Shown here: positions 1 to 64,000 of the stretch, piece after piece
How positions within the stretch are numbered: the first letter of the stretch is position 1
How the letters are laid out: the number at the start of each line of letters is the position of its first letter
Source: Chlorobiota bacterium
Lineage (GTDB): Bacteria > Bacteroidota > Ignavibacteria > OLB7
Direction: 5' to 3'
Assembly: GCA_963711465.1 (NCBI GenBank)
Contig: CAVQEG010000001.1
Span: 1,241,699-1,305,698, forward strand
Length of the DNA: 64,000 bases
Notes under the pieces: model-generated
Databases searched by the model: none
Seen by the model: the letters and a program-made list of their open reading frames with translations, nothing else
What the model was told of the DNA's origin: nothing
Made by a program: the position numbers and the translations under genes

Positions 1-701
1 CCGCCTTCAGCTGGATTCCCAATCCGTACGCGCTCAAGAGTGAGAATACCGTCCTGCGCCGGCTCGACAAGGACTACGCGCTGGAACTGATGCAGCTTCG
101 CAAGGACGCCGCCCGAGGTGAACACTACCGCGAAATGCTCGGCTTCAAACGGGTCTCCCCCATGAAGCTGCTCCCGGCCGAAGTGCTGATGAAGACCACC
201 ATTCAGCTGCGCAACTATGCGACGCTCAACGTCGGATCCGGTGATGGTGTCGCCGTCGGTATGCCGGTGATGACCGAGCGTGGTCTGGTCGGTCGCGTGA
301 TCGGCACCAGCGAGAACTACTCGGTCGTCCAGCTGCTGATCAATCGCGATATGCGCGTGGCCGCCCGCACGCTCCGCGAGCGGATCGACGGCCTGGTCAC
401 CTTCGACGGACGAGCCGACCTGCTGATGAAAAACGTCGCCTCTGTCGAGCCCGTCAAGCTCGGCGATACCGTCACTACCTCCAGCTACTCCCCCTTCTTC
501 CCCGCCGGAATTCCCATCGGTACCGTTGGTGAAATCCAGGAGGAGGACGGCTCGCTCTTCTACCGCATCAAGATCAATCCCGCCGTCAACTTCGCCACGC
601 TCGAAGAGGCGTTCGTCGTTCTGCATTCGCCCGATGAGGAGCGTATCGAACTCGAGCGCAGCGTGATCGAACCGCGTGAGGCGCGAGGTGGCGAGGAATG
701 A
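1..701 (+). CDS. mreC: Rod shape-determining protein MreC (5'-partial; reading frame is open from window start, first ATG at 90 is internal)
   Basis: Translation (…NVASVEPVKLGDTVTTSSYSPFFPAGIPIGTVGEIQEEDGSLFYRIKINPAVNF) matches the MreC C-terminal beta-domain. The frame has no stop back to nt 3 and the gene is followed by mreD with a 4-bp overlap. Confidence 0.8.
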   Translation, partial: AFSWIPNPYALKSENTVLRRLDKDYALELMQLRKDAARGEHYREMLGFKRVSPMKLLPAEVLMKTTIQLRNYATLNVGSGDGVAVGMPVMTERGLVGRVIGTSENYSVVQLLINRDMRVAARTLRERIDGLVTFDGRADLLMKNVASVEPVKLGDTVTTSSYSPFFPAGIPIGTVGEIQEEDGSLFYRIKINPAVNFATLEEAFVVLHSPDEERIELERSVIEPREARGGEE

Positions 702-1192
702 TCGCGCCGCTGAGTCTCGTCTACTACGCCGCTGCAGCCCTCATCCTGACACTGGTGCAGCTGAACCTCGGCTACATCGCCGTCGAGAGCGTCACGCCCG
801 ACCTCCTGGTGATTCTCACCGTCTTCATCGCCCTCCGTGAAGGCCAGTTCACCGGCCTGATCGCCGGCTTCCTCGTCGGACTGCTCTTCGACATCATCTC
901 CAGCGGTATCACCGGCACAAACGCGCTGTCGAAAATGATGGCGGGATTCGTGGCCGGGTTCTTCTACGACGAGAATCTCGACCTCGCCGAAGCCGTCGGC
1001 ACCGTCCGGTTCCTCGGAATTGTCGCCCTGGCGACGTTCGTGCACAACCTGATCTTCTACTTCTTCTACGTCCGCGACACGTCGTTGAGCTTCGTCCGAT
1101 TTTTCCTCGAAAGCGGTATCGCCTCGACGCTCTACACGACCGTCATCGCCGTCGTCGTCATGCTCGCCACCGCGCGAAAGAAGGCCTGGTAG
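698..1192 (+). CDS. mreD: Rod shape-determining protein MreD
   Basis: 164-aa polytopic membrane protein. Its start overlaps the mreC stop (ATGA), the classic mreCD arrangement. Confidence 0.7.
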   Translation: MIAPLSLVYYAAAALILTLVQLNLGYIAVESVTPDLLVILTVFIALREGQFTGLIAGFLVGLLFDIISSGITGTNALSKMMAGFVAGFFYDENLDLAEAVGTVRFLGIVALATFVHNLIFYFFYVRDTSLSFVRFFLESGIASTLYTTVIAVVVMLATARKKAW

Positions 1193-1271
1193 TCCTATAT
1201 TTCTCACCTCAGTCGACTACTCCCACGCTCCCCCCGCCCCGCGCAGATTCGTCCATCTCCGGAGGTCCATC

Positions 1272-1721
1272 ATGCACCGCAGAATTCCATTCCTCATTAC
1301 GCTGCTCACCGTCGTCCTCCTGGTCGTCTCGGCCGGCTGTTCGTCGACGCTCACCTCCGATGAACAGGCCTACCTCGACCGCGCAATGGAACACCCGACG
1401 ATCTTCACCATGCTCAAAACCGATCGATTCACCGCGTGGAAACGCGCCGCTGCATGGATCAATACCTATTCGGTCGAACCGCTCGATGAAGTGAAGGACG
1501 ACGTGCTACGCACCAAGCCGGCCGGCTCCGGCACCGACTTCGAAACCAGCTACGGCTACGAGGTGACGCGAAAGCCCGTCGGCGACGATCGTATCGAAGT
1601 GGCGGTCTCCTGTTCGGTGAGCAACATGTTCTACGGTGAGCAGGCCAAGACCAATGCACACCTGCTCGCCTACTACATCGGTACCGGCGATCTCCCGTCA
1701 CCCAATGTGGTGAACCGGTGA
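1272..1721 (+). CDS. Putative lipoprotein of unknown function
   Basis: N-terminal signal peptide with a lipobox-like LVVSAGC sequence. A GGAGG Shine-Dalgarno site sits 8 nt upstream of the ATG. Codon bias is typical of the window. Confidence 0.5.
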   Translation: MHRRIPFLITLLTVVLLVVSAGCSSTLTSDEQAYLDRAMEHPTIFTMLKTDRFTAWKRAAAWINTYSVEPLDEVKDDVLRTKPAGSGTDFETSYGYEVTRKPVGDDRIEVAVSCSVSNMFYGEQAKTNAHLLAYYIGTGDLPSPNVVNR

Positions 1722-1825
1722 TGAGCCGCATTGCTCCATGCGCACCGCGTGCGTAGATTGTGAACGCGGAATGTCTGCGTAATCAACGCTAGTGTGTGTG
1801 GCTAGTGCGGCATTCCGCAAATACG

Positions 1826-1864
1826 AACGGGCGCCATTTCGGGTTGGCGCCCGTTTTCTTTTTC
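1826..1864. terminator. Bidirectional rho-independent terminator between the convergent lipoprotein and FmdB genes
   Basis: AACGGGCGCCA-tttcgggt-TGGCGCCCGTT perfect 11-bp stem followed by TTTCTTTTT on the plus strand. Confidence 0.6.
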
Positions 1865-1886
1865 CCCCGCGCGCACCCGCCGCCGA

Positions 1887-2276
1887 TTACGATCCGCTCG
1901 ACGCGCTGCTCGCTGCGTCGCTCGAGGATGACGATCCTCCCTTGTCAGCCGAACCGCCCGACGACGATCCGCTCGAGTCGGACGATCCGCCTGAGTCCGA
2001 TGAGCCACCCGAATCCGGTGAACCGGACGAACTACCGGAACCGGAGGAACCGCCGCTGCCGGATCTGCCGTAGTCGGTCAGGTAGAATCCCTTTCCCTTG
2101 AACAGGAGTCCGCCGCCGCCGCTGATGAGGCGCACCACCTCGCCCGTACCCTTCTTCGCGGGATCGTCCTGGATGCACTCCTCGACCGGACAGTGAGTCA
2201 ACGGGTCGGAAGTGATCGACTGGAAGAATTCGAAGCGATGACCGCACGTCTTGCACCGATAATCGTAGGTAGGCAT
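1887..2276 (-). CDS. FmdB-family zinc-ribbon regulatory protein with a long Gly/Ser/Asp-rich C-terminal tail
   Basis: N-terminus MPTYDYRCKTCGHRFEFFQS…HCPVEEC is the FmdB CxxC…CxxC signature. The true start is the internal ATG at 2276, because the 42 nt upstream in the ORF lack homology. The tail is a run of about 60 G/S/D residues. Confidence 0.7.
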   Translation of the reverse strand: MPTYDYRCKTCGHRFEFFQSITSDPLTHCPVEECIQDDPAKKGTGEVVRLISGGGGLLFKGKGFYLTDYGRSGSGGSSGSGSSSGSPDSGGSSDSGGSSDSSGSSSGGSADKGGSSSSSDAASSASSGS

Positions 2277-2318
2277 CGTCTGGTGAACCGCCGATAGTAA
2301 TGTGGAATCGATTCGCAC

Positions 2319-4796
2319 TCAGAATGCGTATCCGAGACTGAGCTGGAATGTGAGGTTGGAGAATTGGAACTGGTGCTGCCACAGCAGCCGCTCGCCGGCG
2401 TCGTAATTGATCGGGTCATAGATCGGAAGTCCGAATCCGGCCCAGATCGGCCCGATCGGAAGCGAATATCCGATTCCCGCGCCGATCGACACGGCGATGT
2501 TCTGACCAATGAATTTCAGGTCGGTGAGCTCGTCGACGTTTCTGGCGAACGCATTTCCGGCGTCGAGGAACACCATTGTGACGATGTTCGACGACACGGT
2601 CGCCATCGGGTCGTTCGCCTGGGGAACACCGAAGGGATGGACGCGATATTCGGCGCTCAATTCGAGCACCCCGAGTCCTCCCAGCAGCGTCCGGCTCTCC
2701 CGGAGGATATCGCGGAAGACCTGTGAATTGACGCCCTCGAGCGACTGCTCGGTCCGTGTGGCGAGCATTTCACGAGGGCCCCAGCCACGGATCGAATTCG
2801 CACCGCCTGCCCAGAACAGCGACGGCAGCGGCACGAGTGAAACGCCGCCGAAGAGCCTGGGATCGATCGCACCGATATGCGCGCGCGTGGCAAGGACACC
2901 GGTGGCAAAGGGGAAATACCATCGGCCGTCGATGTCGGCCTTGGCATAGAGTCCGTTGGCCAGCCCCACCATTCCGAATTCGACCAGCGATTTGACGAAG
3001 TACCCGTTGGTCGGCTCAAAGATGTTGTCGCGATGGTCACCGGTGAATTCGGCGCCGAGCTGCACGGTCAGATTGAGCGAGGAATACGCATCGGCCGCGG
3101 GCTGATCGTCGAGCGAATCGACGAGCGCCCTGGAGTCACCCTGCAGCACCTGATTGCGATAGATATCGCGCGCCAGCAGCACGACGACCTGGTCGATCAG
3201 TGAGGTCGAATCCGTCTGAGTGTCGAGCAGCCCTTCGGCCTGGGCCGTGGCGACACGACGCTCGGCAAGCCCGTGCAGGTATGAGGCGATGTTGATGTAC
3301 TGCAGCCACTGCCCCGTGACGTGTCCGGTGATTCCATTGACGAACGTATACGACGGAAGACGCGGAATCACCTCGGTCTGCAGCTGGTACCGTTCGGAGC
3401 GGAAAATGCGCTCCGGCAGGACGATCGTCGTGTCCCCGTTGTCGGTCGGCTCGAGGTACGTCGCGCTTTCCAGCCGGTTCTCCACTGCAAAGTCGACCGA
3501 ACTGCTGAAACGGAAACTGAGGAACGGGAACAGGAGATCGGGGATGTAATACGAGGCGCTGACACCGTACTGATTGTCGCCGACGAACTGCGACAGCCGC
3601 CCCAGGTAGCGTCCCTGAGCGGAGAAGCGACCGCCTTCACAGAACGGATCGAGCAGCCCGAAATCGACGTTGCTGCCGGCGAACCAGCGGTACTGGTTGA
3701 CACGTCGTTCGACGCTGAACTGCGGCGTGGCCTGGAGATTCAACCGCTGTCGGTAGCGCACGTGCACCTGCATCCCGAGGGTATCGCCATGCGTCAGCGC
3801 GGCCGATGAGTCAATTCGGGCAAGCTCGAAGAGACCGAGGGTGTTGTAGAGGTTGCCCACAGACTGTTCGACCTTCTGCTGCGAGTACCACGCACCCTTC
3901 TCGTAGACGATCTGATTGGAAATCTCATCGCTGCCGAGACACATGTCGACGCTGGGATCATCGAGGTAGCGTGTCTGGCCGAAGCGGTATCGCATTCCGG
4001 GCACGAGCGTCACCAGCACGCTGTCATGCGGACGGTCGGGTCGCGTTGTGTCGTCCATCAGCACGACGACGTCACCACGGCGGGCGAAGGCGTATCCGTT
4101 GTTGCGCAGCAGGCCGACCGACTGAGCGATCTCCTTATCGAGATCGGCGGCGGAATAATCCGAATTGCGCGACACGATCTTGGCCTTGCGGACCTGTGCC
4201 TGCAGTTGCTCGGGAATCGTATCGATGCCGATGTAGTTGATTCCGGAGAGGGTGTATCGAGGGCCCTCATCGATGGTGTAGCGAACGATGGCGGAATTAC
4301 GAACGGTATCGACGCGCGCCTGGAAGGCCACGGTTGCCTCATGAAAGCCGAATCGATTGTAGAGCGCCTTGATCGTGGCGGTATCGGCCGCAGCGGAGGT
4401 GAGGTTGAGGTATCGGACGTTTCCGGTGAGACTGTCGACGACGGAACTGAGCCGGTTGTGAATCACCGGGCGCACCGAATCACTGACGATCGCTGCAATC
4501 GACTCCAGGGGTGCGGTGAACGGGGTGCTGGTGAAGACGGCGAAGAAGCGACCGGCGAAGGACTGGCCGGTCGACTGCGTGACGATGTTGGCCTTGATGA
4601 GGTTGGTCGACAGCGCGCTGTTGCCTTCGAACTCGACGCCGACGAGGATTGGACGCACCGACTGGCGGTCGCGCTGCTGAAAGTGGTGGACGCCGGTCAC
4701 CTGGGCACGGGCGCCGCAACAGGCGGCGCACACCAGTACCGCGATGACCGCGAGAGCACGCGCCGGCTGGCGAAGCGGTACGACGGCGATTCGCAT
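2319..4796 (-). CDS. Omp85-family outer-membrane protein (BamA/TamA-like) with N-terminal POTRA region and 16-strand barrel
   Basis: Signal peptide, then POTRA-like VEFEGNSALSTNLIKANIVTQSTGQSF. Barrel motifs FWAGGANSIRGWGPREM (loop-6 VRGY-like) and FLDAGNAF are present, and the C-terminus ends …LSLGYAF. Confidence 0.65.
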   Translation of the reverse strand: MRIAVVPLRQPARALAVIAVLVCAACCGARAQVTGVHHFQQRDRQSVRPILVGVEFEGNSALSTNLIKANIVTQSTGQSFAGRFFAVFTSTPFTAPLESIAAIVSDSVRPVIHNRLSSVVDSLTGNVRYLNLTSAAADTATIKALYNRFGFHEATVAFQARVDTVRNSAIVRYTIDEGPRYTLSGINYIGIDTIPEQLQAQVRKAKIVSRNSDYSAADLDKEIAQSVGLLRNNGYAFARRGDVVVLMDDTTRPDRPHDSVLVTLVPGMRYRFGQTRYLDDPSVDMCLGSDEISNQIVYEKGAWYSQQKVEQSVGNLYNTLGLFELARIDSSAALTHGDTLGMQVHVRYRQRLNLQATPQFSVERRVNQYRWFAGSNVDFGLLDPFCEGGRFSAQGRYLGRLSQFVGDNQYGVSASYYIPDLLFPFLSFRFSSSVDFAVENRLESATYLEPTDNGDTTIVLPERIFRSERYQLQTEVIPRLPSYTFVNGITGHVTGQWLQYINIASYLHGLAERRVATAQAEGLLDTQTDSTSLIDQVVVLLARDIYRNQVLQGDSRALVDSLDDQPAADAYSSLNLTVQLGAEFTGDHRDNIFEPTNGYFVKSLVEFGMVGLANGLYAKADIDGRWYFPFATGVLATRAHIGAIDPRLFGGVSLVPLPSLFWAGGANSIRGWGPREMLATRTEQSLEGVNSQVFRDILRESRTLLGGLGVLELSAEYRVHPFGVPQANDPMATVSSNIVTMVFLDAGNAFARNVDELTDLKFIGQNIAVSIGAGIGYSLPIGPIWAGFGLPIYDPINYDAGERLLWQHQFQFSNLTFQLSLGYAF

Positions 4797-4915
4797 CGTC
4801 GGTTTGTCGGTTGCGTTCCAATGAAACGGGGAAGCGCGCCGTCGACCGGCGGCTTCCCCGTTCGGATTTCCAGGGTATGGTTCGACGGCGGACCCAACGG
4901 CGCCGGAGCACCGGT

Positions 4916-5143
4916 TCAGTAATCCTCGGATTCTTCGTCGAAGAACAGATCGTGGTTCGCCGCTTCGGGCCAGAGGTCTTCGATGCTCTCGTAGACTTCG
5001 CCCTCATCGTCGTTGAGTTCCTGGATGTTCTCGATCACCTGCATCGGGGCACCGGTGCGGTTCGCGAAATCGAGGAGCTCCTCCTTGGTCGCCGGCCACG
5101 GCGCCTCTTCCAGATACGATGCGAGTTCAGGTGTCCACAGCAT
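4916..5143 (-). CDS. Small acidic DUF2795-like protein
   Basis: YLEEAPWPATKEELLDFANRTGAPMQVIENIQELNDDEGEVYESIEDL matches the DUF2795 pattern (YP..K..L…A…GAP..V…L..L.D..Y.S..EV). Confidence 0.45.
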   Translation of the reverse strand: MLWTPELASYLEEAPWPATKEELLDFANRTGAPMQVIENIQELNDDEGEVYESIEDLWPEAANHDLFFDEESEDY

Positions 5144-5542
5144 GGGAGCGGTCCTCCTGCATTTGTCTATGTGCGGTTGATAGTTTCAACGTTGATCCGA
5201 CCCACAGACGGTCCCGCCGTTACGGTGCCCTCGCGGCATTGCAGTTCGACGCAAGCGGGCTCGCGCTGCGTTGGCGTCCGGACAATTATCAGGCCGGTTG
5301 CCTGCCGTCATGCAGGTCGAAATCGGGACCGGGTGGATGGACAGGGTGCCGAATTTTCGGCTCGGATCTCTGTTCGACGCGCGAAGATAGACGTATTTCA
5401 CACATACGCAAGCCGAACGTGTTGCAATCACGGCCAGCGGGTATGCCCTATTGTACCCTGTTCGGTGAACGCCGAAAAAACCGTTCCGTCACGCGTGAAT
5501 TCGCCGCCCGCGCACAGGAATTTCCGCGATTGACAGAGTATG

Positions 5543-6610
5543 TCAGGTTGTAGCGTAGCGGCGTGCAATCGTGGGAATCAGATACTCCTGGAACGTCCGC
5601 CGCATGTCGTAGGCCGGCTCCCACCCCCAGTCGGCGCGCGCCCTGGCGTCGTCGACGTCTTCCGGCCACGAGTCGAGAATCCCCTGCCGCTTGTCATCCA
5701 CCTCGTAGCCCAGCTGAGCGCCGGGAAACGCGTCGAGCGTCATCCGTCGGATTTCGCCGGCAGACGGCGCGAACGCCCCGACGTTGTACACCGTGCTCGA
5801 CAGCGATTCGTACGGCGCATTGAACAGGCCAAGCAGCCCGTCGATCGCATCGGGCATCGCCATGAACGGAATTCGCGTGTCCTCGCGCGCGAAACAGTCG
5901 TAGGGCTCTGCCTTCGCCGCGGCGTGAATCATCTCCGAGGCGTAGTCGCTCGTTCCGCCCGACGGCAGTGTCACCGCGCTGATGAGCCCCGGAAACCGCA
6001 ACGCGCGGAAGTCGACGTGGTATTGATCGCGATCGGCCGCCAGCTGCCGATAGTGATGCGTGTAGTACCGCCCGGTGTGCTCGCTCGAGAGCTTGTTGAT
6101 CCCGTACATCGTCGTCGGCATCAGGTATTCCCGCTCACTCACCGCTCCGGCTGCCCGCTTCGTCTGCAGATCGCCCATTCCGTACACCGCGATCGAACTC
6201 GGGAAGATGAACTTCACGTTCGCACCGGCATTGCGCGCCTCTCCGACGGCGAACTTCAGCAGGTTCAGTGTCCCCTGCACGTTGATTTCGTGCGCGGTCT
6301 CCGGCGTGAATTCACCGCGCGTGGAGAGCATCGCCGCCAGATGGAATATCCCCGCGATCTCGTACTGCGACGCCAGACGCTGCAGCAATCCCGTGTCGAG
6401 TATGTTGCCGACAACGACATCGGCGCACCGCTCTGCCAGCTCCGGCTCCAGCGGACGAAGGTCGAGCGCGACGATGCTGTACTCACCGTCGTCGGACAAC
6501 CGCGTGATGAGCCCGTGGCCGATCTCGCCACCCGCTCCGGAGATGAGGATCACTGGTTTGCGAATCATCGAAGTGTTCCCGTAGAGTTCGGTATTCGTTG
6601 GAATGGTCAC
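5543..6610 (-). CDS. NAD-dependent epimerase/dehydratase family protein (extended SDR, L-threonine-3-dehydrogenase-like)
   Basis: N-terminal Rossmann ILISGAGGEIG motif plus the YxxxK region (TTMYGINKLSSE). Length is 355 aa. Confidence 0.55.
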   Translation of the reverse strand: MTIPTNTELYGNTSMIRKPVILISGAGGEIGHGLITRLSDDGEYSIVALDLRPLEPELAERCADVVVGNILDTGLLQRLASQYEIAGIFHLAAMLSTRGEFTPETAHEINVQGTLNLLKFAVGEARNAGANVKFIFPSSIAVYGMGDLQTKRAAGAVSEREYLMPTTMYGINKLSSEHTGRYYTHHYRQLAADRDQYHVDFRALRFPGLISAVTLPSGGTSDYASEMIHAAAKAEPYDCFAREDTRIPFMAMPDAIDGLLGLFNAPYESLSSTVYNVGAFAPSAGEIRRMTLDAFPGAQLGYEVDDKRQGILDSWPEDVDDARARADWGWEPAYDMRRTFQEYLIPTIARRYATT

Positions 6611-6654
6611 CGCCCGCGATGCAGCGCGTGCGACACCGGCGGAGTCATTGCCGC

Positions 6655-6924
6655 CTATCGACGGACGACGAACCCGGCATGGTGCTCGTCATCGACCGCG
6701 CGTGCATCGACGCGCTGCACGCGCGCGCCGGCGGGACCGATTTCGATCTGTTCGCGAAACGAACGGATGTTCTGTTCGTCGCCGGTGGCGAGAATTTCCA
6801 CAGCGCCGTCGTCGGTGTTGCGCACCCATCCGCCGATGTCGAACGACTCGGCCAGACGGGTGGTGAAGTATCGAAAGCCGACACCCTGCACCCGACCCTC
6901 GATTCTGAAACGGTAGGCAGACAT
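6655..6924 (-). CDS. acyP: Acylphosphatase
   Basis: MSAYRFRIEGRVQGVGFRYFT…GGWVRNTDDGAVEIL is the canonical acylphosphatase signature. The ORF-track start at 7221 is a spurious upstream extension and the real ATG is at 6924. Confidence 0.8.
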   Translation of the reverse strand: MSAYRFRIEGRVQGVGFRYFTTRLAESFDIGGWVRNTDDGAVEILATGDEQNIRSFREQIEIGPAGARVQRVDARAVDDEHHAGFVVRR

Positions 6925-7022
6925 GAGATCGGCAAATATCTGCAGTGCGGCCGTGTGGTCAAACGCACACTCCGTAACCGTCGGTGAATCGTTCTGCGAA
7001 CGCCGGTCGTGGCCCCTGCCCC

Positions 7023-9131
7023 TCACCACAACGGTTGCTCCAGCGCCAGTCGCGCACCGAAGCGGCTGCCGTCGATGCTGATGTTGAGCCGGGCAGCCAG
7101 ACGCTCCCCGGCGTAGCGGATCGCCACCACCGGAGAGAGCCGCCAGTCGAACTGCGAGAGTTGTTCGATACGATCCCATCCGCCGGACGCTCCAAGGCCG
7201 ACGACGAGGCCGAACCTCCACACGACGGGAATTCTCGCCTCCGCCTCCATCTCCGCAATCACCGGCCGTTCGTACGGCCCGCGAACGCCGAGCTGCAGCG
7301 GATCGCGGCCGCCGAAGCCCGGAAGGAGCGCCGCCGGCAGACGGTCGGCCACGATCGCCTCGAGTCGTGCCGCCAGCGCCAGCGTCGTCGTCGGGTAGCA
7401 GAGTGTTGAGTAGTGGCGAACATCGAGTGCGAACCGTCCGAAGTGGCCCGTCGCCAAGCCAGTCTGCGGCGCAAGCTCCGTTTCGATCGCCAGCAGCGAT
7501 CCACGGTGCGGCTCGATCCTGCTGTCACGCGTGTCGACGCGGATCGTTCCGATGATCGATGCCACCGTTGCTGAACGGTCCGCCGCCGCCTGAACCTCCG
7601 ACGAGCCAGAGGCGGCCGAGGTCGGCCCGTCGTCGCTGACACCGCGATACCTGAGCGTGGCCGCGGCGACGACCCGTGAGGTCACGCCCGTGCTGACCGT
7701 CGCCGACACCACCGCCGTCTCTCGCACCGAACCGGGGTCGGCAGCCGTGAACTCGGCACCGGCGACCTCCCGACGGTATCCCGCGTGAACATCGAGGCCG
7801 ACATCGTAGGCGAGCCCGTGACGCAGCTCTCGATCGGGCCACGATACTGTGAACTGATGGTACTCCTCTCCCCCGGTCGATCGGTAAATGGTCAGATCGA
7901 ACGACTCCGCGTCGCCCGAGGCACCGACGAGTATCGATCGGAATCCATAGCCGTACCCGGCACTCGGTGCGAACGCCGTGAGCGGAATCGTTTCATAGAT
8001 CGGCCGCACTGGCGGTTCCACCGCATCGCATACCGTTGGCGCCCCGGCGCACGCCCTCCGCATGTCCAGATCCGCCAGCACACCGTTGTGATCCGACGGA
8101 AGTACGCCATCGACCGAATCGATGAGCGCCGCATAGGCATCGATCACGCTTGCGGAATCGAATCCATGGCCCAGTAGCAGGTAGTCACTCCGGTGTGTTC
8201 GACGCGACCACAGCGACACCAGCAGGTCGTACGAATCCAGCGTGTCGCCCGATGCGTCCACGGGTCGTCCGGACCACCTGGCGTATGCGTTGAAGACGGG
8301 ATCCCACGTGGCCGGGCAGTGCGCGCCGGCATCGATCATCCCCATCGAATCGAGAAGCGTTGCCAGTTCGGGCGAGTCCGCGGTCGCACCGAGCGAACCG
8401 CCGAGCACTAGTGGCGCACCGGCCGGGAGCCTTCTGATCCGTCCGACGAGTCGATCGATCTCGCTTCGACGGCACGCACGGGCACGATCCCAGCGCTCGA
8501 CGGCTCGGTCGAATTCGCTCCGCGAAACCGTTCCCCGTTCGCGGAAGCCGGCAAGCTCCTCAATGAGCGTCGTATCGCGTGGCGGCGTCTGATTCAGCAC
8601 CGTGTTGACCAGACAGATCTCGACCGAATCGACTCGGATGGTGGCGGCTATGGCGAGCGAAGCCGGCGAGCCCTGCACGTTGATCGCACCGCCGTGCAGG
8701 CCGAACGGGCCGGAGAGCTTCCAGACGTCGAGCGACTGGAGATGGAGTTCGGGTCGGGCGAGGATCGCCAGTCCGCGCGCCCGGTCGAAGGGAAATCCGA
8801 TCGGACCGAGGCGAACGCCGCCGTCGGTCATCTGGTGAATTCTGTCGAATCCCAGTTCGCCGGAGAGCCGCGCTGCGAGCCGGGGCGAGGCGTTCTGCAG
8901 GAATACGACATCGGGATCGACCGCACCGATCGACGCCACCATCGCCCGTTCGAGTTCCTCGCGCGTGGGCGCATCCTGCCAGCGACCGTCGACGATTCCC
9001 CCCGAATGGTCATAGCCATCCCACGCACTGATGCTCAGCACGCGAAGGCGGGCGTTCTGCGCGCTCGCGACGTCAATGCACGAGAGGAGCAGACACGCCA
9101 GGGCAAGGCATCGAAGCCGGGATTGTCGCAT
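7023..9131 (-). CDS. Secreted protein: N-terminal EEP (endonuclease/exonuclease/phosphatase)-like domain fused to a C-terminal outer-membrane beta-barrel of about 350 aa (autotransporter/Omp85-like translocator)
   Basis: Signal peptide MRQSRLRCLALACLLLSCIDVASAQ. EEP motifs are present (LRVLSIS…, DPDVVFLQNA, …SDHNGVLADL). The C-terminal third has an alternating beta-strand pattern, an LGVRGPYER motif, and terminates …RLALEQPLW with an aromatic last residue. Confidence 0.6.
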   Translation of the reverse strand: MRQSRLRCLALACLLLSCIDVASAQNARLRVLSISAWDGYDHSGGIVDGRWQDAPTREELERAMVASIGAVDPDVVFLQNASPRLAARLSGELGFDRIHQMTDGGVRLGPIGFPFDRARGLAILARPELHLQSLDVWKLSGPFGLHGGAINVQGSPASLAIAATIRVDSVEICLVNTVLNQTPPRDTTLIEELAGFRERGTVSRSEFDRAVERWDRARACRRSEIDRLVGRIRRLPAGAPLVLGGSLGATADSPELATLLDSMGMIDAGAHCPATWDPVFNAYARWSGRPVDASGDTLDSYDLLVSLWSRRTHRSDYLLLGHGFDSASVIDAYAALIDSVDGVLPSDHNGVLADLDMRRACAGAPTVCDAVEPPVRPIYETIPLTAFAPSAGYGYGFRSILVGASGDAESFDLTIYRSTGGEEYHQFTVSWPDRELRHGLAYDVGLDVHAGYRREVAGAEFTAADPGSVRETAVVSATVSTGVTSRVVAAATLRYRGVSDDGPTSAASGSSEVQAAADRSATVASIIGTIRVDTRDSRIEPHRGSLLAIETELAPQTGLATGHFGRFALDVRHYSTLCYPTTTLALAARLEAIVADRLPAALLPGFGGRDPLQLGVRGPYERPVIAEMEAEARIPVVWRFGLVVGLGASGGWDRIEQLSQFDWRLSPVVAIRYAGERLAARLNISIDGSRFGARLALEQPLW

Positions 9132-9197
9132 GAGCGGCGCTGGGACGGAAGGACCGGAAGACCGTGGACCGGCGCGACAAATATAGGCGATGCCTGC

Positions 9198-10640
9198 TCA
9201 GCGAATGGGCGCAATGGCAGGTATGGCGTCCGGCGACGTCAGCATGCGCGTGTCCTCCGGTTCGACGGTCCTGCTTCCTGATGTACCGAAGTGGCGCGTC
9301 GCGGCCACGACGACACAGCGACTGTAGAAGCGTCCCTCAGGCAGATCGTTGTCGCACAGATCGTACGGTCCGCGACCGCTGACGGTGGCGCCGGCGCGAC
9401 GCAGATTCAGTGCGACCAGCCGCGCGCGCCGATCGGTCAGATCGTGACTCCGCGCGTCGTCGCTGGTCAGATCGGTGTAGGCGGTGATCGAAATCGATGC
9501 GTCGTCGGGAAGCTCCGATGCGATCGAAGCGACGACGCGCCGATTGAGTTCATTGAAGTCGGCACGGTTGGGATCGAGCCAGACGATCGAATACGTATCG
9601 GTCTGCGCATCGCGCTCACCCGACTTCCGCTTCTTTGCGACCGTGAGCACATGCACCGGAAGCTGCTGGCACTGCGCAACCACTTCCTGTCCGCCGCCTC
9701 CGTGCACGACCAGTTCGGCGCGGAGCGTCGATGCTCGGCGCAGTGCATCCGACGACAGCGCCGTCAGATCCAGGTCGATGCTCTCCGGCGGCCGCCCGTC
9801 ACCGTCGATGTGGGCGAGCTCCTCATCGCGTTCGTTGCGAAGCACCAGCTGCCAGCCCTTCGCGTTGAACGAATCCGGCTGGTTTGCATAGATGCGCAGA
9901 CGCTGCGGCGCGATCTGGGTCGTGGTGTCCACGAGACGCACCGGCTCGAGGATGTCGAAGGAGCTCGCGTAGATCTCCACACGGCGGTTCTCCTCACGAC
10001 CAGCGGAGGTGCGGTTGTTCGAGGGAATCTCCGGGAGCAGCCGACTGTCGATGCTGATCCGAGCCGTGTCGATTCCGAACGACGCGCTCAGGTAGCGGCG
10101 CACCGACTCCGCCCTGCGTCGCGCCAGCCGGGCGGTTTCGCCGAACTCCGGTTCGTCGGAACTGGTGCCGACCAGCGTCAGCTGTGCGGCGGGCAACTGG
10201 CTCAGGCGGCGCCCGACGATGTTGAGCACGTCATGGTACACCGCGAGCTGTTCGCTCGACCGCGCACCGCGCGGCGCCACGCCGGGTTCGCCAGTGCGCC
10301 GATACCGCGCCGGAAGTTCGTCCGAACCACGATCGAAGAAGACGTAGTTGAGCAGTGGCTGCAGACGCGTCGAGGCGAATTCCTCGACGCGAACGCCGGT
10401 GATCGGTTCCTCCCGACCATTGCCCCGCACGCCGACAGCAACCAGTGGGGTTCCGAACTGTGTCGAGGGCGAAGATGCCACACGCAGTGCGCGCACCGGC
10501 GACATCGAAGCGGGAGCGTACGACGCGGTGGACGTGGCGCGGGAGGTGCTCGCAACGCCGTCGACGCGTTGTGCATGAACGACGCTCGCGCTCAGTAGTG
10601 AAGTAAGAGCTAGCAGTGGGTAGACGAATCGCGGTCTCAT
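9198..10640 (-). CDS. Tandem OmpA_C-like (peptidoglycan-binding) domain protein, secreted
   Basis: Signal peptide MRPRFVYPLLALTSLLSASVVHAQ, with the true ATG at 10640. Domain 1 is FFDRGSDELPARY…LVGTSSDEPE…ARRRAESVRRYL…ENRRVEIY. Domain 2 is ITAYTDLTSDD…RRARLVALNL…NDLPEGRFYSRCVVV. It is a paralogue of 12391-13500. Confidence 0.65.
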   Translation of the reverse strand: MRPRFVYPLLALTSLLSASVVHAQRVDGVASTSRATSTASYAPASMSPVRALRVASSPSTQFGTPLVAVGVRGNGREEPITGVRVEEFASTRLQPLLNYVFFDRGSDELPARYRRTGEPGVAPRGARSSEQLAVYHDVLNIVGRRLSQLPAAQLTLVGTSSDEPEFGETARLARRRAESVRRYLSASFGIDTARISIDSRLLPEIPSNNRTSAGREENRRVEIYASSFDILEPVRLVDTTTQIAPQRLRIYANQPDSFNAKGWQLVLRNERDEELAHIDGDGRPPESIDLDLTALSSDALRRASTLRAELVVHGGGGQEVVAQCQQLPVHVLTVAKKRKSGERDAQTDTYSIVWLDPNRADFNELNRRVVASIASELPDDASISITAYTDLTSDDARSHDLTDRRARLVALNLRRAGATVSGRGPYDLCDNDLPEGRFYSRCVVVAATRHFGTSGSRTVEPEDTRMLTSPDAIPAIAPIR

Positions 10641-11074
10641 CGTGCTGCCTCCATCGAATGACGATGTAGTCGTGAGGGAGCGAGTGGTATCCGGGAAACT
10701 TCGGGGTGTGGACTCGCTGGACCTGTGTGGGATTTGGACCAAGTGTCGCGTCGGTCGTCTGCGGACCACGCGACGGATATATGGACAACGTCTCCGGACG
10801 CGGGAAGTTTGCGCCGGTGGCTGATCATGGACCTCAAAGACCGTGGGCAACCTACCACGCGGCGGGAACGGGAACTGCATTAATTCGTAAGACACCGGCG
10901 CGACGGGAGCGGATACTTGCCACCGACAGTGCATCCGCTACATTTGCGGTGGCACGAACGAACCTCTCACCATTCCCCTGTCCGGTATAACGCTCGAGCC
11001 GGGTTGGACGTCACGGCCCCCGACAGAATCCCCGTCGTTCGTACCCCTGAGCGCTGCCGGCTGACAGCCAACGC

Positions 11075-12274
11075 ATGATCCGCCGCATTCTCCCTCTCGC
11101 GATGCTCCTGGTGGCATCGGCGGCCCCCGCCCTCTCACAGCCAGCGACGATCCGGGTGGCCACCTACAACGTTCTCAACTTCTCCGGCAATGAGGGCACC
11201 AACGCCTGGCACCGCATCGGCGACTTCCGCACGGTGCTGAGTCGGATCGATCCCGACATCCTGCTCGTCCAGGAGATGGTCAATCCGAGCGGAGCCCAGG
11301 TGTTTCTCGATTCGGTGATGAGCTTCCGGGCCAATTACGCCGCCTTCGGAACCGAGTACCTCGACGGCTGCGACGAAGCGCTGTTCATCGACACGGCACG
11401 CGTGGAATTTCTCCGGGCCGTCGTGCACGATCGTGCGTTGCGCGACATCATCGAGTACGTGCTGGTGATTCGGCAGAGCAATGACACGCTGCACGCGTTC
11501 GACGCGCATCTGAAAGCGGGCGACGCCTCGGCCGACGCCGAACAGCGCACCACCGAGGTCGATCCTCTGCACGACGAAATGGGTAGCATTCCGTTCGGAG
11601 ATTACTACCTCCTGGCCGGTGATCTCAACGTGTACACGAGTGATGAAGCGGCCTATCAGTCGCTTACCTCCGGCACGAACGGCGGTCGATTCACCGATCC
11701 GATCGATCGTCCCGGCGACTGGCACAATCACTCGGAGTTCGCCGACATTTTCACCCAGTCACCCCGCACCCGCCAGTTCGACGGCGGCATCAACGGCGGT
11801 ATGGATGACAGGTTCGACTTCATCCTCGTCTCTCCGGAACTGCGAGCGCGCTTTCTGAGCGGTTCCTATACCGCCTTCGGCAACGACGGACACCACATGA
11901 ACGATTCGATCAACCAGATGCCGAACGATGCGGTCGACCTCACCACTGCCAACGCGTTGCACTACGCCAGCGATCACATTCCGGTCTACGCCGACTTCGC
12001 GTTCGATTCGCGCTTCAGCGGCGTGGCGGCTGCGTCGTCAAACGATCGGATGCGCGTCGCGCCGCTTCCTGCATCGGGAGTCGTGCGGATCGGTGATGCG
12101 ACACTTCGTGCGATTTCGCTTATCGACCTCAACGGCCGGACCGTTCGGCGCGTGTCAGCATCGGGCGGTCGGATTCGTCTGGACGTCTCCGACCTGCCGA
12201 GCGGACTCTACGAGATCCGTGCGACCGACCGCGACGGGACCGTCCGCAGGCTCACTCTGCCGGTGGTGCACTGA
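11075..12274 (+). CDS. Secreted EEP-family hydrolase (nuclease/phosphatase) with T9SS type-A C-terminal sorting domain
   Basis: Signal peptide, then canonical EEP motifs (IRVATYNVLNF, DILLVQEM, LAGDLNVY, SDHIPVYADF). The last ~80 aa (…SGLYEIRATDRDGTVRRLTLPVVH) resemble a T9SS C-terminal domain. Confidence 0.7.
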   Translation: MIRRILPLAMLLVASAAPALSQPATIRVATYNVLNFSGNEGTNAWHRIGDFRTVLSRIDPDILLVQEMVNPSGAQVFLDSVMSFRANYAAFGTEYLDGCDEALFIDTARVEFLRAVVHDRALRDIIEYVLVIRQSNDTLHAFDAHLKAGDASADAEQRTTEVDPLHDEMGSIPFGDYYLLAGDLNVYTSDEAAYQSLTSGTNGGRFTDPIDRPGDWHNHSEFADIFTQSPRTRQFDGGINGGMDDRFDFILVSPELRARFLSGSYTAFGNDGHHMNDSINQMPNDAVDLTTANALHYASDHIPVYADFAFDSRFSGVAAASSNDRMRVAPLPASGVVRIGDATLRAISLIDLNGRTVRRVSASGGRIRLDVSDLPSGLYEIRATDRDGTVRRLTLPVVH

Positions 12275-12390
12275 GAACAGCGACCACGAGGACGCCGATC
12301 GAACACGCGTCGACAGCGACTTCAGAAGTGAACGGAACGGTGGTGGAACCGAGCCAGGGGCCGGGCGAATCCCGACGGCTGGTGAGACGG

Positions 12391-13500
12391 CTACCGTGCC
12401 TCCGGCGGGACGGACGGCTTCGGACCGCGGGTGATGAGAATCCGGACCGATCGTGAGAGAATTCGCCCCTCCGGAAGATCGTTCGGGAACAGGCGATCAT
12501 CCGAACCCGAGACGACGTCCACCCGGGCCTCCGACCCGAGGAGTCCCCGAAGAACGTCGGCGACACCTTCCGCGCGGCGCCGGGCGAGATCGAGATTCCC
12601 CTCGGCGCTGCCGATGCGATCGGTGAATCCCTGCACTTGCACGCGAGCGCCGGGCGGGACGCCGCTGGCGATGCGACGCAGTTCACTGCGGTGCACAGCG
12701 CTCGGATCGGCGACGTCGTAATCGAATGCCACCAGCAGCGTCGCGACACGATCGGCCTCGGCTCCACTGTGCAGGCGCACCGAGTGTTCGACCACGAGTG
12801 GAAGTCGCGCCAGCGACGAGTCGGCCACGCCGGTTGAATCCACCGCAATGAGTTCTGCCACGAGTGTATCGATCGAGGAGGTTCCCACCGTTGACGGAAT
12901 CGCCCACTCGAACGACGGAGCAGCGTTGGCGATCGAGTCACTGGAGAAGACGACGACCGGACGTTCGCCGTCATCGATCGACAGTGTCCATCGGCGTACG
13001 CCGGCTTCGGCGGTGATGATCGGCTCGAGTTGAATTCGAGGCGGATCGAACGAACGGTCGATGTGTTCGCCGTATACCGGCGAGAGAATCGCCGAGTCGG
13101 CTGCAAGCAGTTCGACCCGCCGGTTCTCCGCTCGTCCGTCGGCGGTGATCTCCCGAGCGGCGGAAATCCGACCGGTGCCCGTATCGACGGTGATCTGCTC
13201 GGTGGAGACGCCGAATCGCTCGCTGAGCACGCGGGCGACTGCCTCCGCCCGCTGCAGCGCCAGGCCTCGCGGCTCCTCACCCGAGGACATACCGCGCAGG
13301 ATGACGTGCGCCGCCGGCGTCGCGCGCAGTCGCGACGCAACCGTCGACAGCATCCCGTGGTTCAGCCGAAGCGGATCCGACGTGGTGTCCGATCCCGAGA
13401 TGACAGGTGCGAGAAAGCGTGCGGGCACGTCCGCCTGCGCCGAGTCGAAGAACACGACCGGAAGCAGAGGGGTCACGCTGCGTTCGATCGATTCGCTCAC
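12391..13500 (-). CDS. Tandem OmpA_C-domain protein (paralogue of 9198-10640), apparently translationally coupled to the upstream beta-barrel gene
   Basis: FFDSAQADVPARF…ILRGMSSGEE…LQRAEAVARVL…ENRRVELL forms the first domain. A second domain ends in NDLPEGRILSRSVRILI. The only start not buried in the upstream gene is GTG at 13500, inside a GTGA stop/start overlap, and there is no signal peptide of its own. Confidence 0.55.
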   Translation of the reverse strand: MSESIERSVTPLLPVVFFDSAQADVPARFLAPVISGSDTTSDPLRLNHGMLSTVASRLRATPAAHVILRGMSSGEEPRGLALQRAEAVARVLSERFGVSTEQITVDTGTGRISAAREITADGRAENRRVELLAADSAILSPVYGEHIDRSFDPPRIQLEPIITAEAGVRRWTLSIDDGERPVVVFSSDSIANAAPSFEWAIPSTVGTSSIDTLVAELIAVDSTGVADSSLARLPLVVEHSVRLHSGAEADRVATLLVAFDYDVADPSAVHRSELRRIASGVPPGARVQVQGFTDRIGSAEGNLDLARRRAEGVADVLRGLLGSEARVDVVSGSDDRLFPNDLPEGRILSRSVRILITRGPKPSVPPEAR

Positions 13501-14345
13501 GCGAATTCGTGCAAATTGTGCCGGGTTGCCGTCGGCGTCGATAGTCGCGCCCGCTGCGGGGGCACGTCGGCGGGCGTTGCCGGCTGTGTGATCCGGACCG
13601 GACGGTCGAACATCACGTCGAGACCAACGCCAACGCGCCGGGTACTCCATGCGTCACCGCGGTCGGTGGCCGCTTCGACATCCGACAGATCGAGTCGGGG
13701 ATAGAGGGCCCACCCCCGTCCGATGTCGATTCTGCGACGCACGACCAGACCCGCACCGATCGAAAGTCCGGGCGCAGGTACGCTCGAACGCGCCAGCTCG
13801 TGCTGTCGGGATCCGTCATCGAACGCCACGTCACCGGGACCGAGCACGGCGTCGGTGACGGTCGAGGAACCACCGATACGCAGAGACGCTATTGCCTCGA
13901 GCGCGAATTCCCATCGGGAGATTGGGCACCAGCCCGCTCCGAACGTAGCGTTGATCGCGTTGGTGAATGCAGTCAGGCGGTACTCCCGATCGACGTCGAC
14001 CAACGCATCGCTGACGGCATCGTAAATCAACTGACGACCGACCGGCGCGGCCGTAAATGACGATCGGTCAAAGGTCCATCCGAGCGAACCGCACAGCGCC
14101 AGTCGCGAAGTCAGTGCGTAGTGAACCCGAAAAGCCGCGAGTACCCCGAGCGACCACCCGCCGTCGAAAGCGCCACATGCGTCGGAACCCTCGAACACGG
14201 CGATGTGCCCCGCATCGAGCGATGCCCCCACGACAAGACCGCCCCCATAGGCGAGTGGCCCACTGGTCGTATCGATCTGGCCGAAGCTCGGTTTGATTGT
14301 AGCGGTTACGAGCACCGCGATGACGGCGAGGCGAAGTGAATACAT
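13497..14345 (-). CDS. Outer-membrane beta-barrel protein (OMP_b-brl/PorP-SprF-like size class)
   Basis: Signal peptide MYSLRLAVIAVLVTATIKPSFGQ, with the ATG at 14345 (the ORF-track start at 14378 adds 11 aa). Amphipathic beta-strand alternation runs throughout its ~280 aa. The stop overlaps the GTG of the OmpA-domain gene. Confidence 0.5.
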   Translation of the reverse strand: MYSLRLAVIAVLVTATIKPSFGQIDTTSGPLAYGGGLVVGASLDAGHIAVFEGSDACGAFDGGWSLGVLAAFRVHYALTSRLALCGSLGWTFDRSSFTAAPVGRQLIYDAVSDALVDVDREYRLTAFTNAINATFGAGWCPISRWEFALEAIASLRIGGSSTVTDAVLGPGDVAFDDGSRQHELARSSVPAPGLSIGAGLVVRRRIDIGRGWALYPRLDLSDVEAATDRGDAWSTRRVGVGLDVMFDRPVRITQPATPADVPPQRARLSTPTATRHNLHEFA

Positions 14346-14374
14346 GGATGAATTGTCGAATGGGTCGTCGAGTT

Positions 14375-17300
14375 TCACCGCACGATCAGCAGCGGAACAC
14401 TCTCACGTTCCTCCGCCGTGCGCAATTCGATTGTGTAGAGGCCCGAGGCCAGATCCGACACGTCCACGACCATCGTCTGCTCCTGGCTTATGCCCGTCGG
14501 CAGCTCGATCGCACGCGTCGTGCGGCCCAGCATGTCGCTGATCACCACCCGGGGCGCCGCATGCTCCGGTGCACGCCACGAGATCCGCACCGACCCCGTC
14601 GCCGGGTTCGGCTCCACACGCGTCAGCCGCGCCAGACGGCCGAAGCCGGTCCCGCGGCCTATGTCGCACCCGCTGAGCAGCACCAGGCCGTCGTGGCCTT
14701 CGGAGCCCCGAAGCGTCGACGCGCCGTCGCGGAGCTCGATGGTCGCAAACGCGATCACGTTCTGTGGCTGGCCCGTCACCAACCCCCGCATCTGCAGCAC
14801 GAACAGCGTGTCGCCGAGCAACGCCGTCCCCTCGGCCACGCCGTCGATCCGCACTCTCCCGGGGCCCAGTCGCCGCAGCGTCACCGGCCCCATCGGGCTG
14901 CTCGCCGACTCGACGTACAACGCCCGCGGGTCCATTGCCACCTCCGCCGTGAACGACCCGATGTCGTCGGTGCCCGCCAGTGCTGCATCCAGCCGCGCCA
15001 CCACATCGAACGCTTCGCCTGCCGCTGCCGCAACCGTGTCGAGCCGTACCTGCAGCGCCTCTGACTCAATGCCATCGCCCTGAAGATCGACCCACCCGTG
15101 CACGCCGTCATCGAGCACCGCCTCGAGCCGCGCCGTGTGACTGCCGACGGTCTGCGGCGTGAACGCCAGTCCGGTGTGGTAGTATTCGCCCGGACCGAGT
15201 GTGCGAGCTGCGCTCGAATCGACGCCGAACGTTGTCGCCTCAGCGCCGCCCAGCCTCAGCGTCACCACCGTCACCGCTCGCGTCGAGACATTGCGGACCC
15301 GAAGCGTATCGCTTGCACGTCGCGTCGTCCCCACCACCACGCGGCCGAAGTCGATCGCCGACGGCTGCAGCTCCAGCCCGACCGTATCACCAATACCCGT
15401 CAGCGTCACCGCCGGTTCCGATGGTGATGAATTCTGAATGTGAAGCACCGCCGTGCGCGCCCCCACCGCCACCGGCGCGAACCACGCGTCGAGCCACACC
15501 GTGTCGGCACCCTCCGGCGACAATGCGAACGGCGCGGTGCCCGGAACCACGAACGAACCCGTGTCCCCGTCCAGTGTGATCGCCAGAACCGTCGCCGGAG
15601 CGCTCCCTCGATTGGTCAGCCCGACGGCACGCGGTCCGACCGTGTCACCGAGATCGACGCGGCCGAAGTCCACCCGTCGCGTCAGCGCAACAACACCCGG
15701 CTCTACCGCCTGTCCGCCGAGTCCCACCGTCCAGCCCGCACCCGAGGCCGACTCCAGCCGAAGACGACTCTGCATCGCTCCCAGCTCCGTCGGCACCCAC
15801 CGAAGACACACCTCCACCGCCACCGAATCGACCAGCACAACCGGTGTTGTCAGCGGCTGGATGATCGACACCGACGGATCTTCGCTCGTGATCCGCGTGA
15901 TCTCGATCGGCCGGCACGACGGGTTCATCAGCTCCACGCACACCTCCGCCGTGTCGCCGACCGCCACCCGTGCGAACCACACCGAGTCCGGATCGCGAAC
16001 GACTTCCGCGACCGCCGAGGCGTTCCCGCGTAGCGCCACATGCCGATCCCCCTGATCGGTTTGCACCGTCAGTTCGGCCGACGACCATCCCGACGCCGCC
16101 GTCGGCGCGAAGCGCACGCTGTCGACCCGCGTCTCCCCCGGACCGATCAGCACGTTCGACGCCGCCGGCGACTGATAGTCCCCGACCGGCGAGATCGCGT
16201 ACCCCTCGAGTACTAGTGGCTCGCTGCCGTCGTTGTGCACCTCCACGGCGGCAGCCGGACGCTCCCCCGGAAGCACGCACGTGAACCCGATCGTATCCGG
16301 TGCGACACGCACATCATGCTCGACGCCACGACCGCGCAGCCCGACCTCCACCGTCGAGCCGTCGTCGCCACCGCCGCTCCAGTCCGCGCTGTCAGCCGCC
16401 ACACGCGTCGGACAGTACTCCACCACGATCCTCACCGTCGTTCCCGCCGCCAGCTCCTGCGGAAGCGCCGTCGGTGCAATCACCCGGAACGTCCCCGTCG
16501 GAACTCCCGCAAGCATCTGCACCGACGAGCGATTCAGTCCCACGCTGCTCGTCCCCACGTTGCGCACGCTGAACGAGTCCCGAGCACACGTCCCGACATC
16601 CACCGCCCCGAAGTCCAGCTCAACTGTCGACGCCGCAAGCACACCCCGAATGCCCCGGCCCCGAACCTGGACCACACGCGTCGGTGCATCGCTGCACCGA
16701 ACCTCGATCGCGTCGCTCACCGTCTCCTCCGACGTCGGACAGAACCGCACCCGCACCTGCACCGTGTCTCCCGGCTCCAGTCGCCGAGCGCCGCCAGACC
16801 ACGTCACCGTGACCGCGCTGCCGTCGACCGCCACGATCGTCTGCACCGTCACCGCCACGCTCCCGTCGTTGCCCACCACGATCAGCGTGTCGCGGCACGA
16901 ACCCACCGGCACATCACCGAAGTCCAGCCTCGCCGGCGCCCTCAGGTGCCGCTCGATCCCCACCCCGTGCAGCGCCACGAGCGTCGACCGCCCGTCGGCC
17001 GTGCCGTCGCTCCGAATCGACAGCTGCTCGGACGTCTCGCCGCTCAACTGCGGGCAGAAGCGAATCGTCACCGCAACCGAATCATCCGCCGCAACCTCGA
17101 ACGGCACCGATGGCGACGTCACCGCGAACGTCCCCGGCGTCAGCGACAGCCCCGTCACCCTCAGCGCGAATCGCCCGGGATTGCGGACCACGAACCGGCC
17201 CTCGCGACAGCTGTCGACCTCCACTTCGCCGAACTCCACCGTTGTCGGCTCCACCGCGATCCCCGGAGCACCGGCACACCCCTGCAGCACCACCGCACGG

Positions 17301-20137
17301 GGTCCGATGGCACTCTGCACCTCAACGCGCGACTCGATGCACCCGCTGTCCAGCGGACAGTACCGAAGCGCAAAGTCGATCGAATCTCCCGGCGCCAGCA
17401 CCACCGAGTCCGTCGGTGCGGTCACCTCGAAGTACCACGGCGCACGTCCACCGACGACCGTCAGCGGACTGCCCAGCAGCCAGCCGCCGCCCCGGTTGGC
17501 GACGCTCCCCGTCGTGTCCACGCAGGTCCCCACGCGTACCAGCCCGAAGTCGATCGTATCCGACGGATGGAAGACAGGATCCGGTGGCAGCGCGCAGCCG
17601 ATGAGAATGATCGTATCACGGCCGCCATTGGACTCGAAGACCAGCGGAATCGAGAAGCAGCCCGTGTCGCGCGGGCAGAATCGCACGCGACCGGACACGA
17701 ATCGCTCGAGCGTGCCCAGTGCAACCGGTTGCAGAGGTGCGGTGGTGACGAATGCCGCGGATCGTGCGCCCACCGCCCGTGGAGCATCGACCCGCAGTGA
17801 GTCCCCTCCCAGGTTCTCGATCACGAACGTCGAGTCCGCGCTACACTCCCCGAGCGCGATCGTGCCGAACTCCAGCGTATCCGGCGTCACCCGCAACCGC
17901 GGACCCACGCCGTGCGCAAGCAGCACCACCGTATCGCGACCATCACCCGAGCCGTTCGACGATACGATCCATCGTGCCGAGGCCTGCCCGGAGTCCGTCG
18001 CGCAGTAGCGCACCGACACCGTATCCGACTCCAGCAACCCCAGCCGCAGCGTCGACACCGATCCGTCGACGGTGAACAACCGAGACTGCGGACCCGAGAC
18101 TGCCGAACTTGCGATAATGAGTGAGTCCCCCCCGACGTTCCCCACCACCTCCGTCGTATCGACACAGCGGCCCGTGTACACGTCGCCGAAGTCGATCGTA
18201 TCGGGACGCATCCGCAGACGCGGCCCAATGCCGTTGCCGCGCACCAAGACGTAGTCCTCCCCGCCGTTCGACCCGTTCGACGTGTAGGTGATCCGTCCGG
18301 TGTGCTCGCCAGGGTGCTGCGGGCAGAACCGGATCGTCACCTGCGTCGAGTCGAGCAATCCCAGTCGGATTGACGCCGTCGCCGCCGACGGCGTGAACGC
18401 CAGCGAGTCAGTGCCGCTCACTCGCGCTGCGCCCAGCACCAGCGAATCACCGCCTCGGTTGTGGACCCAGACGCTCGTGTCCCGGCACGCCCCCGTCAGC
18501 ACATCGCCGAAGTCGACGTACTCCGGCGTCACCTCGATCCTCGGTCCGACACCGCAGCCACGGAGCACCACCGTGTCGATGCCACCATCGGCGACCACCG
18601 CCAGCTTCGCCGACACACAGCCCGGTCCCGTTGGACAGAAGCCGACGTCAACGAGCGTCGAGTCGTCGATGAGCACCGTCGTGCCGTCGTAGGACGCGCT
18701 GAGGTGAAATGCCCCCGCATCGGCACCCACGGCATGCACACGCTCGACGTGCATCGTATCCGTTGCATACAGCTTCCGCAGCGCCCGCAGCCACACGCTC
18801 GAGTCGGCGCACGCGCCGACCAGCACCGAACCGAAGTCGATCGTGTCGAGGGAGAATGATGGTGCAGGCGGCGGTGCGATCGTGTTGTAGGCAAGCGCGA
18901 TCTCGTACCACGGCCCTGGCAGCGACGGATGGCTGCCCCGCCACTGCGTCGTCGTGTAGGTGATCGCCACCACCGAGTCGTGGCACGCGATGAAGCGTCC
19001 GCCAGGTGCAGCGATGTCCAGTGAATCGTTCTGCGAGACATCCTCCCCCTGCGACCACCGGCCTCCGTGCCGCACGAAGTACCAGATGTCCCAGTCGGTG
19101 CTGTCGTCGGTCCGCTCGACCGCGATGTGCGGATCGCCGTTGCGGTCGACCGCGATCGACGTCCGGTTGTAGAACGCCGTGTCGCCGAGCTGCACCGCTG
19201 GTTGCCACTGGCCTCCTTCGTTCGAGGTGTATCGAACGATCGATCGCCGTGGCGAGGTCGCCGTCACGTCGGTGAACGACACGTGCCACACGCCCCGTGC
19301 ATCGCACGCGACCGACGGACAGAACGACGGCCACAGCGGTGTGGCGCTGATGCCCGGCGCGCTCGGACTCGTTGTGAACAACGTTGTAGGGCTCGACATC
19401 CCCGCCGTATCGCCGGTGATCACCATCACCTCGCGGCTCAGTGATGTCCACCGCGCGTAGACGATCGCCACGCGACCCGACGCGTGGATCGAGATGCACG
19501 GGTCGAGGTTCCGAGCGCCTGCTCCGTCGTTCGTCAGCGCCAATGGCGTCGACCACGTTCCGGTGGTGCTCCGTACGGTCAACCAGAGGTTGCCCCCCTC
19601 GGAATACACAACCCACAGTCGCCCCGCGCGATCCACAGCCGCCGTCGGCAGCATTTGATCTGCGCTGCATCCGGAGCCGAATACCCGTGACACCGTGCTG
19701 CTTCCCCCAGCAGGAATGCGGATGTAGGTCAGACACCGGCTTGAATACTGGATCGGGCCGGACGCGCTGAGCACATGGGTCGTGCCGGACGAATCGACGG
19801 CAAATCCGTACTCCACCCTCGCAAACCCCGAATCGATCGTCAACTCCGTGGCGACACCCGAGACGTTCGACAGAGCCAATTCTACCATTGGGCGGCCCAA
19901 TGCCCGATCAACAATTCCGCTTGTGCGGTACCCATCACCACCACATCGCGTCACGATATGGAGGTGTCCGCTGTCGTCGATGCACATCGATGGAAATACC
20001 ATCACCCCACGCCAGTAATAGTTGGACAGGTCCGTGAGTCGCCGCACCGTCCAATCACCCGTCTGTGCAACTGTCGACGCTGATCCGAGAACGACGGCAC
20101 ATGCCACCAGAAACATCAACAATATCCGTTGCCTCAT
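14375..20137 (-). CDS. Giant (1920 aa) T9SS-secreted surface protein: N-terminal BNR/sialidase-like propeller, ~15 Ig-like (ASH / choice-of-anchor-D type) repeats, T9SS CTD
   Basis: Signal peptide at the true N-terminus. BNR-like SxxGGxW motifs fall in the first 400 aa. A ~95-aa unit (…DFG.V..G.C.D…V.N.GG..L…) repeats about 15 times. The C-terminus …ASGLYTIELRTAEERESVPLLIVR is a type-A sorting domain. Confidence 0.75.
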   Translation of the reverse strand: MRQRILLMFLVACAVVLGSASTVAQTGDWTVRRLTDLSNYYWRGVMVFPSMCIDDSGHLHIVTRCGGDGYRTSGIVDRALGRPMVELALSNVSGVATELTIDSGFARVEYGFAVDSSGTTHVLSASGPIQYSSRCLTYIRIPAGGSSTVSRVFGSGCSADQMLPTAAVDRAGRLWVVYSEGGNLWLTVRSTTGTWSTPLALTNDGAGARNLDPCISIHASGRVAIVYARWTSLSREVMVITGDTAGMSSPTTLFTTSPSAPGISATPLWPSFCPSVACDARGVWHVSFTDVTATSPRRSIVRYTSNEGGQWQPAVQLGDTAFYNRTSIAVDRNGDPHIAVERTDDSTDWDIWYFVRHGGRWSQGEDVSQNDSLDIAAPGGRFIACHDSVVAITYTTTQWRGSHPSLPGPWYEIALAYNTIAPPPAPSFSLDTIDFGSVLVGACADSSVWLRALRKLYATDTMHVERVHAVGADAGAFHLSASYDGTTVLIDDSTLVDVGFCPTGPGCVSAKLAVVADGGIDTVVLRGCGVGPRIEVTPEYVDFGDVLTGACRDTSVWVHNRGGDSLVLGAARVSGTDSLAFTPSAATASIRLGLLDSTQVTIRFCPQHPGEHTGRITYTSNGSNGGEDYVLVRGNGIGPRLRMRPDTIDFGDVYTGRCVDTTEVVGNVGGDSLIIASSAVSGPQSRLFTVDGSVSTLRLGLLESDTVSVRYCATDSGQASARWIVSSNGSGDGRDTVVLLAHGVGPRLRVTPDTLEFGTIALGECSADSTFVIENLGGDSLRVDAPRAVGARSAAFVTTAPLQPVALGTLERFVSGRVRFCPRDTGCFSIPLVFESNGGRDTIILIGCALPPDPVFHPSDTIDFGLVRVGTCVDTTGSVANRGGGWLLGSPLTVVGGRAPWYFEVTAPTDSVVLAPGDSIDFALRYCPLDSGCIESRVEVQSAIGPRAVVLQGCAGAPGIAVEPTTVEFGEVEVDSCREGRFVVRNPGRFALRVTGLSLTPGTFAVTSPSVPFEVAADDSVAVTIRFCPQLSGETSEQLSIRSDGTADGRSTLVALHGVGIERHLRAPARLDFGDVPVGSCRDTLIVVGNDGSVAVTVQTIVAVDGSAVTVTWSGGARRLEPGDTVQVRVRFCPTSEETVSDAIEVRCSDAPTRVVQVRGRGIRGVLAASTVELDFGAVDVGTCARDSFSVRNVGTSSVGLNRSSVQMLAGVPTGTFRVIAPTALPQELAAGTTVRIVVEYCPTRVAADSADWSGGGDDGSTVEVGLRGRGVEHDVRVAPDTIGFTCVLPGERPAAAVEVHNDGSEPLVLEGYAISPVGDYQSPAASNVLIGPGETRVDSVRFAPTAASGWSSAELTVQTDQGDRHVALRGNASAVAEVVRDPDSVWFARVAVGDTAEVCVELMNPSCRPIEITRITSEDPSVSIIQPLTTPVVLVDSVAVEVCLRWVPTELGAMQSRLRLESASGAGWTVGLGGQAVEPGVVALTRRVDFGRVDLGDTVGPRAVGLTNRGSAPATVLAITLDGDTGSFVVPGTAPFALSPEGADTVWLDAWFAPVAVGARTAVLHIQNSSPSEPAVTLTGIGDTVGLELQPSAIDFGRVVVGTTRRASDTLRVRNVSTRAVTVVTLRLGGAEATTFGVDSSAARTLGPGEYYHTGLAFTPQTVGSHTARLEAVLDDGVHGWVDLQGDGIESEALQVRLDTVAAAAGEAFDVVARLDAALAGTDDIGSFTAEVAMDPRALYVESASSPMGPVTLRRLGPGRVRIDGVAEGTALLGDTLFVLQMRGLVTGQPQNVIAFATIELRDGASTLRGSEGHDGLVLLSGCDIGRGTGFGRLARLTRVEPNPATGSVRISWRAPEHAAPRVVISDMLGRTTRAIELPTGISQEQTMVVDVSDLASGLYTIELRTAEERESVPLLIVR

Positions 20138-20338
20138 AATACCAGTGGCTCCGTGTAGACCATTTCAGAACAATACTCCACCCATTTATATAACGGTCCA
20201 GCGTCCCGAACTGTGACCACCGGCGGGTCTATTGTCACACTTTCGACCGCACGGCCGTTATTAAGGTAGAGCGACCATCACAATCCACCGGTCGCCTGAC
20301 GCCACCGCGCGTCGACACCTCAACCAACGGACATCACC

Positions 20339-22072
20339 ATGAACACTCAGTTCACCGCCCGTCGACTCGGGCGACTCATTCGTCACCTCCTGGCCTCAAC
20401 CGTCGTGGCCCTGACCGCTTCCGCGGCATTGCACGCGCAATGGAGCACGAAAATCACCGAGCTCATCTCCTATCAGGGCGTCATCGACAGCGCCGGCGTG
20501 AAGATCACCAACTCCGATCCCGATAACCTGACGTTCAACATCTACCCGGCTGTATCGAGCGTAATACCAAGATGGTCCGAGACCGACACCGTCACCATCA
20601 CCAACGGGCTCTTCTCGGTGGTTCTCGGACAGAACTCCCCGCTCTCGATCCTTCCGTTCGATACCACTTACTACCTCGAGGTCACCTACAACCCCCCGGG
20701 CACTCCTATCACCTTCCCCCGTGTCCAGCTCACTGCTTCGGCCTTCTCCTTCCGTGCTGAGCACGCCGACACCGTCGACGGGGCGGTCTTCTGGGAACTC
20801 AATGCGAGTGATGAGGCGCACCTGCGAACCCCTTCAACAGGGTCGCGAGGCGCAGGCGCCAACCGCGTCCTCGTCGGAACCACCGACGGTACGAGCTTCG
20901 CTCCGGAATCCGGAGCCCTCGGCGTGCTGGCAGTCGATGACGACGATGCGGCGATCGTTCTCAAGGACAACCACTCCGGCTCCGGAAATGCCTATGGCGT
21001 ATTGGCAACGGACGTCAGCACCACCGGCGGCGACGCTGCCGGCGTTGCCACCACGCTCGTCGCGGCCCAGGGAACCGGTATTGCTACTGGTTTCTACCTC
21101 GACAGCGCAAACGTCAAGGCAGGCAGTACCGTCAGTGGATTTCGAGCGCGACAAGTCAATGCCGAGTCGCCCGGTGGCGATGCCCACGGCGTCCTCATCG
21201 ATCAGGTGACGGCTCCCGGAAACAGTGGTAATGCGTATGCGTTTCGGTCCGTTGCCGTCCAAGCCGAAGGAAGTGCGAACGGGGTCGACATCGGGCTCAT
21301 TACGGCTCCGCATGGGAAAGCGACGGGATTCAAAGCTGCAGCGGTCTCGGCGATTCAGGACCGCGCGATCGGACTCGATCTGGAGAATGTGTCGTCGACC
21401 GATAACCTGGTGGTCTCTTACGGCGCGAAGGTGATCAACATGTCGCCGAACGGCCAACAATACGGTGTGTACGGAGAGGTTCAAAGCACCAATACGACCA
21501 GCAGTGGTGCCGGAGTCGCGGCGGTCGGCGCGGGGAGTTTGTCACCTGGCTCCCCCGCGGCTGCCGCGCTCGAGGTTCAGAACGGAGCCATCCGCGTAAC
21601 CGGAACCGATCAGCCCGCCGGTCGCGTCCTCGTTCCGTGGCCGCCTGCCGGTCAGTGGTGTACGACGATCACCGTTCCCAACAACCTCGTGAACCTCGGT
21701 TCATCGATCATCGCGACCGTAGAGCTCGCGCCAGGCATCGGCACGCCCGTCCCGTCCGACCCCTGGGTCGTGACCATCAACAACGTCGTCGCCGGCGCAT
21801 TCACCGCGGATCTTCACGCGCTGTTGAGCTGCTACGGTAATCGCGGCAATCCTCCGGGTCCGGGGTATTCGCTCTGGCTCAATTACGTCGTCGCCTCAAC
21901 AGCGTCGCGGCGGAGCTCGTTGGATCGGCGAACTCCGCCGCGTTCGCTTTCCAGATCCGGTTCTGCCGTTCGCGGAAGTGCCCGTTGTTACACTCGGGGG
22001 CGTTCAGCCGTTATTGGTATGACTCCTCTCCTCACGCACGTGGACCCCCATGAAGTATCGAGCGATTGGTGA
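20339..22072 (+). CDS. Secreted low-complexity repetitive protein (Gly/Ala/Thr/Val-rich), function unknown; the 3' end may be frameshifted
   Basis: Good signal peptide. A G/A/S/T-rich repetitive core is present. The last ~60 aa are Arg/Ser-rich and look out of frame. No T9SS CTD could be found in any frame. Confidence 0.5.
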   Translation: MNTQFTARRLGRLIRHLLASTVVALTASAALHAQWSTKITELISYQGVIDSAGVKITNSDPDNLTFNIYPAVSSVIPRWSETDTVTITNGLFSVVLGQNSPLSILPFDTTYYLEVTYNPPGTPITFPRVQLTASAFSFRAEHADTVDGAVFWELNASDEAHLRTPSTGSRGAGANRVLVGTTDGTSFAPESGALGVLAVDDDDAAIVLKDNHSGSGNAYGVLATDVSTTGGDAAGVATTLVAAQGTGIATGFYLDSANVKAGSTVSGFRARQVNAESPGGDAHGVLIDQVTAPGNSGNAYAFRSVAVQAEGSANGVDIGLITAPHGKATGFKAAAVSAIQDRAIGLDLENVSSTDNLVVSYGAKVINMSPNGQQYGVYGEVQSTNTTSSGAGVAAVGAGSLSPGSPAAAALEVQNGAIRVTGTDQPAGRVLVPWPPAGQWCTTITVPNNLVNLGSSIIATVELAPGIGTPVPSDPWVVTINNVVAGAFTADLHALLSCYGNRGNPPGPGYSLWLNYVVASTASRRSSLDRRTPPRSLSRSGSAVRGSARCYTRGRSAVIGMTPLLTHVDPHEVSSDW

Positions 22073-22685
22073 ACGCATTGTCGGGCGACGCCGGAGCAGG
22101 TCCAGCGCGCTGGACCACGATCGCGACTTGTTTCGACGGTTGCTGCAGGGTGATGCCGACGCGTTCGCCGGGTTTTTTGATCTGCATCAGCCCAGGATCT
22201 TCTCCTACTGCGTCAAGATGCTCGAGTCGAGCGACGACGCCGCGGACATTACGCAGGAGGTGTGGGAACGCCTGCTGCGGATGCGCTCCGGTGCGGTGAG
22301 TGATGCCAACCCCGCGGGTCTTCTGATTACTATGGCACGCAACCGCTGTATCGACAGACTCAATGCGCGACGGTCATCGACCTCCCTCGACGCAATTCCC
22401 GAATCCGATCACCCGGTCACCAATCAACCGCAGCAGTCCCAACTCGAAGAGCTCGTGGTGCTCTCGCTGGGAAAGCTGCCCTTCCCCCAGCGCGAAGTGC
22501 TCGTGCTGCACCTGTACAGCGGGTACTCCTTTGTCGAAATTTCCGAGTTGCTCGGTGAGTCCCATCAGGCCGTTCGAATGCGCGCCTCGCGTGCTCGCCG
22601 CCACCTCGTCGCTCTCCTGACCGTCATGCTCGGTATCGAAGAGGATTACCTCGATTCCGACGATTCTGATTCCGGACGCCCATGA
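22050..22685 (+). CDS. ECF (sigma-70 family, group 4) RNA polymerase sigma factor
   Basis: Region-2 motif DITQEVWERLLR and a region-4 HTH (LVLHLYSGYSFVEISELLGESHQAVRMRASRARRHL). It overlaps the upstream gene by 23 nt, so the start is uncertain. Confidence 0.75.
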   Translation: MKYRAIGERIVGRRRSRSSALDHDRDLFRRLLQGDADAFAGFFDLHQPRIFSYCVKMLESSDDAADITQEVWERLLRMRSGAVSDANPAGLLITMARNRCIDRLNARRSSTSLDAIPESDHPVTNQPQQSQLEELVVLSLGKLPFPQREVLVLHLYSGYSFVEISELLGESHQAVRMRASRARRHLVALLTVMLGIEEDYLDSDDSDSGRP

Positions 22686-23446
22686 ACAGCGCACAACAGC
22701 AGCGGACCGTCGAACGCTATCTCAACGGCGAACTGACGCCGTCGGAGGAACAGGATTTCTTCATTGAAGTCGCCGTCAATGATGAACTCCGTCAACGGCT
22801 GAAGGCGAACCGCATCGTCGACCAGGCGCTGGCCAGAGACAGCAAAGGGGTGAACCGTGATCACTCGCGGATGCGATCGCAGTTGCTGGCGCTGCACGGC
22901 GCCGCACTTTCCGGAGGCGCATTCGCCGCGCGGCATCGCGCCCTGCACCGAGTCGTGCGGGAATTGTTGACGTGGAAAGCCGCGGTGGTACTCGGTCTCG
23001 GAGGCGGCGGTGCCCTTCTCCTGCATGCGATCGACCCGGCGCCGCCAGCGTCGGTTCCTGTGTCGGCGCCGTCAAACGGCGGAGTCGTAACCGCGCCGCA
23101 GCACCGGGACCCACAGCCCACATCCGGCACCGACCACGCGGTCGACGGCTTCGATGAACCGATCACAACGCCCGACGCCGCGTCGACTGATGTTCCCGTC
23201 ACCGCAGGGCCGGCCGTGACGGCCACGGCCTCGCGCCGACACGATGCGCTGGAGGTCGGTCATCCCCGATCGGACTCTTCGATGGCATCGTCGACTGCGC
23301 CGGCCGATTCCGTTGTGATGGATCGGCAGGATTCTTCGCGCATCGGTGCAACCACCCTCCCATCCGACCATCGAACCTCCTACGAGACGGACGATTCAAT
23401 TCATATCAAGGGAATCGTTCTCCCGCCTCGCATCGAACGCCGGTGA
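22682..23446 (+). CDS. Anti-sigma factor (single-pass membrane)
   Basis: ATGA overlap with the sigma-gene stop. N-terminus RYLNGELTPSEEQDFF is a typical anti-sigma motif. There is one TM helix (AAVVLGLGGGGALLL) and a Pro/Thr-rich periplasmic tail. Confidence 0.55.
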   Translation: MNSAQQQRTVERYLNGELTPSEEQDFFIEVAVNDELRQRLKANRIVDQALARDSKGVNRDHSRMRSQLLALHGAALSGGAFAARHRALHRVVRELLTWKAAVVLGLGGGGALLLHAIDPAPPASVPVSAPSNGGVVTAPQHRDPQPTSGTDHAVDGFDEPITTPDAASTDVPVTAGPAVTATASRRHDALEVGHPRSDSSMASSTAPADSVVMDRQDSSRIGATTLPSDHRTSYETDDSIHIKGIVLPPRIERR

Positions 23447-23574
23447 ACCGGCTCCGGGCCGACCGGTGCAGTTCCCCCAACACGTTCGACGCCGCTATCG
23501 AATGCTCCCGATTCATCGTCCTCTATCGCGGCCCGTCAGGCCGCACGAAAGTCGAGTGGTGCCTGCCGCGATTC

Positions 23575-23670
23575 CGACCCGAAGGGTCACCAATACCGTA
23601 GCAACTCTGGTATGGAATCGGGTGATGATTCGAGTCAATGATCCCGAAGGGTCGCCAATGCCGTTACAAC
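23575..23670. repeat. Two imperfect ~31-nt direct repeats (CGACCCGAAGGGTCACCAATACCGTAGCAAC / GATCCCGAAGGGTCGCCAATGCCGTTACAAC), each beginning with a GACCC-GAA-GGGTC hairpin, spaced 65 nt apart
   Basis: Seen directly in the 550-bp convergent intergenic region between the anti-sigma gene and the BNR gene. About 26/31 positions are identical. Confidence 0.35.
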
Positions 23671-23997
23671 CGAAGGCGTTGGACTGAGCTGCGATAGTTC
23701 CGGCCCTTCGGACCGCGCCTGCATGAATCGGTCGAAGGATCGTGGGATTCGAATTCCACATATCGTCGGCAATTCGGCGCCCCCCGGACAGGCGACGGAA
23801 TCGTCGGCACGACATCGAGGACACGTCGCGCAATGTCGGCGTCATCGCTGATGCGCCTCGGCCCGCCCATGAGCGATGCGCAACGGCAAGAGTCCGAACC
23901 AGTGGATCAGTGACACCATCGCGAAGGCGACGCAGACCGCCAGACCGATTGCAGCGAACCGCGATCGGAGCCGTTGTCGCACCGGCCATCTGCCGTG

Positions 23998-26787
23998 CTA
24001 CCGCACGACCATCATGCGCCTCGTTGCGGTGGCACTGCGGCTTCTGATGCGCAGCACATACGCGCCCGGGCGAATATCCGCGAGGTCGAGCGCCAGCCGC
24101 GTCCGCCCACCCGTGCCGACGAGCGATCGCCTCGAGGCGATCGCGCCGCGCTCGTCCACCAGTTCGAGCGTTACCGCTTCGTTCGTCGGCGCCAGCAGGT
24201 CGATCGTCGCGCGATCACGGGCCGGGTTCGGCTGCACCGATTCGATCGATAGTTCCGTCCCCGCAATCTGCCGCCGCTCGACCGCCAGCACCGGAATCGA
24301 TGTCGAGAATACACCCGCCCCATGTGTCCCGACTGCCACGAACCCGTCGGACTGCCGCGCGTCGATCATGTCGACGACCTCATTGCCGATCGACGTCGAT
24401 CCCTCCCATTCCCAGAACGTATTCATCCCATCGAGTTTCGATGTCGAGTACAGTCCCGTGCTCGTTCCCACCAGCCACAGCGTTCCATTGGAGCGATGGA
24501 GTATTTGAATCGATCGAACCGACGGCCCGTCACCGGTGCCGTCCGGATGCTGCTCGAGATTGCCGCCGACTGATTCCCACGTGATTCCCCCATCGGTCGT
24601 CGAGAAGAGCGACTGAACGTCGTAATTGGAGAACGCCACCACGATGCGGTCTGCGTCGTCAGGATCGACGGAAATGGAACTGACATATCCATTCGGAAAC
24701 GTCGCCCCTGTGATCTCGCTCGGCGCAGCGTCGGCCGAGGGCTCGTCCAGTCGGAAGAGACGACCCGTGGCGGTTCCGTAATAGAGTCGGTGCGCCGGTG
24801 TCGTCGAGAACGCGACCGAGGAGATGACCACGGTGTCGGGCAGCATCGACGCGGCAAGCCTGTCCCACCCCTCAGTGGCACTCACCGTCCGATCCATTGG
24901 GATCTGCGTAAGATCGCCGTTGTACCACAGCGCATTCCCGATGGGAAGCACCATGGCGTGGCGGTCGTTGGGATCAATTGCAAATGGATTGATGAACAGA
25001 TAATCATCCGCGACCGGACCGGCCGGATCGATCCGCGTCTGCCCCGTTGCCCGCCCCTGCGCATCGAGGGTCACACGGTAGATCCGGCCCAACTGCTTGG
25101 AGACGTACACCGATCTGCCACCATCGGCGAATGCACAATACGCTCCGTCGCTGGAACCCATCTCGGTCCACGGCTGACGTTCATCGGTGCTCGCCGTCAT
25201 CCACGTGCCGTTGTCCTGCATTCCACCAATGATCATCGGGTTGCCAGGCGAATCGTGATCGACGGCAATCGAAAAGAACTGCGTGGTCAGATAGCCGTTC
25301 GCCAGAGCGCTCCAGCGCACCGTATCGGCCAGACAATCATCCGTTCGATGCACACCGCCGTCGCTTCCGGTATACATTACATTCGGATTTCCGGGTTCGA
25401 ATACGAATACGTGCTCATCCGGGTGGTGACCGGGGTAGGAATACCGCTCGATCACGCTCGAATCGCGTTCGAAATTCTCGTACCCGCCGATCCACGACGT
25501 GTGATCGGGAGTGGAAAAGCCGTCGGTGGAACGTATTACATTCGTGCCGCCGAGAAACACGGTGTTTTCATCGACCGGATCAACCGCAATCACCAGATCG
25601 TAGCTCGACTGAGAATTGAAATCTCCCGCCCATCCTCCGTACTGCGGAATGTTGTCGGTGAGATTCTCCCAGACGCCGCCCGTGCCGGAACCATCGCCGG
25701 AACGGTAGGTGTATTTCCAGAGTGAATGCCAGAGGGAATCCCCTCGGTAGTTGAATCCGAGAGAGCCATGACCGGGCGTTTCAGAAACGAAGTAGACGAC
25801 GTTCGGATTCGATTTCGAAATTCCAATTGCCGTGCGATTGTAGTCGGCAGGCCAGTCGGGTGGAGTGATATTGACGAAAGCTCCCGCTCGCGTTCCCCGC
25901 CAGACGCCGGCGGTGCGCCCGTCGGAACTGATGGTGGCGTATACCACGCCGGAATCACCGACGGCGACATCGGTGAAGTAGCCGCTGTAGTATCCCTGGA
26001 TCGACGGACCGCCGACGACGTACGACCAGCGGTTGCCGCCGTCGGTGGATCGCTCGATGGTACCGAACACGGCGGCATAGACGACATCGTGGGCCGTATC
26101 GGAGGGATCGGTCGCGACGCGCCACGAGAGGTCGAAGATGTTGTCGAAGTGCGCGGGATCATCGCCTGCACGACGCGTCAGCGGTACCCATGACAGCCCG
26201 CGATCGGTCGACTTGTAGAGGCCGTCGCCGTAGAAATACGCTCCGGCGCCCGACTCGCTGGCCCCGACCAGTTCCCCGCTCCCGCAGTACCATACGTTGG
26301 TGTGACCGGGCCTCGTATCCTGCGCCAGGCACGTGATCGACGGATCCTGATCGAGTCCTGTGGTGCGTGTCCAGGAATGGCCCTGATCGGTCGAGCGCCA
26401 CATTCGACCGCTGACACCGCCGGCGAGCAGCACGTTGGTGTCGCTCACATCGATGGCGAGTGCGCGCGTACGGCCTCCGATATTCCACGGTCCCCGCTGA
26501 CGCCAGTCATAGTCGAGTATGCCGGCGCGTTTGGAGTCTGAACCAACTGCCGGAATGGTGCGCGCGAAGGCGAGCTCACGTTCACGTGCATCGCGGGGAA
26601 CGCGGCCGGTGCGCGGATCGGCCAGTCGCATGATCTCCCAGGCGACGCGTTCGCGGGAGAACTCCGAGTCTTCGGAGCCGCGCGCCGACGCGGCAGCACC
26701 GGACCGCAGGTGCATGAAGACGACGATTGCGGCGGCGGCCGAAATCGCGCAGGCGATCAGTACGAGAATTCGCAGGCGTGTGGACAT
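23998..26787 (-). CDS. BNR-repeat beta-propeller protein (glycoside-hydrolase/sortilin-like) with T9SS type-A CTD
   Basis: Multiple S/TxDxGxxW BNR motifs (STDQGHSW, STDRGLSW, STDGGNRW, TTDGGITW). The C-terminal 80 aa (…PGAYVLRIRSRSATATRRMMVVR) form a T9SS CTD. An N-terminal signal/TM segment is present. Confidence 0.65.
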   Translation of the reverse strand: MSTRLRILVLIACAISAAAAIVVFMHLRSGAAASARGSEDSEFSRERVAWEIMRLADPRTGRVPRDARERELAFARTIPAVGSDSKRAGILDYDWRQRGPWNIGGRTRALAIDVSDTNVLLAGGVSGRMWRSTDQGHSWTRTTGLDQDPSITCLAQDTRPGHTNVWYCGSGELVGASESGAGAYFYGDGLYKSTDRGLSWVPLTRRAGDDPAHFDNIFDLSWRVATDPSDTAHDVVYAAVFGTIERSTDGGNRWSYVVGGPSIQGYYSGYFTDVAVGDSGVVYATISSDGRTAGVWRGTRAGAFVNITPPDWPADYNRTAIGISKSNPNVVYFVSETPGHGSLGFNYRGDSLWHSLWKYTYRSGDGSGTGGVWENLTDNIPQYGGWAGDFNSQSSYDLVIAVDPVDENTVFLGGTNVIRSTDGFSTPDHTSWIGGYENFERDSSVIERYSYPGHHPDEHVFVFEPGNPNVMYTGSDGGVHRTDDCLADTVRWSALANGYLTTQFFSIAVDHDSPGNPMIIGGMQDNGTWMTASTDERQPWTEMGSSDGAYCAFADGGRSVYVSKQLGRIYRVTLDAQGRATGQTRIDPAGPVADDYLFINPFAIDPNDRHAMVLPIGNALWYNGDLTQIPMDRTVSATEGWDRLAASMLPDTVVISSVAFSTTPAHRLYYGTATGRLFRLDEPSADAAPSEITGATFPNGYVSSISVDPDDADRIVVAFSNYDVQSLFSTTDGGITWESVGGNLEQHPDGTGDGPSVRSIQILHRSNGTLWLVGTSTGLYSTSKLDGMNTFWEWEGSTSIGNEVVDMIDARQSDGFVAVGTHGAGVFSTSIPVLAVERRQIAGTELSIESVQPNPARDRATIDLLAPTNEAVTLELVDERGAIASRRSLVGTGGRTRLALDLADIRPGAYVLRIRSRSATATRRMMVVR

Positions 26788-26858
26788 GGCGGGCGCTAAG
26801 ATTACCGTGCGGGCAGCGGGCGGGTATCACCGGTAGGTCCGACCGGGAAAACGTCGAA

Positions 26859-26910
26859 GTTAGAAATAAAATCGCGGCGTCCGGCAGACTCCGAACGTCG
26901 CGATCTTCGA
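26859..26910 (-). terminator. Probable rho-independent terminator of the mce…accD co-directional gene string
   Basis: Minus-strand GC-rich imperfect hairpin (CGCGACGTTCGG…CCGGACGCCGCG) followed by GATTTTATTTC. Confidence 0.4.
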
Positions 26911-26962
26911 GCGTCCGCCGCCCGCAGCGCGGGCGACGTGAATGGTATTCACCGTCTGAGGA

Positions 26963-27367
26963 TCACTTCGGATTCCTTCTCTGGCAGAGCTCCACCAGCA
27001 CACCGTTGAAACTCGAGGGATGTACGAAGGCGACGAGCATGTCGTGCGCGCCCTCGACGGGCGATTCATTGATCAGCCGCGCGCCATTCCGCTTCAATCG
27101 ATCGAGTTCCGACGCGATATCCTCGACCTCGAATGCGATGTGATGAATTCCTTCACCCCGCTTGTCGAGAAACCTTGCGATCGGCGATCCTTCGCGTGTC
27201 GAGGCCGTCAGCTCGATCACTTGATCGCCGACGCTGTAGGATGCGATGTCGACGCCCTGTGATTCGACCTGTTCGCGATGCGGGTCGGTCTGGCCGAACA
27301 GCGCTCCGTAGTGCTGCATGGCGTCAGCGAGGGATGCAACGGCAATACCGATGTGTGAAATCTTCAT
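26963..27367 (-). CDS. mce: Methylmalonyl-CoA epimerase (VOC/glyoxalase fold)
   Basis: MKISHIGIAV…GEGIHHIAFEVEDI…LVELCQ. The ATG at 27367 is preferred over the ORF-track start. Confidence 0.7.
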   Translation of the reverse strand: MKISHIGIAVASLADAMQHYGALFGQTDPHREQVESQGVDIASYSVGDQVIELTASTREGSPIARFLDKRGEGIHHIAFEVEDIASELDRLKRNGARLINESPVEGAHDMLVAFVHPSSFNGVLVELCQRRNPK

Positions 27368-27393
27368 TGAGTCGTCAATTCCGGCTCCGGCGT

Positions 27394-28161
27394 TCACGCC
27401 TGACGTTCGGCGTAGACGGCGTTGATGGCTTCGAGCTGTTCGATGGTGTTGATGCCGCTGACTTCGGTGGCGTCGGTGACTTCGCAGGCGGCGACCCTGC
27501 GGCCGTGGTCGCGGAACCAGGCGAAGACGTCGGTCAGGTAGTACTCGCCCTGTGCATTGTCGTTGTCGAGTTCGCCCAGCGCCTCGAGCAGATCGGCGCA
27601 GCGATACACGTAGATGCCGGTGTTGATTTCGTCGATCGCACGTTCGGCGTCGGTGGCATCCTTGTGTTCGACGATGCGGGCGACCGTACCGTCCTCGTTG
27701 CGGATGACGCGGCCGTAGCCCGTCGGATCCGGCATCCTGACGGTGAGGACGGTGGCGACGGCGTCGGCCGAGCGGTGGGTCTCATCGAGCGCCGCTACCG
27801 TCGCGGGGCTGAGCATCGGAACGTCCCCGGAGAGCACGAGCACGTCCCCGTCGAAATCCTCCAGCATCGGCGCGGCCTGCATGACGGCGTGCCCGGTGCC
27901 GAGCTGCTCGGACTGCACGACGCAGTCGACGACCTCACCGAAGGTGCTCAGGAGGTACTCGCGGACCATTTCGCGCTGGTATCCGATGACGACGATGGTG
28001 CGTGCTGCACCCGACTCGAGTGCCAGGGTGACGACGTGTCCGATCATCGGCATATCGCCGACGGGGAACATCACCTTTGCCATCGAGGGATCCTTCATCC
28101 GTGTGCCCTGGCCGGCGGCCATGATCACCACCGCGAGCGGTCGGTCGGTCGACGTTCGCAT
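27394..28161 (-). CDS. Standalone sugar-1-phosphate nucleotidyltransferase domain, closely resembling the N-terminal uridyltransferase half of GlmU (no LbH acetyltransferase half)
   Basis: AVVIMAAGQGTRMKD, QSEQLGTGHAV, IVEHKDATD, EINTGIYV and NDNAQGEYYLTD match GlmU residues 1-250. The protein ends at 255 aa. Confidence 0.65.
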   Translation of the reverse strand: MRTSTDRPLAVVIMAAGQGTRMKDPSMAKVMFPVGDMPMIGHVVTLALESGAARTIVVIGYQREMVREYLLSTFGEVVDCVVQSEQLGTGHAVMQAAPMLEDFDGDVLVLSGDVPMLSPATVAALDETHRSADAVATVLTVRMPDPTGYGRVIRNEDGTVARIVEHKDATDAERAIDEINTGIYVYRCADLLEALGELDNDNAQGEYYLTDVFAWFRDHGRRVAACEVTDATEVSGINTIEQLEAINAVYAERQA

Positions 28162-28167
28162 CCTCGG

Positions 28168-28560
28168 CTACACCTCCACCAGTTCGTGATTCGAGTCGAC
28201 ACCGCGCGAGGTCTTCACGATTCGGTTGTGTTCGTCGACGAGCACGACGGTCGGAGCGTACTCGCGGGCTTCGGCCTCGGTCATCGCGGCGTAGCTGATG
28301 ACGATGATGCGATCGCCGACCTGTCCCTTGCGCGCGGCTGCGCCGTTGAGACAGATGACGCCGCTGCCCGCTTCGCCCTTGATCAGATAGGTCTCGAAGC
28401 GTTCGCCGTTGTTGATGTTGACAACCGCGACCTTCTCGTACTCAAGCAGGTCGGCTGCGGCCATGAGCTGCGCGTCGACGGTGAGACTGCCCTCGTAGTC
28501 GAGTTCGGCCTGTGTGACCGAGGCGCGGTGGATCTTGGATTTGAACATGAAACGGGTCAT
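28168..28560 (-). CDS. panD: Aspartate 1-decarboxylase
   Basis: [25 protein letters not shown]…[27 protein letters not shown] is near-canonical PanD. Confidence 0.9.
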
Positions 28561-28590
28561 CGGAGGCCACGTTCGAAAGTGTGTGTGAAA

Positions 28591-29442
28591 TCAAACTTCG
28601 GTTCGCTCGAGCGGAAGGTTGTCGATCAGGCGCGTCGATCCGACGCGAGCAGCGACGATGGCCAGCGGCTCGGTTCCGTCGAGACGGGCCCGCAGGGGAA
28701 CGAACGAATTCGCGTCGACGATATCGATGTAGTCCACCGCGACGGCGGGATCGATCTCCTGCCGCATGCGGCGGAGCACCTCATCGAATTCCTCCCCTCG
28801 CTCGGCCGCATCGCGTCCGGCGAACAGGGCTCGCGAGAGCGAGCGTGCGGCGGTGCGATCGGCGTCGGTCAGATAGACGTTGCGGGAACTGCGGGCCAGT
28901 CCGTCGGCTTCGCGCTCGGTGGGCACCGTGACGATGCGCAGCGGCATGGCCAGGTCCCGAACCATGCGACGAACCACTGCCACCTGCTGTGCATCCTTGC
29001 GACCGAAGAGCGCGACATCGGGTCGAACGACGTTGAACAGCTTGGCGACGACGGTCGTGACACCGCGGAAGTGGGTTGGTCGCGACGCGCCTTCGTAGAT
29101 CCGGCCGAGACCGGTGACCTCGACCCAGGTGGAGAAGTCGTCCGGATAGGTCTCGCCGGTCTCGGGCGTGAACAGCAGGTCGCAGCGCTCTTCGCGCAGC
29201 GCCGCCAGATCGGCATCGATGTCGCGCGGATAGCGCTCGAGGTCCTCTCCGGGCGCAAACTGGGTCGGGTTGACGAATATGGAAGCGACGACGCGGTCGG
29301 CCTCATGATGGGCCTGTCGCAGCAGCGCTCTGTGACCGTCGTGGAGGTATCCCATCGTGGGCACGAACGCGACGGAGCCGCCGTCGGAGCGCAGTTCATC
29401 GACGGCAAGGCGGGTTTCTTCGATGGAGCTGGTCCTGATCAT
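28591..29442 (-). CDS. panC: Pantoate--beta-alanine ligase
   Basis: VPTMGYLHDGH and FGRKDAQQ motifs. Length is 283 aa. Confidence 0.9.
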   Translation of the reverse strand: MIRTSSIEETRLAVDELRSDGGSVAFVPTMGYLHDGHRALLRQAHHEADRVVASIFVNPTQFAPGEDLERYPRDIDADLAALREERCDLLFTPETGETYPDDFSTWVEVTGLGRIYEGASRPTHFRGVTTVVAKLFNVVRPDVALFGRKDAQQVAVVRRMVRDLAMPLRIVTVPTEREADGLARSSRNVYLTDADRTAARSLSRALFAGRDAAERGEEFDEVLRRMRQEIDPAVAVDYIDIVDANSFVPLRARLDGTEPLAIVAARVGSTRLIDNLPLERTEV

Positions 29443-29472
29443 CGCGTCGCTTCGGTGGGGTCCGGCGGGGAT

Positions 29473-30414
29473 TCAGAGTATGCGCTTGCCCATCGCGGAG
29501 GCAACCAGTCCGACGGCGAACTGGGCGCTGCGGTTGACGGTGTCGAGGATCGGGTTGACCTCGGCGACTTCGAGCGAACCGAGCGCTCCGCGTTCGGCGA
29601 TCATCTCCATGACGAGGTGGGCTTCGCGGTAGGTGAGGCCCCCGGATACCGGCGTGCCGACGCCCATGGCGATGCTCGGGTCGACGCTGTCGAGATCGAA
29701 GGAGACGTGGATATGGTCGGTGCGTGCCTGCAGGTAGTCGATGGCCTGTTCGATGACGGGATAGACACCGAGCCGGTCGATGTCGGTCATCGTATAGGTA
29801 ACGATCCCGTGCTCGCGTATCAGGCGGCGTTCGCCAGCATCGACCGACCGGAGTCCGATCATCACGATGTTGGCGGGATCGACCTTGCGGAAGTCTCCTC
29901 CCACGCCGGTGAGCTCCGGCGCGCCGAGTCCGATGGAGGCTGCGACCGGCATACCGTGGATATTCCCCGAGGGCGAGGTACCGGGGATGTTGATGTCGGA
30001 ATGCGCATCGATCCAGATGACGCCGAGGCGTTTCTTCGCCGATCGGCAGTATCCGGAGACGCCGGCGAGGGTACCGATCGCCATGGAGTGATCGCCGCCG
30101 AGCACGAGCGGGAAGCTGCCGGCATTGAGCACGCTCTTGACGCGTCGGGCGAGCGTCCCGCAGGCAGCGGCGATCTGCGGCATGTACTTCAGGTGCGGAT
30201 CGAGGATCGCGAGCACCTCGGGCCGTTTGATATCGATGTCACCCTCATCCTCGACGGTGTAGCCGAGCGCGGTGAGCTTCTTGTCGATATCGGCGATACG
30301 CAGCGCGGAGGGACCCATGTCGACACCGCGGCGATCGGCGCCGAGGTCCATCGGAAATCCAATCAGGTGTACGGCCGGCTTCCTTGAGGCCCGCTTCGTG
30401 GTTGATGTTGCCAT
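29473..30414 (-). CDS. Arginase-family (ureohydrolase) enzyme, most like arginase
   Basis: GGDHSMAIG, IWIDAHSDINIP and SFDLDSVDP Mn-binding motifs, plus TPVSGGLTYREAH. Confidence 0.75.
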   Translation of the reverse strand: MATSTTKRASRKPAVHLIGFPMDLGADRRGVDMGPSALRIADIDKKLTALGYTVEDEGDIDIKRPEVLAILDPHLKYMPQIAAACGTLARRVKSVLNAGSFPLVLGGDHSMAIGTLAGVSGYCRSAKKRLGVIWIDAHSDINIPGTSPSGNIHGMPVAASIGLGAPELTGVGGDFRKVDPANIVMIGLRSVDAGERRLIREHGIVTYTMTDIDRLGVYPVIEQAIDYLQARTDHIHVSFDLDSVDPSIAMGVGTPVSGGLTYREAHLVMEMIAERGALGSLEVAEVNPILDTVNRSAQFAVGLVASAMGKRIL

Positions 30415-30483
30415 GGTCGCGATTGCTCTACGTGCGGGGAATCCGGACCGAGGTCACGGCTGAGTCAGGTTCGAGGCGGGCGT

Positions 30484-31326
30484 TCAGTCGGTCGGCAGCA
30501 GCGCCAGCAGGCGCGCGAGGGTCTGGCGCAGCTGCTTGCGATGCACGATCTGGTCGACGAAGCCATGCTCGAGCAGGAACTCCGAGCGCTGAAATCCGTC
30601 GGGCAGTTTTTTTCGGATGGTCTGTTCGATCACGCGGGGACCGGCGAAGCCGATCAGGGCTTTCGGTTCGGCGAGCGTGACGTCACCGAGCATGGCGAAC
30701 GACGCGGTGACACCACCGGTGGTCGGATCGGTCAGCAGGACGATGTAGGGAATTCCCTCTTTGGCAAGCAGCGCCAGTCGGCCGGAGGTCTTGGCCATCT
30801 GCATGAGCGACAGGGCGGCCTCCTGCATGCGGGCGCCTCCGGAGGCGGTGATCGCCAGCAGTGGAATCCGTTCGGTGCGCGCGGCGTCGACCGCCCGACA
30901 GAATTTCTCCCCCACCACCGATCCCATCGAACCGCCGGCAAAGCTGAAGTCCATTGCTGCCAGCGCGATCATCCGGCCCTCGACGGTGCCGGTGCCGGTG
31001 CGGATCGCGTCGTTGAGCCCGGTGCGCTTGCGGTAGTGCGGTATCCGCTCGGCGTACGGCTTTTCGTCGACGAATCCGAGCGGGTCCGCGGAGATCATGT
31101 CGCGATTGGTTTCGATGAACGAACCCGGATCGAAGATGATCTCGACGTACTGGGCCGAACCGATGCGGAAGTGCTGGTCGCAGTGGGGGCAGGTGTACAG
31201 ATGCTCGTCGAGCTCGCCCTTGTAGAGCATTTCGCCGCACCCGTGGCACTTCATCCACAGGCCGTCAGGGACGTTGCGAACCTCCTGCTCCTCGATATTC
31301 TTCTTGGTACGATTGAACCAGGCCAT
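30484..31326 (-). CDS. accD: Acetyl-CoA carboxylase carboxyltransferase beta subunit
   Basis: N-terminal Zn ribbon CHGCGEMLY…CPHCDQHF, followed by a carboxyltransferase domain. Confidence 0.9.
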   Translation of the reverse strand: MAWFNRTKKNIEEQEVRNVPDGLWMKCHGCGEMLYKGELDEHLYTCPHCDQHFRIGSAQYVEIIFDPGSFIETNRDMISADPLGFVDEKPYAERIPHYRKRTGLNDAIRTGTGTVEGRMIALAAMDFSFAGGSMGSVVGEKFCRAVDAARTERIPLLAITASGGARMQEAALSLMQMAKTSGRLALLAKEGIPYIVLLTDPTTGGVTASFAMLGDVTLAEPKALIGFAGPRVIEQTIRKKLPDGFQRSEFLLEHGFVDQIVHRKQLRQTLARLLALLPTD

Positions 31327-31332
31327 CAGCCA

Positions 31333-32022
31333 CTATTGATCGGTCATGGGGTGCTGGCGCGTTCGCGCCGAGGTAATTCCGCTAATATACAATGGCTCGA
31401 TTTCCTCCGGCCGCACCGCTACACCCTGTGCAACCAGCGCCATTGCCCGCTCTCCGACCGCCCGGGCGCGCAGCTCGCGAGAACCGGAGGCGATCGGATC
31501 AGTCGCGCCGACCTCGAGCAGGTCGATGCCGGGGCCGGCCAGGAGCGTCGACGGCTCGAGCCGGCGCATCGCTTCGGACGGATCGAGCGTCTGCACCGCG
31601 GAGGTGCGTCGGAATGCAGGATCGACGTCGTAGAGGGCGACGTAGACGCCCAGTGAGGCAGCGCCAATCATCGCCGCAACCCGCGAACGACCCGCGGCCC
31701 GCGCTGCTTCGGCAGCATTCCACGCGATTGCATCGAGGGTCGCAACGGGGACGACGCGAACGTCGGTCGCCAGCGCAACGCCGGTGACGAAGCTGATGCC
31801 GATGCGAATGCCGGTGTAGGAGCCGGGTCCCACCGATACCGCGATGGTTTGCAGATCATCGATCGACGCGCCGACGGCATCGAGAGCATCGCGGAACAGT
31901 CCGGCGAGGAGTCGATCGTGCGCACGCTCGAGCTCGACGTGGAATTCGGCGATCAGTCGCTCGTCGTCGAACAACGCGACGCCGCAGGTACGTCCGGTCG
32001 TCTCGATGGCAGCAAGCATGGC
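31333..32022 (-). CDS. tsaB: tRNA threonylcarbamoyladenosine biosynthesis protein TsaB (YeaZ)
   Basis: MLAAIETTGRTCGVAL…VGPGSYTGIRIGIS. The start chosen is the ATG at 32022, and the ORF-track start at 32070 is an alternative. Confidence 0.7.
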   Translation of the reverse strand, partial: AMLAAIETTGRTCGVALFDDERLIAEFHVELERAHDRLLAGLFRDALDAVGASIDDLQTIAVSVGPGSYTGIRIGISFVTGVALATDVRVVPVATLDAIAWNAAEAARAAGRSRVAAMIGAASLGVYVALYDVDPAFRRTSAVQTLDPSEAMRRLEPSTLLAGPGIDLLEVGATDPIASGSRELRARAVGERAMALVAQGVAVRPEEIEPLYISGITSARTRQHPMTDQ

Positions 32023-32130
32023 AGTGCGGGTACGGCGATCCCCCGCGACGGCGGCAGGGGCAGCCGACAAAAAAACGCGACGGGACCGGCTTTCAACCGA
32101 TCCCGCCGTGTGCAGGTGGAAATCAGATTG

Positions 32131-32634
32131 TCATCTGTCGTGGCCGGGTTCCATTCGCCCGTGCGGCGAGACGCCGGCCGGCTCGGGTTCGCGACGAACG
32201 ACCTCGATGCGACGATCGCTGTCGTCGTCGGTGTTGTACATGCAGACGTCGTAACGTCGCGGAGGCAGCACCACGCCGGCGTTTTCGGCCCACTCGATCA
32301 ACTTGATCGAATCGGGGTCGGCGAGTATCTCTTCGAGTCCCAGTTCGACCAGATCATCGGGCGACTCGACGCGGTAGAGGTCGATATGGTTGATCGGCAC
32401 CGCGTCGCCATCGGCGTCGACGCCGTCGTACTGGTTGATGATGGTGAACGTCGGACTGGCAACGATTTCGTGGACGTTCATTCCGCTGCAGATGCCCTTG
32501 ATGAACTCGGTCTTACCGACACCGATGTCGCCGTAGAAGGCGATGACGTCGCCGGGAGAGAGCCGCGAGGAAAAGTCCGCGCCAAGCCGGAACGTCTCCT
32601 CCTCGCTCGAAGTCGAGTATATCTCAATGTTCAT
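32131..32634 (-). CDS. tsaE: tRNA threonylcarbamoyladenosine biosynthesis ATPase TsaE (YjeE)
   Basis: Walker A YGDIGVGKTEFIKG and an SPTF motif. Confidence 0.7.
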   Translation of the reverse strand: MNIEIYSTSSEEETFRLGADFSSRLSPGDVIAFYGDIGVGKTEFIKGICSGMNVHEIVASPTFTIINQYDGVDADGDAVPINHIDLYRVESPDDLVELGLEEILADPDSIKLIEWAENAGVVLPPRRYDVCMYNTDDDSDRRIEVVRREPEPAGVSPHGRMEPGHDR

Positions 32635-32715
32635 AACGGTCCCATACTCGTCGACCGATTGTCGCGAACGCCCGACGGAGGCGGGAGAAACGGCCGCCGC
32701 CGCCTGCGCACCGGA

Positions 32716-34296
32716 TCACGATCCGGCGCTCCGGGGTTTGAGCGTCACGACGGGGAGTATCATTTCCTCGAGCGAGATACCACCGTGCTGGAAGCTGTCA
32801 CGGTAGTGATTGAGGTAATAATGATACTCGGTCGGGTAGACGAAGTAGTAGTCCTCCTTGGATATCACATACTCGGTCATCATGCCGCGTTTCGGCAGCC
32901 GGAAGCGCTCCGGATCGCGGACATGAACGGCATACTTGCCGTCGACCTTCACATTCCGTCCATACTTGTAGCGCAGGTTCGTCGACGTCTCCCGATCGCC
33001 CAGCACCTTCGCTCCGCGCATGCAGCGAATCGCGCCGTGATCGGTGGTGACGATGATCTGCGCGTCCTTGACCGAGGAGAGCGCCCGGAGCATTCCGTAG
33101 AGACTGGAGTGTTCGAACCAGCTGCGGGTCAGCGACCGGTAGGCCGATTCGTCGGGGGCGATCTCCTTGAGGATCGGATAGTCCGACCGTGAGTGCGCCA
33201 TCATGTCCACCGCGTTGACGACCACGGCCGTCAGCGGCGACTGCGTGTAGCTCATGATCTCCGACTCGATCTTCCGACCGAAGTCGGTGTCGATGATCTT
33301 CACATAGCGGAGGCCGCTGCGCAGCTTGACGCGGCGGCGCTCCAGAAGCTTCTCCAGCAGCTCCTTCTCGTACTTGTTCTGCGAATGGTCGTCGTCGTTG
33401 CGACCCTGCCACAGCTCCGGGTAGTTCGCTTCGATTTCCGAGGGAAACAGTCCCGAGAAGATCGCGTTGCGCGAGTACGGCGTCGCCGTCGGCAGGATTC
33501 CGTAGTAGTAGTCCTTCGTCACCGAATACATGCCGCTGAGCAGTTCCTCGAAGACCATCCACTGGTCGAGCCGCATGCAGTCGACGACGAACAGGAAGAC
33601 GGGGCCTGCGTCGGCCTTGATCTTCGGAATCACGTACTCGTTGACGATGTCGACGCTGAGCAGCGGCCGATCGGTCGTCTTCGCGTCGAGCCACCGTTCG
33701 TAGTTGTCCTCGATGAACCGGGCGAATTCAGAGTTCGCGTCCCGCTTCTGGTCAGCCAGGGTCTGTTCCAGACCGAGATCGCGGTGCCGATCGAATTCCA
33801 GCTCCCATCCGGTGAGCTTCACATACAGTGCGATCCACTCCTCCCAGTCCATCGGGTTCATCAGCTGAATCGCCATCTGGCTGAACTCGCGTGTATAGTC
33901 GCGCGAGACCAGATCGGCCTCCAGGCGCTTGCCCTCGAGGAACTTCTTGCAGGCCAGCAGAATCTGCGTCGGGTTGACCGGCTTGGTGAGGTAGTCGGAG
34001 ATGCGGCGGCCGATCGCCTCCTCCATCACCGTCTCGGCCTCGTTCTTGGTCACCATCACCACCGGCACCGAGGCGTCGATCTCCTTGATGCCGCTGAGCG
34101 TCTCCAGTCCGCCCATGCCGACCATCGATTCGTCGAGGAACACGAGGTCGAACGGCCGTTGACGGACCAGCGCCAGCGCGTCCTCGCCGTTGGTGACCGT
34201 CTCGACGTCGTAGCCCTTGGCCTGTAGAAACTTGATGTGCGGTCGAAGCAGATCGATTTCGTCGTCGACCCAGAGAATGGTGCGAGAGTTTGCCAT
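32716..34296 (-). CDS. porX: PorX-type response regulator (CheY-like receiver + PglZ/alkaline-phosphatase-like domain), T9SS regulator
   Basis: Receiver domain ILWVDDEIDLL…FDLVFLDESM…YLTKPV is followed by a ~400-aa PglZ-like domain (VVDCMRLDQW…TTDHG). The ATG at 34296 gives 527 aa, PorX-sized. No histidine kinase lies adjacent. Confidence 0.7.
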   Translation of the reverse strand: MANSRTILWVDDEIDLLRPHIKFLQAKGYDVETVTNGEDALALVRQRPFDLVFLDESMVGMGGLETLSGIKEIDASVPVVMVTKNEAETVMEEAIGRRISDYLTKPVNPTQILLACKKFLEGKRLEADLVSRDYTREFSQMAIQLMNPMDWEEWIALYVKLTGWELEFDRHRDLGLEQTLADQKRDANSEFARFIEDNYERWLDAKTTDRPLLSVDIVNEYVIPKIKADAGPVFLFVVDCMRLDQWMVFEELLSGMYSVTKDYYYGILPTATPYSRNAIFSGLFPSEIEANYPELWQGRNDDDHSQNKYEKELLEKLLERRRVKLRSGLRYVKIIDTDFGRKIESEIMSYTQSPLTAVVVNAVDMMAHSRSDYPILKEIAPDESAYRSLTRSWFEHSSLYGMLRALSSVKDAQIIVTTDHGAIRCMRGAKVLGDRETSTNLRYKYGRNVKVDGKYAVHVRDPERFRLPKRGMMTEYVISKEDYYFVYPTEYHYYLNHYRDSFQHGGISLEEMILPVVTLKPRSAGS

Positions 34297-34630
34297 GAAT
34301 GTCGGAGTAGTGGCGCCACAGGCGTCACGATGGTTTGTCGTTGTCGTGCGGCCCGATCTCCCATCCGGCGATCCAGCCCGTGGTATGGCGTCTCGAAATT
34401 CTCCGCGTCGACCTCCTCGACTCGTGCGTGCAACTCGTGCGTGAAAACGGTCACCAATGAACATCGCCCGACGCGGTTCGTACCTCTCAGGACGGGGACC
34501 TGGGGACTGACCCGAAGCGGGCGACCCGCTATATTACCATAGTTGCGTCAACGCGACAACTGCCCGTCAGACGCCGTCGCACCCCTCTTCCGAAGGCGAT
34601 TTTTTCACGCTCCCCAAGGCCATCATCCCG

Positions 34631-37438
34631 TTGAAACGGCCCCTTGTCCGCATAGTTCTCGCGCTGCTCTGCCAGTCGGTCCACGCACAAACGGCCAGCT
34701 GGTGGTATCCGATGGGCAACATGCGCGCCACGCGGAGTATCGATGACACCACCGCGCAGCAGAATGCCTCGCAACTGGTCCGCAAGTGGATGAGTCCGCG
34801 CCTTGCCGGAGCCACCACCGCACTGGTAGGCACGTTGTGGAGCGGCGAAGCCGGACAGCAGGTGGTGGGAATCGGCGGCGACGGACGGCTGCTCATCCTC
34901 TCCAGCGGCGGACGTGTGCTGCGGGAACGGACGTTTACTCTCCCTCCCGGTTCTGCAACGACGCTCACCGGACTGTTCGATCTCCACGCCTCCTCGCCCC
35001 GCACCACAGCGCATCCGGACGCGATCGGCGTCGGTGTGGTGCGCACGCAGAGCGACGACAACCCGGTCAACGGGCTGATCCTCGACAGTGCGGGTGTGGC
35101 CATCTACCCCGTTCCCGCGGACGTGATCGCCGCACCCCTGAGAGCCCGTGCCGGGTCGGTCGGCGTCTTCCCCGTCGCCGCCTACGATCCCGGAACCGGG
35201 CCGATCGTCATGGCGGCGATTTCCCAGCGCGGCGCGGTCGATACCATCCTTGTCAACGCGCTGCGGCGCTACCGCATCGGCCCCGGCGGACTGACGACCG
35301 ACTGGGACTACGAACTCGCACCGCGGCTCTACCCGCAGGCTCCGGCATTGCTCACACGGCCGGCACCGGGCGGCTCCGACAGCACGTGGCTGTCACTGGC
35401 CACGGCGTCCTACCGATTCGACCAGTCGGTGCGTGTCGTCGGACTCCAGCAGCAGGAAGAGACCCAGGCCGGCGGTATGCTCTCGTTCAACACCCGTGTG
35501 TTCGATCCGAGCAACGGCGCCAATGACATGTTCGGTCTGCTCGTGGAGCTCCGAGAGATCGCGGAGTCCGGAAATCCGATGGGAGAAGTCGACTCATACT
35601 TCACACGCGTCTACGACTCCTCAAATGCCGCTACCGACATTCCCCTCCGAATTCTCACCGAGAACCATTCGAGTGCGGACACCGGACTGCCGTCGATCCT
35701 TCTGACCGCGGTCGACGTCGAGCAGGCAGGATATCTGGGCCGCTACACAGATTCGACCATGCGCGACCTCGGCTGGTCGATCGTGACGGCCGACCTCGAC
35801 GGATCGGACCATTCGGACACCCTGCTGTCGGTACACCAGCCACCGGTGCTGATCAACAACCGCGGCGATGAGATCATCGGCGCGCGCCGGCGCAGCGACG
35901 GAGGCGACGTAGCGGACAACCGGTTCTACGTGTTCCGATGGAATCGGGAGAAGCCGGGTCCGGACGGGCGTCCGTTCACGTTGTTCGCGACGCAGCCGTT
36001 CAGCGGCCGACTGATGGCAGCAGCCGACCTGCTCAGCGATTCGAGTCGACGGCAGGAACTTGTAACCGCCGATGGCGATTCGGTGCGCATCTGGCAGATG
36101 CGGCCCTACGATGACCTCCGATTCGGCCACGCGGACGATCCGTCGCAGCGCGAGCCATTCCGGATGGTGCGCTCCTTCGGGTTCGGTGCGCCGGTCCTCG
36201 GCGTTGCTGCAGCCGATCTGGAGCTCGACGGCCACATCGACCTCGTCGTGACGACCTCCGAGGCGACCTGGGCCGTGGGCGTACTGCCGGCGCGTCCCTT
36301 CGGTCAGTTGACGCTCGCCTCGGGTACCGATTCGGTCTTCTGTCAGGGAACGCCGCTGGATCTGGTCTGGAGCCGCAACATCGGCAACGGCGAGACCGGC
36401 GTCGAGATCACGCTCGTCGACTCGGCCGGCACCCGCACGCCCGTCGGATCGGTCGGTGCCGCCGAAGTGGAAGCGTTTACGCTGGCGACCGGTTCGCTTA
36501 CTCCGGGGGTGTACCGGCTGGTGATTCGCGACGAGGAACTACCCGCACTCGTTGACTCCACGCGGTCGTTCCGGATACGGGCTGCATCGGTGGCGCCCTT
36601 CGATCTCCCCGCCTCGGCGAGCGTGGGCACGCGGATCTCGATCACGACCGCGATTCAATGCGTCGACACGCTCGTACTGGAGTATTCCGACGGTGGTGGT
36701 GCGTGGCTTCCGAGCGACGCCACGGTCATGATGACCGTCGACTCGGCGCGCGTCGTCTGGAGCGTTCCCTGTCCGTCCTCGGTCGGCTGCGGCGTCGACA
36801 CGGTTCCGAAGCTCCTTGTCAGACTCCGCACGGGCGACGGCGCGATCGCGGCGCCAATCGACACGATCGGCGTTGAAATTGCACCTCGAACGGTGCTGGT
36901 AGACACGGGTGCGACAGCGGGCCCGACGGTGCGGTGGAATCCGGCGGACTTCTCGTGTGACCGGGTGCGACTGACGCTGCGGCGCGGCGACTCGGTGGTC
37001 TGGAGCGATCTGGCAACGACGGCGGACGCACAGCGAGCGATCGAGATCCCCGCCCGCCTGCAGGGTGCCTTCCGTATCGGCGTCTGCTGCGATGCCGCCG
37101 GCGTGTGCGATTTCGGATCGACTGCGTTCACCTACGAGGTTCCGGTTACCGAGGACTACATCGCACCGAACCCGTTCGACCCGACCGTGGAGCAGGCGGA
37201 GATCGTCGTGCGGCTCCGACATGCGGGTCGCCTGAGCGCATCGATTTACGATGCCGGGCGGGCGCTGGTGCGCGAGCTCGTCGACGACCGTGACCATCCG
37301 GCGGGAAGCGTCGCGCGGCTGCGCTGGGACGGCCGAAATTCACAAAGTGAAATTGTTGCCGGGGGAACGTATATTTGCCTTGTTCATACAAGTACCGGTG
37401 AACAGTTCCGACTCCCAATCATCGTTATGAAGCATTGA
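34631..37438 (+). CDS. Large secreted FG-GAP/VCBS-like repeat protein with T9SS C-terminal sorting domain
   Basis: Signal peptide MKRPLVRIVLALLCQSVHAQ. D-x-D-G-type motifs (TADLDGSDHSD, AAADLELDGHIDLVV) are present. The C-terminus has APNPFDP…RLRWDGRNSQSEIVAGGTYICLV…, the WDG…G.Y variant of the T9SS CTD. Confidence 0.55.
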   Translation: MKRPLVRIVLALLCQSVHAQTASWWYPMGNMRATRSIDDTTAQQNASQLVRKWMSPRLAGATTALVGTLWSGEAGQQVVGIGGDGRLLILSSGGRVLRERTFTLPPGSATTLTGLFDLHASSPRTTAHPDAIGVGVVRTQSDDNPVNGLILDSAGVAIYPVPADVIAAPLRARAGSVGVFPVAAYDPGTGPIVMAAISQRGAVDTILVNALRRYRIGPGGLTTDWDYELAPRLYPQAPALLTRPAPGGSDSTWLSLATASYRFDQSVRVVGLQQQEETQAGGMLSFNTRVFDPSNGANDMFGLLVELREIAESGNPMGEVDSYFTRVYDSSNAATDIPLRILTENHSSADTGLPSILLTAVDVEQAGYLGRYTDSTMRDLGWSIVTADLDGSDHSDTLLSVHQPPVLINNRGDEIIGARRRSDGGDVADNRFYVFRWNREKPGPDGRPFTLFATQPFSGRLMAAADLLSDSSRRQELVTADGDSVRIWQMRPYDDLRFGHADDPSQREPFRMVRSFGFGAPVLGVAAADLELDGHIDLVVTTSEATWAVGVLPARPFGQLTLASGTDSVFCQGTPLDLVWSRNIGNGETGVEITLVDSAGTRTPVGSVGAAEVEAFTLATGSLTPGVYRLVIRDEELPALVDSTRSFRIRAASVAPFDLPASASVGTRISITTAIQCVDTLVLEYSDGGGAWLPSDATVMMTVDSARVVWSVPCPSSVGCGVDTVPKLLVRLRTGDGAIAAPIDTIGVEIAPRTVLVDTGATAGPTVRWNPADFSCDRVRLTLRRGDSVVWSDLATTADAQRAIEIPARLQGAFRIGVCCDAAGVCDFGSTAFTYEVPVTEDYIAPNPFDPTVEQAEIVVRLRHAGRLSASIYDAGRALVRELVDDRDHPAGSVARLRWDGRNSQSEIVAGGTYICLVHTSTGEQFRLPIIVMKH

Positions 37439-37824
37439 TCCGGCGTCACCTCCATATACTCTTCATCCTCGTCTGCATGCTCATGCCGGCCATCGGCACT
37501 GCGGCCGGGGGCGGTCCGGGTGTGCAATCCGACGGAGGACCTGCGCCCGACGCGAAGAAGAAGGAGATCACCGCCACGATCACGCGATCGGTGGAGAACG
37601 AACAGATCAAGCTGGTCGCATTCTTTCCCGAGGACACACCCCGACTGAAGTGTTCGCTGTACAATCTCCTCGGAAAGCTCATCGACGTCCACCCCACCAC
37701 CTCGGTCGAGGCCGGGCGCTTCGCGTTCACATTCCGAACGAAGGGGCTGCCCAACGGACCGTACATCGTGGTGCTGGAGGCAAACGGACAACGGATCATT
37801 CAGAAGGTCATGCTGGCGCGCTGA
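37435..37824 (+). CDS. Mini-protein consisting of signal peptide + short linker + T9SS CTD-like domain only
   Basis: ATGA overlap with the upstream gene. Signal peptide MIRRHLHILFILVCMLMPAIGTAAG. The C-terminal 70 aa (LKCSLYNLLGKLIDVH…GPYIVVLEANGQRIIQKVMLAR) resemble a T9SS sorting domain, and there is no cargo domain. Confidence 0.5.
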   Translation: MIRRHLHILFILVCMLMPAIGTAAGGGPGVQSDGGPAPDAKKKEITATITRSVENEQIKLVAFFPEDTPRLKCSLYNLLGKLIDVHPTTSVEAGRFAFTFRTKGLPNGPYIVVLEANGQRIIQKVMLAR

Positions 37825-37952
37825 TGCGCGTCGGCCAGAGTCCCGCCACGCATTCTCCGATCGAACCTCATCCGATCGAACCTCACGTGAACGCTCCCGC
37901 GTACTGCGCAACCGCTTCGTCAGGCCCACGACGTCGCCCGGCGGCCGGCCGC

Positions 37953-38936
37953 ATGGTCGTCGCGCTGCTCGTATGCGCGGCCGTTCACATGACGAGCTAC
38001 GCGCAGCTGCCGGGCGGGTATGCCGCCGCATTTCTCAATCGCACGTTGTTCGCGCCCGAGATCGCTCGAGCAGGGGCGTATACGCCGTTCGAACCTGACG
38101 GGTCGGCGGTTATCGCCAACGCCTCGGCGCTGAGCCGACTGAGGCGCCCGAGTCTCACGTTCGCCGCATCGGAGGCACCGTTGTCGCAACGCTCGGCGGC
38201 ACTGGCGTTTGGGACGACCGTCGGTGACTTCGGCGGGCTCGGCATCGGCGTGAGTCACTACGGGATCGGCGACGTCCCTCGCCGCACGGCGGACGGACTT
38301 CGCATCGGAACCACCGGGGACCAGTGGATCGCGGTGATCGGTGGCGGTGCGCTGTCGCTCGGTCCGGGCAGCATCGGAATGAGCATGCGGTACATCCGTG
38401 AGGACGTTGCCGGTGTCGGCGTCTCCCGAAGCGGGTACGCCGTGGATCTCAGCGGCAGTATGAACTTCGAGGACCGGATCTTCCTGGCAACGTCGGTCAA
38501 CAACGTCGCCGGTGACATGTCCTCCGGCGCAGGTGAGCGGGGACGAATTCCCCTGGAGGTCCGGCTCAGCGGATCGTGGCTCTTCCCCTTCGAGGAACGC
38601 ACCACGGAGGTCCGGCCCGATCCCACCGGTCTGGCGCGGGTCGTTCAGCTTCGCCCCCGGACGTACCTGCTGGCCGTGGCCGAGGCACGGATGCTCGACG
38701 TCGAATCCGATGCCGTGCTCAGCGTCGCGATCGAGGCCGTTCCCGTCGACTTCGTGCAACTGGGATTGCGTGCCGGTGTGAATTCTGCCGGAGACGTCAG
38801 CTTCGGTTTTCTCTACCGGCTTCCGGTGGGATTCACCGATGAGCTTCGAATCGACTACGCGGCACGGCTCGACCAGGAGTACGGCGACACCGGCGGCGCG
38901 ATCACCCACCACGTCTCGATTTCCGCAGGATTCTGA
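37953..38936 (+). CDS. Outer-membrane beta-barrel protein (possibly PorP/SprF- or PorQ-like T9SS-associated OMP)
   Basis: The ATG at 37953 gives the signal peptide MVVALLVCAAVHMTSYAQ. Beta-strand alternation is present and the C-terminus ends …HHVSISAGF (terminal Phe). Family assignment is by context only. Confidence 0.45.
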   Translation: MVVALLVCAAVHMTSYAQLPGGYAAAFLNRTLFAPEIARAGAYTPFEPDGSAVIANASALSRLRRPSLTFAASEAPLSQRSAALAFGTTVGDFGGLGIGVSHYGIGDVPRRTADGLRIGTTGDQWIAVIGGGALSLGPGSIGMSMRYIREDVAGVGVSRSGYAVDLSGSMNFEDRIFLATSVNNVAGDMSSGAGERGRIPLEVRLSGSWLFPFEERTTEVRPDPTGLARVVQLRPRTYLLAVAEARMLDVESDAVLSVAIEAVPVDFVQLGLRAGVNSAGDVSFGFLYRLPVGFTDELRIDYAARLDQEYGDTGGAITHHVSISAGF

Positions 38937-39130
38937 CCGACGGCATGCCTCGTCCGTCGACTGACGATTCGTGCTCGGTGGCATGGAATTGGGGCGCCGG
39001 TCCGGCAAGACTTCGAGGTCCAGTATGCTCGAGGTCCAGGAGTGACCTCTCGGTCTCTCCCCATGCGCTAGTACGAACGGTCGGCGACGCTGCAGAGGGC
39101 TGCTGCGGCGGCTGATCGATTCGCAAACCC

Positions 39131-39178
39131 GTGGCCCCGGCCGAAGTGGTACGGTCGGGGCCACTCTGTGTTCCTTCC
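39131..39178 (+). terminator. Rho-independent terminator ~200 nt downstream of the beta-barrel gene
   Basis: GTGGCCCCGGCC-gaagtggtac-GGTCGGGGCCAC (11/12-bp stem) followed by TCTGTGTTCCTTCC. Confidence 0.5.
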
Positions 39179-39458
39179 GCCGATCGCCGAAGTTCATCGA
39201 CCGCTCATCTTCACCGGCTAGATTCGAGAATGGTTTTCACGAACCATGTGCCCACGCAGAGGTCCAGGGTTTGTTCGTGGGAGAGCCGGAGGTCCAATTC
39301 CGATCGTGTGTCGCGACTGAGCGGCAGATGAACTCCACCGAACCACGTATTTCCAGCATCCTCTGCATTCAACCAGGCAGATCCCCACAGATCTGTGCCC
39401 CCAACAGACGAGTCGGCTCGTGCCCAACGTGTTGCCGGCTCGGAAGTGCCCGATGGCA

Positions 39459-39504
39459 TTTTTTGCGTCCCCGTCGTTGCCCACGACGGGGACGCGTTGT
39501 TTGT
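39459..39504. other. Perfect 13-bp inverted repeat GCGTCCCCGTCGT-tgccc-ACGACGGGGACGC flanked by TTTTTT (5') and GTTGTTTGT (3')
   Basis: Seen directly. It lies in the 693-bp non-coding gap upstream of rpiB. It may be a terminator of an unannotated small transcript or a protein-binding palindrome. Confidence 0.4.
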
Positions 39505-39629
39505 ACCGGACCGGATCGTGGCCCGCGATTGTTTCGCATTGTACCGCCGGCGGCCGCGCACCGACGCACGGGACGCGCTTGCGTATATTCGACTTTTTGT
39601 AATCGACCGGGAGCTGCCCGATACGCACG

Positions 39630-40079
39630 ATGAACCAGAGGATCGCGATCGCTTCGGACCATGGCGGCTTCGACTACAAGTCGCGAATCGCGGAGCTGCT
39701 GACCGCGCGGGGCATCACGGTGCTCGACTTCGGCGTCGATTCAGACGCGTCGGCCGACTACCCGGAGTACGCCACCCAGGCGGCCCGCGCCGTTTCCGAT
39801 GGCCGCGCCCTGCAGGGCATCCTCGTCTGCGGTTCGGGAATCGGCGTGTCGATCGTTGCCAACAAAATCGACGGAATCCGTGCGGCCAACTGCACGAGCG
39901 CCGAGATGGCACGCCTGGCACGCGAGCACAACGATGCCAACGTGCTCGCGCTTGGGCAACGGATCGTCGCCTGGGAGGAGGTCGAGCGTATCGTCGACGC
40001 GTTTCTCTCGACCGACGCCTCGGCCGAGGATCGGCACCGCAGACGCGTCGGCCAGATCCACTCGCTGACCGGTCGGTAG
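39630..40079 (+). CDS. rpiB: Ribose-5-phosphate isomerase B
   Basis: [14 protein letters not shown]…[15 protein letters not shown] is the RpiB/LacAB signature. Confidence 0.85.
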
Positions 40080-40113
40080 TCCCGCCTCGAATCAATCCTG
40101 CTCAATCGACACC

Positions 40114-41448
40114 ATGTACGACCACCTGCGCTCCGGCGATCCCGAGATGTACCGAGCGATCGTCGGCGAGAGCTTTCGCCAGAACGACAAGATCGAACTG
40201 ATCGCGAGTGAGAATTTCACCAGCCGTGCCGTGCTCGATGCGCAGGGCTCGGCACTGACCAACAAGTACGCCGAGGGGTATCCCGGCAAGCGCTACTACG
40301 GTGGCTGTGAGTGGGTCGATGTCGCCGAGGATCTCGCGCGCAACCGGCTCAAAGCGCTCTTTGGCGCCGAGTACGCCAACGTCCAGCCACACTCCGGTTC
40401 GGCGGCCAACATGGCGGTCTACTTCTCCTTCCTGCAGCATGGCGACACCGTGCTGGGGATGAACCTCTCCCACGGCGGACACCTCACGCACGGTTCGGCG
40501 GTCAACTTCTCCGGCCGCTTCTACAACTTCGTCTCCTATGGCGTCGACCGCGAGACCGGACGCATCGACTACGACGGGGTCCGAGACGCCGCGCGCGAGC
40601 ACCGGCCGAAGATGATCACCGTCGGCGCCTCCGCCTATTCGCGCAACATCGACTACGCGACATTCGGCGAAATCGCCCGCGAGGTCGGCGCCTTCCTCAT
40701 GGCCGACATCGCCCACCCGGCGGGACTCATTGCCCGGGGCCGGCTCGACTCTCCGATCGACCATTGCCACGTCGTCACCTCGACGACCCACAAGACGCTT
40801 CGCGGACCGCGCGGCGGGCTGATCATGCTCGGAAAGGATTTCGAGAATCCGTTCGGAATCGTGGCGCCGAAATCGGGCAGAACGAAGATGATGTCAGAAA
40901 TCATCGATTCGTGGGTGATGCCGGGAATCCAGGGTGGACCGCTGATGCACGTGATCGCCGCCAAGGGCGTCGCATTCGCCGAGGCGCTCGGCGACGAGTT
41001 CGGTCACTACACCGCGCAGGTGATTGCCAATGCACGCCGACTCGCCCGGGCGCTGCTCGATCGCGGGTACGACGTCGTTTCCGGCGGCACCGACAACCAT
41101 CTGATGCTTATCGACCTGCGCAACCGCAACCTCACCGGCAAGGCTGCCGAGAACGCGCTGGACGCGAGCGGCATCACCTGCAACAAGAACGGTGTGCCGT
41201 TCGATGACAAGTCGCCCCTGATCACCTCGGGAATCCGCCTGGGAACGCCGGCGATGACGACTCGCGGCATGAAGGAACCGGAGATGGACATCATCGCCGA
41301 GTTCATCGATCGCGTGCTCTGCAACCCCGACGATCAGGCGCTGCATCGCTCCGTGGCCGACGAGGTGCAGGAGTTCTGCTCGCGGTTCCCCCTCTATCCA
41401 GAGATCCTCGCAGAGCTGGGCGAACGCCCAGAGATACCGGCGGTCTGA
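40114..41448 (+). CDS. glyA: Serine hydroxymethyltransferase
   Basis: [10 protein letters not shown]…[15 protein letters not shown] (PLP-lysine region). The 444 aa are full length. Confidence 0.95.
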
Positions 41449-41464
41449 ATCGTTCTCCCCAGGC

Positions 41465-42433
41465 ATGGCACACGACGACGAGCATAGACCCGACGAACAC
41501 GGCAACGACAGTGACGGCGCCGGACACGAGCTGCCCGAAGGTCCCGAATGGACGCGGAGGAACGAGGATGCGCGAAGCGTCGACGCGGACGATTCCCGCT
41601 CCGGCGACCACGTTCTCGGCGATGTTCCCGATGCCGATCGGTACGATCCCGACGTCTATGAAGCCGAGGAAACCGAGCACACCGGACGCGGTCGACTCGG
41701 AGAAATGGGATTCTTCGAACACCTCGAGGAATTGCGCTGGCGACTGATCAAGGCGCTGATTGCCCTTGTGGTCTGCTCGACCGTCTGCGGAATCTTCTAC
41801 AACTGGATCATCGAGGAGGTGCTGCTGCGCCCCAGCAAGGAGGCCGGCATCAAGGACATGATCAACACGGCGCCGATGGGGCAGCTGATGCTGATCTTCC
41901 AGGCAACGCTCTACAGCGGTCTTATCCTCTCGATCCCGTTCATCATCTGGCAGCTCTGGGCATTCGTCAAACCGGGACTCTACCCGCGTGAGCGCCGCTA
42001 CACCGGCGCCCTGGCGATCGCTACGATCGGCTGCTTTCTGATCGGACTCTGCTTCGCCTACTTCGTGCTGCTGCCGGTCTCGCTGGAATTCATGTACAAC
42101 ATCCAGTTCGGCAACATCAGGAACATGTTCTCCATCGCCGAGTACCTGAGCATGGTGCTCGGAATGCTGCTCGCCTGTGGCGTCGTGTTCGAAATGCCGG
42201 TGTTGAGCTACGGACTGGCCCGTTTCGGCGTACTTACCGCGAAGGTGATGAAGCATTATCGCCGGCACGCCGCGGTGCTCATTCTTATCGTAGCGGCGAT
42301 CATCACGCCGACGCCCGATCCGTTCAACCAGCTTCTACTCGCAATTCCGCTCTATCTCCTCTACGAAATAAGCATCTACGTTGCCGTCCTCGCCGGCCGG
42401 CAGCGTGCCGAGGCACAGCTCGGAGACGCGTAA
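41465..42433 (+). CDS. tatC: Twin-arginine translocase subunit TatC with an ~80-aa highly acidic N-terminal extension
   Basis: The conserved TatC core starts at MGFFEHLEELRWRL (residue 81) and has 6 TM segments. The upstream 80 codons, in the same ORF, are D/E/H-rich. The start is ambiguous, either 41465 or 41705. Confidence 0.8.
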   Translation: MAHDDEHRPDEHGNDSDGAGHELPEGPEWTRRNEDARSVDADDSRSGDHVLGDVPDADRYDPDVYEAEETEHTGRGRLGEMGFFEHLEELRWRLIKALIALVVCSTVCGIFYNWIIEEVLLRPSKEAGIKDMINTAPMGQLMLIFQATLYSGLILSIPFIIWQLWAFVKPGLYPRERRYTGALAIATIGCFLIGLCFAYFVLLPVSLEFMYNIQFGNIRNMFSIAEYLSMVLGMLLACGVVFEMPVLSYGLARFGVLTAKVMKHYRRHAAVLILIVAAIITPTPDPFNQLLLAIPLYLLYEISIYVAVLAGRQRAEAQLGDA

Positions 42434-42454
42434 CACGGCTTCGTACGGCCCCGC

Positions 42455-43429
42455 ATGGATATTCAGTCAATCGCACGTCCCGTCGACGACCACCTCCGCC
42501 ATTTCCGCCGCTTCTTCCGCGAGTCCATGCACTCGAAGATGCTGCTGCTGGACACGGTGGTGCGCTACATTCTCCGCCGCAAGGGCAAGCAGGTGCGGCC
42601 GATCCTCGTGCTGCTCTCGGCTGAAGCTGCCGGGGGAATTTCCCGACGCAGTTACGTGGCGGCCACCATGGTCGAGCTGCTGCACACCGCCACCCTGGTG
42701 CACGACGATGTGGTCGACGAAGCCGACGAACGTCGTGGCTTTCCATCGATCAATGCCGTCTGGAAAAACAAGATCGCGGTGCTCATCGGCGATTACCTGC
42801 TCGCCCGTGGTCTGCTCGTGGCCGTGGAGCATGATGAATTCGGATTTTTGAAAATCACCTCCGAAGCGGTCCGCCGCATGAGTGAAGGTGAACTTCTGCA
42901 GATTCAGAAGTCGCGCCAGCTGAATATTCGTGAGAAGGAATATTTCCAGGTGATTTCCGACAAGACGGCAAGTCTCATCGGCACGTGCTGCAAGCTCGGT
43001 GCCGCCAGCGCTTCGGACGATCCCGAGGTGGCGGCCGCATTCCAGCGCTACGGCGAAATGGTCGGCATCGCGTTTCAGATTCGTGACGACGTGTTCGACT
43101 ATACGTCGACCGGTAAGGATATCGGCAAACCGACCGGCAACGATCTCAAGGAGCGCAAGCTCACCCTCCCGCTTATCCATGCGATGAACGTGGCGCCCAA
43201 GAAGGAGACCAAGGAGATCATGAAAGTCGTCCGACGCGCATCGGGTTCCGACGACCACACCCGACGCGTCCGCGAATTCGTCACGGCGCACGGCGGGCTG
43301 CTGTATGCCGAGCGGACGGCCATCGAGTATTGCGAGCGCGCGCGGGAGGCAATTGCACACGTCCCCGACAGTCCCGCGAAGCGGTCGCTCCTGGAATTCG
43401 TCGAATTTGCCCTGACCCGCAATGCCTGA
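42455..43429 (+). CDS. trans-Polyprenyl diphosphate synthase (IspB/octaprenyl-type)
   Basis: Two aspartate-rich motifs are present, LVHDDVVDEAD and FQIRDDVFDY. Confidence 0.8.
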   Translation: MDIQSIARPVDDHLRHFRRFFRESMHSKMLLLDTVVRYILRRKGKQVRPILVLLSAEAAGGISRRSYVAATMVELLHTATLVHDDVVDEADERRGFPSINAVWKNKIAVLIGDYLLARGLLVAVEHDEFGFLKITSEAVRRMSEGELLQIQKSRQLNIREKEYFQVISDKTASLIGTCCKLGAASASDDPEVAAAFQRYGEMVGIAFQIRDDVFDYTSTGKDIGKPTGNDLKERKLTLPLIHAMNVAPKKETKEIMKVVRRASGSDDHTRRVREFVTAHGGLLYAERTAIEYCERAREAIAHVPDSPAKRSLLEFVEFALTRNA

Positions 43430-45128
43430 GGCACCACCATCGAGCGCGCTCGCCGCCACCGCTGCTCCTGCTGCTCCTGCTGCTCCGGAAGATCTGTCGT
43501 GGCTGCTTTCGCGGCGTACCCTCGTTCTGCTCCTGCTCTTCACATTCGTCGCGCTCGCGCCGATGCTGCTCATCGGATTCGTCAACGACGACGTCTCGAT
43601 GATTACGCTTGCCTTTCGCAATGGAGCGCCCGACCTCGCAGGATTATTTACGCGGGGTGCCGTGCATGACGGTGCCTATTACCGCCCGATCGTCGATCTC
43701 AGCTTCGCAATCGACTACGTGCTGTTCGGCTGGCATGCCTGGGGCTACCGGCTGACGAACCTCCTGCTGCATGTGTTGAACGTGGCGCTGGTATGGCAGC
43801 TGGGCCGTCGGTTGATTCCCTCGATGCCGGTCGCCGTGGTGCTTGGCACCGCGTTCTTTGCCGTGCATCCAATTCACGAGACGTCGCTGTACTGGATCGT
43901 CGGGCGTACCGACGTCATCTGCACTGCCTTCTATCTTGGTTCGATTCTTCTCTGGCTGCGCTGGCGGCGATCGGGACACCTGGCCGCCCGGGCGGGGTCG
44001 CTCCTGCTGTTCATGGGAGCGCTGCTGTCCAAGGAGATGGCGCTGTCGCTGCCGCTGGTGATCATGCTCCTCGGGTGGTGGATCGATCGAGACGATCCGT
44101 CGGTGGAATCAACGCCGCGGACCGTGCGCCGCTGGACGGCTCCGTTTGCCGATGCGATGCCGTTTGCCGCCCTTGCAGTGGGACTGATGCTGGTGCGGCT
44201 GGCGGCGTTCGACAACAACATGCTTGCGCTCGCACACGATCCGCAGGGCCCGCTGGTTCCGATCGAGATCGTCCGCAATTACATCGTCTTTTTCGGACTG
44301 CTGATAATTCCGACCGGCCATCGGCAGCTCGCAATCCAGCTCAGTGCGCATCCGCACGCGGTGTTCATTGGTGCGGCGATCGGGTTGATCGCGGCAATTG
44401 GCATTCTGTGGACCATTCGCCGCGCTCTTGCGCCGGCGGTGCTATTCCTCGGATTCATCGTTCTGACGATTCTGCCGGCAAGCCGGCTGTCGATGCGTTG
44501 GTATCTCTACCTGCCGTCAGTGGGGTTCTGCCTCGGGTTCGGCTGGCTCATCGCTCGAATTGCGTCACGAAGAACAACGCTCCTGGCGGGTATTGGCGCG
44601 GGGATCATCGGCTTCTACACGGTCATATCCGCAACGACGGCGCTCGAGTGGACCGGGGCCTCGCACTTGCACGCGCGTCTGCTCGACGATGTGGCGCGGC
44701 AGGCACAGCTCACCGGCCTCGATACGATCAGCTTCGCAACGATACCGGCGAAGGTGGGAACGACGCCGGTGATGAATCTGGGTCTTCCGCAGGCGCTGCG
44801 ACACCGGCTGGATCGGAAGGATTTGAACGTGGTGATTTATTCACGCGTCGAGATTCCGGCACGCGGCGCCCAGGTCCAATGGCAGATCGCCGACGCAATG
44901 CGCATGCGGGTCACCGAGGGTTCGTGGTTTCGGCTGTCGGTCCCCTCGCTGCTTCGGCATCGCGCGGTGGCCCAGGAGGGTGCACAGTACACGGATCCGC
45001 GCGCGGCGGTGCGAATCACGATGCTCGACCGCAATCACATGCCCATCGAGGTCGAAATCACGCCAACGTCGATGCCGACGAAGAACCTGTTCATCTTCGA
45101 CGGCCAGCGGATGGTGCGGGTGCGGTAG
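43422..45128 (+). CDS. Polytopic membrane glycosyltransferase, GT39/PMT-ArnT-like family
   Basis: N-terminal DD…YYRPIVDLSF…HAWGYRLTNLLLHVLN…FAVHPIHETS pattern is typical of bacterial GT39-like proteins. There are more than 10 TM helices, and its start overlaps the stop of the prenyl synthase gene. Confidence 0.5.
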   Translation: MPEAPPSSALAATAAPAAPAAPEDLSWLLSRRTLVLLLLFTFVALAPMLLIGFVNDDVSMITLAFRNGAPDLAGLFTRGAVHDGAYYRPIVDLSFAIDYVLFGWHAWGYRLTNLLLHVLNVALVWQLGRRLIPSMPVAVVLGTAFFAVHPIHETSLYWIVGRTDVICTAFYLGSILLWLRWRRSGHLAARAGSLLLFMGALLSKEMALSLPLVIMLLGWWIDRDDPSVESTPRTVRRWTAPFADAMPFAALAVGLMLVRLAAFDNNMLALAHDPQGPLVPIEIVRNYIVFFGLLIIPTGHRQLAIQLSAHPHAVFIGAAIGLIAAIGILWTIRRALAPAVLFLGFIVLTILPASRLSMRWYLYLPSVGFCLGFGWLIARIASRRTTLLAGIGAGIIGFYTVISATTALEWTGASHLHARLLDDVARQAQLTGLDTISFATIPAKVGTTPVMNLGLPQALRHRLDRKDLNVVIYSRVEIPARGAQVQWQIADAMRMRVTEGSWFRLSVPSLLRHRAVAQEGAQYTDPRAAVRITMLDRNHMPIEVEITPTSMPTKNLFIFDGQRMVRVR

Positions 45129-45134
45129 GACGGG

Positions 45135-45671
45135 CTATTTGTTCGTCTCGCCGTCCATTCCGGAAAGCACGCGATCGACGGGCTCCCAGAGCTCGATCTT
45201 GTTTCCATCGGGGTCCATGATGTGTACGAATTTCCCGTAATCGTACTCCTGAATCGAGTCCACGATCACCACGCCCGCTGCGCGGAGGTTCTCCACCATT
45301 GCCGCGAGATTCTGCACACGATAGTTGATCATGAACTGCTTCTGCGACGGCTCAAAGTAGTCGGTACTGTCGGGGAAGGGTGACCACTGCAGGTAGTTGA
45401 CCTCGTCGGGACGATCCGCGTTCCGGGTTTCGAACGTAGCGCCATATTCAGTGGTGGAAATACCGAGGTTCTCGGAATACCAGGTTCGAGTTGCCTCCGG
45501 ATCGCTCGATCGGAAAAAGATTCCACCAATTCCTGTAACTCGCGGCGTCGTATCACTCATGGCTGTATCGGTCGATTGAATTGTTCGTTTCGGTGTTTCG
45601 GCGTCGTTTGCCGAATTGCAGGCGGTCGCCGCCACCGCCGCGATCAGGATAGCGAGGGCCCACCTCCTCAT
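45135..45671 (-). CDS. VOC-family (glyoxalase/bleomycin-resistance fold) lipoprotein
   Basis: Lipoprotein signal (LIAAVAATAC). The VOC core reads GIGGIFFRSSDPEATRTWY…VHIMDPDGNKIELWE. Confidence 0.5.
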   Translation of the reverse strand: MRRWALAILIAAVAATACNSANDAETPKRTIQSTDTAMSDTTPRVTGIGGIFFRSSDPEATRTWYSENLGISTTEYGATFETRNADRPDEVNYLQWSPFPDSTDYFEPSQKQFMINYRVQNLAAMVENLRAAGVVIVDSIQEYDYGKFVHIMDPDGNKIELWEPVDRVLSGMDGETNK

Positions 45672-45841
45672 TGCATCGCCTCATCGATTTCGTGATGGGT
45701 ATCGGGCGAATCCGGTCATCGGACCGGGCCGTGCCGGGGAATGAATCAGCGGGACGGTGGGGGCGGATGTACGAGAACCGGGTTCCACCACGATGTGCTG
45801 GAACCCGGTTCGAGAGACGTCAACGGTGCAGTCCGCGACTG

Positions 45842-46321
45842 CTACGCGGTTGCAGCGGATTCGGCGCCGGCATCGGAAGTGTTTTGCGCGGCGGGGCCGG
45901 AGGTGAGCTCGCCGCCGGCCATCTCGATGATTTCGTCGTCGTAATGATCGGCAATTGCGGCTACGGTGAGGACGGTGGCGACGAACTCCTTGCGGGAGAG
46001 GTCACAACCGGGCAGCGTGTGGGAATAGACGATCGTATCGTCAAAGAGCAGCCCGAGCGCACCGAAATGCAGCTCGACGTTCTTCTGCAGCAGCCACCGC
46101 ATCGTCGACTCGGTAACGGTGGCTCCACTGACCAGGTGACTCGTGAATTCGACGGCGCTGTCGCCCTCGTACCACGGACGCACCGTGATGCTGACGACGG
46201 CCGATCCCTCCTCGACGGTGAATGTTCCGTCTTCGAACTCGACGAAATCCGGGTAGACCTCGGTCAGGTACTCACGCACCTGCTTGCGTGTCGACTCGAT
46301 CATTTCCTGTTGTTCAGCCAT
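45842..46321 (-). CDS. YbjN-domain-like cytoplasmic protein
   Basis: Weak pattern match to the YbjN / putative sensory-transduction-regulator fold. Length is 159 aa. Confidence 0.4.
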   Translation of the reverse strand: MAEQQEMIESTRKQVREYLTEVYPDFVEFEDGTFTVEEGSAVVSITVRPWYEGDSAVEFTSHLVSGATVTESTMRWLLQKNVELHFGALGLLFDDTIVYSHTLPGCDLSRKEFVATVLTVAAIADHYDDEIIEMAGGELTSGPAAQNTSDAGAESAATA

Positions 46322-46408
46322 GGTGTCTATCGTGTTTGAATGAGCAGATTCGTCTCGGAGCGCAGCATGGGCGACACGGGTCGCCCGCGGACAATCGGGA
46401 ACACAATC

Positions 46409-47116
46409 CTACGACTTCCCGCTTTCGGGAAGGGAGCCGGCCGATCCCGAGGATCCCTGACCGAGCTGCGCCTTGAGCGAGGCGAGTTCGTCATCCACGG
46501 CGGCACCGGCGCCGAGCTCCTTGAACTGATCTTCGAGCGCGGTGCTCTGTCCGGCGAGTTCGCCGAACGCCTCGGCCTCTGCCTCGGTCTTCTCCACCTT
46601 CTGCTCAAGCTTTTCGAACTTCGAGAACGCGTCGCTTCCGACGCCGGAGATCGACTGTGCGATCTGCTTCTTCGCTTTGGCCGCCTGCGAGCGCGCAATG
46701 AGCGTATTCTGTCGCATGCGCGCCTCGTCGAGCTTCGACTTCAGCTGCGAGAGCTGATCGCGAAGGGTATTGGAGGTGGTACGCGCCTCGGTGAGCATGC
46801 GTTCGAAATCGCTGACGTTCTTCTGCAGCGTATTCTTCCGTTCCAGCGCCTGGCGGGCGAGATCGTCACGGCCGGCGTTGACGGCCTGAACGGCCTTCTG
46901 CTGCCAGTCCTCCATCTGCGCCTTGTTGCGGTTGTAGTTCCGCTCGAGCTGTTTTTCGTTGGCAATTGCCTGGCCGACGGCGATGGTCGACTTGTTGACC
47001 GCCTCCTCCATTTCGAGCACCATCTGCTTGATCATCTTTTCGGGGTCCTCAGACCGATCAAGCAGGTCGTTGATGTTCGCTTTGAATATGTCGGTCATCC
47101 GCGCGAAGATTCCCAT
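46409..47116 (-). CDS. pspA: PspA/IM30 family protein (phage-shock protein A-like)
   Basis: MGIFARMTDIFKANINDLLDRSEDPEKMIKQMVLEMEEA is the canonical PspA N-terminus, followed by long coiled-coil heptads. Confidence 0.75.
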   Translation of the reverse strand: MGIFARMTDIFKANINDLLDRSEDPEKMIKQMVLEMEEAVNKSTIAVGQAIANEKQLERNYNRNKAQMEDWQQKAVQAVNAGRDDLARQALERKNTLQKNVSDFERMLTEARTTSNTLRDQLSQLKSKLDEARMRQNTLIARSQAAKAKKQIAQSISGVGSDAFSKFEKLEQKVEKTEAEAEAFGELAGQSTALEDQFKELGAGAAVDDELASLKAQLGQGSSGSAGSLPESGKS

Positions 47117-47183
47117 GATCGCTACCCTGGTCGTTATTCGAGTGGTAATGGGCTGCCGCCCTGTTCAGAATCCTGTGAATTGA

Positions 47184-47810
47184 TTACTCCGAAGCCGTCT
47201 CCTCTGCCGGCCCGAGTTCCACCAGTCGCGTCCCCTTTTCAACGGCGGATCCGGCACGCGTAAAAATTCGCTGCACGCGCAACCGCGCGGGGGACTTGAT
47301 TTCATTCTCCATTTTCATCGCCTCGAGAATGCAGAGCGACGCACCCTTCGGCACCACCTCACCCTCCTCGACGAGCACCTGCTTGAGCATCCCCGGCATC
47401 GGCGCAACGACGGTGTGAGCCGAGGTCGCGGCGGTTGCCGAGGTGCGCCGCAGCGCGGCCAGTCGCTCATCGTGTTCGGTTCGAACGCGAACGGCGAAGA
47501 CCTCTCCGCGCAGAAAGACCGTGTAGGTGTGGGGTTCCTCACCCTGCTCGACGTAGATCGGAAGTTCCAGCCCGTCGGAGGTCCTGCCGCTGAAGGTGCG
47601 GAGAGACCCGCGTTCGTCGATCACGGGCGATTCTTCGACCCCCTCGATGTCGATCTGCTCTTCGGTCACGCCGACCGAAAGTTTCATACCGGCGATCTCG
47701 ACGCTGTAGCGCCGTGTCGGCTCATTCATGGGAGGCATTTGGATGCGTTCGGGGGCGGCCGTCGCGGGCGAGGTCCGGTCCGCTGGTGCAGTCTCCGCGG
47801 CCCGTACCAC
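47184..47810 (-). CDS. Biotin-carrier (biotinyl/lipoyl attachment) protein of a carboxylase/decarboxylase
   Basis: C-terminal EAMKMENEIKSP biotinylation motif. The N-terminal extension is Y.V.I.G…V type. The start is uncertain, with Met codons at several positions. Confidence 0.6.
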   Translation of the reverse strand: MVRAAETAPADRTSPATAAPERIQMPPMNEPTRRYSVEIAGMKLSVGVTEEQIDIEGVEESPVIDERGSLRTFSGRTSDGLELPIYVEQGEEPHTYTVFLRGEVFAVRVRTEHDERLAALRRTSATAATSAHTVVAPMPGMLKQVLVEEGEVVPKGASLCILEAMKMENEIKSPARLRVQRIFTRAGSAVEKGTRLVELGPAEETASE

Positions 47811-47867
47811 ACCGACGTGCGGAACGGACGGCGATGAAGAGGGCTAACTTAGCCAATCCGACCCATC

Positions 47868-49445
47868 GTGACAACGATTCCACCTTCCGGCCGCTCCCTG
47901 CGGGCGCGAAATGCATTGGAACGCGACGCACGGCCATCGCTGGGTATGTTGCCCCGATCCATGCTTCGAAACCCCGCATACCGTCCCTCGCTCAAGTCCG
48001 GTTCCGACACACAATCGAACCCATCGCCGGCCGAGGTCGGTCGCATCGCAACGACGGCTGCCGAGCCGCCGCCTGCCGGCGCTCGTCGCCGAGGCACCAC
48101 CGGCTCACCCGACCTGCTCAACGGACCGATCTCCCCGACGCTCTGGCGACTGGCCATGCCGCTGGTCCTTGGCTTCGTGATCAACGCCGTCTACTCCTGG
48201 ACCGATACGTATTTCGTCTCGCGACTGGGCGACGCGGCCATCGCGGCGGTGGGATTCAGTGACCAGATCAACTTCGTGCTCTTCACCCTCGGCTCCGGCT
48301 TCGCCATCGGCACCGGGATCGTCGTGGCCCGTCGTATCGGTGAAGGCCGACGCTGGGCCGCGTCGCTGATCGCCACCCGTGCCTACTCGTTCATGGCGGT
48401 CTATGCCACCGTCGCTGCAGGACTGCTCTACCTCGTGCTGCCCCATGTGTTCCGCCTGCTCGGACTCAGTGGTCAAACGCTGGCAATGACGAACGCCTAC
48501 ATGCTGACGCTGCTCATCGGGTTCCCTGCCAATCTCCTGATGTTCCAGGCCAACGCATCGGTACGCTCGACGGGGGATACGGTGTTTCCGATGGCGGTCC
48601 TGATCATTTCGGCAGTATCGAACCTCGCGGTCGATCCCGTGCTCATTTTCGGACTCCTGGGATTTCCCGCGCTTGGAATTACCGGTGCGGCTATTTCGAC
48701 GTCGATTGCCCAGTGGCTCGGCGCGGCAATCAGCAGCTACGCGCTCTACACGGGCCGGCTCAATTTGAAGCTCTATCGCCCGACGCTCCGATTCGACTGG
48801 GACACGATCGGCCAGATATTCCGCATCGGCGTGCCGTCGTCTCTGCAGACTCTGGCCGTCAGCTCTTCACGCGTTCTGATGCTCACCATCGCCAATCTGT
48901 TCGGTACTGCGGCGGTGGCGGCCTATTCGATCGGAATCAAGGTGGACATCCTGGTGTTCATGCCCATTTTTGCCACGTCAATTGCCATCGAAACGCTCGT
49001 CAGTCAGAACATCGGCGCGGGACAGTTTCACCGCGTGAAGAAATTCCGGGCGGTGGCCATCCGCCAGCTCGGCGTGGTGACGATCGCGATGGGCTCGCTC
49101 ATCTATGTGTTCGCCACACAGATTGCGCACATATTCACGACGAACGCGGACGCCGTCGCCTATACGGTCGGGTACATGCACGTGGTCGTCTTCGGCTACG
49201 TGTTCTTCGTCATAGGCGGCACCGGCATGCGATCGCTCTCGGGTGCCGGGCATGCCACGCGATCGATGCTCATCGTCGTCGCAGTGCTCCTCGTCTGCCA
49301 GGTACCTCTGGCGTGGGTTCTGTCGCGCGGCACCTCGCTCGGGATCAGCGGCCTGTATTTTGCGGTGGTTATTTCCTATGTCATCTACGCAATTGTCGGT
49401 TCGCTGGCAGTCCGGGGCGACCGATGGATGATCAAGAGAGTCTGA
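47868..49445 (+). CDS. MATE-family efflux transporter
   Basis: 12 TM helices and typical MATE N-terminal LWRLAMPLVLGFVINAVYSWTDTYFVSRLG. The true start may be the downstream Met at ~47946. Confidence 0.75.
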   Translation: MTTIPPSGRSLRARNALERDARPSLGMLPRSMLRNPAYRPSLKSGSDTQSNPSPAEVGRIATTAAEPPPAGARRRGTTGSPDLLNGPISPTLWRLAMPLVLGFVINAVYSWTDTYFVSRLGDAAIAAVGFSDQINFVLFTLGSGFAIGTGIVVARRIGEGRRWAASLIATRAYSFMAVYATVAAGLLYLVLPHVFRLLGLSGQTLAMTNAYMLTLLIGFPANLLMFQANASVRSTGDTVFPMAVLIISAVSNLAVDPVLIFGLLGFPALGITGAAISTSIAQWLGAAISSYALYTGRLNLKLYRPTLRFDWDTIGQIFRIGVPSSLQTLAVSSSRVLMLTIANLFGTAAVAAYSIGIKVDILVFMPIFATSIAIETLVSQNIGAGQFHRVKKFRAVAIRQLGVVTIAMGSLIYVFATQIAHIFTTNADAVAYTVGYMHVVVFGYVFFVIGGTGMRSLSGAGHATRSMLIVVAVLLVCQVPLAWVLSRGTSLGISGLYFAVVISYVIYAIVGSLAVRGDRWMIKRV

Positions 49446-49476
49446 TCGAATCTCATTCAACATTCCTGATGCAATC

Positions 49477-50352
49477 ATGCCGACACGACGAATTGGATCG
49501 ACGCAATACGAGGTAAACGAAATCGGATTCGGCGCCATGCACCTGTCGATCGATCGGCAGAAGCGACCGGACGAGGACGAATCGGTCGCGATGATTCGAC
49601 GCGCAGTCGACGAGCTCGGACTCGACTTCATCGACACGGCCGACGCTTATTGTGCCGACGACTCCGAGACGGGTCACAACGAACGCCTCGTTTGCCGTGC
49701 ACTCGAGGGCGGGCGGCGCGATCGCGTGGTCGTGGCGACCAAGGGAGGCAGTATTCGCCCGGGCGGTCGATGGGAGCGCCTTGGCACTCCGGAGCATCTT
49801 CGCGACGCATGCGAGGCGAGTCTGCGTTCACTGGGCGTGGAGCGAATTCAGCTCTACCAGCTGCACGCACCCGATCCTGACGTTCCCATCGAGGAGAGCG
49901 CCGGCGCACTGGCCGAATTGCAGCGCGAGGGAAAAATTGAACACATCGGATTGTCCAACGTCACGGTTGCGCAGATCGGCCGCGCAATGAAGGAGGCAAC
50001 CATCGTCTCCGTCCAGAATCGATTCTCGGTATTGAGGACCAATTCCCAGGAAGCGGTGATTGAATTCTGCGAGGACAATGAGATGGCGTTCCTTCCGTGG
50101 AATCCCGTTGGCGGACGTGGCGACGCTCCCCACCTCGATACGATTTCGCTTGCGCTCGGTGACATCGGACGGTCGCACGACGTGCCTCCGCACGTGATTG
50201 CGCTCGCCTGGCTTCTGCAGCGATCAGCGTCGATCATTCCGATTCCAGGCACGAGGAAATTCGACCATCTGGCCGAGGATATGATGGCCTCCGAAGTGGA
50301 ACTCACGGGTGAGGAACTCGATCGGCTGGATCGGGAAGCGGTTTCCTCCTGA
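49477..50352 (+). CDS. Aldo/keto reductase
   Basis: IGFGAMHLS…FIDTADAY…GLSNV AKR motifs. Confidence 0.8.
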   Translation: MPTRRIGSTQYEVNEIGFGAMHLSIDRQKRPDEDESVAMIRRAVDELGLDFIDTADAYCADDSETGHNERLVCRALEGGRRDRVVVATKGGSIRPGGRWERLGTPEHLRDACEASLRSLGVERIQLYQLHAPDPDVPIEESAGALAELQREGKIEHIGLSNVTVAQIGRAMKEATIVSVQNRFSVLRTNSQEAVIEFCEDNEMAFLPWNPVGGRGDAPHLDTISLALGDIGRSHDVPPHVIALAWLLQRSASIIPIPGTRKFDHLAEDMMASEVELTGEELDRLDREAVSS

Positions 50353-51271
50353 GATCTGAACGAAGCACCCAAACTGTACGACGCACCGGCTCGCACCATC
50401 GGCGGGCCGCGTGCGTTCGTGCCATTGACTGAGCAATTGAATTTATTTGCCTGTCATCTTGCGGCCGGCCATTCCGGTGGCGTAGATTGAGCCCGAGCTG
50501 ACCACCACAGCCAACGCAATCGATTCCAAAGGACTTCACCGGAGCGGGTCACTCCCGTTCAATTCGTTCACCAACGGCCATGAACCACCACGACATCGAG
50601 GAAATTGCATCGCGTATTGGCATCGGAGATCTGCTTATGATGCTCCTGCGCTCGGTTTTGAACAACGGTCGAATGTCGGTGGCTCGATGTTCCGCCGGCA
50701 TCGTCAACGACGCCGTTACCAGCGTTTCCCGGGTACTTGTCGTTTCGCCTCAGCGCTCGGCTTCTGGTCCGGTCCTGTCGACGGACGTGGAATACCGAAC
50801 GGGCACGGCAGGTCACGGTTCAGAAGCCCGGATGTAGTGAGGTGAACACGTCGATCCTGCGGAACGTTGCGGACGGCAACGAACTGAGAGAGAGAAGTCT
50901 GTTGTCCTGAGGGAGAGAGGCGGCGGGGCGGGCGCATGCTACGACCCATTGCTTCCACCCCGCTGCCCTCAGGACAGGTTCGAGCTGGTGATGCATCGAT
51001 CTGAGAAACGTCCGACGATTCCGGCGGATCGTCGTATCTCGACGGTCACCGTGTCCGATGTACGAGTCGTTCGATGAAAGCCACGCTGGCGCACGAGTGA
51101 GACGTTCCCGGGGGTATAGTACGATTGGCTCTCGAATTCGGGTGGGGGCACTCGCGGGACCCGCGGTTGGCTCGATCGAATCTCCCCGAGTGCTCCTGCG
51201 GTACGATGCCGACCGCCCGTCAGCGCGCGTGCCCCGTGGGGAGCATGGGACGAGCAGCGGACGTGCACGGA

Positions 51272-52252
51272 CTAGGTGGCCGCCGCGCGGGAGACACGAT
51301 CGAGGAGACCCGGCGGCAGTTCGTCCGGTTCGGCATAGATGAGGATGAGCGCGGCCAGTTCGGACTCGGCACGGCGAAGCTCGGCATAGAGCGTCTCGGC
51401 CTTCAACAGGCGCACCCTTGCACCGGTGAATTTCGCAGCATGGCGTTCGGTCGTCAGCACGACGGTGTGGACGTCGACGACGGGTATATGGCGGGAGAGT
51501 TCCAGACGGACCGGCACCTCGGGTGCGTAGTGTCGGTGGCGCGTACCGGGCGAGGCGACGGTGCGGCGATCACCTTCTTGTGCAATAACGGGCATCGCTC
51601 CCAGTACGGCGGCAATGGCTTCCGGTGTCGTCGCGCCCGGTCGCAGAATCGCCGGCTCCCCTCCGCTCAGGTCGACCACCGTCGATTCGATGCCGACCCG
51701 ACATGCGCCGCCGTCGAGTATCCCTGCAATCCGTCCGCCAAGGTCCGCCATTACGTGCGCCGCCGTCGTTGGACTAGGTCGACCCGACCGGTTCGCCGAC
51801 GGCGCTACCAGCGGTCCTGTGATCCCAAGCAGTGCGCGCGCCACCGGGTGGTCCGGTACGCGAACCGCCACCGTCGGAAGTCCCGCCCGGGCCGTCAGCG
51901 GAACCTCGTCCCGAGCCGCGATCACCAGCGTCAGCGGTCCCGGCATGAACGCCGCCGCCAGCGCCCGAACTCGTGCGTCGGAACGTCCGCACCGCTCGAT
52001 CTGAGACGGATCGGCCAGGTGCACGATCAGCGGATTGTCCGACGGCCGCCCCTTCGCCACATACACGCGTGCGATCGCTTCGGCATCGAACGCGTCGGCT
52101 CCCAGCCCGTAGACCGTTTCCGTCGGAAACGCTACCAGCCGACCCGAGCACAGCAGTCGGGCCGCAGCCTCGATCGCCGCGGCACGGCCTTCACCCGTCG
52201 TCGCATCCAGGAACCTCGTCGTCACTGCTTCACCGACTGTGTCGTTGTGCAC
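51272..52252 (-). CDS. tsaC: L-threonylcarbamoyladenylate synthase (Sua5/TsaC with Sua5 C-terminal domain)
   Basis: FPTETVYGLGADA…NPLIVH…SANRSGRPSPT motifs. Length is 326 aa. Confidence 0.8.
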   Translation of the reverse strand: MHNDTVGEAVTTRFLDATTGEGRAAAIEAAARLLCSGRLVAFPTETVYGLGADAFDAEAIARVYVAKGRPSDNPLIVHLADPSQIERCGRSDARVRALAAAFMPGPLTLVIAARDEVPLTARAGLPTVAVRVPDHPVARALLGITGPLVAPSANRSGRPSPTTAAHVMADLGGRIAGILDGGACRVGIESTVVDLSGGEPAILRPGATTPEAIAAVLGAMPVIAQEGDRRTVASPGTRHRHYAPEVPVRLELSRHIPVVDVHTVVLTTERHAAKFTGARVRLLKAETLYAELRRAESELAALILIYAEPDELPPGLLDRVSRAAAT

Positions 52253-52343
52253 ATTGCTTTGCAGTCAGCTGCTGCCGTCGTAACTTCAGGGTCTTTGGGA
52301 AAATTCCACGTATCTAGCGACACGATTCATACAGAGGAATTCG

Positions 52344-52574
52344 ATGGCACGCCGCTGTGAACTCACGGGGACTGGTCCGGTCTACGGAAGCAGCATCTCG
52401 CATGCGCACAACGTCTCCAACCGACGCTTCATGCCGAACCTGCAGAAGAAGCGCATCTGGCTCGAAGACGAGAAGCGATGGATCACCGTCAAGGCGACGG
52501 CCAAAGCGCTCAAGACGCTGGACAAGAAGGGATACAAGGCGATGATCAAGGAGCTCGAGGCGAAGAGCCGCTGA
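52344..52574 (+). CDS. rpmB: 50S ribosomal protein L28
   Basis: MARRCELTGTGPVYGSSISHAHNVSNRRFMPNLQKK matches L28. Confidence 0.9.
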   Translation: MARRCELTGTGPVYGSSISHAHNVSNRRFMPNLQKKRIWLEDEKRWITVKATAKALKTLDKKGYKAMIKELEAKSR

Positions 52575-52603
52575 GCGATCGACGCCAATGAAGATGGTTG
52601 CGT

Positions 52604-52641
52604 GACGCCCGGAACCCGCGAGGGTCGTCCGGGCGTTTTCG
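52604..52641 (+). terminator. rpmB rho-independent terminator
   Basis: GACGCCCGGA-acccgcgagggtcg-TCCGGGCGT followed by TTTCG. Confidence 0.6.
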
Positions 52642-52737
52642 TATCATCGCCGCGGTCTGCCGTCCTCACATCGACGTGCGGCAGCTATCATGGTGCACCG
52701 TGAACGTTCGTTTCCGCCGCGCAGTGCGGACCGCAGC

Positions 52738-53385
52738 ATGCCGTCGCTCGAGCAGATCATCTCGTGGCTCAGGGACCTGCCGCCCATCGGAGTGTATGTG
52801 GCCCTGTGGTTCACCACGTACATCGAGAACGTCTTCCCTCCCTCGCCCTCCGACGCTGTGATGCTCTTCATCGCCACGCTGATCGGAATCGGCACCATCG
52901 GCCTCGTTCCGGCAATTGCCGTAGCCACCGTCGGAAGCGTGAGCGGCTTCATGACCGCGTTCTGGATCGGTCGCCGCTATGGCCGCCGAATCGTCCGCTC
53001 CGAGAGGCTGCCGTTCGTGACTCCGGAAGCACTCACCAAGGTGGACGCATGGTTCGACCGCTGGGGGTACTGGGTCATCGTCGCCAATCGCTTCCTTTCC
53101 GGTACCCGCGCGGTCATCAGTTTCTTTGCCGGACTCTCCCGACTGCGCCTCGACATCACCACCCTGCTGTGTACGATTTCCGCTCTGATCTGGAACATCC
53201 TGATCATCGTTGCCGGCTGGCAGCTTGGAAGCAATTGGCGGGAAGCCGAGTCGGTGATCCGCAACTACGGACTCGTGGTAACGCTGGTCATCGCGGCGGT
53301 GGCGCTGTTCTTCTTCATCCGATGGCTCGTTCGACGCAACCAGCATGCTTCCGGCGAACGGAACGATGGAGACGGGACGGACTGA
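52738..53385 (+). CDS. DedA/SNARE-associated family membrane protein
   Basis: VYVALWFTTYIENVFPPSPSDAVMLF…GRRIV and a later RF…G.R motif. The start is taken at the internal Met (MPSLEQ), 48 nt inside the ORF. Confidence 0.65.
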   Translation: MPSLEQIISWLRDLPPIGVYVALWFTTYIENVFPPSPSDAVMLFIATLIGIGTIGLVPAIAVATVGSVSGFMTAFWIGRRYGRRIVRSERLPFVTPEALTKVDAWFDRWGYWVIVANRFLSGTRAVISFFAGLSRLRLDITTLLCTISALIWNILIIVAGWQLGSNWREAESVIRNYGLVVTLVIAAVALFFFIRWLVRRNQHASGERNDGDGTD

Positions 53386-53398
53386 CGCTGCTGGCCGA

Positions 53399-54244
53399 CT
53401 ATACCGCCTCCAGCTCGTCGATCGCATGCTCGAGTTCCATCGATGCCCACGGAGTGCGCGAGCGGTAGATCTCCGCGAGGTTGCGGAGCATGCGCTGCAG
53501 CGTCTCGACGGTGGATGCACCCTCGATGTGGTCGGCCGCCAGCTCGACGCCGACCGCGCGCAGCGTACGGACGCACTCCTCACGCGTGACGATCCGCCCA
53601 CCGTTGAACGGATCGACGAACCACGACGCATCCCCGATTCGCACCAGGTAGTGGTACGGAAACCCGACGCCGCGAATCGGCAGTCCAAGACGACCACCAA
53701 TCGTGATGTAGAGCACCGACAGAGAAATTGGAATTCCCATCCGCCGGTCGATCACGCGATTGAGAAACGAATTGTCGGGTTCGTAGTACCGCTCCTGCGC
53801 GCACCCGCCGAAGCCGAGGTCTTCGATCAGATAGCCATTGAACGCTTTGAGAATCGTCGCGGCGTCGGCCTCGACATTATGGAGCCTGGCCTCGATCATC
53901 GACGCCATCGTGTCGAGCTGCTGCACGTAGTCTGCCACCACCAGCTCGGGGTAGCCGATCGTCGCGATCGCGAACGCGCCCGCCTCGAGTTCGATCCCAC
54001 GCGGTCGCTGGAGTACACGCGCGAACTCATCGTTGAATCGATCGAGTCCCATTCGAAGCATGATCGTGGCGGCCACGTCGCGTCGACGCTCGGACGCATT
54101 GCCGTCGACGACGATACGGCGGAGCTCGCGGGCGGCGACCGCTCCGCGCGAGGCGATGTGATCACCGATCGCCTCCTGAACGGTCCTGTCCGGGTCGTCG
54201 AGCATCGACAGCGCCGCAAGCAGCTGTGCGTCCGGTTCGCTCAT
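53399..54244 (-). CDS. Transglutaminase-like/SirB1 (UPF0162, YchA-like) family protein
   Basis: RRMGIPISLSVLYITIGGRLGLPIRGVGFPYHYLVRIGD…WFVDPFNGG pattern. Confidence 0.45.
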   Translation of the reverse strand: MSEPDAQLLAALSMLDDPDRTVQEAIGDHIASRGAVAARELRRIVVDGNASERRRDVAATIMLRMGLDRFNDEFARVLQRPRGIELEAGAFAIATIGYPELVVADYVQQLDTMASMIEARLHNVEADAATILKAFNGYLIEDLGFGGCAQERYYEPDNSFLNRVIDRRMGIPISLSVLYITIGGRLGLPIRGVGFPYHYLVRIGDASWFVDPFNGGRIVTREECVRTLRAVGVELAADHIEGASTVETLQRMLRNLAEIYRSRTPWASMELEHAIDELEAV

Positions 54245-55161
54245 TGGGCAGTGTCGTCGGGTTCGACCAGATGGTATTCGGCGAGCTTGCAGGTGAGGAA
54301 TTCATAGGCGTCGTCGACGTTGTCGGTCTGGTGAAACAGGCCGATGTCCTCCGGAGCGATCACGCCGAGCTCCGCCATCCGTTCGAAGTTGATGACATCC
54401 GACCAGAAGCTCGTTCCATAGAGAATGATCACGAGGTTCTTCGACACCTTGCGCGTCTGCACCAGCGTCAGCAGTTCCATCAGCTCGTCGAGCGTCCCGA
54501 AGCCGCCGGGGAAGATCACCACCGCGTTGGCAAGACTGACGAAGAACAGCTTGCGCATGAAGAAGTAGTGGAATTCGAAGTTGAGCGTCGCCGAGATGTA
54601 CTGGTTCGGCATCTGCTCGAACGGCAGCGAGATGTTCAATCCAATCGACTCGCCGTTGGCCAGGTGCGCGCCGAGATTGGCGGCTTCCATGATACCGGGA
54701 CCACCACCGCTGCAGACGAGGAACCGCTTGGGGCCCTCGGGCTGGGTATGGCGCATTCCCCACTCGGTGATCCGGCGGGAGAGTTCCGTGGCATCGGTGT
54801 AGTAGCGTCCGAGCGTCAGCCGCTGCTCCAGACTGCCGAGCGTCTGCTCGAGCAACTGGCGATGTTCGCCCGGTTCCGACTGCTCGATCTGGCGCCGGAC
54901 AGCATCGATTTCGCGCCGGGTCTCCTCGGGAGGCGCGATGCGAGCGGACCCGAAGAACACGATGGTACCCGAAACGTTGTGGCGCTCGAAACGGGTCATA
55001 GGCTCGAGGTATTCGGCCATGATCCGAATGACGCGCGCATCCGGACTGTTGATGAACTCCGGGTCGTTGTAGGCCTTGACAAGCGGCTTGTCGGGTCCCT
55101 TCGTGTACGGTCCTGGCATCGGTGTGTGGTTTGTTTCGTGTATCGACCTCGCCGCCGTCAT
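54241..55161 (-). CDS. LOG-family protein (TIGR00730 Rossmann fold; nucleotide 5'-monophosphate nucleosidase / PpnN-like)
   Basis: GGGPGIMEAANLGA and PGGFGTLDEL motifs. Confidence 0.7.
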   Translation of the reverse strand: MTAARSIHETNHTPMPGPYTKGPDKPLVKAYNDPEFINSPDARVIRIMAEYLEPMTRFERHNVSGTIVFFGSARIAPPEETRREIDAVRRQIEQSEPGEHRQLLEQTLGSLEQRLTLGRYYTDATELSRRITEWGMRHTQPEGPKRFLVCSGGGPGIMEAANLGAHLANGESIGLNISLPFEQMPNQYISATLNFEFHYFFMRKLFFVSLANAVVIFPGGFGTLDELMELLTLVQTRKVSKNLVIILYGTSFWSDVINFERMAELGVIAPEDIGLFHQTDNVDDAYEFLTCKLAEYHLVEPDDTAQ

Positions 55162-55171
55162 CGATCCGGGT

Positions 55172-55933
55172 TTACTGTTGCGAGGTTTCCTGAGCGATCA
55201 CCAGGCCGCCGTCGACGATGAGTGTCTGTCCGGTGACGTAGGTGGAGCTCTCGGCGAAGAACCGGACGGCGTTAAAGATGTCCTCGGTCGTACCGTAGCG
55301 GCGCATCGGAATTCTCTCGGCTGCAATCATCGCACCCGCAGCGGGCTCCTCGGGTATCTCGATGGCTCCAGGCGCCACCGAGTTGACGGCGATCGACGGG
55401 GCCAGCGATCGCGCAAGGGCGCGCGTCAGCTGAACGACGCCTGCCTTCGACACGTTGTAGGCCACGCGGTCGCGCCAGATCTGCCACGCGCCCAGCGACG
55501 AGATGTTGACGATTCTTCCCCGTTCCCCGCGTTCGTCCACCTCCTGTCCCAGCATGAATTCCGCTGCGGCCTGCGCGGCGAAGAATTCTCCGTAGAGATT
55601 GGTTTCGATCACCTGCCGCCACAGATCCTCGGTGACGTCGCTCAGCGGAACCGCCGCCGGATAAACGCCGGCGTTGTTGACCAGGACATCGAGACGCCCG
55701 AAGTATTCCGCCACCTGCGCGACCGCCTCGCGGATGGCCCCACGATCGCGAACGTCGGCCTGTACCAGCGTCGCCTGTACGCCCATGTCCTGCAGCGCAT
55801 CGTACGTCGCTCTGGCGGCATCGGCCGATCTGCCGTAGTGCACCGCAACGCGGTACCCGAGGTTCCCGAAGGAGAACGCCAGCGCGCGCCCGATACGCCT
55901 TCCGGATCCGGTGATGAAGACGACTCGACTCAT
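55172..55933 (-). CDS. SDR-family oxidoreductase (3-oxoacyl-ACP-reductase-like)
   Basis: TGSGRRIGRA Rossmann motif, NNAG and YNVSKAG catalytic motifs. Confidence 0.75.
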   Translation of the reverse strand: MSRVVFITGSGRRIGRALAFSFGNLGYRVAVHYGRSADAARATYDALQDMGVQATLVQADVRDRGAIREAVAQVAEYFGRLDVLVNNAGVYPAAVPLSDVTEDLWRQVIETNLYGEFFAAQAAAEFMLGQEVDERGERGRIVNISSLGAWQIWRDRVAYNVSKAGVVQLTRALARSLAPSIAVNSVAPGAIEIPEEPAAGAMIAAERIPMRRYGTTEDIFNAVRFFAESSTYVTGQTLIVDGGLVIAQETSQQ

Positions 55934-56994
55934 AGGTCGAAGGGTAGTTTGACGATGGTGGACTCGACGGCTTCGCCTCCGGAGGCCGGTTCGACGCGAA
56001 CGCTTGCTCCCGGAACCGCGTGGGCGGTACGGATCATCGCCAGTGCAATCGGCGCGTCGAGCGCCGGCGAGTACGCCAGCGACGTCACCTCACCGATCGG
56101 CCTGCCGCTGTCGGGGTCGATCACGCGCAGCGCACCGTCGGTTTCGGCGGGATCGGATGCGAGCGTGAGACCGAGAAGGTGGCGCTGAACCTTGTCGTAG
56201 GAGTCGAGCCGGGCGATGACCTCCTGGCCGATGTAGCATCCCTTCGTGAACGACACGTACTGCACCAATCCCGCTTCGAGGGGATTGAATTCACCCGTGA
56301 GCTCATGACCGACCTCCGGTTGCCCGGCCTCGACGCGGAGCGTCTGGAACGTCGCCTCATCGATGCTTTGGACGCCTGCGCTGCGCAGGTTCGCCTCGAC
56401 GTCATCGACCGACGTCGGCGGAAGAATCAGCAGAAAGCCGGCCATCCCGGAGACACGGGGCTCGCGCGTGATGATCACTTCCGTGCCATTGCATACACCC
56501 ACCGCTACGTGTCCGGCATCCGGCGGGTCGATGCGTAACGTCTGGGCGACTGCCGCGCGGGCACCGTCACCGTGGACGGCGAGCACCGACCGCTCGGCGC
56601 TCAGATCGCGCACGGTGAAGTCATCCATGATCGTGTATCGATCGAGCCATTGGCACACACGATCCACGTCGGCGCCGGCGAGCACGATCAGCACGCTGTC
56701 GTTGCGCACGATCAGGCGCAGCACATCGATGATTCTTCCCTTTTCACTCGTCAGGATGGTGGTCGATTCGTCGCCGGGCTGGAGCGTCGCGATTGCGTTG
56801 GTGGACATCCGATTGATCAGATCGAGCCGATCGGCCCCCGTCGCCTCCACCACGCCACGCCGCAGCCGCACTGACACCGTTCCCTTCCGCGCCAGCTCGT
56901 AGGCGCGCTCGTCCGGTCTGCTGAGGATTACAGAGCTCACTCCGACATCACGTGCGTTTCTGAAAACCCTCAACTTACGGCATCGGTGCGTCAT
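55930..56994 (-). CDS. ygfZ: Folate-binding protein YgfZ / GcvT-like
   Basis: KGCYIGQE signature. The ATG at 56994 is preferred, because the ORF-track start at 57156 would overlap the anti-sigma gene. Confidence 0.6.
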   Translation of the reverse strand: MTHRCRKLRVFRNARDVGVSSVILSRPDERAYELARKGTVSVRLRRGVVEATGADRLDLINRMSTNAIATLQPGDESTTILTSEKGRIIDVLRLIVRNDSVLIVLAGADVDRVCQWLDRYTIMDDFTVRDLSAERSVLAVHGDGARAAVAQTLRIDPPDAGHVAVGVCNGTEVIITREPRVSGMAGFLLILPPTSVDDVEANLRSAGVQSIDEATFQTLRVEAGQPEVGHELTGEFNPLEAGLVQYVSFTKGCYIGQEVIARLDSYDKVQRHLLGLTLASDPAETDGALRVIDPDSGRPIGEVTSLAYSPALDAPIALAMIRTAHAVPGASVRVEPASGGEAVESTIVKLPFDL

Positions 56995-57094
56995 ACCGGT
57001 GAGCGGCGCAGCGACCGAACCCTCATGAAACCAACGAGGCCACGGCTGATACCGTGGCCTTCGTCCGTCGTCGATCGATCGTGGGATCCGACGC

Positions 57095-57634
57095 TCAGAT
57101 GTCCGAGTCGACCATGGCTTCGAACATGGCAGATTCGTCGTCGGAATGAATCGCATCGATCATCCGCACCTCATCGCTGGTGAGCACGATGGTGGAGGTG
57201 TTGGATTCGAAGACCGACGGATCGGATGAATGCAGTGCGAGCGGACCGTCGTCGCCATACAACAGCGCCGAGACATCCTCCCCGACCCCATCCGGCGTCG
57301 CCCTGGTCGAACCGCGGTCGACGTGCTCCTGAACGGCCTGACGGGGATCGGCCTGCGGCGCCGATGAGGGGAGCACACCACTGATCACAAGGATCACCGC
57401 CAGCGTCGCGGCACTCAGCGACGTCCACGCCAGCGACGGCACCCATCGACGGCGGCGAAACGGCTGCTCGTCATCGATGCGACGATGCAGATGCACGAGA
57501 AAATTCTGGTAGTACGCCGGATGCGGTTCGCTCGGCCCCTCGACATCGGCAAGCAACCGGCGAAGCTCGGCCTCGTCGCGCTCGATGTCCTGGTCGGAGG
57601 GAACCCGCATGTCCTGACTCAAACCCGATTTCAT
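57095..57634 (-). CDS. Putative anti-sigma factor (single TM helix) cognate to the upstream ECF sigma
   Basis: Immediately downstream of the ECF sigma gene. One TM segment (WTSLSAATLAVILVISGVL). No catalytic motifs. Confidence 0.4.
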   Translation of the reverse strand: MKSGLSQDMRVPSDQDIERDEAELRRLLADVEGPSEPHPAYYQNFLVHLHRRIDDEQPFRRRRWVPSLAWTSLSAATLAVILVISGVLPSSAPQADPRQAVQEHVDRGSTRATPDGVGEDVSALLYGDDGPLALHSSDPSVFESNTSTIVLTSDEVRMIDAIHSDDESAMFEAMVDSDI

Positions 57635-57715
57635 GACTGAACCTGTCGTAAGTCGTTGTGACGTTCCGGCGACGGCACTCCGCGGGGATCGGTCGCGTGC
57701 GGTCGTGGTCGGTGC

Positions 57716-58321
57716 CTATACATCTTTGGAATCCTCGTCGCGTTCGACGTCCTCCGATTCGGAGAGCTTAATCGAACCGTGGCGATCGCGAACGAACTGC
57801 CCGACCTTCTTGACCGCATGGTGGTAATTGGCCTTCAGGCCGCCCACCGACGTACCGAGAATGGCAGAGATCTGTTCGTACGGCATTTCGTCGTAGTAGC
57901 GCATGATGAACACCGCGCGCTGCTTTTCCGGGAGCGTCTCGATCGCCTGTTCGATCAGCGATACGTTCTCCTCCCGGATGATCCCGCGATCCTGATCTGC
58001 ATCCTTTCCGAGGAAGGGGATGTAATCGGTGATGTCGACGAGCTTGCGAACCTTCTGCTTGCGGAGGTGGTTGATCGACAGGTTGACGGCGATCCGGTAG
58101 AGCCACGTATAGATGTTGGCATCACCACGGAAGTCCTTCAGCGCCGTGTAGGCCTTGATGAAGACGTCCTGCGCGATGTCATCGGCGTCCTCGTGGTTCT
58201 TGACCATCCGCCGCGCGACCCAGTAGATGCGCGAGTGATAGCGCCGGACCATTTCATTGAACATCCGATCTGCCTGACCCGCATGGTAGAGCTCAAGCAG
58301 CTGCTTGTCGTTGAGTTCCAT
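57716..58321 (-). CDS. ECF (group 4) sigma factor
   Basis: Region 2 (DIAQDVFIKAY, YTWLYRIAVN) and region 4 (QRAVFIMRYYDEMPYEQISAILGTSVGGLK). The start is taken at MELNDKQLLEL. Confidence 0.75.
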   Translation of the reverse strand: MELNDKQLLELYHAGQADRMFNEMVRRYHSRIYWVARRMVKNHEDADDIAQDVFIKAYTALKDFRGDANIYTWLYRIAVNLSINHLRKQKVRKLVDITDYIPFLGKDADQDRGIIREENVSLIEQAIETLPEKQRAVFIMRYYDEMPYEQISAILGTSVGGLKANYHHAVKKVGQFVRDRHGSIKLSESEDVERDEDSKDV

Positions 58322-58469
58322 AGCGCCTGGCAGAGGCGCCGCACCGAGTGTGAGGGCGGTATCCATAGTGCCCATTCGACACGGCCGGCGACGGGGCGTT
58401 TAACAAGGCCATTGGAAGAATCGGTTCCATTGGAACCCCTGGTGCCTCGAGCGTCGAGACGACGACCGA

Positions 58470-58943
58470 TCAGCGATGATGCGCCAGTACTTCGAGCTTG
58501 AAGGTCCCTGCGGGAACCTCGATGGTAACGACATCGCCGACGGTGCGTCCCATCAGCGCGCGACCGATCGGAGAAGTCGTGGCCAGCTTCCCCTGCTCGA
58601 TGTCGGCCTCCTCGGCCGACACCATCGTATATTTCTGCTCTTTCCCGAGCGTGTGGTTTAATACGGTGACTTCCGACAGGATGTAGACCTTGTCGTTCGG
58701 GAGGTTCTGCGTATTGAGCACGCGTGCACGCATCATCACCTTCTCCAGGCGGGCGATTCGAGACTCGAGCACGCCCTGCGCCTGCTTGGCGGCGTCGTAC
58801 TCGGCGTTCTCGGAAAGATCGCCGAAGGAGCGGGCCTCGGCGATCTTCTCGGCGATCTCCTTGCGTTCGTGCGTCTTCAGACGCTGTAGCTCCTCCGCCA
58901 GCTCCTTCATGCGCTGCGGCGTCAGGTAGACGACATCCGTCAT
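58470..58943 (-). CDS. greA: Transcription elongation factor GreA
   Basis: LTPQRMKELAEELQRLK…EARSFGDLSENAEYDAAK is canonical GreA. Confidence 0.9.
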   Translation of the reverse strand: MTDVVYLTPQRMKELAEELQRLKTHERKEIAEKIAEARSFGDLSENAEYDAAKQAQGVLESRIARLEKVMMRARVLNTQNLPNDKVYILSEVTVLNHTLGKEQKYTMVSAEEADIEQGKLATTSPIGRALMGRTVGDVVTIEVPAGTFKLEVLAHHR

Positions 58944-59077
58944 GGTGCGTAGTATCAGTGTTGATAGCGGTATGATGGGCGAATCGAATCAAACTGATTT
59001 GCCCACGAACGTGAAAAGCCATTGCTCGCGGCAACGGCTTCGCTTCAATGTTAAGACAATTCCGACCCAATACCAAT

Positions 59078-60010
59078 ATGCCAGTTCCGCATCCGACGGC
59101 CGCCCACGACGCCGTTCATACGACGAATCTTTCCGGTCTGAGGCTCTGGCGCCGCGGCAAGGTCCGCGATGTCTACGACTTCGGTGACCGCCTGCTCATC
59201 GTGGCCACCGACCGGGTGAGCGCCTACGATGTCGTGATGAACGAGCCGATCCCGGGCAAGGGACGAATTCTCACCGCGCTCTCCCTCTTCTGGTTCGACC
59301 AGCTGTCAGATGTCGTCGCCAACCATCTGATCACCGCCGAGTTCGATCGCTTTCCCGAGGCGTGCGCGCCGCACCGCGACGTGCTCGAGGGACGCTCGAT
59401 GCTCGTGCACAAGACCGACCCACTCCCGGTCGAATGCGTCGCCCGCGGGTACCTCGCAGGTTCGGGCTGGCGCGAATACCGGACCGATGGCACCGTCTGC
59501 TCCCTTCCCCTTCGCCCCGGACTCGTCGAATCCGATCGCCTGCCGGAGCCGATCTTCACCCCGGCGACGAAGGCGGAATCGGGACACGACGAAAACATCT
59601 CCTTCGAGCAGATGCAGGCGATCGTCGGCTACGAGGCCGATCGACTTCGCGATCTCACGCTGAGGCTCTACTCGCGCGCCGCGGCCATCGCCGAGCAGCA
59701 CGGCATCATCATCGCCGATACGAAGGTGGAGTTCGGCATCGATCGCGACGGCCGACTGATGCTCATCGACGAGGTGCTGACGCCCGACTCGTCGCGATTC
59801 TGGCTCGCCTCGGCCTACCGTCCGGGGGAAGCGCAACAGAACTTCGACAAACAGTACCTGCGCGACTGGCTCGACACCGTCGGGTGGGACCACACACCGC
59901 CACCGCCGGCGATTCCGCCGGACGTCGTCGATGCCACCGCACGGCTGTACGCCGAAGCGCTGGGTCGACTCACCGGATCGTCGGTCGAGCGCCGGGCCCC
60001 GTCTCGGTAG
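59078..60010 (+). CDS. purC: Phosphoribosylaminoimidazole-succinocarboxamide synthase (long form)
   Basis: GKVRDVY…LIVATDRVSAYD and later IIIADTKVEFG. The ORF-track start at 59048 is an alternative. Confidence 0.85.
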   Translation: MPVPHPTAAHDAVHTTNLSGLRLWRRGKVRDVYDFGDRLLIVATDRVSAYDVVMNEPIPGKGRILTALSLFWFDQLSDVVANHLITAEFDRFPEACAPHRDVLEGRSMLVHKTDPLPVECVARGYLAGSGWREYRTDGTVCSLPLRPGLVESDRLPEPIFTPATKAESGHDENISFEQMQAIVGYEADRLRDLTLRLYSRAAAIAEQHGIIIADTKVEFGIDRDGRLMLIDEVLTPDSSRFWLASAYRPGEAQQNFDKQYLRDWLDTVGWDHTPPPPAIPPDVVDATARLYAEALGRLTGSSVERRAPSR

Positions 60011-60209
60011 ACTCGGCGGCTCGCCGGGTGATTGCGCGGGCCGGGCCCCTGCGCTAGATTCATTTCCTGGATCGACCGGCACGACGCCTCGGGCCCCGCG
60101 ACTACACGATCGAACGAGGTCGACCGCCGTAGTTGACAGACCCGCTCCGACCGCGCCGCCCGCGGTCTGAAGCAGCGCCAATTCTGACGTAATTCACATC
60201 CGAGTACCG

Positions 60210-61827
60210 TTGATGAGTTCCAAGAGCAAAATGTGGTTCACGATTTTCGGCCTCGCCGTCGGCATCCTCGTCGGGATGTACATCCAGCCCGTCATTTCCG
60301 GCGACACCGTCCATGAGCAGGTCGAGAAATTCCAGCAGGTGCTGACCACGGTTCAGAAGAATTACGTCGAGGACGTCGACACCCCGCAGCTGGTCGAGGC
60401 AGCCATCGACGGCATGCTCTCGCGACTCGATCCGCATTCGATCTACATTCCCGCCGAGGAAACCAAGCGCGTGGCGGAGGATTTCCGGGGCAACTTCGAC
60501 GGGATCGGTGTCGAGTTCGATGTCATCAGCGATACGATCACGATCGTCTCGCCGATCGCCGGCGGTCCGTCCGAGGCACTGGGAATTCAGTCGGGCGACA
60601 AGATCGTCGACATCGATGGCAAGAACGCCGTCGGAATGGATCGCGACGAGGTTCCCAACGTCCTCCGTGGTCCCAAGGGAACGCACGTGGAGCTGACGAT
60701 CGTGCGCCCCGGAGTGCCGCGGCCAATGGACTTCGATGTAGTGCGCGACAAGATTCCGCTGTACACCGTCGATGCAGCGTTCGTCAATCACGACGGCACC
60801 GCTTACCTGGCGATCAACCGCTTCGCCGAGCCGACCTACAACGAAATGATGGACAACCTCGCCCGGTTGAAGAAGGAGGGCATGAAGCGGTTGATCCTCG
60901 ATCTGCGTGGGAACTCGGGCGGGTACATGGACCGGGCAATTGCGATGGCGGACGAATTCATCCCCGGTGGACATCGTATCGTCTACACGAAGAACGATCG
61001 TGATGGTGTCGAGGACGTCTATCCCTCGGAGGACGGACAGGCGTATGAGCATCTGCCGCTCATCGTGCTGATCGATCGCGGATCGGCATCGGCATCGGAG
61101 ATCTTCTCCGGCGCCGTGCAGGATCTCGACCGCGGCCTCATCGTCGGCGAGACCAGCTATGGGAAGGGACTCGTGCAGAAGCAGTTCCCGCTCAAGGACG
61201 GATCGGCCTTCCGCGTCACCGTCGCCCGATACTACACACCATCGGGTCGTCTCATCCAGCGGCCGTACGACAAGGGACGCGACGAGTACTTCAGCGGGGA
61301 CGACCGGCCGAATTTCGCCGAAGGCGACAATGAGTTCCACACGAAGGATCTGACCGACACCTCCCGCCCCGTGCACCACACCGCCGGCGGACGCACCGTG
61401 CTCGGCGGCGGCGGCATCACTCCCGACTACATCGTCAAGCTCGACACGCTTACGCCGACGTCGATCGACATCATTCGGCAGAATCTCGTTCTGGCTCTAT
61501 GTCGACCAGTACATGGCCAGCCACGGCACAGAACTTCGCAGCAGGTACGAGAAGAATTTCGACGACTTCGTCCAGTCGTTCACCGTCGACGATGCGATGT
61601 TCAAGGAGTTCATCGCCCTGGCGAAATCGAAGGGTGTCGAAGTCGATCCTCGCGAGGTTGCGATCGATCACGAGCATCTGGCGAACCGGCTGAAGGCCCG
61701 CATCGCCCGCTCGATCTGGGGAAACGACGCGTTCTATGAAGTCGCGCTCCGGGACGATCATCAGTATCAGACGGCCCTGGGGCTGTTCCCCGAGGCGCGG
61801 AAGATCTCCCAGCTGACGCAGCGCTGA
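60210..61827 (+). CDS. ctpA: C-terminal processing peptidase (S41, CtpA) with an apparent single-nucleotide frameshift near 61485-61492
   Basis: The 60210 frame carries the PDZ and S41 motifs (LDLRGNSGG, GSASASEIF) and then degenerates into Arg-rich nonsense. The conserved CtpA C-terminal domain continues in the +1 frame (61489 onward; FWLYVDQYMASHGTELRSRYEKNFDDF…, ORF 61513-61827). Confidence 0.6.
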
Positions 61828-61861
61828 ACTCGACGCCGGCGCGGCTCGACGCGCCGCCGGG

Positions 61862-62899
61862 CTACCCGACAGCCACGACCAGTCCCATGTTGTGCATCAC
61901 ATCGCGGAGCTTCGGCTCCGCGACTGCACGGGCCCGAGCGGCGCCCTCGGCGAGGATGCGATCGAGTTCCGCCTGGTCTGACATGATCGCTTCGTATTGC
62001 TGTCGCACCGGACGCAGCTCTTCGATGACGACCTCGGCCACCGCCACCTTCAGATCGCCGTATCCACGGGCGTTCTCGAAATCACGCTCACACGCCGCCT
62101 CGTCCTTTCCTGTAATCGCACTATAGATAGTCAGCAGGTTGTTCACGCCCGAGCGTTCGGGATCGTCGGAGAAGCGAATCTCCTTGCCGGAATCGGTCTT
62201 CGCACGCTTGAACGTCCGGAGGATTTCATCCGGTTCGTCCAGCACCCGAACGGCATGGCCGCGCACGTGCGCGTGGCTCTTGGACATCTTCACCGAAGGA
62301 TCGTCGAGTCCCATGACGCGCGCACCCAGCTTCGGGATCACCGGCCTGGGAACCACGAACGTCTCGCCATAGAGGTGGTTGAACCGCTGAGCGATGTTGC
62401 GGGCGAGCTCCACGTGCTGCTTCTGATCTTCACCGACGGGCACCTCCTGCGCATCGTAGAGCAGAATGTCGGCGGCCATCAGCACCGGATAGTCGAGCAG
62501 CCCGGTCATGATCGACTCCTGACGGCCGGACTTGTCCTTGAACTGCGTCATCTTGTTGAGCCAGCCGAGCGGTGTGATGCAGTTGAGCAGCCACGCTCCC
62601 TCGGCATGAGCGCTGACGTGGCTCTGCAGGAACAGCACCACTTTTTTCGGATCGAGACCGACGGCAAGCAGCAGCCCGGCGAGCGACCGCGTCTGCCGCC
62701 GCAGCGTGTCGGGATCCTGTGGAACCGTCAGCGAGTGCAGGTCCACCACGCAGTAGAAATTCTCCTTGTTATCCTGTTCGGCGACCCATCGCTTGACCGC
62801 GCCGAGGTAGTTGCCGAGCTGCATGTCGCCCGACGGTTGAATTCCACTGAAGACGCGTGGCCGCGTCAGGGACGAACCAGTCTGCCCGTCGTTCATCAT
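61862..62899 (-). CDS. trpS: Tryptophan--tRNA ligase
   Basis: FSGIQPSG…LGNYLGA (HIGH region) and KMSKS motif. Confidence 0.9.
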   Translation of the reverse strand: MMNDGQTGSSLTRPRVFSGIQPSGDMQLGNYLGAVKRWVAEQDNKENFYCVVDLHSLTVPQDPDTLRRQTRSLAGLLLAVGLDPKKVVLFLQSHVSAHAEGAWLLNCITPLGWLNKMTQFKDKSGRQESIMTGLLDYPVLMAADILLYDAQEVPVGEDQKQHVELARNIAQRFNHLYGETFVVPRPVIPKLGARVMGLDDPSVKMSKSHAHVRGHAVRVLDEPDEILRTFKRAKTDSGKEIRFSDDPERSGVNNLLTIYSAITGKDEAACERDFENARGYGDLKVAVAEVVIEELRPVRQQYEAIMSDQAELDRILAEGAARARAVAEPKLRDVMHNMGLVVAVG

Positions 62900-64000
62900 C
62901 GTTCCGGTTGGTGTGTGTTCGATGCGCGTGATACGATATCTCCATCGTCGGCGGCTGGCGGCGACTCGGATTCCACCTGCAATGCGAGCAGATCCTCCAG
63001 CGTCTCGCGACGCCGGATCAGCCGTGCCTCGGCGCCGTCGACGAGCACCTCGGCGGTCCGCGGTCGCGAGTTGTAGTTGCTCGACATCGCCCAGCCATAG
63101 GCGCCGGCATTGGCGATGGCGATCACGTCTCCCTCCCGAGTCTCACTCAGCCGCCGGTCGACGCCGAACGTGTCGGTCTCGCAGATGCAGCCGACGACGG
63201 TATAGACGCGCTCGGTGCCATCGCGACGATCGGCATTGGTGATTCCCTGCCAGGCGTCATAGAGCATCGGCCGGATCAGGTGGTTCAGTCCCGTATCGGT
63301 GCCGATGAACACGCACGACGGCGTCTGCTTCAGCACGGTGGCGGTCGCCAGCAGCCACCCGGATTCGCTCACAAGGAATTTGCCCGGTTCGAACCACAAC
63401 TCGAGTTCCCGACCATACCCCGCGCAGAACTGCCGGAAGCGATCCGACATCGCCTCGCCGAGCGCTTCGACGTCGGTGGCGACGTCGTCGACGCGGTAGG
63501 GCACTTTGAAACCGCTGCCGAAGTCGAGGAATTCCAGATCGGAGAAGTCCGCGGCCGCCTCGAAGAGGATCTCCGCACCGGTGAGAAACGTCTGCGCGTC
63601 GAGGATTTCCGATCCCGTGTGCATGTGCAGTCCGACCACACGCAGGCCATAGGCGCGAACGATGCGCTCGACGTGCCGCATCTGGTGAACGGAGATGCCG
63701 AATTTCGAATCGATGTGACCGGTCTGGATATGCGCATTGCCACCGGCGAGTATGTGCGGGTTGATCCTGATCGCACATGGCCTGTCGCCGAAGCGGGCGC
63801 CGTACTGTTCGAGCACCGAGATGTTGTCGATGTTGACCAGCACGCCCAGTTCCACGACGCGCTCGATTTCGGAGAAGGGGACGCAGTTCGGGGTGTAGAG
63901 AATTTCCGAAGCGGGCACACCGCAGTGCAGAGCGATCTCGACCTCGTGGACCGAGACGGCGTCGATTCCGGCGCCGAGGCCATGGATGAGGCGGATGATC
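62896..64000 (-). CDS. lysA: Diaminopimelate decarboxylase (PLP fold-III decarboxylase), 5'-partial; ORF stays open to the window end
   Basis: HIDSKFGI, GLHMHTGS, EPGKFLVSESG and CICETDTFG motifs. The ATGA overlap with the trpS start is present. Confidence 0.7.
   Translation of the reverse strand, partial: IIRLIHGLGAGIDAVSVHEVEIALHCGVPASEILYTPNCVPFSEIERVVELGVLVNIDNISVLEQYGARFGDRPCAIRINPHILAGGNAHIQTGHIDSKFGISVHQMRHVERIVRAYGLRVVGLHMHTGSEILDAQTFLTGAEILFEAAADFSDLEFLDFGSGFKVPYRVDDVATDVEALGEAMSDRFRQFCAGYGRELELWFEPGKFLVSESGWLLATATVLKQTPSCVFIGTDTGLNHLIRPMLYDAWQGITNADRRDGTERVYTVVGCICETDTFGVDRRLSETREGDVIAIANAGAYGWAMSSNYNSRPRTAEVLVDGAEARLIRRRETLEDLLALQVESESPPAADDGDIVSRASNTHQPER

Follow-up and report, generated by a model that had tools for sequence, protein, structure and literature searches.

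A putative non-catalytic EEP domain tethered to a POTRA-less Omp85 barrel, from a rare family of fusion proteins

In type Vd secretion, a single POTRA domain lies between passenger and barrel, and only lipase passengers have been found so far (PMC6555100). The 'Metallo' Omp85 proteins carry a domain of a phosphoesterase superfamily, PF00149, directly at the N-terminus of a barrel that lacks POTRA (Heinz and Lithgow, 2014, PMC4104836). 'Metallo' and 'noNterm' Omp85 proteins show a patchy, HGT-like spread in the FCB group and other environmental bacteria (Heinz and Lithgow, 2014, PMC4104836; PMC11358297), noNterm paralogues have been described in Leptospira (PMC11358297), and a foldase role is considered possible for noNterm proteins (PMC11358297, PMC4104836). 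The role of POTRA-less Omp85 proteins, and the export or holding of a folded enzyme by an Omp85 barrel free of POTRA domains, are open questions (PMC4104836, PMC11358297). A precedent for degenerate EEP (endonuclease/exonuclease/phosphatase) domains comes from the sphingomyelinase-like proteins Sph1 and Sph3 of Leptospira, which keep the fold while several catalytic residues are lost (PMC4537108).

The gene considered here lies in a window of 64,000 nucleotides, i.e., the whole stretch of DNA analyzed. The original prediction, made from the sequence, was a 702-aa protein combining an N-terminal EEP domain with an outer-membrane barrel, and this architecture was confirmed on the minus strand. 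In a Pfam search, both domains exceeded the curated cut-offs: PF03372, the model which recognizes the four-layer alpha/beta fold of the EEP superfamily, matched aa 64-348 with 36.5 bits (cut-off 24.5), and PF01103 (Omp85) matched aa 421-594 with 30.9 bits (cut-off 24). The strings quoted in support of the prediction (DPDVVFLQNA, GGSLG, SDHNGVLADL, LGVRGPYER and the terminal QPLW) are all present in the protein. Domain borders were taken from an AF2 model with 62 input sequences (pLDDT 90); a model from seven sequences was discarded as unreliable (pLDDT 59). The gene is organized as follows:

9178..9185, minus strand: TATATTTG, match to TAnnTTTG lying 46 nt before the ATG; weak candidate for the gene's own promoter
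7023..9131, minus strand: whole gene of the 702-aa EEP-Omp85 fusion (ORF list and translation; PF03372 and PF01103 above cut-off; full-length homologues)
9060..9131, minus strand: signal peptide, aa 1-24, MRQSRLRCLALACLLLSCIDVASA, cleavage motif ASA before Q (read from the sequence; helix 2-16 in the model)
8049..9050, minus strand: EEP fold domain, aa 28-361
8001..8048, minus strand: 16-residue tether AGAPTVCDAVEPPVRP between EEP domain and barrel strand 1 (AF2 secondary structure; no POTRA match at E<=1)
7026..8000, minus strand: 16-stranded Omp85-type beta-barrel, aa 378-702, strands 378-388 to 690-697
7023-7025, minus strand: stop codon

The open reading frame starts with ATG, and the other frames across 7023..9131 stay open for at most 240 codons. 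The predicted signal peptide also stood: judged by eye, the N-terminus MRQSRLRCLALACLLLSCIDVASA followed by QN is of the Sec type. A lipobox-like LLSC at C18 is non-canonical and not conserved, as the homologues have equivalent hydrophobic N-termini without a cysteine. Upstream, the TATATTTG box matches TAnnTTTG, the consensus of the Bacteroidota-type -7 promoter box. The window has no excess of such boxes (3 matches, 3.47 expected); two of the three sit just upstream of the fusion gene and of a second EEP gene described below. The box at 9178..9185 is a possible, weak candidate for the fusion gene's own promoter.

We consider it probable, with somewhat better than even confidence, that the protein is a Sec-exported EEP domain tethered to a POTRA-less Omp85 barrel, and a non-catalytic derivative of an outer-membrane phosphoesterase. 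The loss of catalysis is read from the following positions, whose motifs were anchored by alignments to beta-hemolysin and TDP2:

9027..9029, minus strand: S35, where the first EEP strand otherwise has a family-invariant Asn (alignment tables)
8892..8894, minus strand: N80 at the position where LQE has its metal-binding Glu (family alignment; profile alignment to the LQE of TDP2)
8598..8600, minus strand: V178 at the position where NVH has its invariant His (alignment tables)
8388..8396, minus strand: S246-L247-G248 in place of the Asp and Asn of GDxN (aligned to GGDLN of beta-hemolysin and GDxN of TDP2)
8184-8186, minus strand: D316, kept (alignment tables)
8088..8096, minus strand: S346-D347-H348, the kept C-terminal SDH motif (alignment tables)

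An EEP active site is expected to consist of N, the metal-binding E, H, D with N, D, and D-H. In the family alignment, five of these eight conserved positions are replaced (N35S, E80N, H178V, D246S and N248G), and D316, D347 and H348 are kept. The original prediction was thus right about a degenerate site and too narrow about its extent, which it had limited to two motifs. It had also presented the degeneracy as belonging to the protein as such; this part did not stand, as all other relatives examined, save one (P0029), retain every active-site position. Judged from the alignments, the site degenerated by losses specific to this lineage, within a family which otherwise appears catalytically intact. 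P0029 is a second degenerate member, and its reading frame is also intact. A shared origin of the two appears doubtful, as they are not nearest neighbors in the tree (whose deep topology is unreliable) and as their replacement residues differ; degeneration apparently occurred independently in both. The fold gave no substrate class: uncharacterized bacterial EEPs, nSMase2, TDP2 and nocturnin were the nearest structural matches at similar scores, so that sphingomyelinases, TDP2 and deadenylase-like enzymes are not separated, and no NCBIfam equivalog matched.

EEP-Omp85 fusions are, by the homologues collected, a rare and uncharacterized family, of which the 702-aa protein is a divergent member. 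About 20 full-length clusters were found in MAGs of Aminicenantes, Ignavibacteriota, Bacteroidota, Chlorobiaceae and Gemmatimonadota. Six of the fusions are collinear over both domains at 93-98% coverage (E 1e-104 to 1e-73, 28-35% identity). Against the family profile, which is not independent of it, the protein scored 1065 bits. The most identical homologue of the genome scan (34%) is from a Gemmatimonadota MAG; two metagenome scans and an exhaustive search detected nothing above approximately 35% identity; the sequence is known from a single genome, and a word-indexed profile search added no further fusions. Our literature search brought up no description of an EEP-Omp85 fusion, in agreement with the novelty supposed initially.

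Such divergence could also mean that the gene is the remnant of an EEP-Omp85 fusion that has lost its function, its frame being open for no other reason than the scarcity of stop codons at 66% GC. Besides the isolated sequence, the longest branch of the family tree and Pfam scores about half those of canonical members fit decay, as do the changes in five of the eight catalytic residues, in the strand-13 Asp of the barrel, in the C-terminal FGHxF of the family and in 43 of 108 family-conserved columns. However, 702 codons have stayed free of stops and frameshifts although about two thirds of the residues were replaced, while the other frames close within 240 codons, and the GC pattern by codon position resembles that of the neighboring genes. 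The signal peptide, core columns of the EEP domain (W37, G39, D41, SDH, TWD) and the terminal aromatic residue are kept. The intact frame of P0029 further suggests that a non-catalytic state is viable, and we regard decay as quite unlikely.

The C-terminal half was predicted to be a self-contained outer-membrane barrel, which agrees with the PF01103 match and with the 16 strands modeled at aa 378-697 (pLDDT 90), including a 29-residue loop (595-623) between strands 11 and 12. A 16-stranded C-terminal barrel with a long loop 6 is characteristic of Omp85 proteins. Two elements of the barrel are of particular relevance:

7263..7349, minus strand: loop 6, aa 595-623, between strands 11 and 12 (model, low pLDDT here; alignment block)
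7179..7199, minus strand: strand-13 motif GLGASGG, aa 645-651 (alignment block and conserved-column list)

BamA and TamA are the top matches of the barrel, and BamA, TamA and Sam50 its closest relatives in structure and sequence; FhaC and CdiB are more remote structural matches. In work on FhaC and BamA, the Asp of the strand-13 motif (F/G)xDxG pairs with the Arg of loop 6. In the 702-aa protein, the Asp of the family motif G-x-D-A-G-K-V is lost (D647G). Loop 6 of Omp85 proteins carries the motif (V/I)RG(F/Y); here VRG is present at 616-618, shifted by an indel from the family motif GGxxTLRGxPxDRF, the aligned positions being Q613/L614 in a loop of low pLDDT. A POTRA domain comprises about 75 aa. 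In the Pfam search, neither PF07244 nor PF08479 matched the protein at E<=1, and a hidden POTRA was rejected for this reason and because the 16-residue tether is too short for one. The absence of POTRA places the protein with the POTRA-less Omp85 subfamilies (PMC4104836). NCBIfam models for BamA and TamL scored far under their cut-offs; the model of the DUF5982-type noNterm proteins did not match the protein and gave 19.2 (cut-off 23.9) for a barrel-only relative. Neither BamA/TamA nor an active 'metal-dependent hydrolase' is an appropriate annotation for the gene product.

The BamA-like barrel raises the alternative that the protein is an assembly factor, i.e., an insertase or lipid-handling device for some outer-membrane components like BamA, TamA or Sam50, with the EEP domain as a periplasmic accessory or substrate-processing domain. 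Beyond the relatedness of the barrel, this would fit the foldase role held possible for noNterm Omp85 (PMC11358297, PMC4104836) and the separate POTRA-bearing, BamA/TamL-like Omp85 encoded in the window at 2319-4796. We nevertheless judge it very improbable: the loop-6/strand-13 signature, presumably required for Omp85 activity, appears to be lost, neither a POTRA nor a different substrate-docking domain was found, and there was no sign of any client protein and no conserved partner gene. The neighborhoods of the homologues differ, and their unannotated neighbors of 424-478 aa are mutually unrelated; the OmpA-family gene upstream of the fusion gene is absent beside other fusions. A 458-aa plus-strand ORF at 5540-6916 was rejected as a partner, being an antisense artifact that covers the genes of an epimerase and of an acylphosphatase.

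The second EEP gene of the window corresponds to the canonical, T9SS-routed EEP hydrolase noted originally at a distance of 2 kb. It is found at 11075..12274, approximately 1.9 kb from the fusion gene, with a T9SS tail and canonical motifs. Its product and the fused EEP domain share no significant pairwise similarity, by which a paralogous origin was rejected. As a homologue of it recurs only once, near a barrel-only gene (locus L058), we claim no conserved link between this gene and the family.

In the reading we favor, a tethered non-catalytic EEP domain, the protein would be exported by Sec, its barrel would presumably be inserted by the BAM pathway, and the barrel would anchor the EEP domain through the 16-residue tether. 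Since the first strand of an Omp85 barrel starts from the periplasm, the outer membrane would hold the EEP domain at its periplasmic face, provided that the tether does not run through the barrel. Typical members of the family would hold a complete Mg2+-phosphoesterase active site at the outer membrane, as far as sequences tell. The 702-aa protein, in contrast, is probably incapable of metal-dependent phosphoester hydrolysis and may persist as a binding or structural outer-membrane protein.

A tether running through the barrel belongs to a different explanation, type V-like self-export, in which the barrel would translocate its own EEP domain to the surface, as proposed for PlpD and FplA, the tether would stay inside the barrel and a non-catalytic binding module would be displayed. 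The 16 strands, as in type Vd and TpsB barrels, and the order of enzyme and barrel, as in PlpD, are consistent with it. So are the relatives of the two halves, both of which exist also as free-standing proteins. Relatives consisting of the EEP domain alone are secreted or are lipoproteins. Barrel-only relatives are abundant; several have weak ShlB/FhaC matches below the cut-off, and their genes often adjoin genes of T9SS-exported, extracellular phosphoesterases. In one genome (locus L017), the family occurs in split form, an enzyme gene followed by an adjacent barrel gene, with signal peptides on both products, which resembles a two-partner system. Self-export is a serious candidate, albeit a doubtful one. 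T9SS-tailed neighbors at the fusion and split loci are miscellaneous. In about 19 loci of EEP-only relatives, no barrel gene was found nearby.

Under the favored reading of a tethered domain, the barrel would be the membrane partner of the enzyme, mostly fused to it and encoded separately in the split locus. A broader proposal, which we hold to be unlikely, is that the POTRA-less barrel clade specifically serves exported phosphoesterases as their partner in the outer membrane, be it EEP-fused, in two genes as in L017, PF00149-fused as in 'Metallo', or co-transcribed with T9SS-tailed 5'-nucleotidases (L059, L063). It would then form a new minimal module for surface display, secretion or phosphate scavenging without POTRA, and the 702-aa protein would be a derived pseudoenzyme, possibly a ligand-binding receptor.

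The family offers a handle on the role of POTRA-less Omp85 proteins, as its enzyme chemistry is easily assayed, as fused, split and barrel-only forms occur naturally, and as the putatively dead variants (the 702-aa protein and P0029) are built-in controls. Surface exposure of the EEP domain would add to type V secretion a POTRA-less class with a passenger of a new fold; with a periplasmic EEP domain, the family would instead exemplify an Omp85 barrel that keeps an enzyme attached to the inner side of the outer membrane. For the source genome, the message is smaller, namely the correct annotation of a fusion gene.

Compared to known systems, the protein differs from BamA, TamA and Sam50 in lacking POTRA, in a much shorter barrel (approximately 325 aa), in the missing strand-13 Asp and in the low scores with the NCBIfam BamA and TamL models. 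A classical type Va autotransporter, as initially considered, has a 12-stranded PF03797 barrel and an alpha-helical linker within the pore; this class, and with it a PF03797-type barrel, was ruled out, since PF03797 has no match in the protein and 16 strands are present. In addition, no helix precedes strand 1 beyond 357-361. Two-partner secretion (FHA/FhaC, CdiA/CdiB) shares with the split form the operon shape of an exported enzyme gene and an Omp85-superfamily barrel gene, but neither the two-POTRA TpsB nor the TPS domain of TpsA was found in the fusion or the L017 pair.

PlpD of P. aeruginosa and FplA of F. nucleatum likewise carry, in one polypeptide, a Sec signal peptide, an enzyme and a C-terminal 16-stranded barrel of the Omp85 family. 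However, they combine a patatin-like lipase with one POTRA, whereas the 702-aa protein has an EEP fold (no PF01734 match) and the 16-residue tether in place of the linking POTRA. With no POTRA and no PF03797 match, it is not type Va and falls outside the published definition of type Vd, contrary to the PlpD-like assignment first suggested. A Patatin-POTRA-Omp85 gene 3 kb from the barrel-only relative in L058 shows that these are separate architectures which can occur side by side. Leptospira Sph1 and Sph3 are comparable as exported, degenerate EEP proteins with intact paralogues or relatives, but are soluble or secreted proteins of a pathogen, have no barrel and show no specific relationship to the EEP subfamily considered here.

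Among the kinds described so far, the 'Metallo' and 'noNterm' proteins come closest; they share with the 702-aa protein a 16-stranded, POTRA-less Omp85 barrel. The barrel of the 702-aa protein is not clearly of the DUF5982-type noNterm kind, and the likeness to 'Metallo' is one of architecture: in both, a phosphoesterase-superfamily domain is joined directly to the barrel. As this domain is PF03372 instead of PF00149, the protein is an analogue of the 'Metallo' sequence cluster rather than a member.

A 702-codon ORF with an ATG start occupies 7023..9131 on the minus strand; the longest open stretch in any other frame across this interval has at most 240 codons. Codon-position GC of the gene (GC3 0.754 > GC1 0.701 > GC2 0.533) follows a pattern like that of the adjacent genes. 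The product had been read as an endonuclease/exonuclease/phosphatase (EEP) domain followed by an outer-membrane barrel, and all sequence strings quoted in the original prediction are present in the 702-aa translation. Both domains were recovered in Pfam, PF03372 (EEP) with 36.5 bits (cut-off 24.5) and PF01103 (Omp85) with 30.9 bits (cut-off 24). POTRA, PF03797 autotransporter and patatin models gave no match in the protein at E ≤ 1, and NCBIfam returned a generic “Omp85 family” match alone, below threshold. An AlphaFold2 model built from seven sequences was poor (pLDDT 59), but an alignment of 62 sequences gave a confident one (pLDDT 90.0, pTM 0.88) with the following parts:

aa 2–16: signal-peptide helix
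aa 28–361: alpha/beta EEP domain
aa 362–377: tether, 16 residues
aa 378–697: barrel, exactly 16 beta-strands

The fold of the protein is clear. Its sole long barrel loop (aa 595–623), which carries an RG motif, lies between strands 11 and 12 and matches the position of loop 6 in Omp85 proteins.

Envelope genes are abundant around the fusion gene and include MreC, MreD, two OmpA-family paralogues and several T9SS-tailed proteins. The nearest features, some of them in a minus-strand series, are:

2319–4796: BamA/TamL-like Omp85 with POTRA
5543–6610 (−): NAD-dependent epimerase
~6655–6930 (−): small acylphosphatase, with the epimerase directly downstream of the fusion gene
7023–9131 (−): EEP-Omp85 fusion
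9198–10934 (−): OmpA-family protein
11075–12274: T9SS-tailed EEP protein
12391–13650 (−): OmpA-family protein

The T9SS EEP gene lies between the OmpA-family paralogues (29% identity, two OmpA-like stretches each), of which the one at 9198–10934 is upstream of the fusion gene at a distance of 66 nt. This gene is not conserved beside other fusions, and no conserved neighborhood was found among the homologous fusions. A 458-aa ORF at 5540–6916 (+) has no family match and was rejected as a spurious antisense frame produced by high GC. The T9SS-tailed EEP gene was correctly predicted as canonical, with all motifs present. However, its sequence is not significantly similar to that of the EEP domain in the fusion, and the suggestion that the cell exports the same fold by two routes is therefore true only at the superfamily level. 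The motif TAnnTTTG, which we take to be the Bacteroidota-type −7 box, occurs three times in the window versus 3.47 expected, i.e., not above chance; two of the three matches, 9178–9185 (−) and 10939–10946 (+), lie a short way upstream of the two EEP genes. T9SS cargo is also abundant around 14375–26787, where the product of 14375–20137 (−), 1920 aa long, consists of HYDIN/ASH-type Ig-like repeats and a T9SS tail, and that of 23998–26787 (−), 929 aa long, shows weak sub-threshold BNR/sortilin-like matches and a near-threshold T9SS tail. At 32716–34464 (−), a response-regulator receiver domain is fused to a PglZ (alkaline-phosphatase-superfamily) domain.

Databases were searched for relatives of the fusion. 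The indexed search yielded six full-length homologs (28–35% identity), all with PF03372 and PF01103. When 1.84 billion representatives were searched exhaustively with a profile, 323 proteins were detected at E ≤ 1e-30, in three groups: about 20 full-length fusions (690–745 aa) with about 15 fragments across the domain junction, many barrel-only proteins (350–385 aa, profile positions ~385–718), and many EEP-only proteins (340–380 aa, positions ~10–370). Members are labeled [quoted passage not shown] or “BamA/TamA family outer membrane protein.” Among GTDB species genomes, fusions occur in MAGs of Aminicenantes, Ignavibacteriota/Ignavibacteriales, Bacteroidota, Chlorobiaceae and Gemmatimonadota, and EEP-only proteins in Spirochaetota/Leptospirales, Bdellovibrionales and others. 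EEP-only relatives at loci L023, L025, L026, L034 (Leptospirales), L029 and L040 (Bdellovibrionales) have lipoprotein-type signal peptides (e.g., ...ATIGCGRK, ...LLTAC, ...ANGGC) and no barrel gene nearby; thus, depending on the lineage, one enzyme module is tethered to the membrane by a lipid anchor or by a barrel. At locus L017 (5998–8238) the two halves are split: a 372-aa EEP gene, ending shortly past the SDH motif, is followed by an 18-nt spacer containing GAGGGGG and a 367-aa barrel gene, and both products have a signal peptide of their own. Unrelated metabolic genes (nitroreductase, pterin-binding, MTHFR) lie on either side. As the halves are fused in most genomes and form a split pair in one, Rosetta-stone evidence suggests that enzyme and barrel work together. 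Three fusion genes in MAGs (L014, L015, L018) change frame inside a domain and look frameshifted, whether through misassembly or because they are genuine pseudogenes.

Eight active-site positions (N, E, H, D, N, D, D, H) were compared in two sets, 41 sequences from genome loci and, from the 62-sequence alignment, 26 fusion and 15 EEP-only rows. Their identities are anchored by HMM alignments to beta-hemolysin and TDP2 and by the well-established active sites of DNase I, APE1 and sphingomyelinase. All eight are kept in every fusion and EEP-only relative examined, save the window protein and P0029, a 691-aa member from the exhaustive protein search; two more metagenome fusions have canonical motifs. 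The window protein carries S35, N80, V178, S246 and G248 instead and retains only D316, D347 and H348, which bears out the degenerate site proposed earlier. P0029 (32% identity to the window protein) is changed differently (E→G, H→R, D→N, N→D; motifs FVQG, NVRL and GNFD, with SDH retained). Since the two are not nearest neighbors and their replacement residues are unlike, the losses were probably independent.

The barrel has drifted as well. Loop-6 GGxxTLRGxPxDRF and strand-13 G-x-D-A-G-K-V are conserved throughout the family, barrel-only members included; the window protein has GVRGPYER, shifted by an indel, and GLGASGG, in which the Asp is absent. It keeps 31 of 46 family-conserved EEP columns and 34 of 62 in the barrel, where most members keep >90%, its terminal branch is the longest in the family (0.423), and its Pfam scores are about half those of a canonical member with the same models. 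No relative above ~35% identity was found in the indexed, exhaustive and metagenome searches. The protein contains a single Lys in 702 residues (0.1%, compared with 2.8% on average in the family) and has an excess of Ala, Arg and Gly. Part of the drift can be ascribed to a GC-driven composition shift; E80N and the other active-site changes cannot. Canonical chemistry would not be possible, and the window copy is, on these residues, best described as a lineage-specific pseudoenzyme. Among bacterial EEP paralogs, Leptospira Sph1 and Sph3 are precedents for such catalytic degeneration (PMC4537108). The ORF is long and unbroken although the sequence has diverged deeply, and for this reason the protein probably survives in a non-catalytic role, as a binding or structural component of the outer membrane; that the gene is decaying seems improbable to us.

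In BamA, TamA and FhaC, strand 1 starts on the periplasmic side, and the tether therefore exits the barrel toward the periplasm. We consider it fairly probable that the protein reaches the periplasm through Sec and the membrane through BAM (its last residue is aromatic, although the family’s FGHxF ending is altered), and that in canonical members the barrel anchors a functional Mg2+-dependent phosphoesterase to the outer membrane, the window protein being a non-catalytic counterpart. The EEP domain would by default reside at the periplasmic face, because the 16-residue tether sits at the periplasmic end of strand 1 and POTRA is lacking. The main rival is a type V-like mechanism in which the barrel exports the EEP domain attached to it; the TPS-like split operon and the extracellular nature of the T9SS enzymes encoded nearby speak for it. 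However, POTRA is missing, the tether is short and the barrel is BamA/TamA-like, not FhaC-like, and we regard such export as unlikely. A barrel acting as an insertase appears more doubtful still than gene decay.

The barrel-only clade comprises >466 proteins, mostly labeled “BamA/TamA family”; by profile, Fusobacterium nucleatum BamA (9ccg, E 8e-25) is far closer than Escherichia coli BamA (3e-7) or TamA (7e-5). Nine barrel-only neighborhoods, a small sample, were examined. At L059 (2101–5221) and L063 (1730–5056) a Metallophos + 5′-nucleotidase_C + T9SS-tail gene directly precedes the barrel-only gene, with gaps of 1 nt and 57 nt in these two loci, and at L057 (1–5134) the same gene type lies ~4 kb upstream. 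L058, a Bacteroidota-like contig, has a homolog of the window’s T9SS EEP gene (30% identity, E 2e-37) 2.2 kb upstream, and combines it within 9 kb (543–9089) with the barrel-only Omp85 and a Patatin-POTRA-Omp85 (PlpD-like, type Vd) gene. Another T9SS cargo gene precedes the barrel-only gene at L061; such cargo genes are frequent in these phyla. The arrangements at L059, L063 and L057 suggest that this barrel clade is co-transcribed with exported phosphoesterases, and the nine neighborhoods, taken with the EEP fusion and published PF00149-Omp85 fusions, suggest that the link between barrel type and exported phosphoesterases is recurrent. Histidine kinase and OmpR/PhoB-type response regulator genes just upstream of barrel-only genes (L063:1–1540, L064:1–2596) and near a fusion gene (L001:5134–7739) may hint at regulated (phosphate-responsive?) expression.

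The original observation is thus confirmed, and its interpretation partly supported. Type Va does not fit, as the protein has a different type of barrel and no PF03797 match. Type Vd is defined by one POTRA, with only lipase passengers so far (PMC6555100); the window protein has neither POTRA nor patatin match and shares with this type the 16-strand barrel and the domain order. Type Vb does not apply, since both POTRA and a TPS domain are absent. In the literature library searched, no paper mentions an EEP-Omp85 fusion. The family, in which fused, split, barrel-only and catalytically dead forms all occur naturally and can be compared, offers an experimentally tractable entry to the role of POTRA-less Omp85 barrels. 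Among described proteins, those nearest to the fusion are the “noNterm” Omp85 proteins, which lack POTRA, the “Metallo” PF00149-Omp85 fusions (both from Heinz and Lithgow, PMC4104836) and the noNterm paralogs in Leptospira (PMC11358297). Beside these, the window protein is an enzyme-Omp85 fusion without POTRA and not categorically new.

Follow-up and report, generated by a model that had tools for sequence, protein, structure and literature searches.

The locus analysed here lies on the minus strand of a 64-kb stretch of DNA, hereafter the window. Our preferred reading, to which we give about an even chance, is that it is a two-gene operon and one copy of a cassette recurring in Kapaibacterium-like Bacteroidota, in which a lineage-specific T9SS cargo is accompanied by an OmpA/OprF-type partner tethered to peptidoglycan. 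An earlier note had described three open reading frames (ORFs) on one strand, namely a giant surface protein, a small outer-membrane (OM) barrel and an OmpA-domain protein, as a trio. All three are present as described, but a family HMM covers the frames of both smaller ORFs and most homologues are fused, so that the trio becomes a cargo gene followed by one frameshifted barrel-OmpA gene. The conserved cassette is real; the trio is in part an artefact of annotation or of a frameshift.

On the sequence evidence, a single barrel-OmpA gene has been split into the barrel ORF and the OmpA ORF. The 5' half (13497..14345, minus strand) is an ORF of 282 aa, predicted to encode a signal peptide and an 8-stranded OM barrel, which runs from an ATG at 14345 to a stop at 13497 and begins 29 nt downstream of the cargo ORF on the same strand. 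The 3' half occupies 12391..13548 on the minus strand. In three-frame translations the family HMM matched with its positions 6-273 in the barrel frame, which gives a homology-supported part of 13527-14330, and with its positions 278-669 in the OmpA frame (12427-13548). The frame thus changes by -1 within approximately five model positions, at a run of five C (C5; G5 on the plus strand) at 13558..13562 (minus strand) in a Pro-rich linker, and this run is the likeliest site of a 1-nt loss. The last ~20 codons of the 282-aa ORF are an out-of-frame tail. If one C is added at the C5 run, the sequence reads ...PADVPPAAGATIDADG... and a single ORF of about 650 aa results. A GC3 frame plot over 12200-14500 separated the frames too poorly to locate the frameshift.

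In the public annotation the OmpA ORF extends from a GTG at 13500 to 12391 (369 aa); the frame is alternatively open from 13650, and the HMM match in this frame begins 16 codons upstream of the annotated GTG, with homology reaching upstream to 13548. The stretch before the annotated start (ATIDADGNPAQFARIRV) aligns with the homologues. Specifically, homologues of the OmpA half have an N-terminal barrel, the Pro-rich linker and then residues that follow the pattern '...AKGVDAxG...I.VEE...PLLP.VFFDS'; the window encodes its counterpart of this segment (ATIDADGNPAQFARIRVSESIERSVTPLLPVVFFDS) in the OmpA frame, ahead of the annotated GTG. Relatives of the barrel had to be found by exhaustive HMMER search (a word-indexed protein search returned the query alone), which gave 74 homologues. 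About 60 of these are 600–740 aa long, have the barrel at residues 1–280 and combine signal peptide, barrel, Pro-rich linker and two OmpA_C-like domains in a single exported polypeptide, which in the window is broken by the -1 change at C5. The annotated 369-aa product has no signal peptide and opens directly at the first OmpA-like strand. The public two-gene annotation is therefore probably wrong, and the OmpA half is probably no free-standing protein.

An independent Logan assembly of run ERR11571143 is identical to the window at the frameshift site, and the gene is disrupted in both assemblies. The two do differ within the giant gene, where a G6/G7 homopolymer discrepancy is found at 18127, so homopolymer miscalls or heterogeneity are present in this data set. 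As assembled, the barrel would be made alone and the OmpA half would either go untranslated or be retained in the cytoplasm. With no signal peptide on its OmpA half, the window copy of the anchor would be non-functional in this form, the exception being a C5 run that has been misread or that varies in length. We considered programmed frameshifting as the main reading and decided against it: the window has a -1 change at C5, one relative (L004) would need +1 to mend a frameshift at a C12 run in this linker, another (L005) has an in-frame TAG, and most relatives are intact and in frame.

The OmpA half matches PF00691 in two stretches with 56.8 bits (cut-off 27.2), and its AF2 model (pLDDT 87.8) consists of an OmpA-like domain, a beta-sandwich and another OmpA-like domain. 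The first OmpA_C-like domain (13096..13473, minus strand) lacks the TD..G...N motif and retains the 'RAE' arginine and 'NRRVE'. The middle beta-sandwich domain, delimited from the AF2 model, lies at 12802..13077 (minus strand), and the second OmpA_C-like domain (12430..12753, minus strand) has the canonical 'GFTDRIG...N..L...RA' peptidoglycan-binding motif together with a family motif, NDLPEGR. The best Foldseek matches of the OmpA half are the peptidoglycan-binding domains of OprF, A. baumannii OmpA (AbOmpA), Pal and MotB. Judging by sequence and structural models together, the barrel-OmpA protein has the OmpA/OprF architecture with a tandem periplasmic part, and is predicted to bind peptidoglycan.

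The AF2 model of the 282-aa barrel ORF is an outer-membrane beta-barrel (pLDDT 89.3) with a predicted 8-stranded fold of the OmpA/NspA/OmpW type. The window ORF itself has no Pfam or NCBIfam match at E<=0.1. In a lenient scan of 56 family members, PF13568 OMP_b-brl_2 was matched by 9 (best E 1.2e-10), the autotransporter beta-domain by 4 and OMP_b-brl by 3, and the Pfam model closest to the barrel at the sequence level is PF13568 OMP_b-brl_2, not PF01389 OmpA_membrane. The barrel has a lone cysteine, Cys57 (codon at 14175..14177, minus strand), within the motif PVYxGSxxCGxF at the tip of the first hairpin, which is predicted to be extracellular; this residue is conserved in 96% of the 56 family members. 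More generally, 27 of the 37 strongly conserved barrel columns fall in the long hairpins predicted to be extracellular, where the conserved motifs are 'PVYxGSxxCGxF', 'LVxLDRExRL' and 'QTDNxLGPGxxxFxDG', and on average the extracellular part is not significantly better conserved than the membrane part (p=0.21).

The giant T9SS cargo gene (14375..20137, minus strand; 1920 aa), delimited from the ORF and from domain scans, begins with a signal peptide (MRQRILLMFLVACAVVLGSASTVAQ; 20066..20137, minus strand) that was read off the sequence. This is followed by an N-terminal domain of ~400 aa with weak BNR-like matches only, 11 choice-of-anchor-D Ig-like repeats (NF012200, 357.8 bits), a cohesin-like module and a type A C-terminal sorting domain (CTD; aa 1843-1914, 14396..14611, minus strand). 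The CTD was placed by HMM matches, with 30.4–34.3 bits to PF18962 (cut-off 27) and, for TIGR04183 (cut-off 23), 22.7 bits in the whole protein and 28.1 bits in the C-terminal fragment. Both a Sec signal peptide and a C-terminal TIGR04183/PF18962 domain, which define a T9SS cargo of the type A CTD class, are therefore found in this protein. That the organism has a T9SS is indicated by a PorX orthologue in the window (NF052313, 707.9 bits, cut-off 300).

The last part of the cargo, aa 1690-1920 (14378..15070, minus strand), forms a conserved C-terminal module made up of the cohesin-like domain, the motif 'GLVxLSGCDIG' and the type A CTD. Among 14 such modules, 13 match Por_Secre_tail PF18962 and 5 match Cohesin PF00963, the latter weakly. 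Cys1824 (codon at 14666..14668, minus strand) is invariant in all 14; in the window it is the sole cysteine of the 231-aa module and stands ~19 residues ahead of the CTD. The sequence 'LLSGC' in the cargo looks like a lipobox but was set aside as such, since it lies 1820 residues from the N-terminus and is preceded by no hydrophobic signal. A word-indexed search with the C-module gave no matches, and searching PDB sequences with the cargo's N-terminal domain, its C-module or a profile of the latter proved uninformative.

To place this arrangement among related genomes, species-representative genomes were scanned with an 8-sequence alignment as the query, which returned 30 loci. Nearly all come from MAGs labelled Candidatus Kapaibacterium (placed in the Bacteroidota), Kapaibacteriota, or generically Bacteroidota, Chlorobiota or Ignavibacteria. 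The paralogous cassettes occur several per genome, with up to three loci from one genome. An HMM of the last ~230 cargo residues and the barrel-OmpA HMM were then run together. In 14 of the 21 informative cases, from about 10 MAGs that are mostly Kapaibacterium-like, a complete cargo C-module immediately precedes a barrel-OmpA gene in the same orientation (the window, L006, L007, L008, L009, L011, L012, L013, L016, L019 with two in tandem, L020, L021 and L023). The other 7 core-family barrel-OmpA genes have no cargo module upstream (L010, L032, two in L015, L017, L018 and L024). Conversely, module-bearing cargos with no barrel-OmpA gene after them are found in L007 and L008, and the first cargo of L009 is of the same kind. 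The upstream parts of the cargos differ between loci, and only the L006 cargo is homologous over its full length (36% identity).

The locus L006 also reproduces the complete arrangement of the window, including a divergently transcribed secreted protein of 577 aa (20339..22072, plus strand) that belongs to no known family and is conserved only in this closest syntenic locus. Beyond it lie an ECF sigma factor (22050..22685, plus strand) and a putative membrane anti-sigma factor (22682..23446, plus strand) with a conserved N-terminal region of ~85 aa and one TM segment. Homologues of the ECF sigma factor and of the anti-sigma N-terminus flank the cassette in 10 related loci, usually in divergent orientation to the cargo gene. 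A scan of 12000-20500 for sigma-70 promoters and terminators gave nothing above chance, and no shared ECF-type -35/-10 motif was found upstream of the cargo genes of 8 loci.

The distances between cargo modules are correlated with those between the adjacent barrel-OmpA proteins (Spearman 0.46, Mantel p ~2e-4; the Pearson coefficient of 0.89 is partly driven by one close pair). This shows that cargo and barrel-OmpA gene have been inherited and duplicated as a unit, which does not by itself prove that their products are in contact. The proposal of the earlier note that these genes form a dedicated secretion and anchoring unit is thereby borne out as far as the pairing goes, which is conserved in 14 of 21 cases, multi-copy and co-diverged; the type of unit that it had in mind, a PorP/SprF one, is not what we find.

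A cargo of this class is expected to pass through Sec and then the T9SS, to be picked up by PorV and to have its CTD processed, and a barrel-OmpA protein to be inserted by BAM and to bind peptidoglycan. We propose that the first gene of the operon encodes a 1920-aa surface protein that would take this route, through Sec and then the T9SS, by means of its type A CTD. The second would encode an OM protein whose 8-stranded barrel exposes long extracellular hairpins while its periplasmic OmpA_C-like domain or domains hold on to peptidoglycan. Because each cargo has its own diverged barrel-OmpA neighbour, this protein is most likely the cognate partner of that cargo, and would hold it at a wall-tethered site. 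Specifically, the conserved cohesin-like module ahead of the CTD may dock on the conserved extracellular hairpins of the barrel, and such docking would give this very large protein of the cell surface a mechanical link to the wall. The hairpin cysteine of the barrel (96% conserved) and the one invariant cysteine of the cargo module are candidate elements of the interface, and one might hypothesise either a disulfide or a non-covalent dock between the conserved hairpins, or their cysteine, and the module. Several observations weigh against a partnership: 7 of the 21 core-family genes lack a module-bearing cargo upstream, some module-bearing cargos (in L007, L008 and L009) lack a barrel-OmpA gene behind them, conservation in the barrel does not favour its extracellular part significantly, simple joint duplication would likewise make the divergences correlate, and the barrel-OmpA gene is disrupted in two assemblies of the source genome. 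Moreover, known mechanism does not require a dedicated partner, since type A cargos, according to published work, depend on PorV/PorU alone and are attached to A-LPS (PMC9143113, PMC12618676).

The strongest competing explanation is that the barrel-OmpA protein is a general, envelope-stabilising protein of the OmpA/OprF kind that is co-regulated with large surface proteins, perhaps through the ECF sigma factor nearby, has no specific contact with any cargo and uses its cysteine for homo-oligomerisation. We regard this as possible, though on the unlikely side. The OmpA/OprF-like architecture fits it well, as do the third of the family genes that have no adjacent cargo and the ECF sigma/anti-sigma neighbours, which are compatible with an envelope-stress regulon, and there is a precedent in the OmpA proteins of P. 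gingivalis and T. forsythia, which form disulfide-linked oligomers (PMC12635249). A general protein, however, would hardly be expected to have several diverged copies in one genome, every one of them next to a cargo of its own, or to diverge in step with the cargo module, and the strongly conserved positions lie mostly in surface-exposed hairpins. A more elaborate scheme, which we would call a long shot, is a third way of fixing cargos in Kapaibacterium-like Bacteroidota: a subset of type A cargos would dock, by the cohesin-like module ahead of the CTD, on the peptidoglycan-tethered barrel, perhaps by a Cys1824-Cys57 disulfide, each cassette would have its own ECF sigma/anti-sigma pair, and the homopolymers in the linker (C5 here, C12 in L004) would switch the anchor on and off. 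It is very improbable, on the other hand, that the split of the barrel-OmpA gene is genuine and functional, with two translationally coupled genes as annotated. The 4-nt GTGA overlap shared by the public calls of 282 aa and 369 aa would suit such coupling, and the site has the same sequence in two assemblies, but a 369-aa product with no signal peptide could not reach the periplasm, homology continues in the same frame for 16 codons upstream of its start, and the relatives are nearly all fused. The shift also falls at a homopolymer, in the data set that contains the discrepancy at 18127.

The explanation favoured by the earlier note, with the barrel as a shuttle of the PorP/SprF family and the OmpA protein as a peptidoglycan anchor like PorE, we find scarcely credible. 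It draws on the order cargo, barrel, OmpA_C, which mirrors operons of the Fjoh_3952-3951-3950 type (PMC12618676, PMC9143113). In published work PorV serves as the general shuttle for all type A CTDs, while it is the type B cargos that rely on cognate shuttles of the PorP/SprF kind, and five type-B-cargo operons of F. johnsoniae have a PorE homologue in addition (PMC12618676, PMC9143113). When the cargo C-termini neighbouring the family were scanned, however, those of the window and of 10 of 21 others matched the type A model TIGR04183, and 0 of 22 matched the type B model (TIGR04131), so the analogy drawn with SprB and SprF does not carry over. PorP/SprF barrels are 14-stranded (PMC9143113), against the 8 strands predicted here, and they end in a short periplasmic C-tail with a cysteine motif that bonds GldK/PorK (PMC12635249). 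In our family this tail is absent: the C-terminus of the barrel runs into the Pro-rich linker and OmpA domains and has no cysteine there. The comparison of 13497-14345 with the PorP/SprF model that the earlier note had called for gave no match, nor did a TIGR model; PorP_SprF PF11751 was matched by 0 of 21 family members at E<=0.01, and in the set of 56 by a single member, below threshold (E=0.01), against 9 for OMP_b-brl_2, which leaves 55 of 56 relatives with no match. The likeness to PG1058 fails similarly. PorE (PG1058) is an OM lipoprotein with TPR, beta-propeller, CRD and OmpA_C domains (PMC9143113), of which the OmpA half has OmpA_C alone, with no lipobox, TPR, propeller or CRD, and in the relatives its N-terminus is a barrel to which it is fused. 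Of the two findings that the earlier note said would together overturn its proposal, the lack of any PorP/SprF similarity is what we observe and a lack of conserved synteny is not, as the pairing is preserved in 14 of the 21 informative cases.

Our literature search found no paper on such a cassette, or on a T9SS-linked barrel-OmpA family, in Kapaibacteria. The components are of kinds already known, namely a type A CTD cargo, an OmpA/OprF-type tether and an ECF sigma/anti-sigma pair; what is new is their conserved combination, and the dedicated partner for type A cargos that it implies. Current models of the T9SS have all type A cargos shuttled by PorV and attached to A-LPS, and reserve dedicated barrels for type B cargos (PorP/SprF), sometimes with a PorE-like wall anchor. 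At this locus, by contrast, type A cargos are paired with an unrelated OmpA-type barrel that carries its own peptidoglycan anchor, and the pairing is conserved and multi-copy. Should the two proteins be physical partners, dedicated anchoring of cargos would have arisen on at least two occasions, and wall tethering of very large adhesins would be conceivable in a deep-branching, uncultured lineage of Bacteroidota. The partnership offers convenient handles for experiment in the two lone conserved cysteines and the defined C-terminal module.

Of the systems already described, the operons of a type B cargo, a PorP(SprF)-like barrel and a PorE-like protein (F. johnsoniae Fjoh_3952-3951-3950; compare the P. 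gingivalis PG1035-PorP-PorE complex; PMC9143113, PMC12618676) resemble the cassette in layout. Both have a large T9SS cargo followed by an OM barrel and OmpA_C, both occur as several paralogous cassettes per genome, and in both a presumed static surface protein is tethered through the OM to the cell wall. PorP plus PorE would thus do for type B cargos the same job that we propose here for an unrelated single polypeptide. The parts nevertheless differ. The barrel of the window family is 8-stranded and OMP_b-brl_2-like where theirs is 14-stranded; barrel and OmpA_C reside on one polypeptide and not on two; TPR, propeller, CRD and the lipoprotein signal of PorE are missing; and the CTD of the window cargo is type A, with an ECF sigma/anti-sigma pair in the neighbourhood.

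A close system in architecture is the OmpA/OprF-type tether, whose N-terminal 8-stranded barrel and C-terminal OmpA_C domain, the latter above the Pfam threshold, are both present in our family. Unlike OmpA and OprF, the barrel does not match the OmpA_membrane model, and it has very long strands, conserved extracellular motifs and a lone conserved cysteine. There are two OmpA_C-like domains with a beta-sandwich between them, and the family is lineage-restricted, multi-copy and linked to T9SS cargos. The disulfide-linked OmpA-like proteins of P. gingivalis and T. forsythia (PMC12635249) are likewise Bacteroidota proteins with a barrel, OmpA_C and an important intermolecular cysteine, but are abundant and general and are not known to be encoded next to specific T9SS cargos. 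Finally, PorG is an 8-stranded OM protein of the T9SS that is disulfide-bonded to PorK/GldK (PMC12635249), and is thus, like the barrel described here, small, T9SS-associated and equipped with a conserved cysteine. Its cysteines, however, are in a short periplasmic C-tail with which the protein ends and it has no OmpA domains, whereas our family has its cysteine at the tip of hairpin 1 and a chain that continues into peptidoglycan-binding domains; and PorG is a single-copy core component, whereas the barrel-OmpA proteins are cargo-linked paralogues.

Two complete cassettes, each a cargo gene with a cohesin-like/CTD module followed by a barrel-OmpA gene, lie in tandem on a single contig in the related locus L019 (1-14200), and in each the order is divergent ECF sigma factor, cargo, barrel-OmpA. 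The two copies are mutually closest relatives, with 46% identity between the cargo modules and 55% identity between the barrel-OmpA proteins. Because this holds for the cargo modules and the barrel-OmpA proteins alike, sequence comparison indicates that the tandem pair arose by duplication of the whole cassette.

A conserved protein of ~300 aa that belongs to no known family is encoded directly 5' of some barrel-OmpA genes (L017 8855-9745; L018 8819-9781; L015 449-1324; L020 8700-9632) and carries a C-terminal Cys-bearing motif, LTPEQD..VR.C...DC; in L020 its gene separates the cargo from the barrel-OmpA gene. In one sub-branch of the barrel-OmpA family (L004 6810-7673, L005 9014-9994 and protein P0006), vicinal cysteines (NCCP or SCCP) replace the single Cys at the tip of the first predicted extracellular barrel hairpin. 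The giants upstream of this sub-branch are of another type (DUF7948/SBBP/SprB-repeat/PKD, ~2050 aa), in which the cohesin-like/CTD module is absent.

Two of these barrel-OmpA genes are disrupted: that of L004 is frameshifted within a C12 run in the Pro-rich linker (7540-7720), and that of L005 has a TAG codon in frame within OmpA-like domain 1 (9992-9994). The breaks could reflect repeated inactivation, phase variation or sequencing error at poly-C linkers. In the window, the giant cargo gene contains the sole difference across 20.8 kb from an independent assembly, the Logan contig of run ERR11571143. The run at position 18127 is G7 in the window, with the giant ORF intact, and G6 in the Logan contig, where the gene is broken into 666 + 1184 aa.

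The periplasmic part of the family has a second paralogue in the window (9198-10640, minus strand; family HMM positions 269-666), which is 480 aa long when the start is taken at MRPRF... and has a signal peptide, no barrel, no lipobox and a degenerate second OmpA-like motif, AYTDLTSD. Adjoining it is the gene for an EEP-nuclease with a type A T9SS CTD (11075-12274, plus strand). Downstream, near this other EEP protein, lies a gene (7023-9131, minus strand) whose 702-aa product joins an endonuclease/exonuclease/phosphatase (EEP) domain (PF03372) to an Omp85-type barrel (PF01103, a weak match), an unusual fusion within one protein.

Many genes for T9SS cargo and outer-membrane proteins occupy the window from 7 to 27 kb, including one for a 929-aa type A CTD cargo with BNR/sortilin-like repeats (23998-26787, minus strand), directly past the ECF sigma/anti-sigma pair. 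Further along, the product of 32716-34464 (minus strand) is clearly an orthologue of PorX, the T9SS response regulator with a PglZ domain; it scores 707.9 bits with NF052313, whose cut-off is 300.

Follow-up and report, generated by a model that had tools for sequence, protein, structure and literature searches.

A T9SS-type surface protein with a seven-bladed propeller head, an apparently ancient stalk of 12 Ig-like domains and a conserved gene neighbourhood

The gene at 14375..20137 (minus strand) of the 64-kb stretch of DNA that we analysed (the window, in whose numbering all positions are given) is real and encodes a secreted protein of the cell surface in an uncultured bacterium of the Bacteroidota group. 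From the N- to the C-terminus, its product comprises a Sec signal peptide, a seven-bladed beta-propeller, 12 Ig-like domains, a cohesin-fold module and a type A T9SS C-terminal sorting domain (CTD), which gives 14 beta-sandwich modules in total (12 Ig-like domains, the cohesin-like module and the CTD). To judge from comparison of its sequences, the repeat array is ancient and stable at the level of distant orthologues, and the protein is of an ordinary adhesin-like kind, without any feature of a fast-changing repeat array. We consider it reasonably probable that this is a T9SS-exported fibrillar-adhesin-like protein whose propeller, probably glycan-binding or glycan-active, would be held ~50 nm from the cell.

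The open reading frame list and translation showed an ATG-to-stop frame that runs without interruption over 5.76 kb (1920 codons plus a stop codon at 14375-14377). A preliminary description of this DNA had proposed a large, repeat-rich surface protein of 1920 aa, and both the open reading frame and the periodicity behind that proposal proved to be real. The signal peptide (aa 1-25, MRQRILLMFLVACAVVLGSASTVAQ; 20063..20137, minus strand) was read off the sequence by eye and judged also by its conservation in relatives, with whose signal peptides it aligns; in the structure model, aa 2-18 form a helix that lies outside the propeller. The deposited protein, P0001, which is the single member of its cluster, begins at M84 and therefore has no signal peptide. 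The long ATG start is backed by P0027, P0028 and P0031, with which the protein has in common a signal peptide followed by “AQ(D)W..(I/T).VT”. Public annotation is thus wrong twice at this locus, once in truncating the start of this gene and once in its partner gene, which is frameshifted.

The propeller head spans aa 26-427 (18857..20062, minus strand), and the structure model bears out the preliminary proposal of an N-terminal beta-propeller. A blade motif, (A/V/I)-x-D-x-x-G-x-x-H-(V/I), occurs seven times, at aa 50, 111, 165, 213, 274, 326 and 380, which corresponds to seven blades, and not to the six of BNR or sialidase-type propellers. Invariant residues of the propeller include H285, H337, E341, D348, D350 and Y353. 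No Asp-box (S-x-D-x-G-x-T-W), canonical or relaxed, was found in aa 1-430, and the BNR_4 score was below the cutoff of 27.3 both in the full protein (17.7 bits) and for the domain alone (25.0 bits); on these grounds we set aside a sialidase/BNR identity. A remote relation to BNR_4 is nevertheless likely at the sequence level, because more distant relatives pass the cutoff. The best structural neighbours of the propeller model included lectins and GH145 (5mum), PL42 (7esk) and PL25 enzymes, together with CylK, integrins and WD40 proteins, and a search of the propeller profile against PDB sequences gave nothing significant. The preliminary step from a BNR-like propeller to carbohydrate binding is therefore weakly supported, the fold being generic and the BNR_4 score lying below the cutoff.

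Between the propeller and the C-terminal modules lies a stalk of 12 tandem choice-of-anchor-D/ASH Ig-like domains (aa 428-1690; 15068..18856, minus strand), delimited by an iterated HMM, alignment, z-scores and NF012200. On the minus strand, the repeats occupy 18539-18856 (R1), 18218-18538 (R2), 17897-18217 (R3), 17573-17896 (R4), 17261-17572 (R5), 16949-17260 (R6), 16637-16948 (R7), 16313-16636 (R8), 16004-16312 (R9), 15686-16003 (R10), 15377-15685 (R11) and 15068-15376 (R12), and the domains are joined by linkers of 5-7 residues. Self-BLASTP of the whole protein returned the identity hit alone, and the repeats were delimited instead by seeded phmmer/hmmsearch iteration. With one repeat as the seed, phmmer retrieved 10 other copies (nine at E values from 1e-29 to 8e-5 and one at 0.03), and the iterated HMM retrieved all 12 at E values from 1e-23 to 1e-37. 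When repeats were aligned pairwise by Smith-Waterman and compared with shuffled sequences, z exceeded 5 in 47 of the 66 pairs and 3 in 59, so that the repeats align well above chance and the internal periodicity noted earlier is genuine. Its period had been put at ~95 aa, which is too short: the mean is 105.25 aa (range 103-108). The DFG.V..G.C core quoted in the preliminary description agrees with the repeat consensus, “P..DFG.V.vG.C..d....V.N..G...l.v...vRFCP”.

The family to which these repeats had been assigned, ASH or choice-of-anchor D, also held, although their number did not, since there are 12 and not ~15. NCBIfam choice_anch_D (NF012200) matched 11 stretches with a score of 357.8 bits (cutoff 45), while Pfam HYDIN_VesB_CFA65-like_Ig (PF22544) scored 182.5 bits (cutoff 25.5) and ASH (PF15780) 176.3 bits (cutoff 27), with E values for these two of 1e-52 to 1e-54. 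A first Cys pair is found in R1-R8 and a second in R1, R4 and R5. The two Cys columns lie at about aa 17 and 72 of each repeat. Across the family of this gene, the columns of the first pair hold two Cys in 26 cases and a single Cys in none, an all-or-none pattern, as would suit disulfides with a structural role in a protein that is exported. Other choice-of-anchor-D proteins that we retrieved, with the exception of P0022, differ in having T, S or A in place of the paired Cys.

We then weighed two readings in which the array would be either volatile or unreliable. The preliminary description had called the array recombination-prone, with a copy number that often varies between strains, which would make this a variable-length “Periscope”-type protein whose repeat number shifts fast by intragenic recombination. 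Such a reading could draw on the tandem domains of one family, on a period of ~315 nt that is visible in the DNA as short patches, and on the occurrence of 1, 2, 10 or 12 repeats in the wider family, the members of which are only ~30% identical in the propeller. Periscope proteins are, however, defined by repeats that are at least 80% identical (PMC8201768), whereas here the repeats are 17–43% identical in protein (mean 27%) and 37–54% identical in DNA (mean 45%), with a longest shared exact DNA word of 17 nt. Tandem Repeats Finder detected no array of repeat length, its output being limited to three runs of 18-36 nt (periods 6-18 nt); other self-similarity in the DNA was confined to patches of 18-50 nt at 60–92% identity, many of them ~309-324 nt apart. 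The comparison with orthologues that had been proposed as a check points the same way. P0031, the orthologue in the nearest available genome, likewise has 12 repeats, and despite an overall identity of only 37.5%, the repeats of the two proteins correspond one-to-one by position (best row per column in 12 of 12). The pattern of the second Cys pair (R1, R4, R5) is the same in three orthologues, and in a relative with 10 repeats R2-R3 are missing while the rest of the array is kept. Because each repeat is closer to its positional counterpart in P0031 than to its own neighbours, we concluded that the array is, on this sequence evidence, ancient and stable, and we regard rapid change in repeat number as very improbable. 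We give equally little credence to the possibility that the gene is decaying or non-functional, or that a repetitive region was misassembled here. In its favour are the frameshift in the adjoining partner gene and the shorter product of the deposited annotation; against it, the frame is unbroken throughout, every domain scores well, the protein aligns end to end with its orthologues, and the repeats have diverged too far to make an assembly collapse. The gene offers a clean counter-example to the reflex by which a tandem domain array is taken to be recombination-prone, and the positional orthology of 12 repeats at this level of identity suggests that the length of the stalk has long been maintained.

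The preliminary description had missed a module between the Ig-like array and the CTD. This module (aa 1691-1825; 14663..15067, minus strand) has the cohesin jelly-roll fold and ends in a family-invariant “L.GCD” (C1824, codon at 14666-14668). In aa 1689-1920, Pfam at E<=10 gave no match besides Por_Secre_tail, and in particular no cohesin (PF00963); a profile of the C-terminal module gave nothing significant against PDB sequences, and none of the open reading frames of at least 100 aa in the window contains a dockerin-like Ca-binding motif. A low-confidence linker follows (aa 1826-1836; 14630..14662, minus strand; pLDDT < 50 at model residues 137-142), which, by analogy with the established type A T9SS pathway, is likely to be the site at which the CTD is removed. 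The CTD itself (aa 1837-1920; 14378..14629, minus strand) stands at the extreme C-terminus and is a beta-sandwich whose fold matches solved T9SS CTDs. Por_Secre_tail (PF18962) matched at aa 1843-1911 of 1920, above its cutoff of 27 both in the full protein (30.4 bits) and in the C-terminal fragment (34.3 bits), while TIGR04183, with 22.7, narrowly missed its cutoff of 23; the CTD proposed in the preliminary description is thus upheld. Elsewhere in the window we found the T9SS regulator PorX (NF052313, 707.9 bits; cutoff 300), and two more proteins with a CTD are encoded nearby. PorX was the only T9SS gene seen there, SprA/Sov, PorK/L/M/N and PorU/V not being among the genes of the window.

An exhaustive phmmer search retrieved 329 relatives. 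Word-index searches with the propeller alone and with a propeller alignment returned nothing, the index missing the family that phmmer found, and in a word-index search the next best database match to the protein was 26% identical. Seven other clusters at 50% identity have the same plan, namely a propeller, 1-12 Ig domains and a conserved C-terminal region of ~225 aa, which aligns to the cohesin-like module and CTD described above; Pfam detected Por_Secre_tail in only two of these seven, below the cutoff or barely at it. This is therefore a small family with a fixed head (the propeller), a fixed base (the cohesin-like module and CTD) and from 1 to 12 stalk domains, and such variation between fixed ends is what would be expected if the Ig array served as a spacer of adjustable length.

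Directly downstream lies a partner gene (12391..14378, minus strand) that encodes a signal peptide, a putative outer-membrane domain of ~230 aa, a Pro-rich hinge and two OmpA_C domains, the OmpA matches being found in both Pfam and NCBIfam. In the window the partner is divided between two reading frames (13497-14378 and 12391-13650, with the switch near 13533-13557), and tblastn of the single 661-713 aa open reading frames of loci L001 and L005 matched both. If the partner is needed, this frameshift means that the cargo/partner system may be defective in this genome, unless it is an assembly error; a single additional base in the C5 or G3 runs at 13,530-13,560 would give back one partner open reading frame of ~712 aa. 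Every related locus that reaches far enough downstream has the partner. In L001, L002, L005, L006, L090 and L091 it comes after the family gene; L088 and L089 contain partial copies, which can be aligned with its start. In four separate loci (L001/L002, L089, L090 and L091) it overlaps the stop codon of the cargo, by 1 or 4 nt; in L005/L006 and L088 it lies 55-97 nt further downstream. The partner has an invariant Cys within “CG.F”, and the L090 and L091 proteins (708 and 683 aa) contain no other Cys.

Upstream of the gene, on the opposite strand, is a divergent unit of three genes (20339..23446, plus strand). The first (20339-22072) encodes a secreted protein of 577 aa that is 31–32% identical to those of L001 and L003; the second (22050-22685) encodes an ECF sigma factor with matches to Sigma70_r2 and r4, 39–46% identical to its counterparts in L001, L003, L005 and L007; and the third (22682-23446) encodes a single-pass putative anti-sigma, the features of which were read off the sequence. 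Pfam and NCBIfam searches at E<=10 gave nothing useful for the 577-aa protein or the putative anti-sigma. By Pfam and gene order, L090 and L091 have a sigma gene followed by a 229-285 aa open reading frame in the same position, and the synteny of ECF sigma and anti-sigma genes holds wherever a related locus has sufficient upstream sequence. A search with 7-8-mers at <=1 mismatch revealed no promoter motif common to the regions upstream of the family genes. A recurring “GTAAC” was noticed upstream of family genes, by eye only.

Taken in order, these features suggest how the protein would work. The Sec signal peptide would bring it to the periplasm, where the Cys pairs of R1-R8 would probably form intradomain disulfides; the type A CTD would then direct its export through the T9SS and be removed, leaving a new C-terminus, beside the cohesin-fold module, that we presume is tethered at the outer membrane. 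Taking the typical size of an Ig-like domain, the 12 domains and their short linkers would make a stalk of ~50 nm. At its far end, the propeller would be the working end, most probably binding, and possibly cleaving, a glycan or another surface ligand. Expression is probably under the control of the neighbouring ECF sigma/anti-sigma pair, and the presumably co-transcribed OmpA-like protein probably supports anchoring in the envelope.

Two points of this scheme have to be weighed against alternatives. The preliminary description had called the protein a likely adhesin, and its stalk-and-head architecture fits an adhesin-like reading, but the propeller fold is generic and its structural neighbours include enzymes and scaffold proteins. 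The propeller might be a GH145/PL42/PL25-type glycoside hydrolase or polysaccharide lyase displayed on a stalk, which would make this a surface carbohydrate-active enzyme; we hold this to be unlikely. We rate similarly the idea, modelled on type B CTD cargos and the PorP/SprF-like proteins that bind them, that the protein is anchored by its dedicated OmpA-like outer-membrane partner and not by lipopolysaccharide, with the invariant Cys of each possibly linking the two. The position of the partner gene directly after the cargo gene, at times overlapping its stop codon, speaks for this, as do the single invariant Cys in each protein and the precedent of cargo-specific outer-membrane anchors in T9SS (PMC9143113; PMC12618676). 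On the other side, HMMs class the CTD as type A, and the Pfam/NCBIfam matches include no family of type B CTDs; the N-terminal domain of the partner, which we infer to be an outer-membrane barrel, matched no family at E<=10 in Pfam/NCBIfam (PorP/SprF included) and no PDB sequence; and the partner is frameshifted in the window. More doubtful still is the wider proposal that the whole cluster (ECF sigma/anti-sigma, propeller-Ig-cohesin-CTD cargo and OmpA-like partner) is a T9SS module for surface display, so far undescribed, in Kapaibacteria/Ignavibacteria-like Bacteroidota. Instead of lipopolysaccharide, the tether of its type A cargo would be a dedicated outer-membrane protein bound to peptidoglycan, possibly linked through a disulfide between C1824 and the Cys of “CG.F”. 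We thus retain the reading of a fibrillar-adhesin-like protein. In itself, the gene is a further example, from an uncultured environmental bacterium, of the large Ig-repeat surface proteins secreted by the T9SS; a family with so constant a gene cluster, however, would be a tractable case in which to study the anchoring of type A CTD cargos outside Bacteroidia.

Among known systems, the closest parallel is with fibrillar adhesins, which are defined by a distal head and a proximal anchor, and among whose anchors in Bacteroidetes Por_Secre_tail is listed (PMC8286594). The protein resembles them in its N-terminal non-repeat head, its tandem Ig-like stalk (12 domains on 5-7 residue linkers) and its C-terminal T9SS sorting domain as anchor. 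It differs in that the seven-bladed propeller is not an established adhesive domain, adhesion being suggested by architecture, in its choice-of-anchor-D/ASH stalk with family-specific Cys pairs, and in the extra cohesin-fold module before the CTD. With Periscope proteins (SasG, Sgo_0707 and the Rib family; PMC8201768) it has in common a tandem-domain stalk, an N-terminal functional domain and a stalk length that differs within the family; in those proteins, however, the near-identical repeats vary between strains, whereas here their positions are conserved between distant orthologues. The stalk is akin to choice-of-anchor D proteins (NF012200; PF15780, PF22544 and DUF1573) by HMM score and by the DFG.V..G...V.N.G core of the 12 repeats, although the function of this domain is essentially unstudied and its name is rarely mentioned in the literature that we searched. 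The head is seven-bladed, as are the lectins PLL and BP39L, the GH145 enzyme BACINT_00347, the PL42 enzyme FoRham1 and Pfam BNR_4, to which it is at most 16% identical; it has no Asp-boxes and falls below the BNR_4 cutoff, and the likeness is one of fold. Non-cellulosomal cohesins are known from C. perfringens GH33 and GH84 (2vo8, 2o4e), but the module described here is not matched by any Pfam cohesin family, and the window revealed no partner with a dockerin; the module is followed immediately by a T9SS CTD and has an invariant Cys at its end. Lastly, T9SS cargos with type B CTDs have cognate PorP/SprF-like anchors, as in SprB-SprF and PG1035-PorP-PorE (PMC9143113; PMC12618676). Like these, the gene is coupled to one for an outer-membrane protein, which carries an OmpA_C peptidoglycan-binding module, as does PorE; unlike them, it encodes a type A CTD, and its partner, with no detectable similarity to PorP/SprF, carries both its membrane domain and its OmpA_C domains on a single chain.

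The gene for the repeat-rich surface protein was recovered from both the ORF list and the translation as an uninterrupted ATG-to-stop ORF of 1920 codons (14375..20137, minus strand). The deposited protein, P0001 (1837 aa), begins at M84 of this ORF, and its short start removes both the signal peptide and the initial propeller strands (aa 1–83; window 19889–20137, minus strand). In the longer ORF, aa 1–25 form a typical Sec signal peptide, and the segment "AQTGDWTVRRLTD" aligns with "AQDWVKIRVTD", "AQDWEKIWVTS" and "AQSAWTTTRVTT", which follow the signal peptides of the relatives P0027, P0028 and P0031. Because the signal peptide and the segment after it match those of relatives, we take the 1920-aa start, on sequence comparison, to be the correct one. 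The called starts of three other relatives, P0025, P0026 and P0030 (loci L088, L089 and L091), are likewise too short, and the upstream DNA at these loci still codes for a signal peptide and a "QDWEKIWVT"-type segment. Between 14000 and 20000, GC content was 0.65–0.69 compared with ~0.62 nearby, and GC skew was strongly negative across the gene; both fit Gly/Ala/Val/Arg-rich coding on the minus strand, with no need for a foreign origin.

Searches with family models identified the stalk as an array of Ig-like domains. The NCBIfam model choice_anch_D (NF012200) matched 11 stretches of the protein with 357.8 bits (cutoff 45), and the Pfam families HYDIN_VesB_CFA65-like_Ig (E 1.9e-54) and ASH (E 1.4e-52) also matched it. 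A single repeat used as a phmmer seed retrieved 10 other copies, nine with E-values from 1.4e-29 to 8.2e-5 and a tenth with no better than 0.03, while an iterated HMM converged on exactly 12 copies (E 1e-23 to 1e-37) spanning aa 428–1690, here called R1–R12 from the N- to the C-terminus. Their mean period is 105.25 aa (range 103–108), with linkers of 5–7 residues. The preliminary description had given exactly this ORF, and its domain calls (beta-propeller, Ig-like repeats and a CTD, here the T9SS C-terminal sorting domain) were borne out by Pfam and NCBIfam, with BNR_4 only sub-threshold; the periodicity that it reported also stands, but its count of ~15 and period of ~95 aa give way to 12 and 105 aa. 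The recurring core motif that it quoted is reproduced in the repeat consensus, "P..DFG.V.vG.C..d....V.N..G...l.v....vRFCP". Against 100 shuffles per repeat pair, z exceeded 5 in 47 of the 66 pairs and 3 in 59, and therefore the repeats align to each other above chance.

We found the repeats to be strongly diverged. Repeat pairs averaged 26.9% identity in protein (17–43%) and 45.0% in codon-aligned DNA (37–54%), and the longest exact DNA word common to two repeats was 17 nt. Tandem Repeats Finder reported no array at the repeat period, only three 18–36 nt runs with periods of 6–18 nt, and a direct-repeat search returned only patches of 18–50 nt (60–92% identity), many of them ~309–324 nt apart and centred on the DFG codons. 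An exhaustive phmmer search with the N-terminal domain as query yielded two relatives of common architecture, P0031 (1890 aa, 12 repeats) and P0032 (1751 aa, 10 repeats). In a Smith-Waterman matrix of the window repeats against those of P0031, the window repeats scored highest against their ordinal counterparts: the top row was the right one in 12/12 columns, and the top column in 11/12 rows. The ten repeats of P0032 correspond to R1 and R4–R12; the two that it lacks, R2 and R3, resemble each other more closely (43% identity) than any other repeat pair of the window protein. The genome encoding P0031 is the nearest found to the window organism (GlyA 81% identical), and despite this closeness the two proteins are just 37.5% identical overall. 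Judged from these alignments, the sequence of the protein evolves fast, and the number and order of its array are kept. Across the wider family, repeat numbers were 1, 1, 1, 1, 2, 2, 10, 12 and 12, with head domains ~30% identical; the databases contained no close relatives. The proposal that the repeats are recombination-prone and strain-variable thus finds no support in the DNA divergence or in the orthologue-level comparison with P0031 and P0032. Periscope proteins, a class defined by strain-variable repeats of at least 80% identity (PMC8201768), show the opposite pattern to this stalk of diverged repeats with conserved number and order, which agrees instead with the <50% identity that large multidomain proteins usually keep between adjacent domains (PMC8201768). 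That a 12-domain stalk has been conserved over a long time is of modest interest.

In the stalk, Cys pair 1 (G.C ... FCP) is present in R1–R8, and pair 2 in R1, R4 and R5. P0031 has pair 2 in the same three repeats, and P0032 has it in repeats 1–3, their counterparts; R9–R12 carry neither pair. At the pair-1 columns, 26 repeats of the family have both cysteines and none has a lone Cys, while every unrelated choice-of-anchor-D protein retrieved, except P0022, has T, S or A there. This all-or-none pattern is as expected for a structural disulfide and would fit an exported protein.

At the N-terminal head, BNR_4 scored below its cutoff of 27.3 bits, both with the full protein (17.7 bits) and with the N-terminal 427 aa alone (25.0 bits). 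The blade motif (A/V/I)xDxxGxxH(V/I) occurs seven times (aa 50, 111, 165, 213, 274, 326 and 380), and a motif scan of the propeller region found no Asp-boxes. Most of the sequence relatives further away (E 1e-19 to 1e-10) exceed the BNR_4 cutoff by matching single blades several times over, so a remote BNR_4-type relation is likely, short of demonstrated membership. The structural neighbours of the propeller, with their scores, included CylK (33.9), BP39L lectin (28.8), GH145 BACINT_00347 (28.4), PLL lectin (28.2), virginiamycin B lyase (27.9) and PL42 rhamnose-glucuronate lyase (26.8). Lectin, enzyme and scaffold roles are not separable by fold alone, and an enzyme displayed at the surface is a serious rival to a binding head; a glycan is our best guess for the ligand, given that the propeller has lectin, GH145 and PL42 neighbours and blades of BNR_4 type.

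At the other end, the final 230 residues are kept in all nine family members (26–37% identity to the window protein). The model of this region (pLDDT 84.1) comprises two beta-sandwiches with a low-confidence linker between them; Por_Secre_tail matches aa 1843–1911. The cohesin-like module terminates in an invariant "L.GCD", whose cysteine, C1824 (codon 14666–14668), is the only one in the C-terminal region and stands just before the CTD linker. A motif scan of the window found no dockerin-like motif. The placement of a cohesin-like module ahead of a type A CTD is of modest interest.

The window organism, by GlyA, belongs to the Bacteroidota/Chlorobiota/Ignavibacteria group: its GlyA is 81% identical to that of "Bacteroidota bacterium ES1.bin.100", and identity is 79% for a "Chlorobiota" MAG and ~70% for MAGs of Kapaibacterium and Ignavibacteria. 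PorX, the response regulator of the T9SS, is encoded at 32716–34464 (−) (NF052313, 707.9 bits, cutoff 300), and two more window proteins have Por_Secre_tail-type CTDs with borderline scores: an endonuclease/exonuclease/phosphatase-family protein at 11075–12274 (+) (PF18962, 28.3 bits vs 27; TIGR04183, 22.3 vs 23) and a 929-aa protein with Sortilin/BNR-like repeats at 23998–26787 (−) (TIGR04183, 24.6 vs 23; PF18962, 25.5 vs 27).

Gene order was identical in each related locus with sufficient flank (L001/L002, L003/L004, L005/L006, L007, L090 and L091). Upstream and divergent, these loci carry an ECF sigma factor gene and then a gene for a 229–285 aa protein. The sigma factors of L001, L003, L005 and L007 are 39–46% identical to window 22050–22685 (tblastn), and the pair in L090 and L091 was recognised by Pfam and gene order only. 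The second protein of the window pair, a putative anti-sigma factor (22682–23446, +), combines an anti-sigma-like N-terminus with a single transmembrane segment and a tail rich in Pro, Ser and Thr. Long-stalk loci alone encode an extra secreted protein of ~480–577 aa (31–32% identical), the window copy of which (20339–22072, +; 577 aa) had no family match. Wherever the upstream flank of a family member is long enough, this divergent unit (20339–23446, +) lies beside it, and conservation of the sigma/anti-sigma pair suggests that regulation is dedicated. Related loci repeatedly show "GTAAC"/"GTTAC" motifs, some of them in inverted pairs, between the divergent genes (L001 ~9840–9870; L003 ~5850–5910; L005 ~5865–5930; L007 ~5185; L090 ~5595); the motifs may be an ECF promoter or operator, and a k-mer test of the intergenic regions found none that all loci share.

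Directly downstream of the cargo gene lies a gene for an OmpA-like partner of 661–713 aa, with a signal peptide, an N-terminal domain of ~230 aa, a Pro-rich hinge and two OmpA_C domains. In four distinct loci it overlaps the cargo stop, by 1 or 4 nt, and in L005/L006 and L088 it begins 55–97 nt beyond it. The N-terminal domain had no Pfam, NCBIfam or PDB sequence match; it is probably a barrel, since the layout is like that of E. coli OmpA. In the window, the partner (12391–14378, minus strand) is split over two frames (13497–14378 and 12391–13650), switching near a C5/G3 tract at ~13,533–13,557, and the second ORF lacks its own signal peptide. In four related loci it is a single ORF of 661–713 aa, and the split is either a real frameshift (a pseudogene) or a one-base assembly error. 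One partner Cys ("CG.F"), in the N-terminal domain, is invariant (window 14175–14177, "SDACGAF") and is the only Cys of the whole protein in L090 and L091; a disulfide between it and C1824 of the cargo is possible. A second OmpA_C paralogue (9198–10934, −), 30% identical to the OmpA part of the partner, lacks the N-terminal domain, and just downstream of it is a 702-aa ORF (7023–9131, −) with an EEP nuclease/phosphatase domain and an Omp85-type barrel. In short-stalk loci the gene after that of the partner encodes an IgGFc_binding-domain protein of ~750 aa (L005 2057–4342 and 10751–13024; L091 8640–10868), which in L091 bears a T9SS CTD; L005 has a second OmpA-like gene, then an IgGFc_binding-domain gene.

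By analogy, conservation of the partner suggests a role in anchoring the cargo, and the conserved clustering with a dedicated OmpA-like partner is of modest interest. Type B CTD cargos are anchored by PorP/SprF-like proteins together with PorE, an OmpA_C protein (PMC9143113, PMC12618676), whereas the window CTD is type A and its partner is not detectably PorP-like; the likeness concerns how anchoring may work, not membership. With its Sec signal, distal head, Ig-like stalk with short linkers and terminal T9SS sorting domain, the window protein has the layout of a fibrillar adhesin; Por_Secre_tail is among the anchors recognised for this class in Bacteroidetes (PMC8286594). The surface-protein and adhesin-like reading offered in the preliminary description is reasonable on this layout, which supports a T9SS-exported surface fibre that would present its seven-bladed propeller some 50 nm off the outer membrane (estimated as 12 domains of about 4 nm each).

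Follow-up and report, generated by a model that had tools for sequence, protein, structure and literature searches.

A porX gene followed by tsaE and divergent from a predicted T9SS-like gene trio in a Chlorobi/Ignavibacteria/Kapaibacterium-type genome

Results

Gene order and lineage

The window, that is, the whole 64-kb stretch of DNA that was analysed, contains the gene porX at the head of a run of minus-strand genes and, back to back with it, three genes on the plus strand (Table 1). The order on the minus strand is porX-tsaE-tsaB-accD-(arginase-family)-panC-panD-(NTP transferase), and the genes past accD extend down to 27394. Thus the initial annotation, which had placed porX after tsaE, tsaB and accD, read the run the wrong way round: porX lies upstream of these genes. 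The same order from porX through the accD run is repeated in two relatives (L084 and L085) and in many Ignavibacteria-type loci. Assembly GCA_048498995.1, whose PorX is 83% identical, shares the synteny as well. Two long open reading frames, of 1084 codons at 27133-30387 (plus strand) and of 425 codons at 37920-39197 (minus strand), were discarded as high-GC artefacts on the basis of codon-position GC. Neither matches any family, and the genes on the strands opposite to them do have family matches.

Table 1. Genes and other features around porX, in window coordinates
Feature	Position	Strand	Description
accD	30484..31326	-	acetyl-CoA carboxylase carboxyltransferase beta; Pfam/NCBIfam family match
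tsaB	31333..32070	-	t6A dimerisation subunit; TIGR03725, 143 bits (cutoff 69)
Terminator-like hairpin	32078..32108	-	14 pairs and a U7 run, between tsaE and tsaB; z-score -2.9
tsaE	32131..32634	-	UbK/YjeE/YdiB family; 81 nt downstream of porX
porX	32716..34296	-	526-aa response regulator: receiver domain, helical linker, PglZ/alkaline-phosphatase-type domain
Intergenic region	34297..34630		334 bp, between divergent porX and secreted-protein gene
935-aa secreted protein gene	34631..37438	+	signal peptide, N-terminal beta-propeller, Ig-like array, C-terminal beta-sandwich (FlgD_ig / CTD-like); domains as predicted
129-aa CTD-only protein gene	37435..37824	+	signal peptide, short linker, T9SS-type C-terminal domain
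327-aa outer-membrane protein gene	37953..38936	+	distantly related to PorV/PorQ family

The PorX protein is 75-86% identical to proteins of metagenome-assembled genomes labelled Chlorobi, Ignavibacteriae, Bacteroidota or 'Candidatus ...', 60-63% identical to those of loci labelled Kapaibacterium, and only 52-53% identical to those of Rhodothermales. These identities agree with the earlier suggestion of an FCB lineage outside Bacteroidia, but not with its description as Rhodothermota-like, as the nearest genomes are of the Chlorobi/Ignavibacteria/Kapaibacterium type. The genome differs from that of Porphyromonas gingivalis in its G+C content, about 63%, and in its lineage. It had also been described as using Shine-Dalgarno sequences. 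However, such motifs are not enriched: they precede 6 of 48 starts, compared with 11.5% of random positions.

The porX gene

The porX reading frame is open over 582 codons (32716-34464, minus strand). Its homologues are 521-526 amino acids long and begin with MANSRTILWVDDE, and thus translation starts at the ATG at 34296 and the product has 526 amino acids. Among Pfam families, it matches Response_reg with 85 bits (cutoff 30) and PglZ with 70 bits (cutoff 25). The NCBIfam equivalog T9SS_RR_PorX (NF052313) scores 708.4 bits (cutoff 300), with residues 6-522 covering positions 2-513 of the 513 in the model. A search of PDB yielded full-length matches to PorX of P. gingivalis (7pv7, E=7e-150) and of Flavobacterium johnsoniae (8ted, E=1e-143). 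Hence the reading of the receiver plus PglZ architecture as PorX is correct, and the PglZ assignment, on whose failure the initial annotation would have been abandoned, holds under profile search. The architecture of receiver domain, helical linker and PglZ domain is that of P. gingivalis PorX (PGN_1019 / PG0928; 7pv7, 7pvk), and the domain order is identical in F. johnsoniae PorX (8ted, 8p6f), to which the homology is full-length.

The receiver pocket is present (D11, D12, the phospho-acceptor D55, T83 and K105), with D55 aligned with D58 of P. gingivalis PorX, and these residues are conserved in the orthologues. All seven metal ligands of PglZ are kept (D239, T272, D364, H368, D419, H420, H504) and align one-to-one with D239, T272, D361, H365, D415, H416 and H500 of the P. 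gingivalis protein. In the alignment of 85 orthologue reading frames the catalytic residues are kept in 77-82. Judged by these sequence features, the gene is an ordinary intact copy of the T9SS regulator porX. That it encodes a functional PorX orthologue is highly probable, and this estimate applies jointly to the whole of the explanation preferred here.

One could also imagine that the protein is no T9SS regulator but a receiver domain joined to the PglZ phosphatase of a phage-defence system of the BREX type. Indeed, residues 146-519 give a secondary match of 104 bits to the NCBIfam model BREX_PglZ_3, and PorX and the PglZ proteins of BREX have a common fold (PMC9757075). However, this score is far under the cutoff of 250 and compares with 708 bits for the PorX equivalog; none of the window reading frames scanned matches a BREX protein family, and the nearest solved structures are those of PorX itself. 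The equivalog and PDB matches effectively refute the BREX origin, whose probability is negligible.

Histidine kinases and T9SS genes in the window

No HisKA or HATPase_c domain was found in about 50 candidate reading frames scanned across the 64-kb window, and there are no kinases among the gene calls within 10 kb of porX in four distinct relatives (L001, L084-L086). In P. gingivalis, porX and porY are likewise separately encoded orphans (PMC4800418), and thus a missing kinase near porX is the normal situation. The gene had been annotated as an orphan with no kinase nearby; the observation stands for the frames scanned, but it is no peculiarity of this locus, as P. gingivalis PorX is also encoded apart from any histidine kinase.

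The window holds T9SS cargo of the CTD type and a PorV/PorQ-like barrel. The T9SS core genes porKLMN and sprA are not among the genes of the 64 kb. At least five CTD proteins had been counted. T9SS-type cargo is abundant, as claimed, but only two reading frames (11075-12274 and 14375-20137) reach the Pfam cutoff for Por_Secre_tail. Two more are slightly under it: 23998-26787, which nevertheless passes TIGR04183, and the 129-aa gene next to porX. Two ECF sigma factors are encoded at 22050-22685 and 57716-58375. Their matches are generic ECF ones only, and an assignment of either to SigP was dropped.

The porX-tsaE pair

The TsaE assignment is based on matches to Pfam PF02367 (118 bits, cutoff 26.6) and TIGR00150 (92 bits, cutoff 60). 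The translation contains all four UbK motifs: the Walker A sequence GDIGVGKT, SPT, HIDLYR and EW. Thus it shares Walker A, SPT, HxDxYR and EW with the UbK1/TsaE/YdiB/YjeE family (5np9, 9zw5, 6n9a, 1htw).

The neighbourhood survey covered 80 loci among the matches listed; the closest genomes are not among them. In 64 of 78 species-level genomes among these matches, tsaE lies within 400 nt behind porX on the same strand, and in a further three it shares the strand of porX but lies at a greater distance downstream. Labels of the lineages with this arrangement include Ignavibacteria, Kapaibacterium, Chlorobiota, Calditrichia, KSB1, Rhodothermales, Balneolaceae, Latescibacterota, Gemmatimonadetes, Zixiibacteriota and Neomarinimicrobiota. 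No genus of the class Bacteroidia is named among the 80 listed loci; Bacteroidia enter the comparison through the description of P. gingivalis, where ubK1 is downstream of porX in 81 strains (PMC13241743) and follows it directly, as tsaE does in the window. The housekeeping context of porX, initially remarked on, is therefore the common arrangement among the matches listed. It is widespread and, judging by this distribution, probably ancestral for porX.

UbK1 is the P. gingivalis homologue of TsaE and a non-canonical PorX kinase, shown in 2026 to phosphorylate PorX in vitro (PMC13241743). This activity on PorX is known for the P. gingivalis pair only. The target of UbK1, Tyr79 of P. gingivalis PorX, aligns with Ser76 of the window protein, and none of the 85 aligned PorX orthologues has a tyrosine in this column, which is variable. 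The Y79A substitution in P. gingivalis PorX left gingipain secretion unaffected. Given the column and the phenotype, the adjacency could have a cause unrelated to phosphorylation, or could be without functional meaning.

The latter possibility is that the adjacency is passive synteny and TsaE is only the ATPase of the t6A complex with TsaB and TsaD. Since tsaE precedes tsaB in the window, a plain t6A role is as compatible with the gene order as a UbK1-like role. The gene behind tsaE is tsaB in the window and in 53 clustered loci among the matches listed, and rimI in about 15 other listed loci; tsaB and rimI are classic neighbours of t6A genes. The variability of the phosphosite and the lack of a secretion phenotype in the Y79A mutant point the same way. 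On the other hand, the adjacency outlasts the divergence of PorX down to 44% identity and spans many phylum-level lineages, while the genes farther downstream vary, and catalytically active UbK1 does phosphorylate PorX in vitro. Also against passive synteny are the hairpin with a U-run between tsaE and tsaB in the window and the gaps of 168-266 nt between these genes in the closest relatives. On balance we consider passive synteny rather unlikely.

A weaker hairpin with a T-run is present in the tsaE-tsaB gap of L084, the hairpin of L085 overlaps the end of tsaE, and none was found between the two genes of L086. Terminator-like matches are no more frequent in the region than in shuffled sequences (7 found, 6.4 expected). 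Thus the hairpin is only suggestive of a terminator that may close a porX-tsaE transcription unit.

The divergent genes

The first divergent gene starts with TTG at 34631 and encodes a typical signal peptide, MKRPLVRIVLALLCQSVHAQ. The AlphaFold2 model of the 935-aa product has a mean pLDDT of 75.8 and an N-terminal propeller-like all-beta region; the best PDB match of the predicted fold is a plexin ectodomain (propeller plus Ig), and plexin and generic Ig arrays head the list of fold matches. Only seven homologues were found in the database, with 31-37% identity. The initial annotation had named this gene an FG-GAP cargo gene. That label is not upheld by the FG-GAP_3 match, which is sub-threshold (13.9 bits, cutoff 26.9); two of the seven homologues carry precomputed matches to PF13517 or PF01839. 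At the C-terminus, neither Por_Secre_tail (PF18962) nor TIGR04183 matches the protein, FlgD_ig is sub-threshold (14.5 bits, cutoff 27), and there is a 10.6-bit match to the C-terminus of PorZ. The beta-sandwich predicted in this region would suit a CTD, but such a fold is not confined to CTDs. A PorZ-like identity of the whole protein was rejected, since the tail match is the only one and PorZ is absent from the best 50 fold matches.

The start of the 129-aa gene overlaps the stop of the 935-aa gene by 4 nt, and the overlap is kept in L084-L086. Its product scores 23.5 bits with Por_Secre_tail (cutoff 27), and the orthologue in L001 does have a match to this family. Compared as profiles, the domains of the CTD-only family and the C-termini of the 935-aa and 1920-aa proteins are short and divergent. 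A small CTD protein of P. gingivalis, PorA (PGN_0123), signals to PorXY, but the 129-aa protein is similar to it in kind only: PorA is 246 amino acids long with a FimH-like N-terminal domain (PMC7712824), which the window protein does not have, and the two proteins showed no similarity in sequence. A PorA-like identity was rejected because of this extra domain and because the PDB sequence search returned nothing relevant.

The 327-aa protein is under the curated cutoffs of both NF033709 PorV_fam (44 bits, cutoff 90) and PorQ (27 bits, cutoff 220). The four orthologues all match NF033709 (best E=1.7e-15), three of them also match PorQ, and the protein and its orthologues match essentially nothing except the PorV and PorQ models. 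The sole PDB profile match is a weak one to PorV (6h3i, E=0.66). Its gene sits beside those for CTD-type proteins.

The trio is kept in relatives whose PorX proteins are 75-83% identical to that of the window. It was found in 7 of 87 loci compared, all of this lineage; such divergent neighbours of porX are a feature of the window lineage and not of P. gingivalis. Propeller/Ig protein, CTD-only protein and PorV/PorQ-like barrel together form what is, by its predicted products and distribution, a lineage-specific T9SS-like surface module.

The region between porX and the trio

The starts of the two genes, ATG at 34296 and TTG at 34631, confirm the divergent gap as initially delimited. Within it, a sigma-70-like match, CTGACC-17-TATATT, lies on the plus strand at 34507-34535, 95 nt upstream of the cargo gene. 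In all four closest sequences compared, the hexamer TATATT occurs on the strand of the cargo gene, 60-169 nt ahead of the start codon, and besides it the alignment of the gap with four relatives contains no conserved block. Judging by the position and conservation of this candidate -10 box, the trio seems to have a sigma-70-type promoter of its own. Folding of the gap on both strands gave z-scores of +1.0 and +0.4, that is, no signal of RNA structure, and an Rfam search of the whole window returned no match. The sole direct repeat of note in the gap, a 13-nt tandem repeat at 34420-34445, was dropped as a candidate regulatory motif: it occurs in none of the 86 related loci, and the window shows no enrichment of it.

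The shared region had been taken to suggest local autoregulatory wiring, with PorX binding it and directly controlling both its own promoter and the divergent cargo operon. There is a precedent, since one study reported footprints of PorX on the porT promoter of P. gingivalis (PMC8050853), and seven loci preserve the 935-aa gene in divergent orientation to porX. However, PorX has no DNA-binding domain, and the gap has a column identity of 48% among the relatives. The repeat is window-specific, so that the search for direct repeats, proposed as a check, found no conserved ones indicating autoregulation, and the single element that is conserved resembles a sigma-70 -10 box. Moreover, the divergent arrangement is confined to one narrow lineage, and in about 19 other genomes among the matches listed the gene upstream of porX is sprA instead of the 935-aa gene. 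Direct autoregulation through this region thus seems very unlikely.

Discussion

The preferred explanation is that porX encodes an intact regulator acting as its counterparts in other bacteria do. By analogy with PorX of P. gingivalis and F. johnsoniae, a PorY-type kinase encoded elsewhere would phosphorylate D55. Phosphorylation or zinc binding would then lead to dimerisation of PorX and switch on the phosphodiesterase activity of PglZ, which is known to be coupled to the receiver domain (PMC9757075). Again by analogy, PorX would act through protein partners, such as PorL or an ECF sigma factor of the SigP kind, and not through a DNA-binding domain. Synteny, the hairpin with the U-run behind tsaE and the results on UbK1 suggest two additions: porX and tsaE may be a co-expressed pair, and PorX may have in TsaE/UbK a further input or partner that is encoded locally.

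A more far-reaching possibility is that porX-tsaE(ubK) constitutes an ancient signalling module of two genes in the FCB group, enlarged to sprA-porX-tsaE in Ignavibacteria-type genomes, in which TsaE/UbK is the local partner of PorX and acts at a place other than Tyr79 or by another mechanism, and that the surface unit encoded back to back with porX could report the status of T9SS to PorX, in a manner likened to that of PorA in P. gingivalis. This is a speculative and improbable extension.

As regards porX itself, regulator and location are both standard, and porX as a rule has no kinase gene beside it. The adjacency of porX and ubK1, reported in 2026 within P. gingivalis strains only, extends over many FCB lineages. 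As the adjacency is broad and the Tyr79 phosphosite is not, the link between porX and TsaE is likely to be old and selected, and would need a mechanism other than phosphorylation of Tyr79. This link is a concrete target for work on the regulation of T9SS beyond oral pathogens.

PorX and its proposed partners

The porX gene ends at 32716 on the minus strand, and its frame is open up to 34464 (582 codons). PorX homologues have 521-526 amino acids (aa) and all start at the equivalent of MANSRTILWVDDE; thus the gene was assigned 526 aa (Table). It encodes an intact PorX, as the initial annotation had proposed from the receiver-PglZ architecture. Pfam detects the receiver domain at residues 7-115 (85 bits) and PglZ at residues 233-425 (70 bits, cutoff 25), so the PglZ assignment holds under profile search. 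The curated NCBI PorX equivalog model matches end to end (708 bits, cutoff 300), and the top solved structures, aligned over the whole length, are P. gingivalis PorX 7pv7 (E=7e-150) and F. johnsoniae PorX 8ted and 8p6f. The phospho-acceptor D55 corresponds to D58 of P. gingivalis PorX (PgPorX). The seven PglZ metal ligands described in PgPorX by Schmitz et al., D239, T272, D361, H365, D415, H416 and H500 (PMC9757075), are all present, as D239, T272, D364, H368, D419, H420 and H504. Phospho-acceptor and ligand residues are retained in 77-82 of 85 aligned orthologue ORFs.

No histidine-kinase domain was found in about 50 candidate ORFs scanned across the 64-kb window, in agreement with the initial statement that no PorY-like kinase is encoded nearby. 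This is no peculiarity of the locus: since porX and porY are separately encoded orphans in P. gingivalis (PMC4800418), absence of a nearby kinase is the norm for PorX. By analogy with P. gingivalis and F. johnsoniae, a distant PorY-type kinase would phosphorylate D55, PorX would dimerise with its PglZ phosphodiesterase switched on, and partner proteins, an ECF sigma factor and PorL, would relay the output.

The window contains an ECF sigma factor gene with an unknown 254-aa gene (22050-23446, plus strand), as well as the gene for the 1920-aa Ig-repeat CTD protein listed in the Table; this sigma factor could be a SigP-like partner. In the related locus L001 (PorX 75% identical), positions 14362-21581, downstream of porX-tsaE-tsaB and no more than a few kb away, encode an ECF sigma factor (40% identical), a 263-aa unknown protein, a protein with an OmpA domain and a CTD protein of 1906 aa with Ig repeats.

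The porX-tsaE gene pair

Codon-position GC and family searches place porX first in a minus-strand run with gaps of 6-81 nt. Thus porX lies upstream of tsaE-tsaB-accD, and its initial placement after these genes was the wrong way round. A 1084-aa open frame on the plus strand (27133-30387), antisense to the arginase-family gene, panC, panD and the NTP transferase gene, was rejected as a high-GC artefact, since it has no family matches and the wrong codon-position GC.

Coordinates of the porX run, the divergent genes and CTD candidates in the window
Feature	Position	Strand	Remark
CTD protein	11075-12274		reaches Pfam cutoff; also Exo_endo_phos
CTD protein	14375-20137	-	reaches Pfam cutoff; 1920 aa, Ig repeats
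CTD protein	23998-26787		passes TIGR04183, not Pfam
NTP transferase	27394-28161	-	
panD	28168-28560	-	
panC	28591-29442	-	
arginase-family gene	29473-30414	-	
accD	30484-31326	-	
tsaB	31333-32070	-	
tsaE	32131-32634	-	
porX	32716-34296	-	
935-aa protein	34631-37438	+	TTG start, clear signal peptide; as CTD candidate, FlgD_ig hint only
129-aa protein	37435-37824	+	start overlaps 935-aa gene stop by 4 nt; CTD just under cutoff
327-aa protein	37953-38936	+	

The 60-nt tsaE-tsaB gap contains on the minus strand a GC-rich hairpin of 14 pairs followed by U7 (32078-32108, z-score -2.9). In the closest relatives this gap spans 168-266 nt, in one case with a small hairpin and T-run inside. The hairpin and the relatives' gaps suggest, short of proof, a porX-tsaE transcription unit, and the hairpin may be a terminator or attenuator parting porX-tsaE from tsaB-accD.

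A survey of one genome per GTDB species gave at least 80 PorX loci (44-64% identity). Among the 78 listed loci with at least 500 nt downstream of porX, 64 have tsaE in the same orientation no more than 400 nt after the end of porX, and in three more it lies farther downstream, likewise on the same strand. Many listed loci continue with tsaB, accD, panC, panD and the NTP transferase gene, as the window does, so the context of porX is not unusual. Their record titles name Ignavibacteria, Melioribacter, Kapaibacterium, Chlorobiota, Calditrichia, KSB1, Rhodothermales, Balneolaceae, Latescibacterota, Gemmatimonadetes, Krumholzibacteriia, Zixiibacteriota and Neomarinimicrobiota; the exceptions to this tsaE placement include both Poribacteria, Longimonas and two Rhodothermales. 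The adjacency is widespread and probably old. In about 19 listed Ignavibacteria-type loci, porX is directly preceded, in the same orientation, by sprA/sov, the gene for the T9SS outer-membrane translocon, which scores 982 bits with TIGR04189 in L029 (L004, L007, L011-L013, L015-L018, L020, L022, L024, L025, L028, L029, L032, L036, L042, L070; sprA at ~800-7950 in most).

In L081, a Rhodothermales genome, one open frame after porX (9538-11283) joins a TsaE-like N-terminus to a FolC domain, and in L062 and L063 folC directly follows porX without tsaE. This could be fusion or local rearrangement.

In 81 P. gingivalis strains ubK1, a homologue of TsaE/YjeE/YdiB, is consistently downstream of porX, and UbK1 phosphorylates PorX Tyr79 in vitro; the Y79A substitution left gingipain secretion unaltered, and Y79 was remarked not to be broadly conserved (Saran et al. 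2026, PMC13241743). All four UbK motifs (GDIGVGKT, SPT, HIDLYR, EW) occur in the TsaE of the window. Given the synteny and the UbK1 study, TsaE/UbK would be a second, locally encoded partner of PorX. The main alternative is that the adjacency is passive and TsaE acts only in t6A synthesis, with the adjacent tsaB. At the position of PgPorX Tyr79 the window PorX has Ser76, and none of 85 aligned orthologues has tyrosine in this variable column (N, S, E, G, others). Judging by this alignment, the single mapped phosphosite is not conserved, unlike the porX-tsaE adjacency.

The divergent genes and the intergenic region

The three divergent genes stand back to back with porX in L001-L003, L084 and L085 (PorX 75-83% identical). 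In L086 the first two are kept and a gene for a 249-aa unknown protein replaces the third; the arrangement was found in no other listed locus. The first two genes overlap by 4 nt (window 37435-37438, L084 6624-6627, L085 6822-6825, L086 6658-6661), which suggests translational coupling.

The 935-aa protein is fast-evolving, with identities of 29-37% where PorX has 75-86%, and has only seven database homologues. Profile thresholds do not establish its initial label, FG-GAP cargo: FlgD_ig (14.5 bits) and FG-GAP_3 (13.9 bits) are both sub-threshold. Precomputed matches in the homologues are FlgD_ig in all seven and FG-GAP or VCBS in two. The AlphaFold2 model (mean pLDDT 75.8) has an N-terminal all-beta propeller-like region, an Ig-like run and a C-terminal beta-sandwich; among PDB structures it is best matched by the plexin ectodomain, in which Ig domains follow a propeller. 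The 129-aa protein consists of a signal peptide, a CTD-type domain (Por_Secre_tail, 23.5 bits, cutoff 27) and little else, and its L001 orthologue has a precomputed Por_Secre_tail match. The 327-aa protein and its three orthologues match PorV/PorQ models only (best E=1.7e-15), the window protein remaining under both curated cutoffs. From these matches and the model, the three genes plausibly form a T9SS surface module. The housekeeping context described initially is real as regards tsaE, tsaB and accD, but undersells the locus.

Beyond the PorV/PorQ-like gene, some 690 bp (38937-39629) hold no credible ORF and two strong plus-strand terminator-like hairpins (39131-39164, 39464-39496).

The divergent gap is indeed 334 bp long (34297-34630). 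However, the local autoregulation proposed for it finds no support. Firstly, the gap does not align with its counterparts in four relatives, mean column identity being 48%. Secondly, only one direct repeat stands out, ACTCGTGCGTGCA/ACTCGTGCGTGAA at 34420-34445; none of 86 related loci has it, nor is it enriched in the window. Thirdly, neither strand of the gap folds better than shuffled sequence. Finally, PorX lacks a DNA-binding domain, although PorX footprints on the porT promoter are reported in one study (PMC8050853). The sole conserved gap feature is the hexamer TATATT. In each of the four closest sequences it lies 60-169 nt ahead of the start of the 935-aa gene and on that gene's strand; a rough estimate from the GC content gives about 0.01 chance occurrences per sequence. 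Rather than a response-regulator site, it resembles a sigma-70-type -10 box.

Lineage and other features of the window

The lineage had been described as Shine-Dalgarno-using and Rhodothermota-like or deep-branching FCB. Shine-Dalgarno (SD)-like tetramers at -18 to -6 precede 6 of the 48 starts predicted, and random positions give 11.5%; there is no enrichment, within the limits set by approximate start codons. This fits the SD-poor translation initiation described in Bacteroidota-type genomes. The closest PorX proteins among the matches listed (75-86% identity) are from MAGs labelled Chlorobi, Chlorobiota, Ignavibacteriae, Bacteroidota or 'Candidatus ...'; among the loci listed, those labelled Kapaibacterium reach 60-63% and Rhodothermales 52-53%. 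Deep-branching FCB is a fair description, whereas Rhodothermota is not the best fit. Of the at least five CTD proteins claimed, two reach the Pfam cutoff; the others fall short in various ways (Table).

A 702-aa protein (7023-9131, minus strand), adjoining the gene at 11075-12274, joins Exo_endo_phos (endonuclease/exonuclease/phosphatase) to an Omp85-type beta-barrel, an architecture that seems unusual. An ARAGORN tRNA-Cys call (anticodon ACA, 55416-55493, minus strand) inside a short-chain dehydrogenase coding region is probably a false positive.

In the window, porX closely precedes tsaE in the same orientation, has no histidine kinase linked to it and adjoins a T9SS-like surface module. It adds one more member to a known family, in a genomic setting that is usual for it, and most of the initial grounds for interest dissolve. 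What is added is modest: the porX-tsaE pair, in some lineages sprA-porX-tsaE, reaches across many FCB lineages, whereas the published phosphosite does not.
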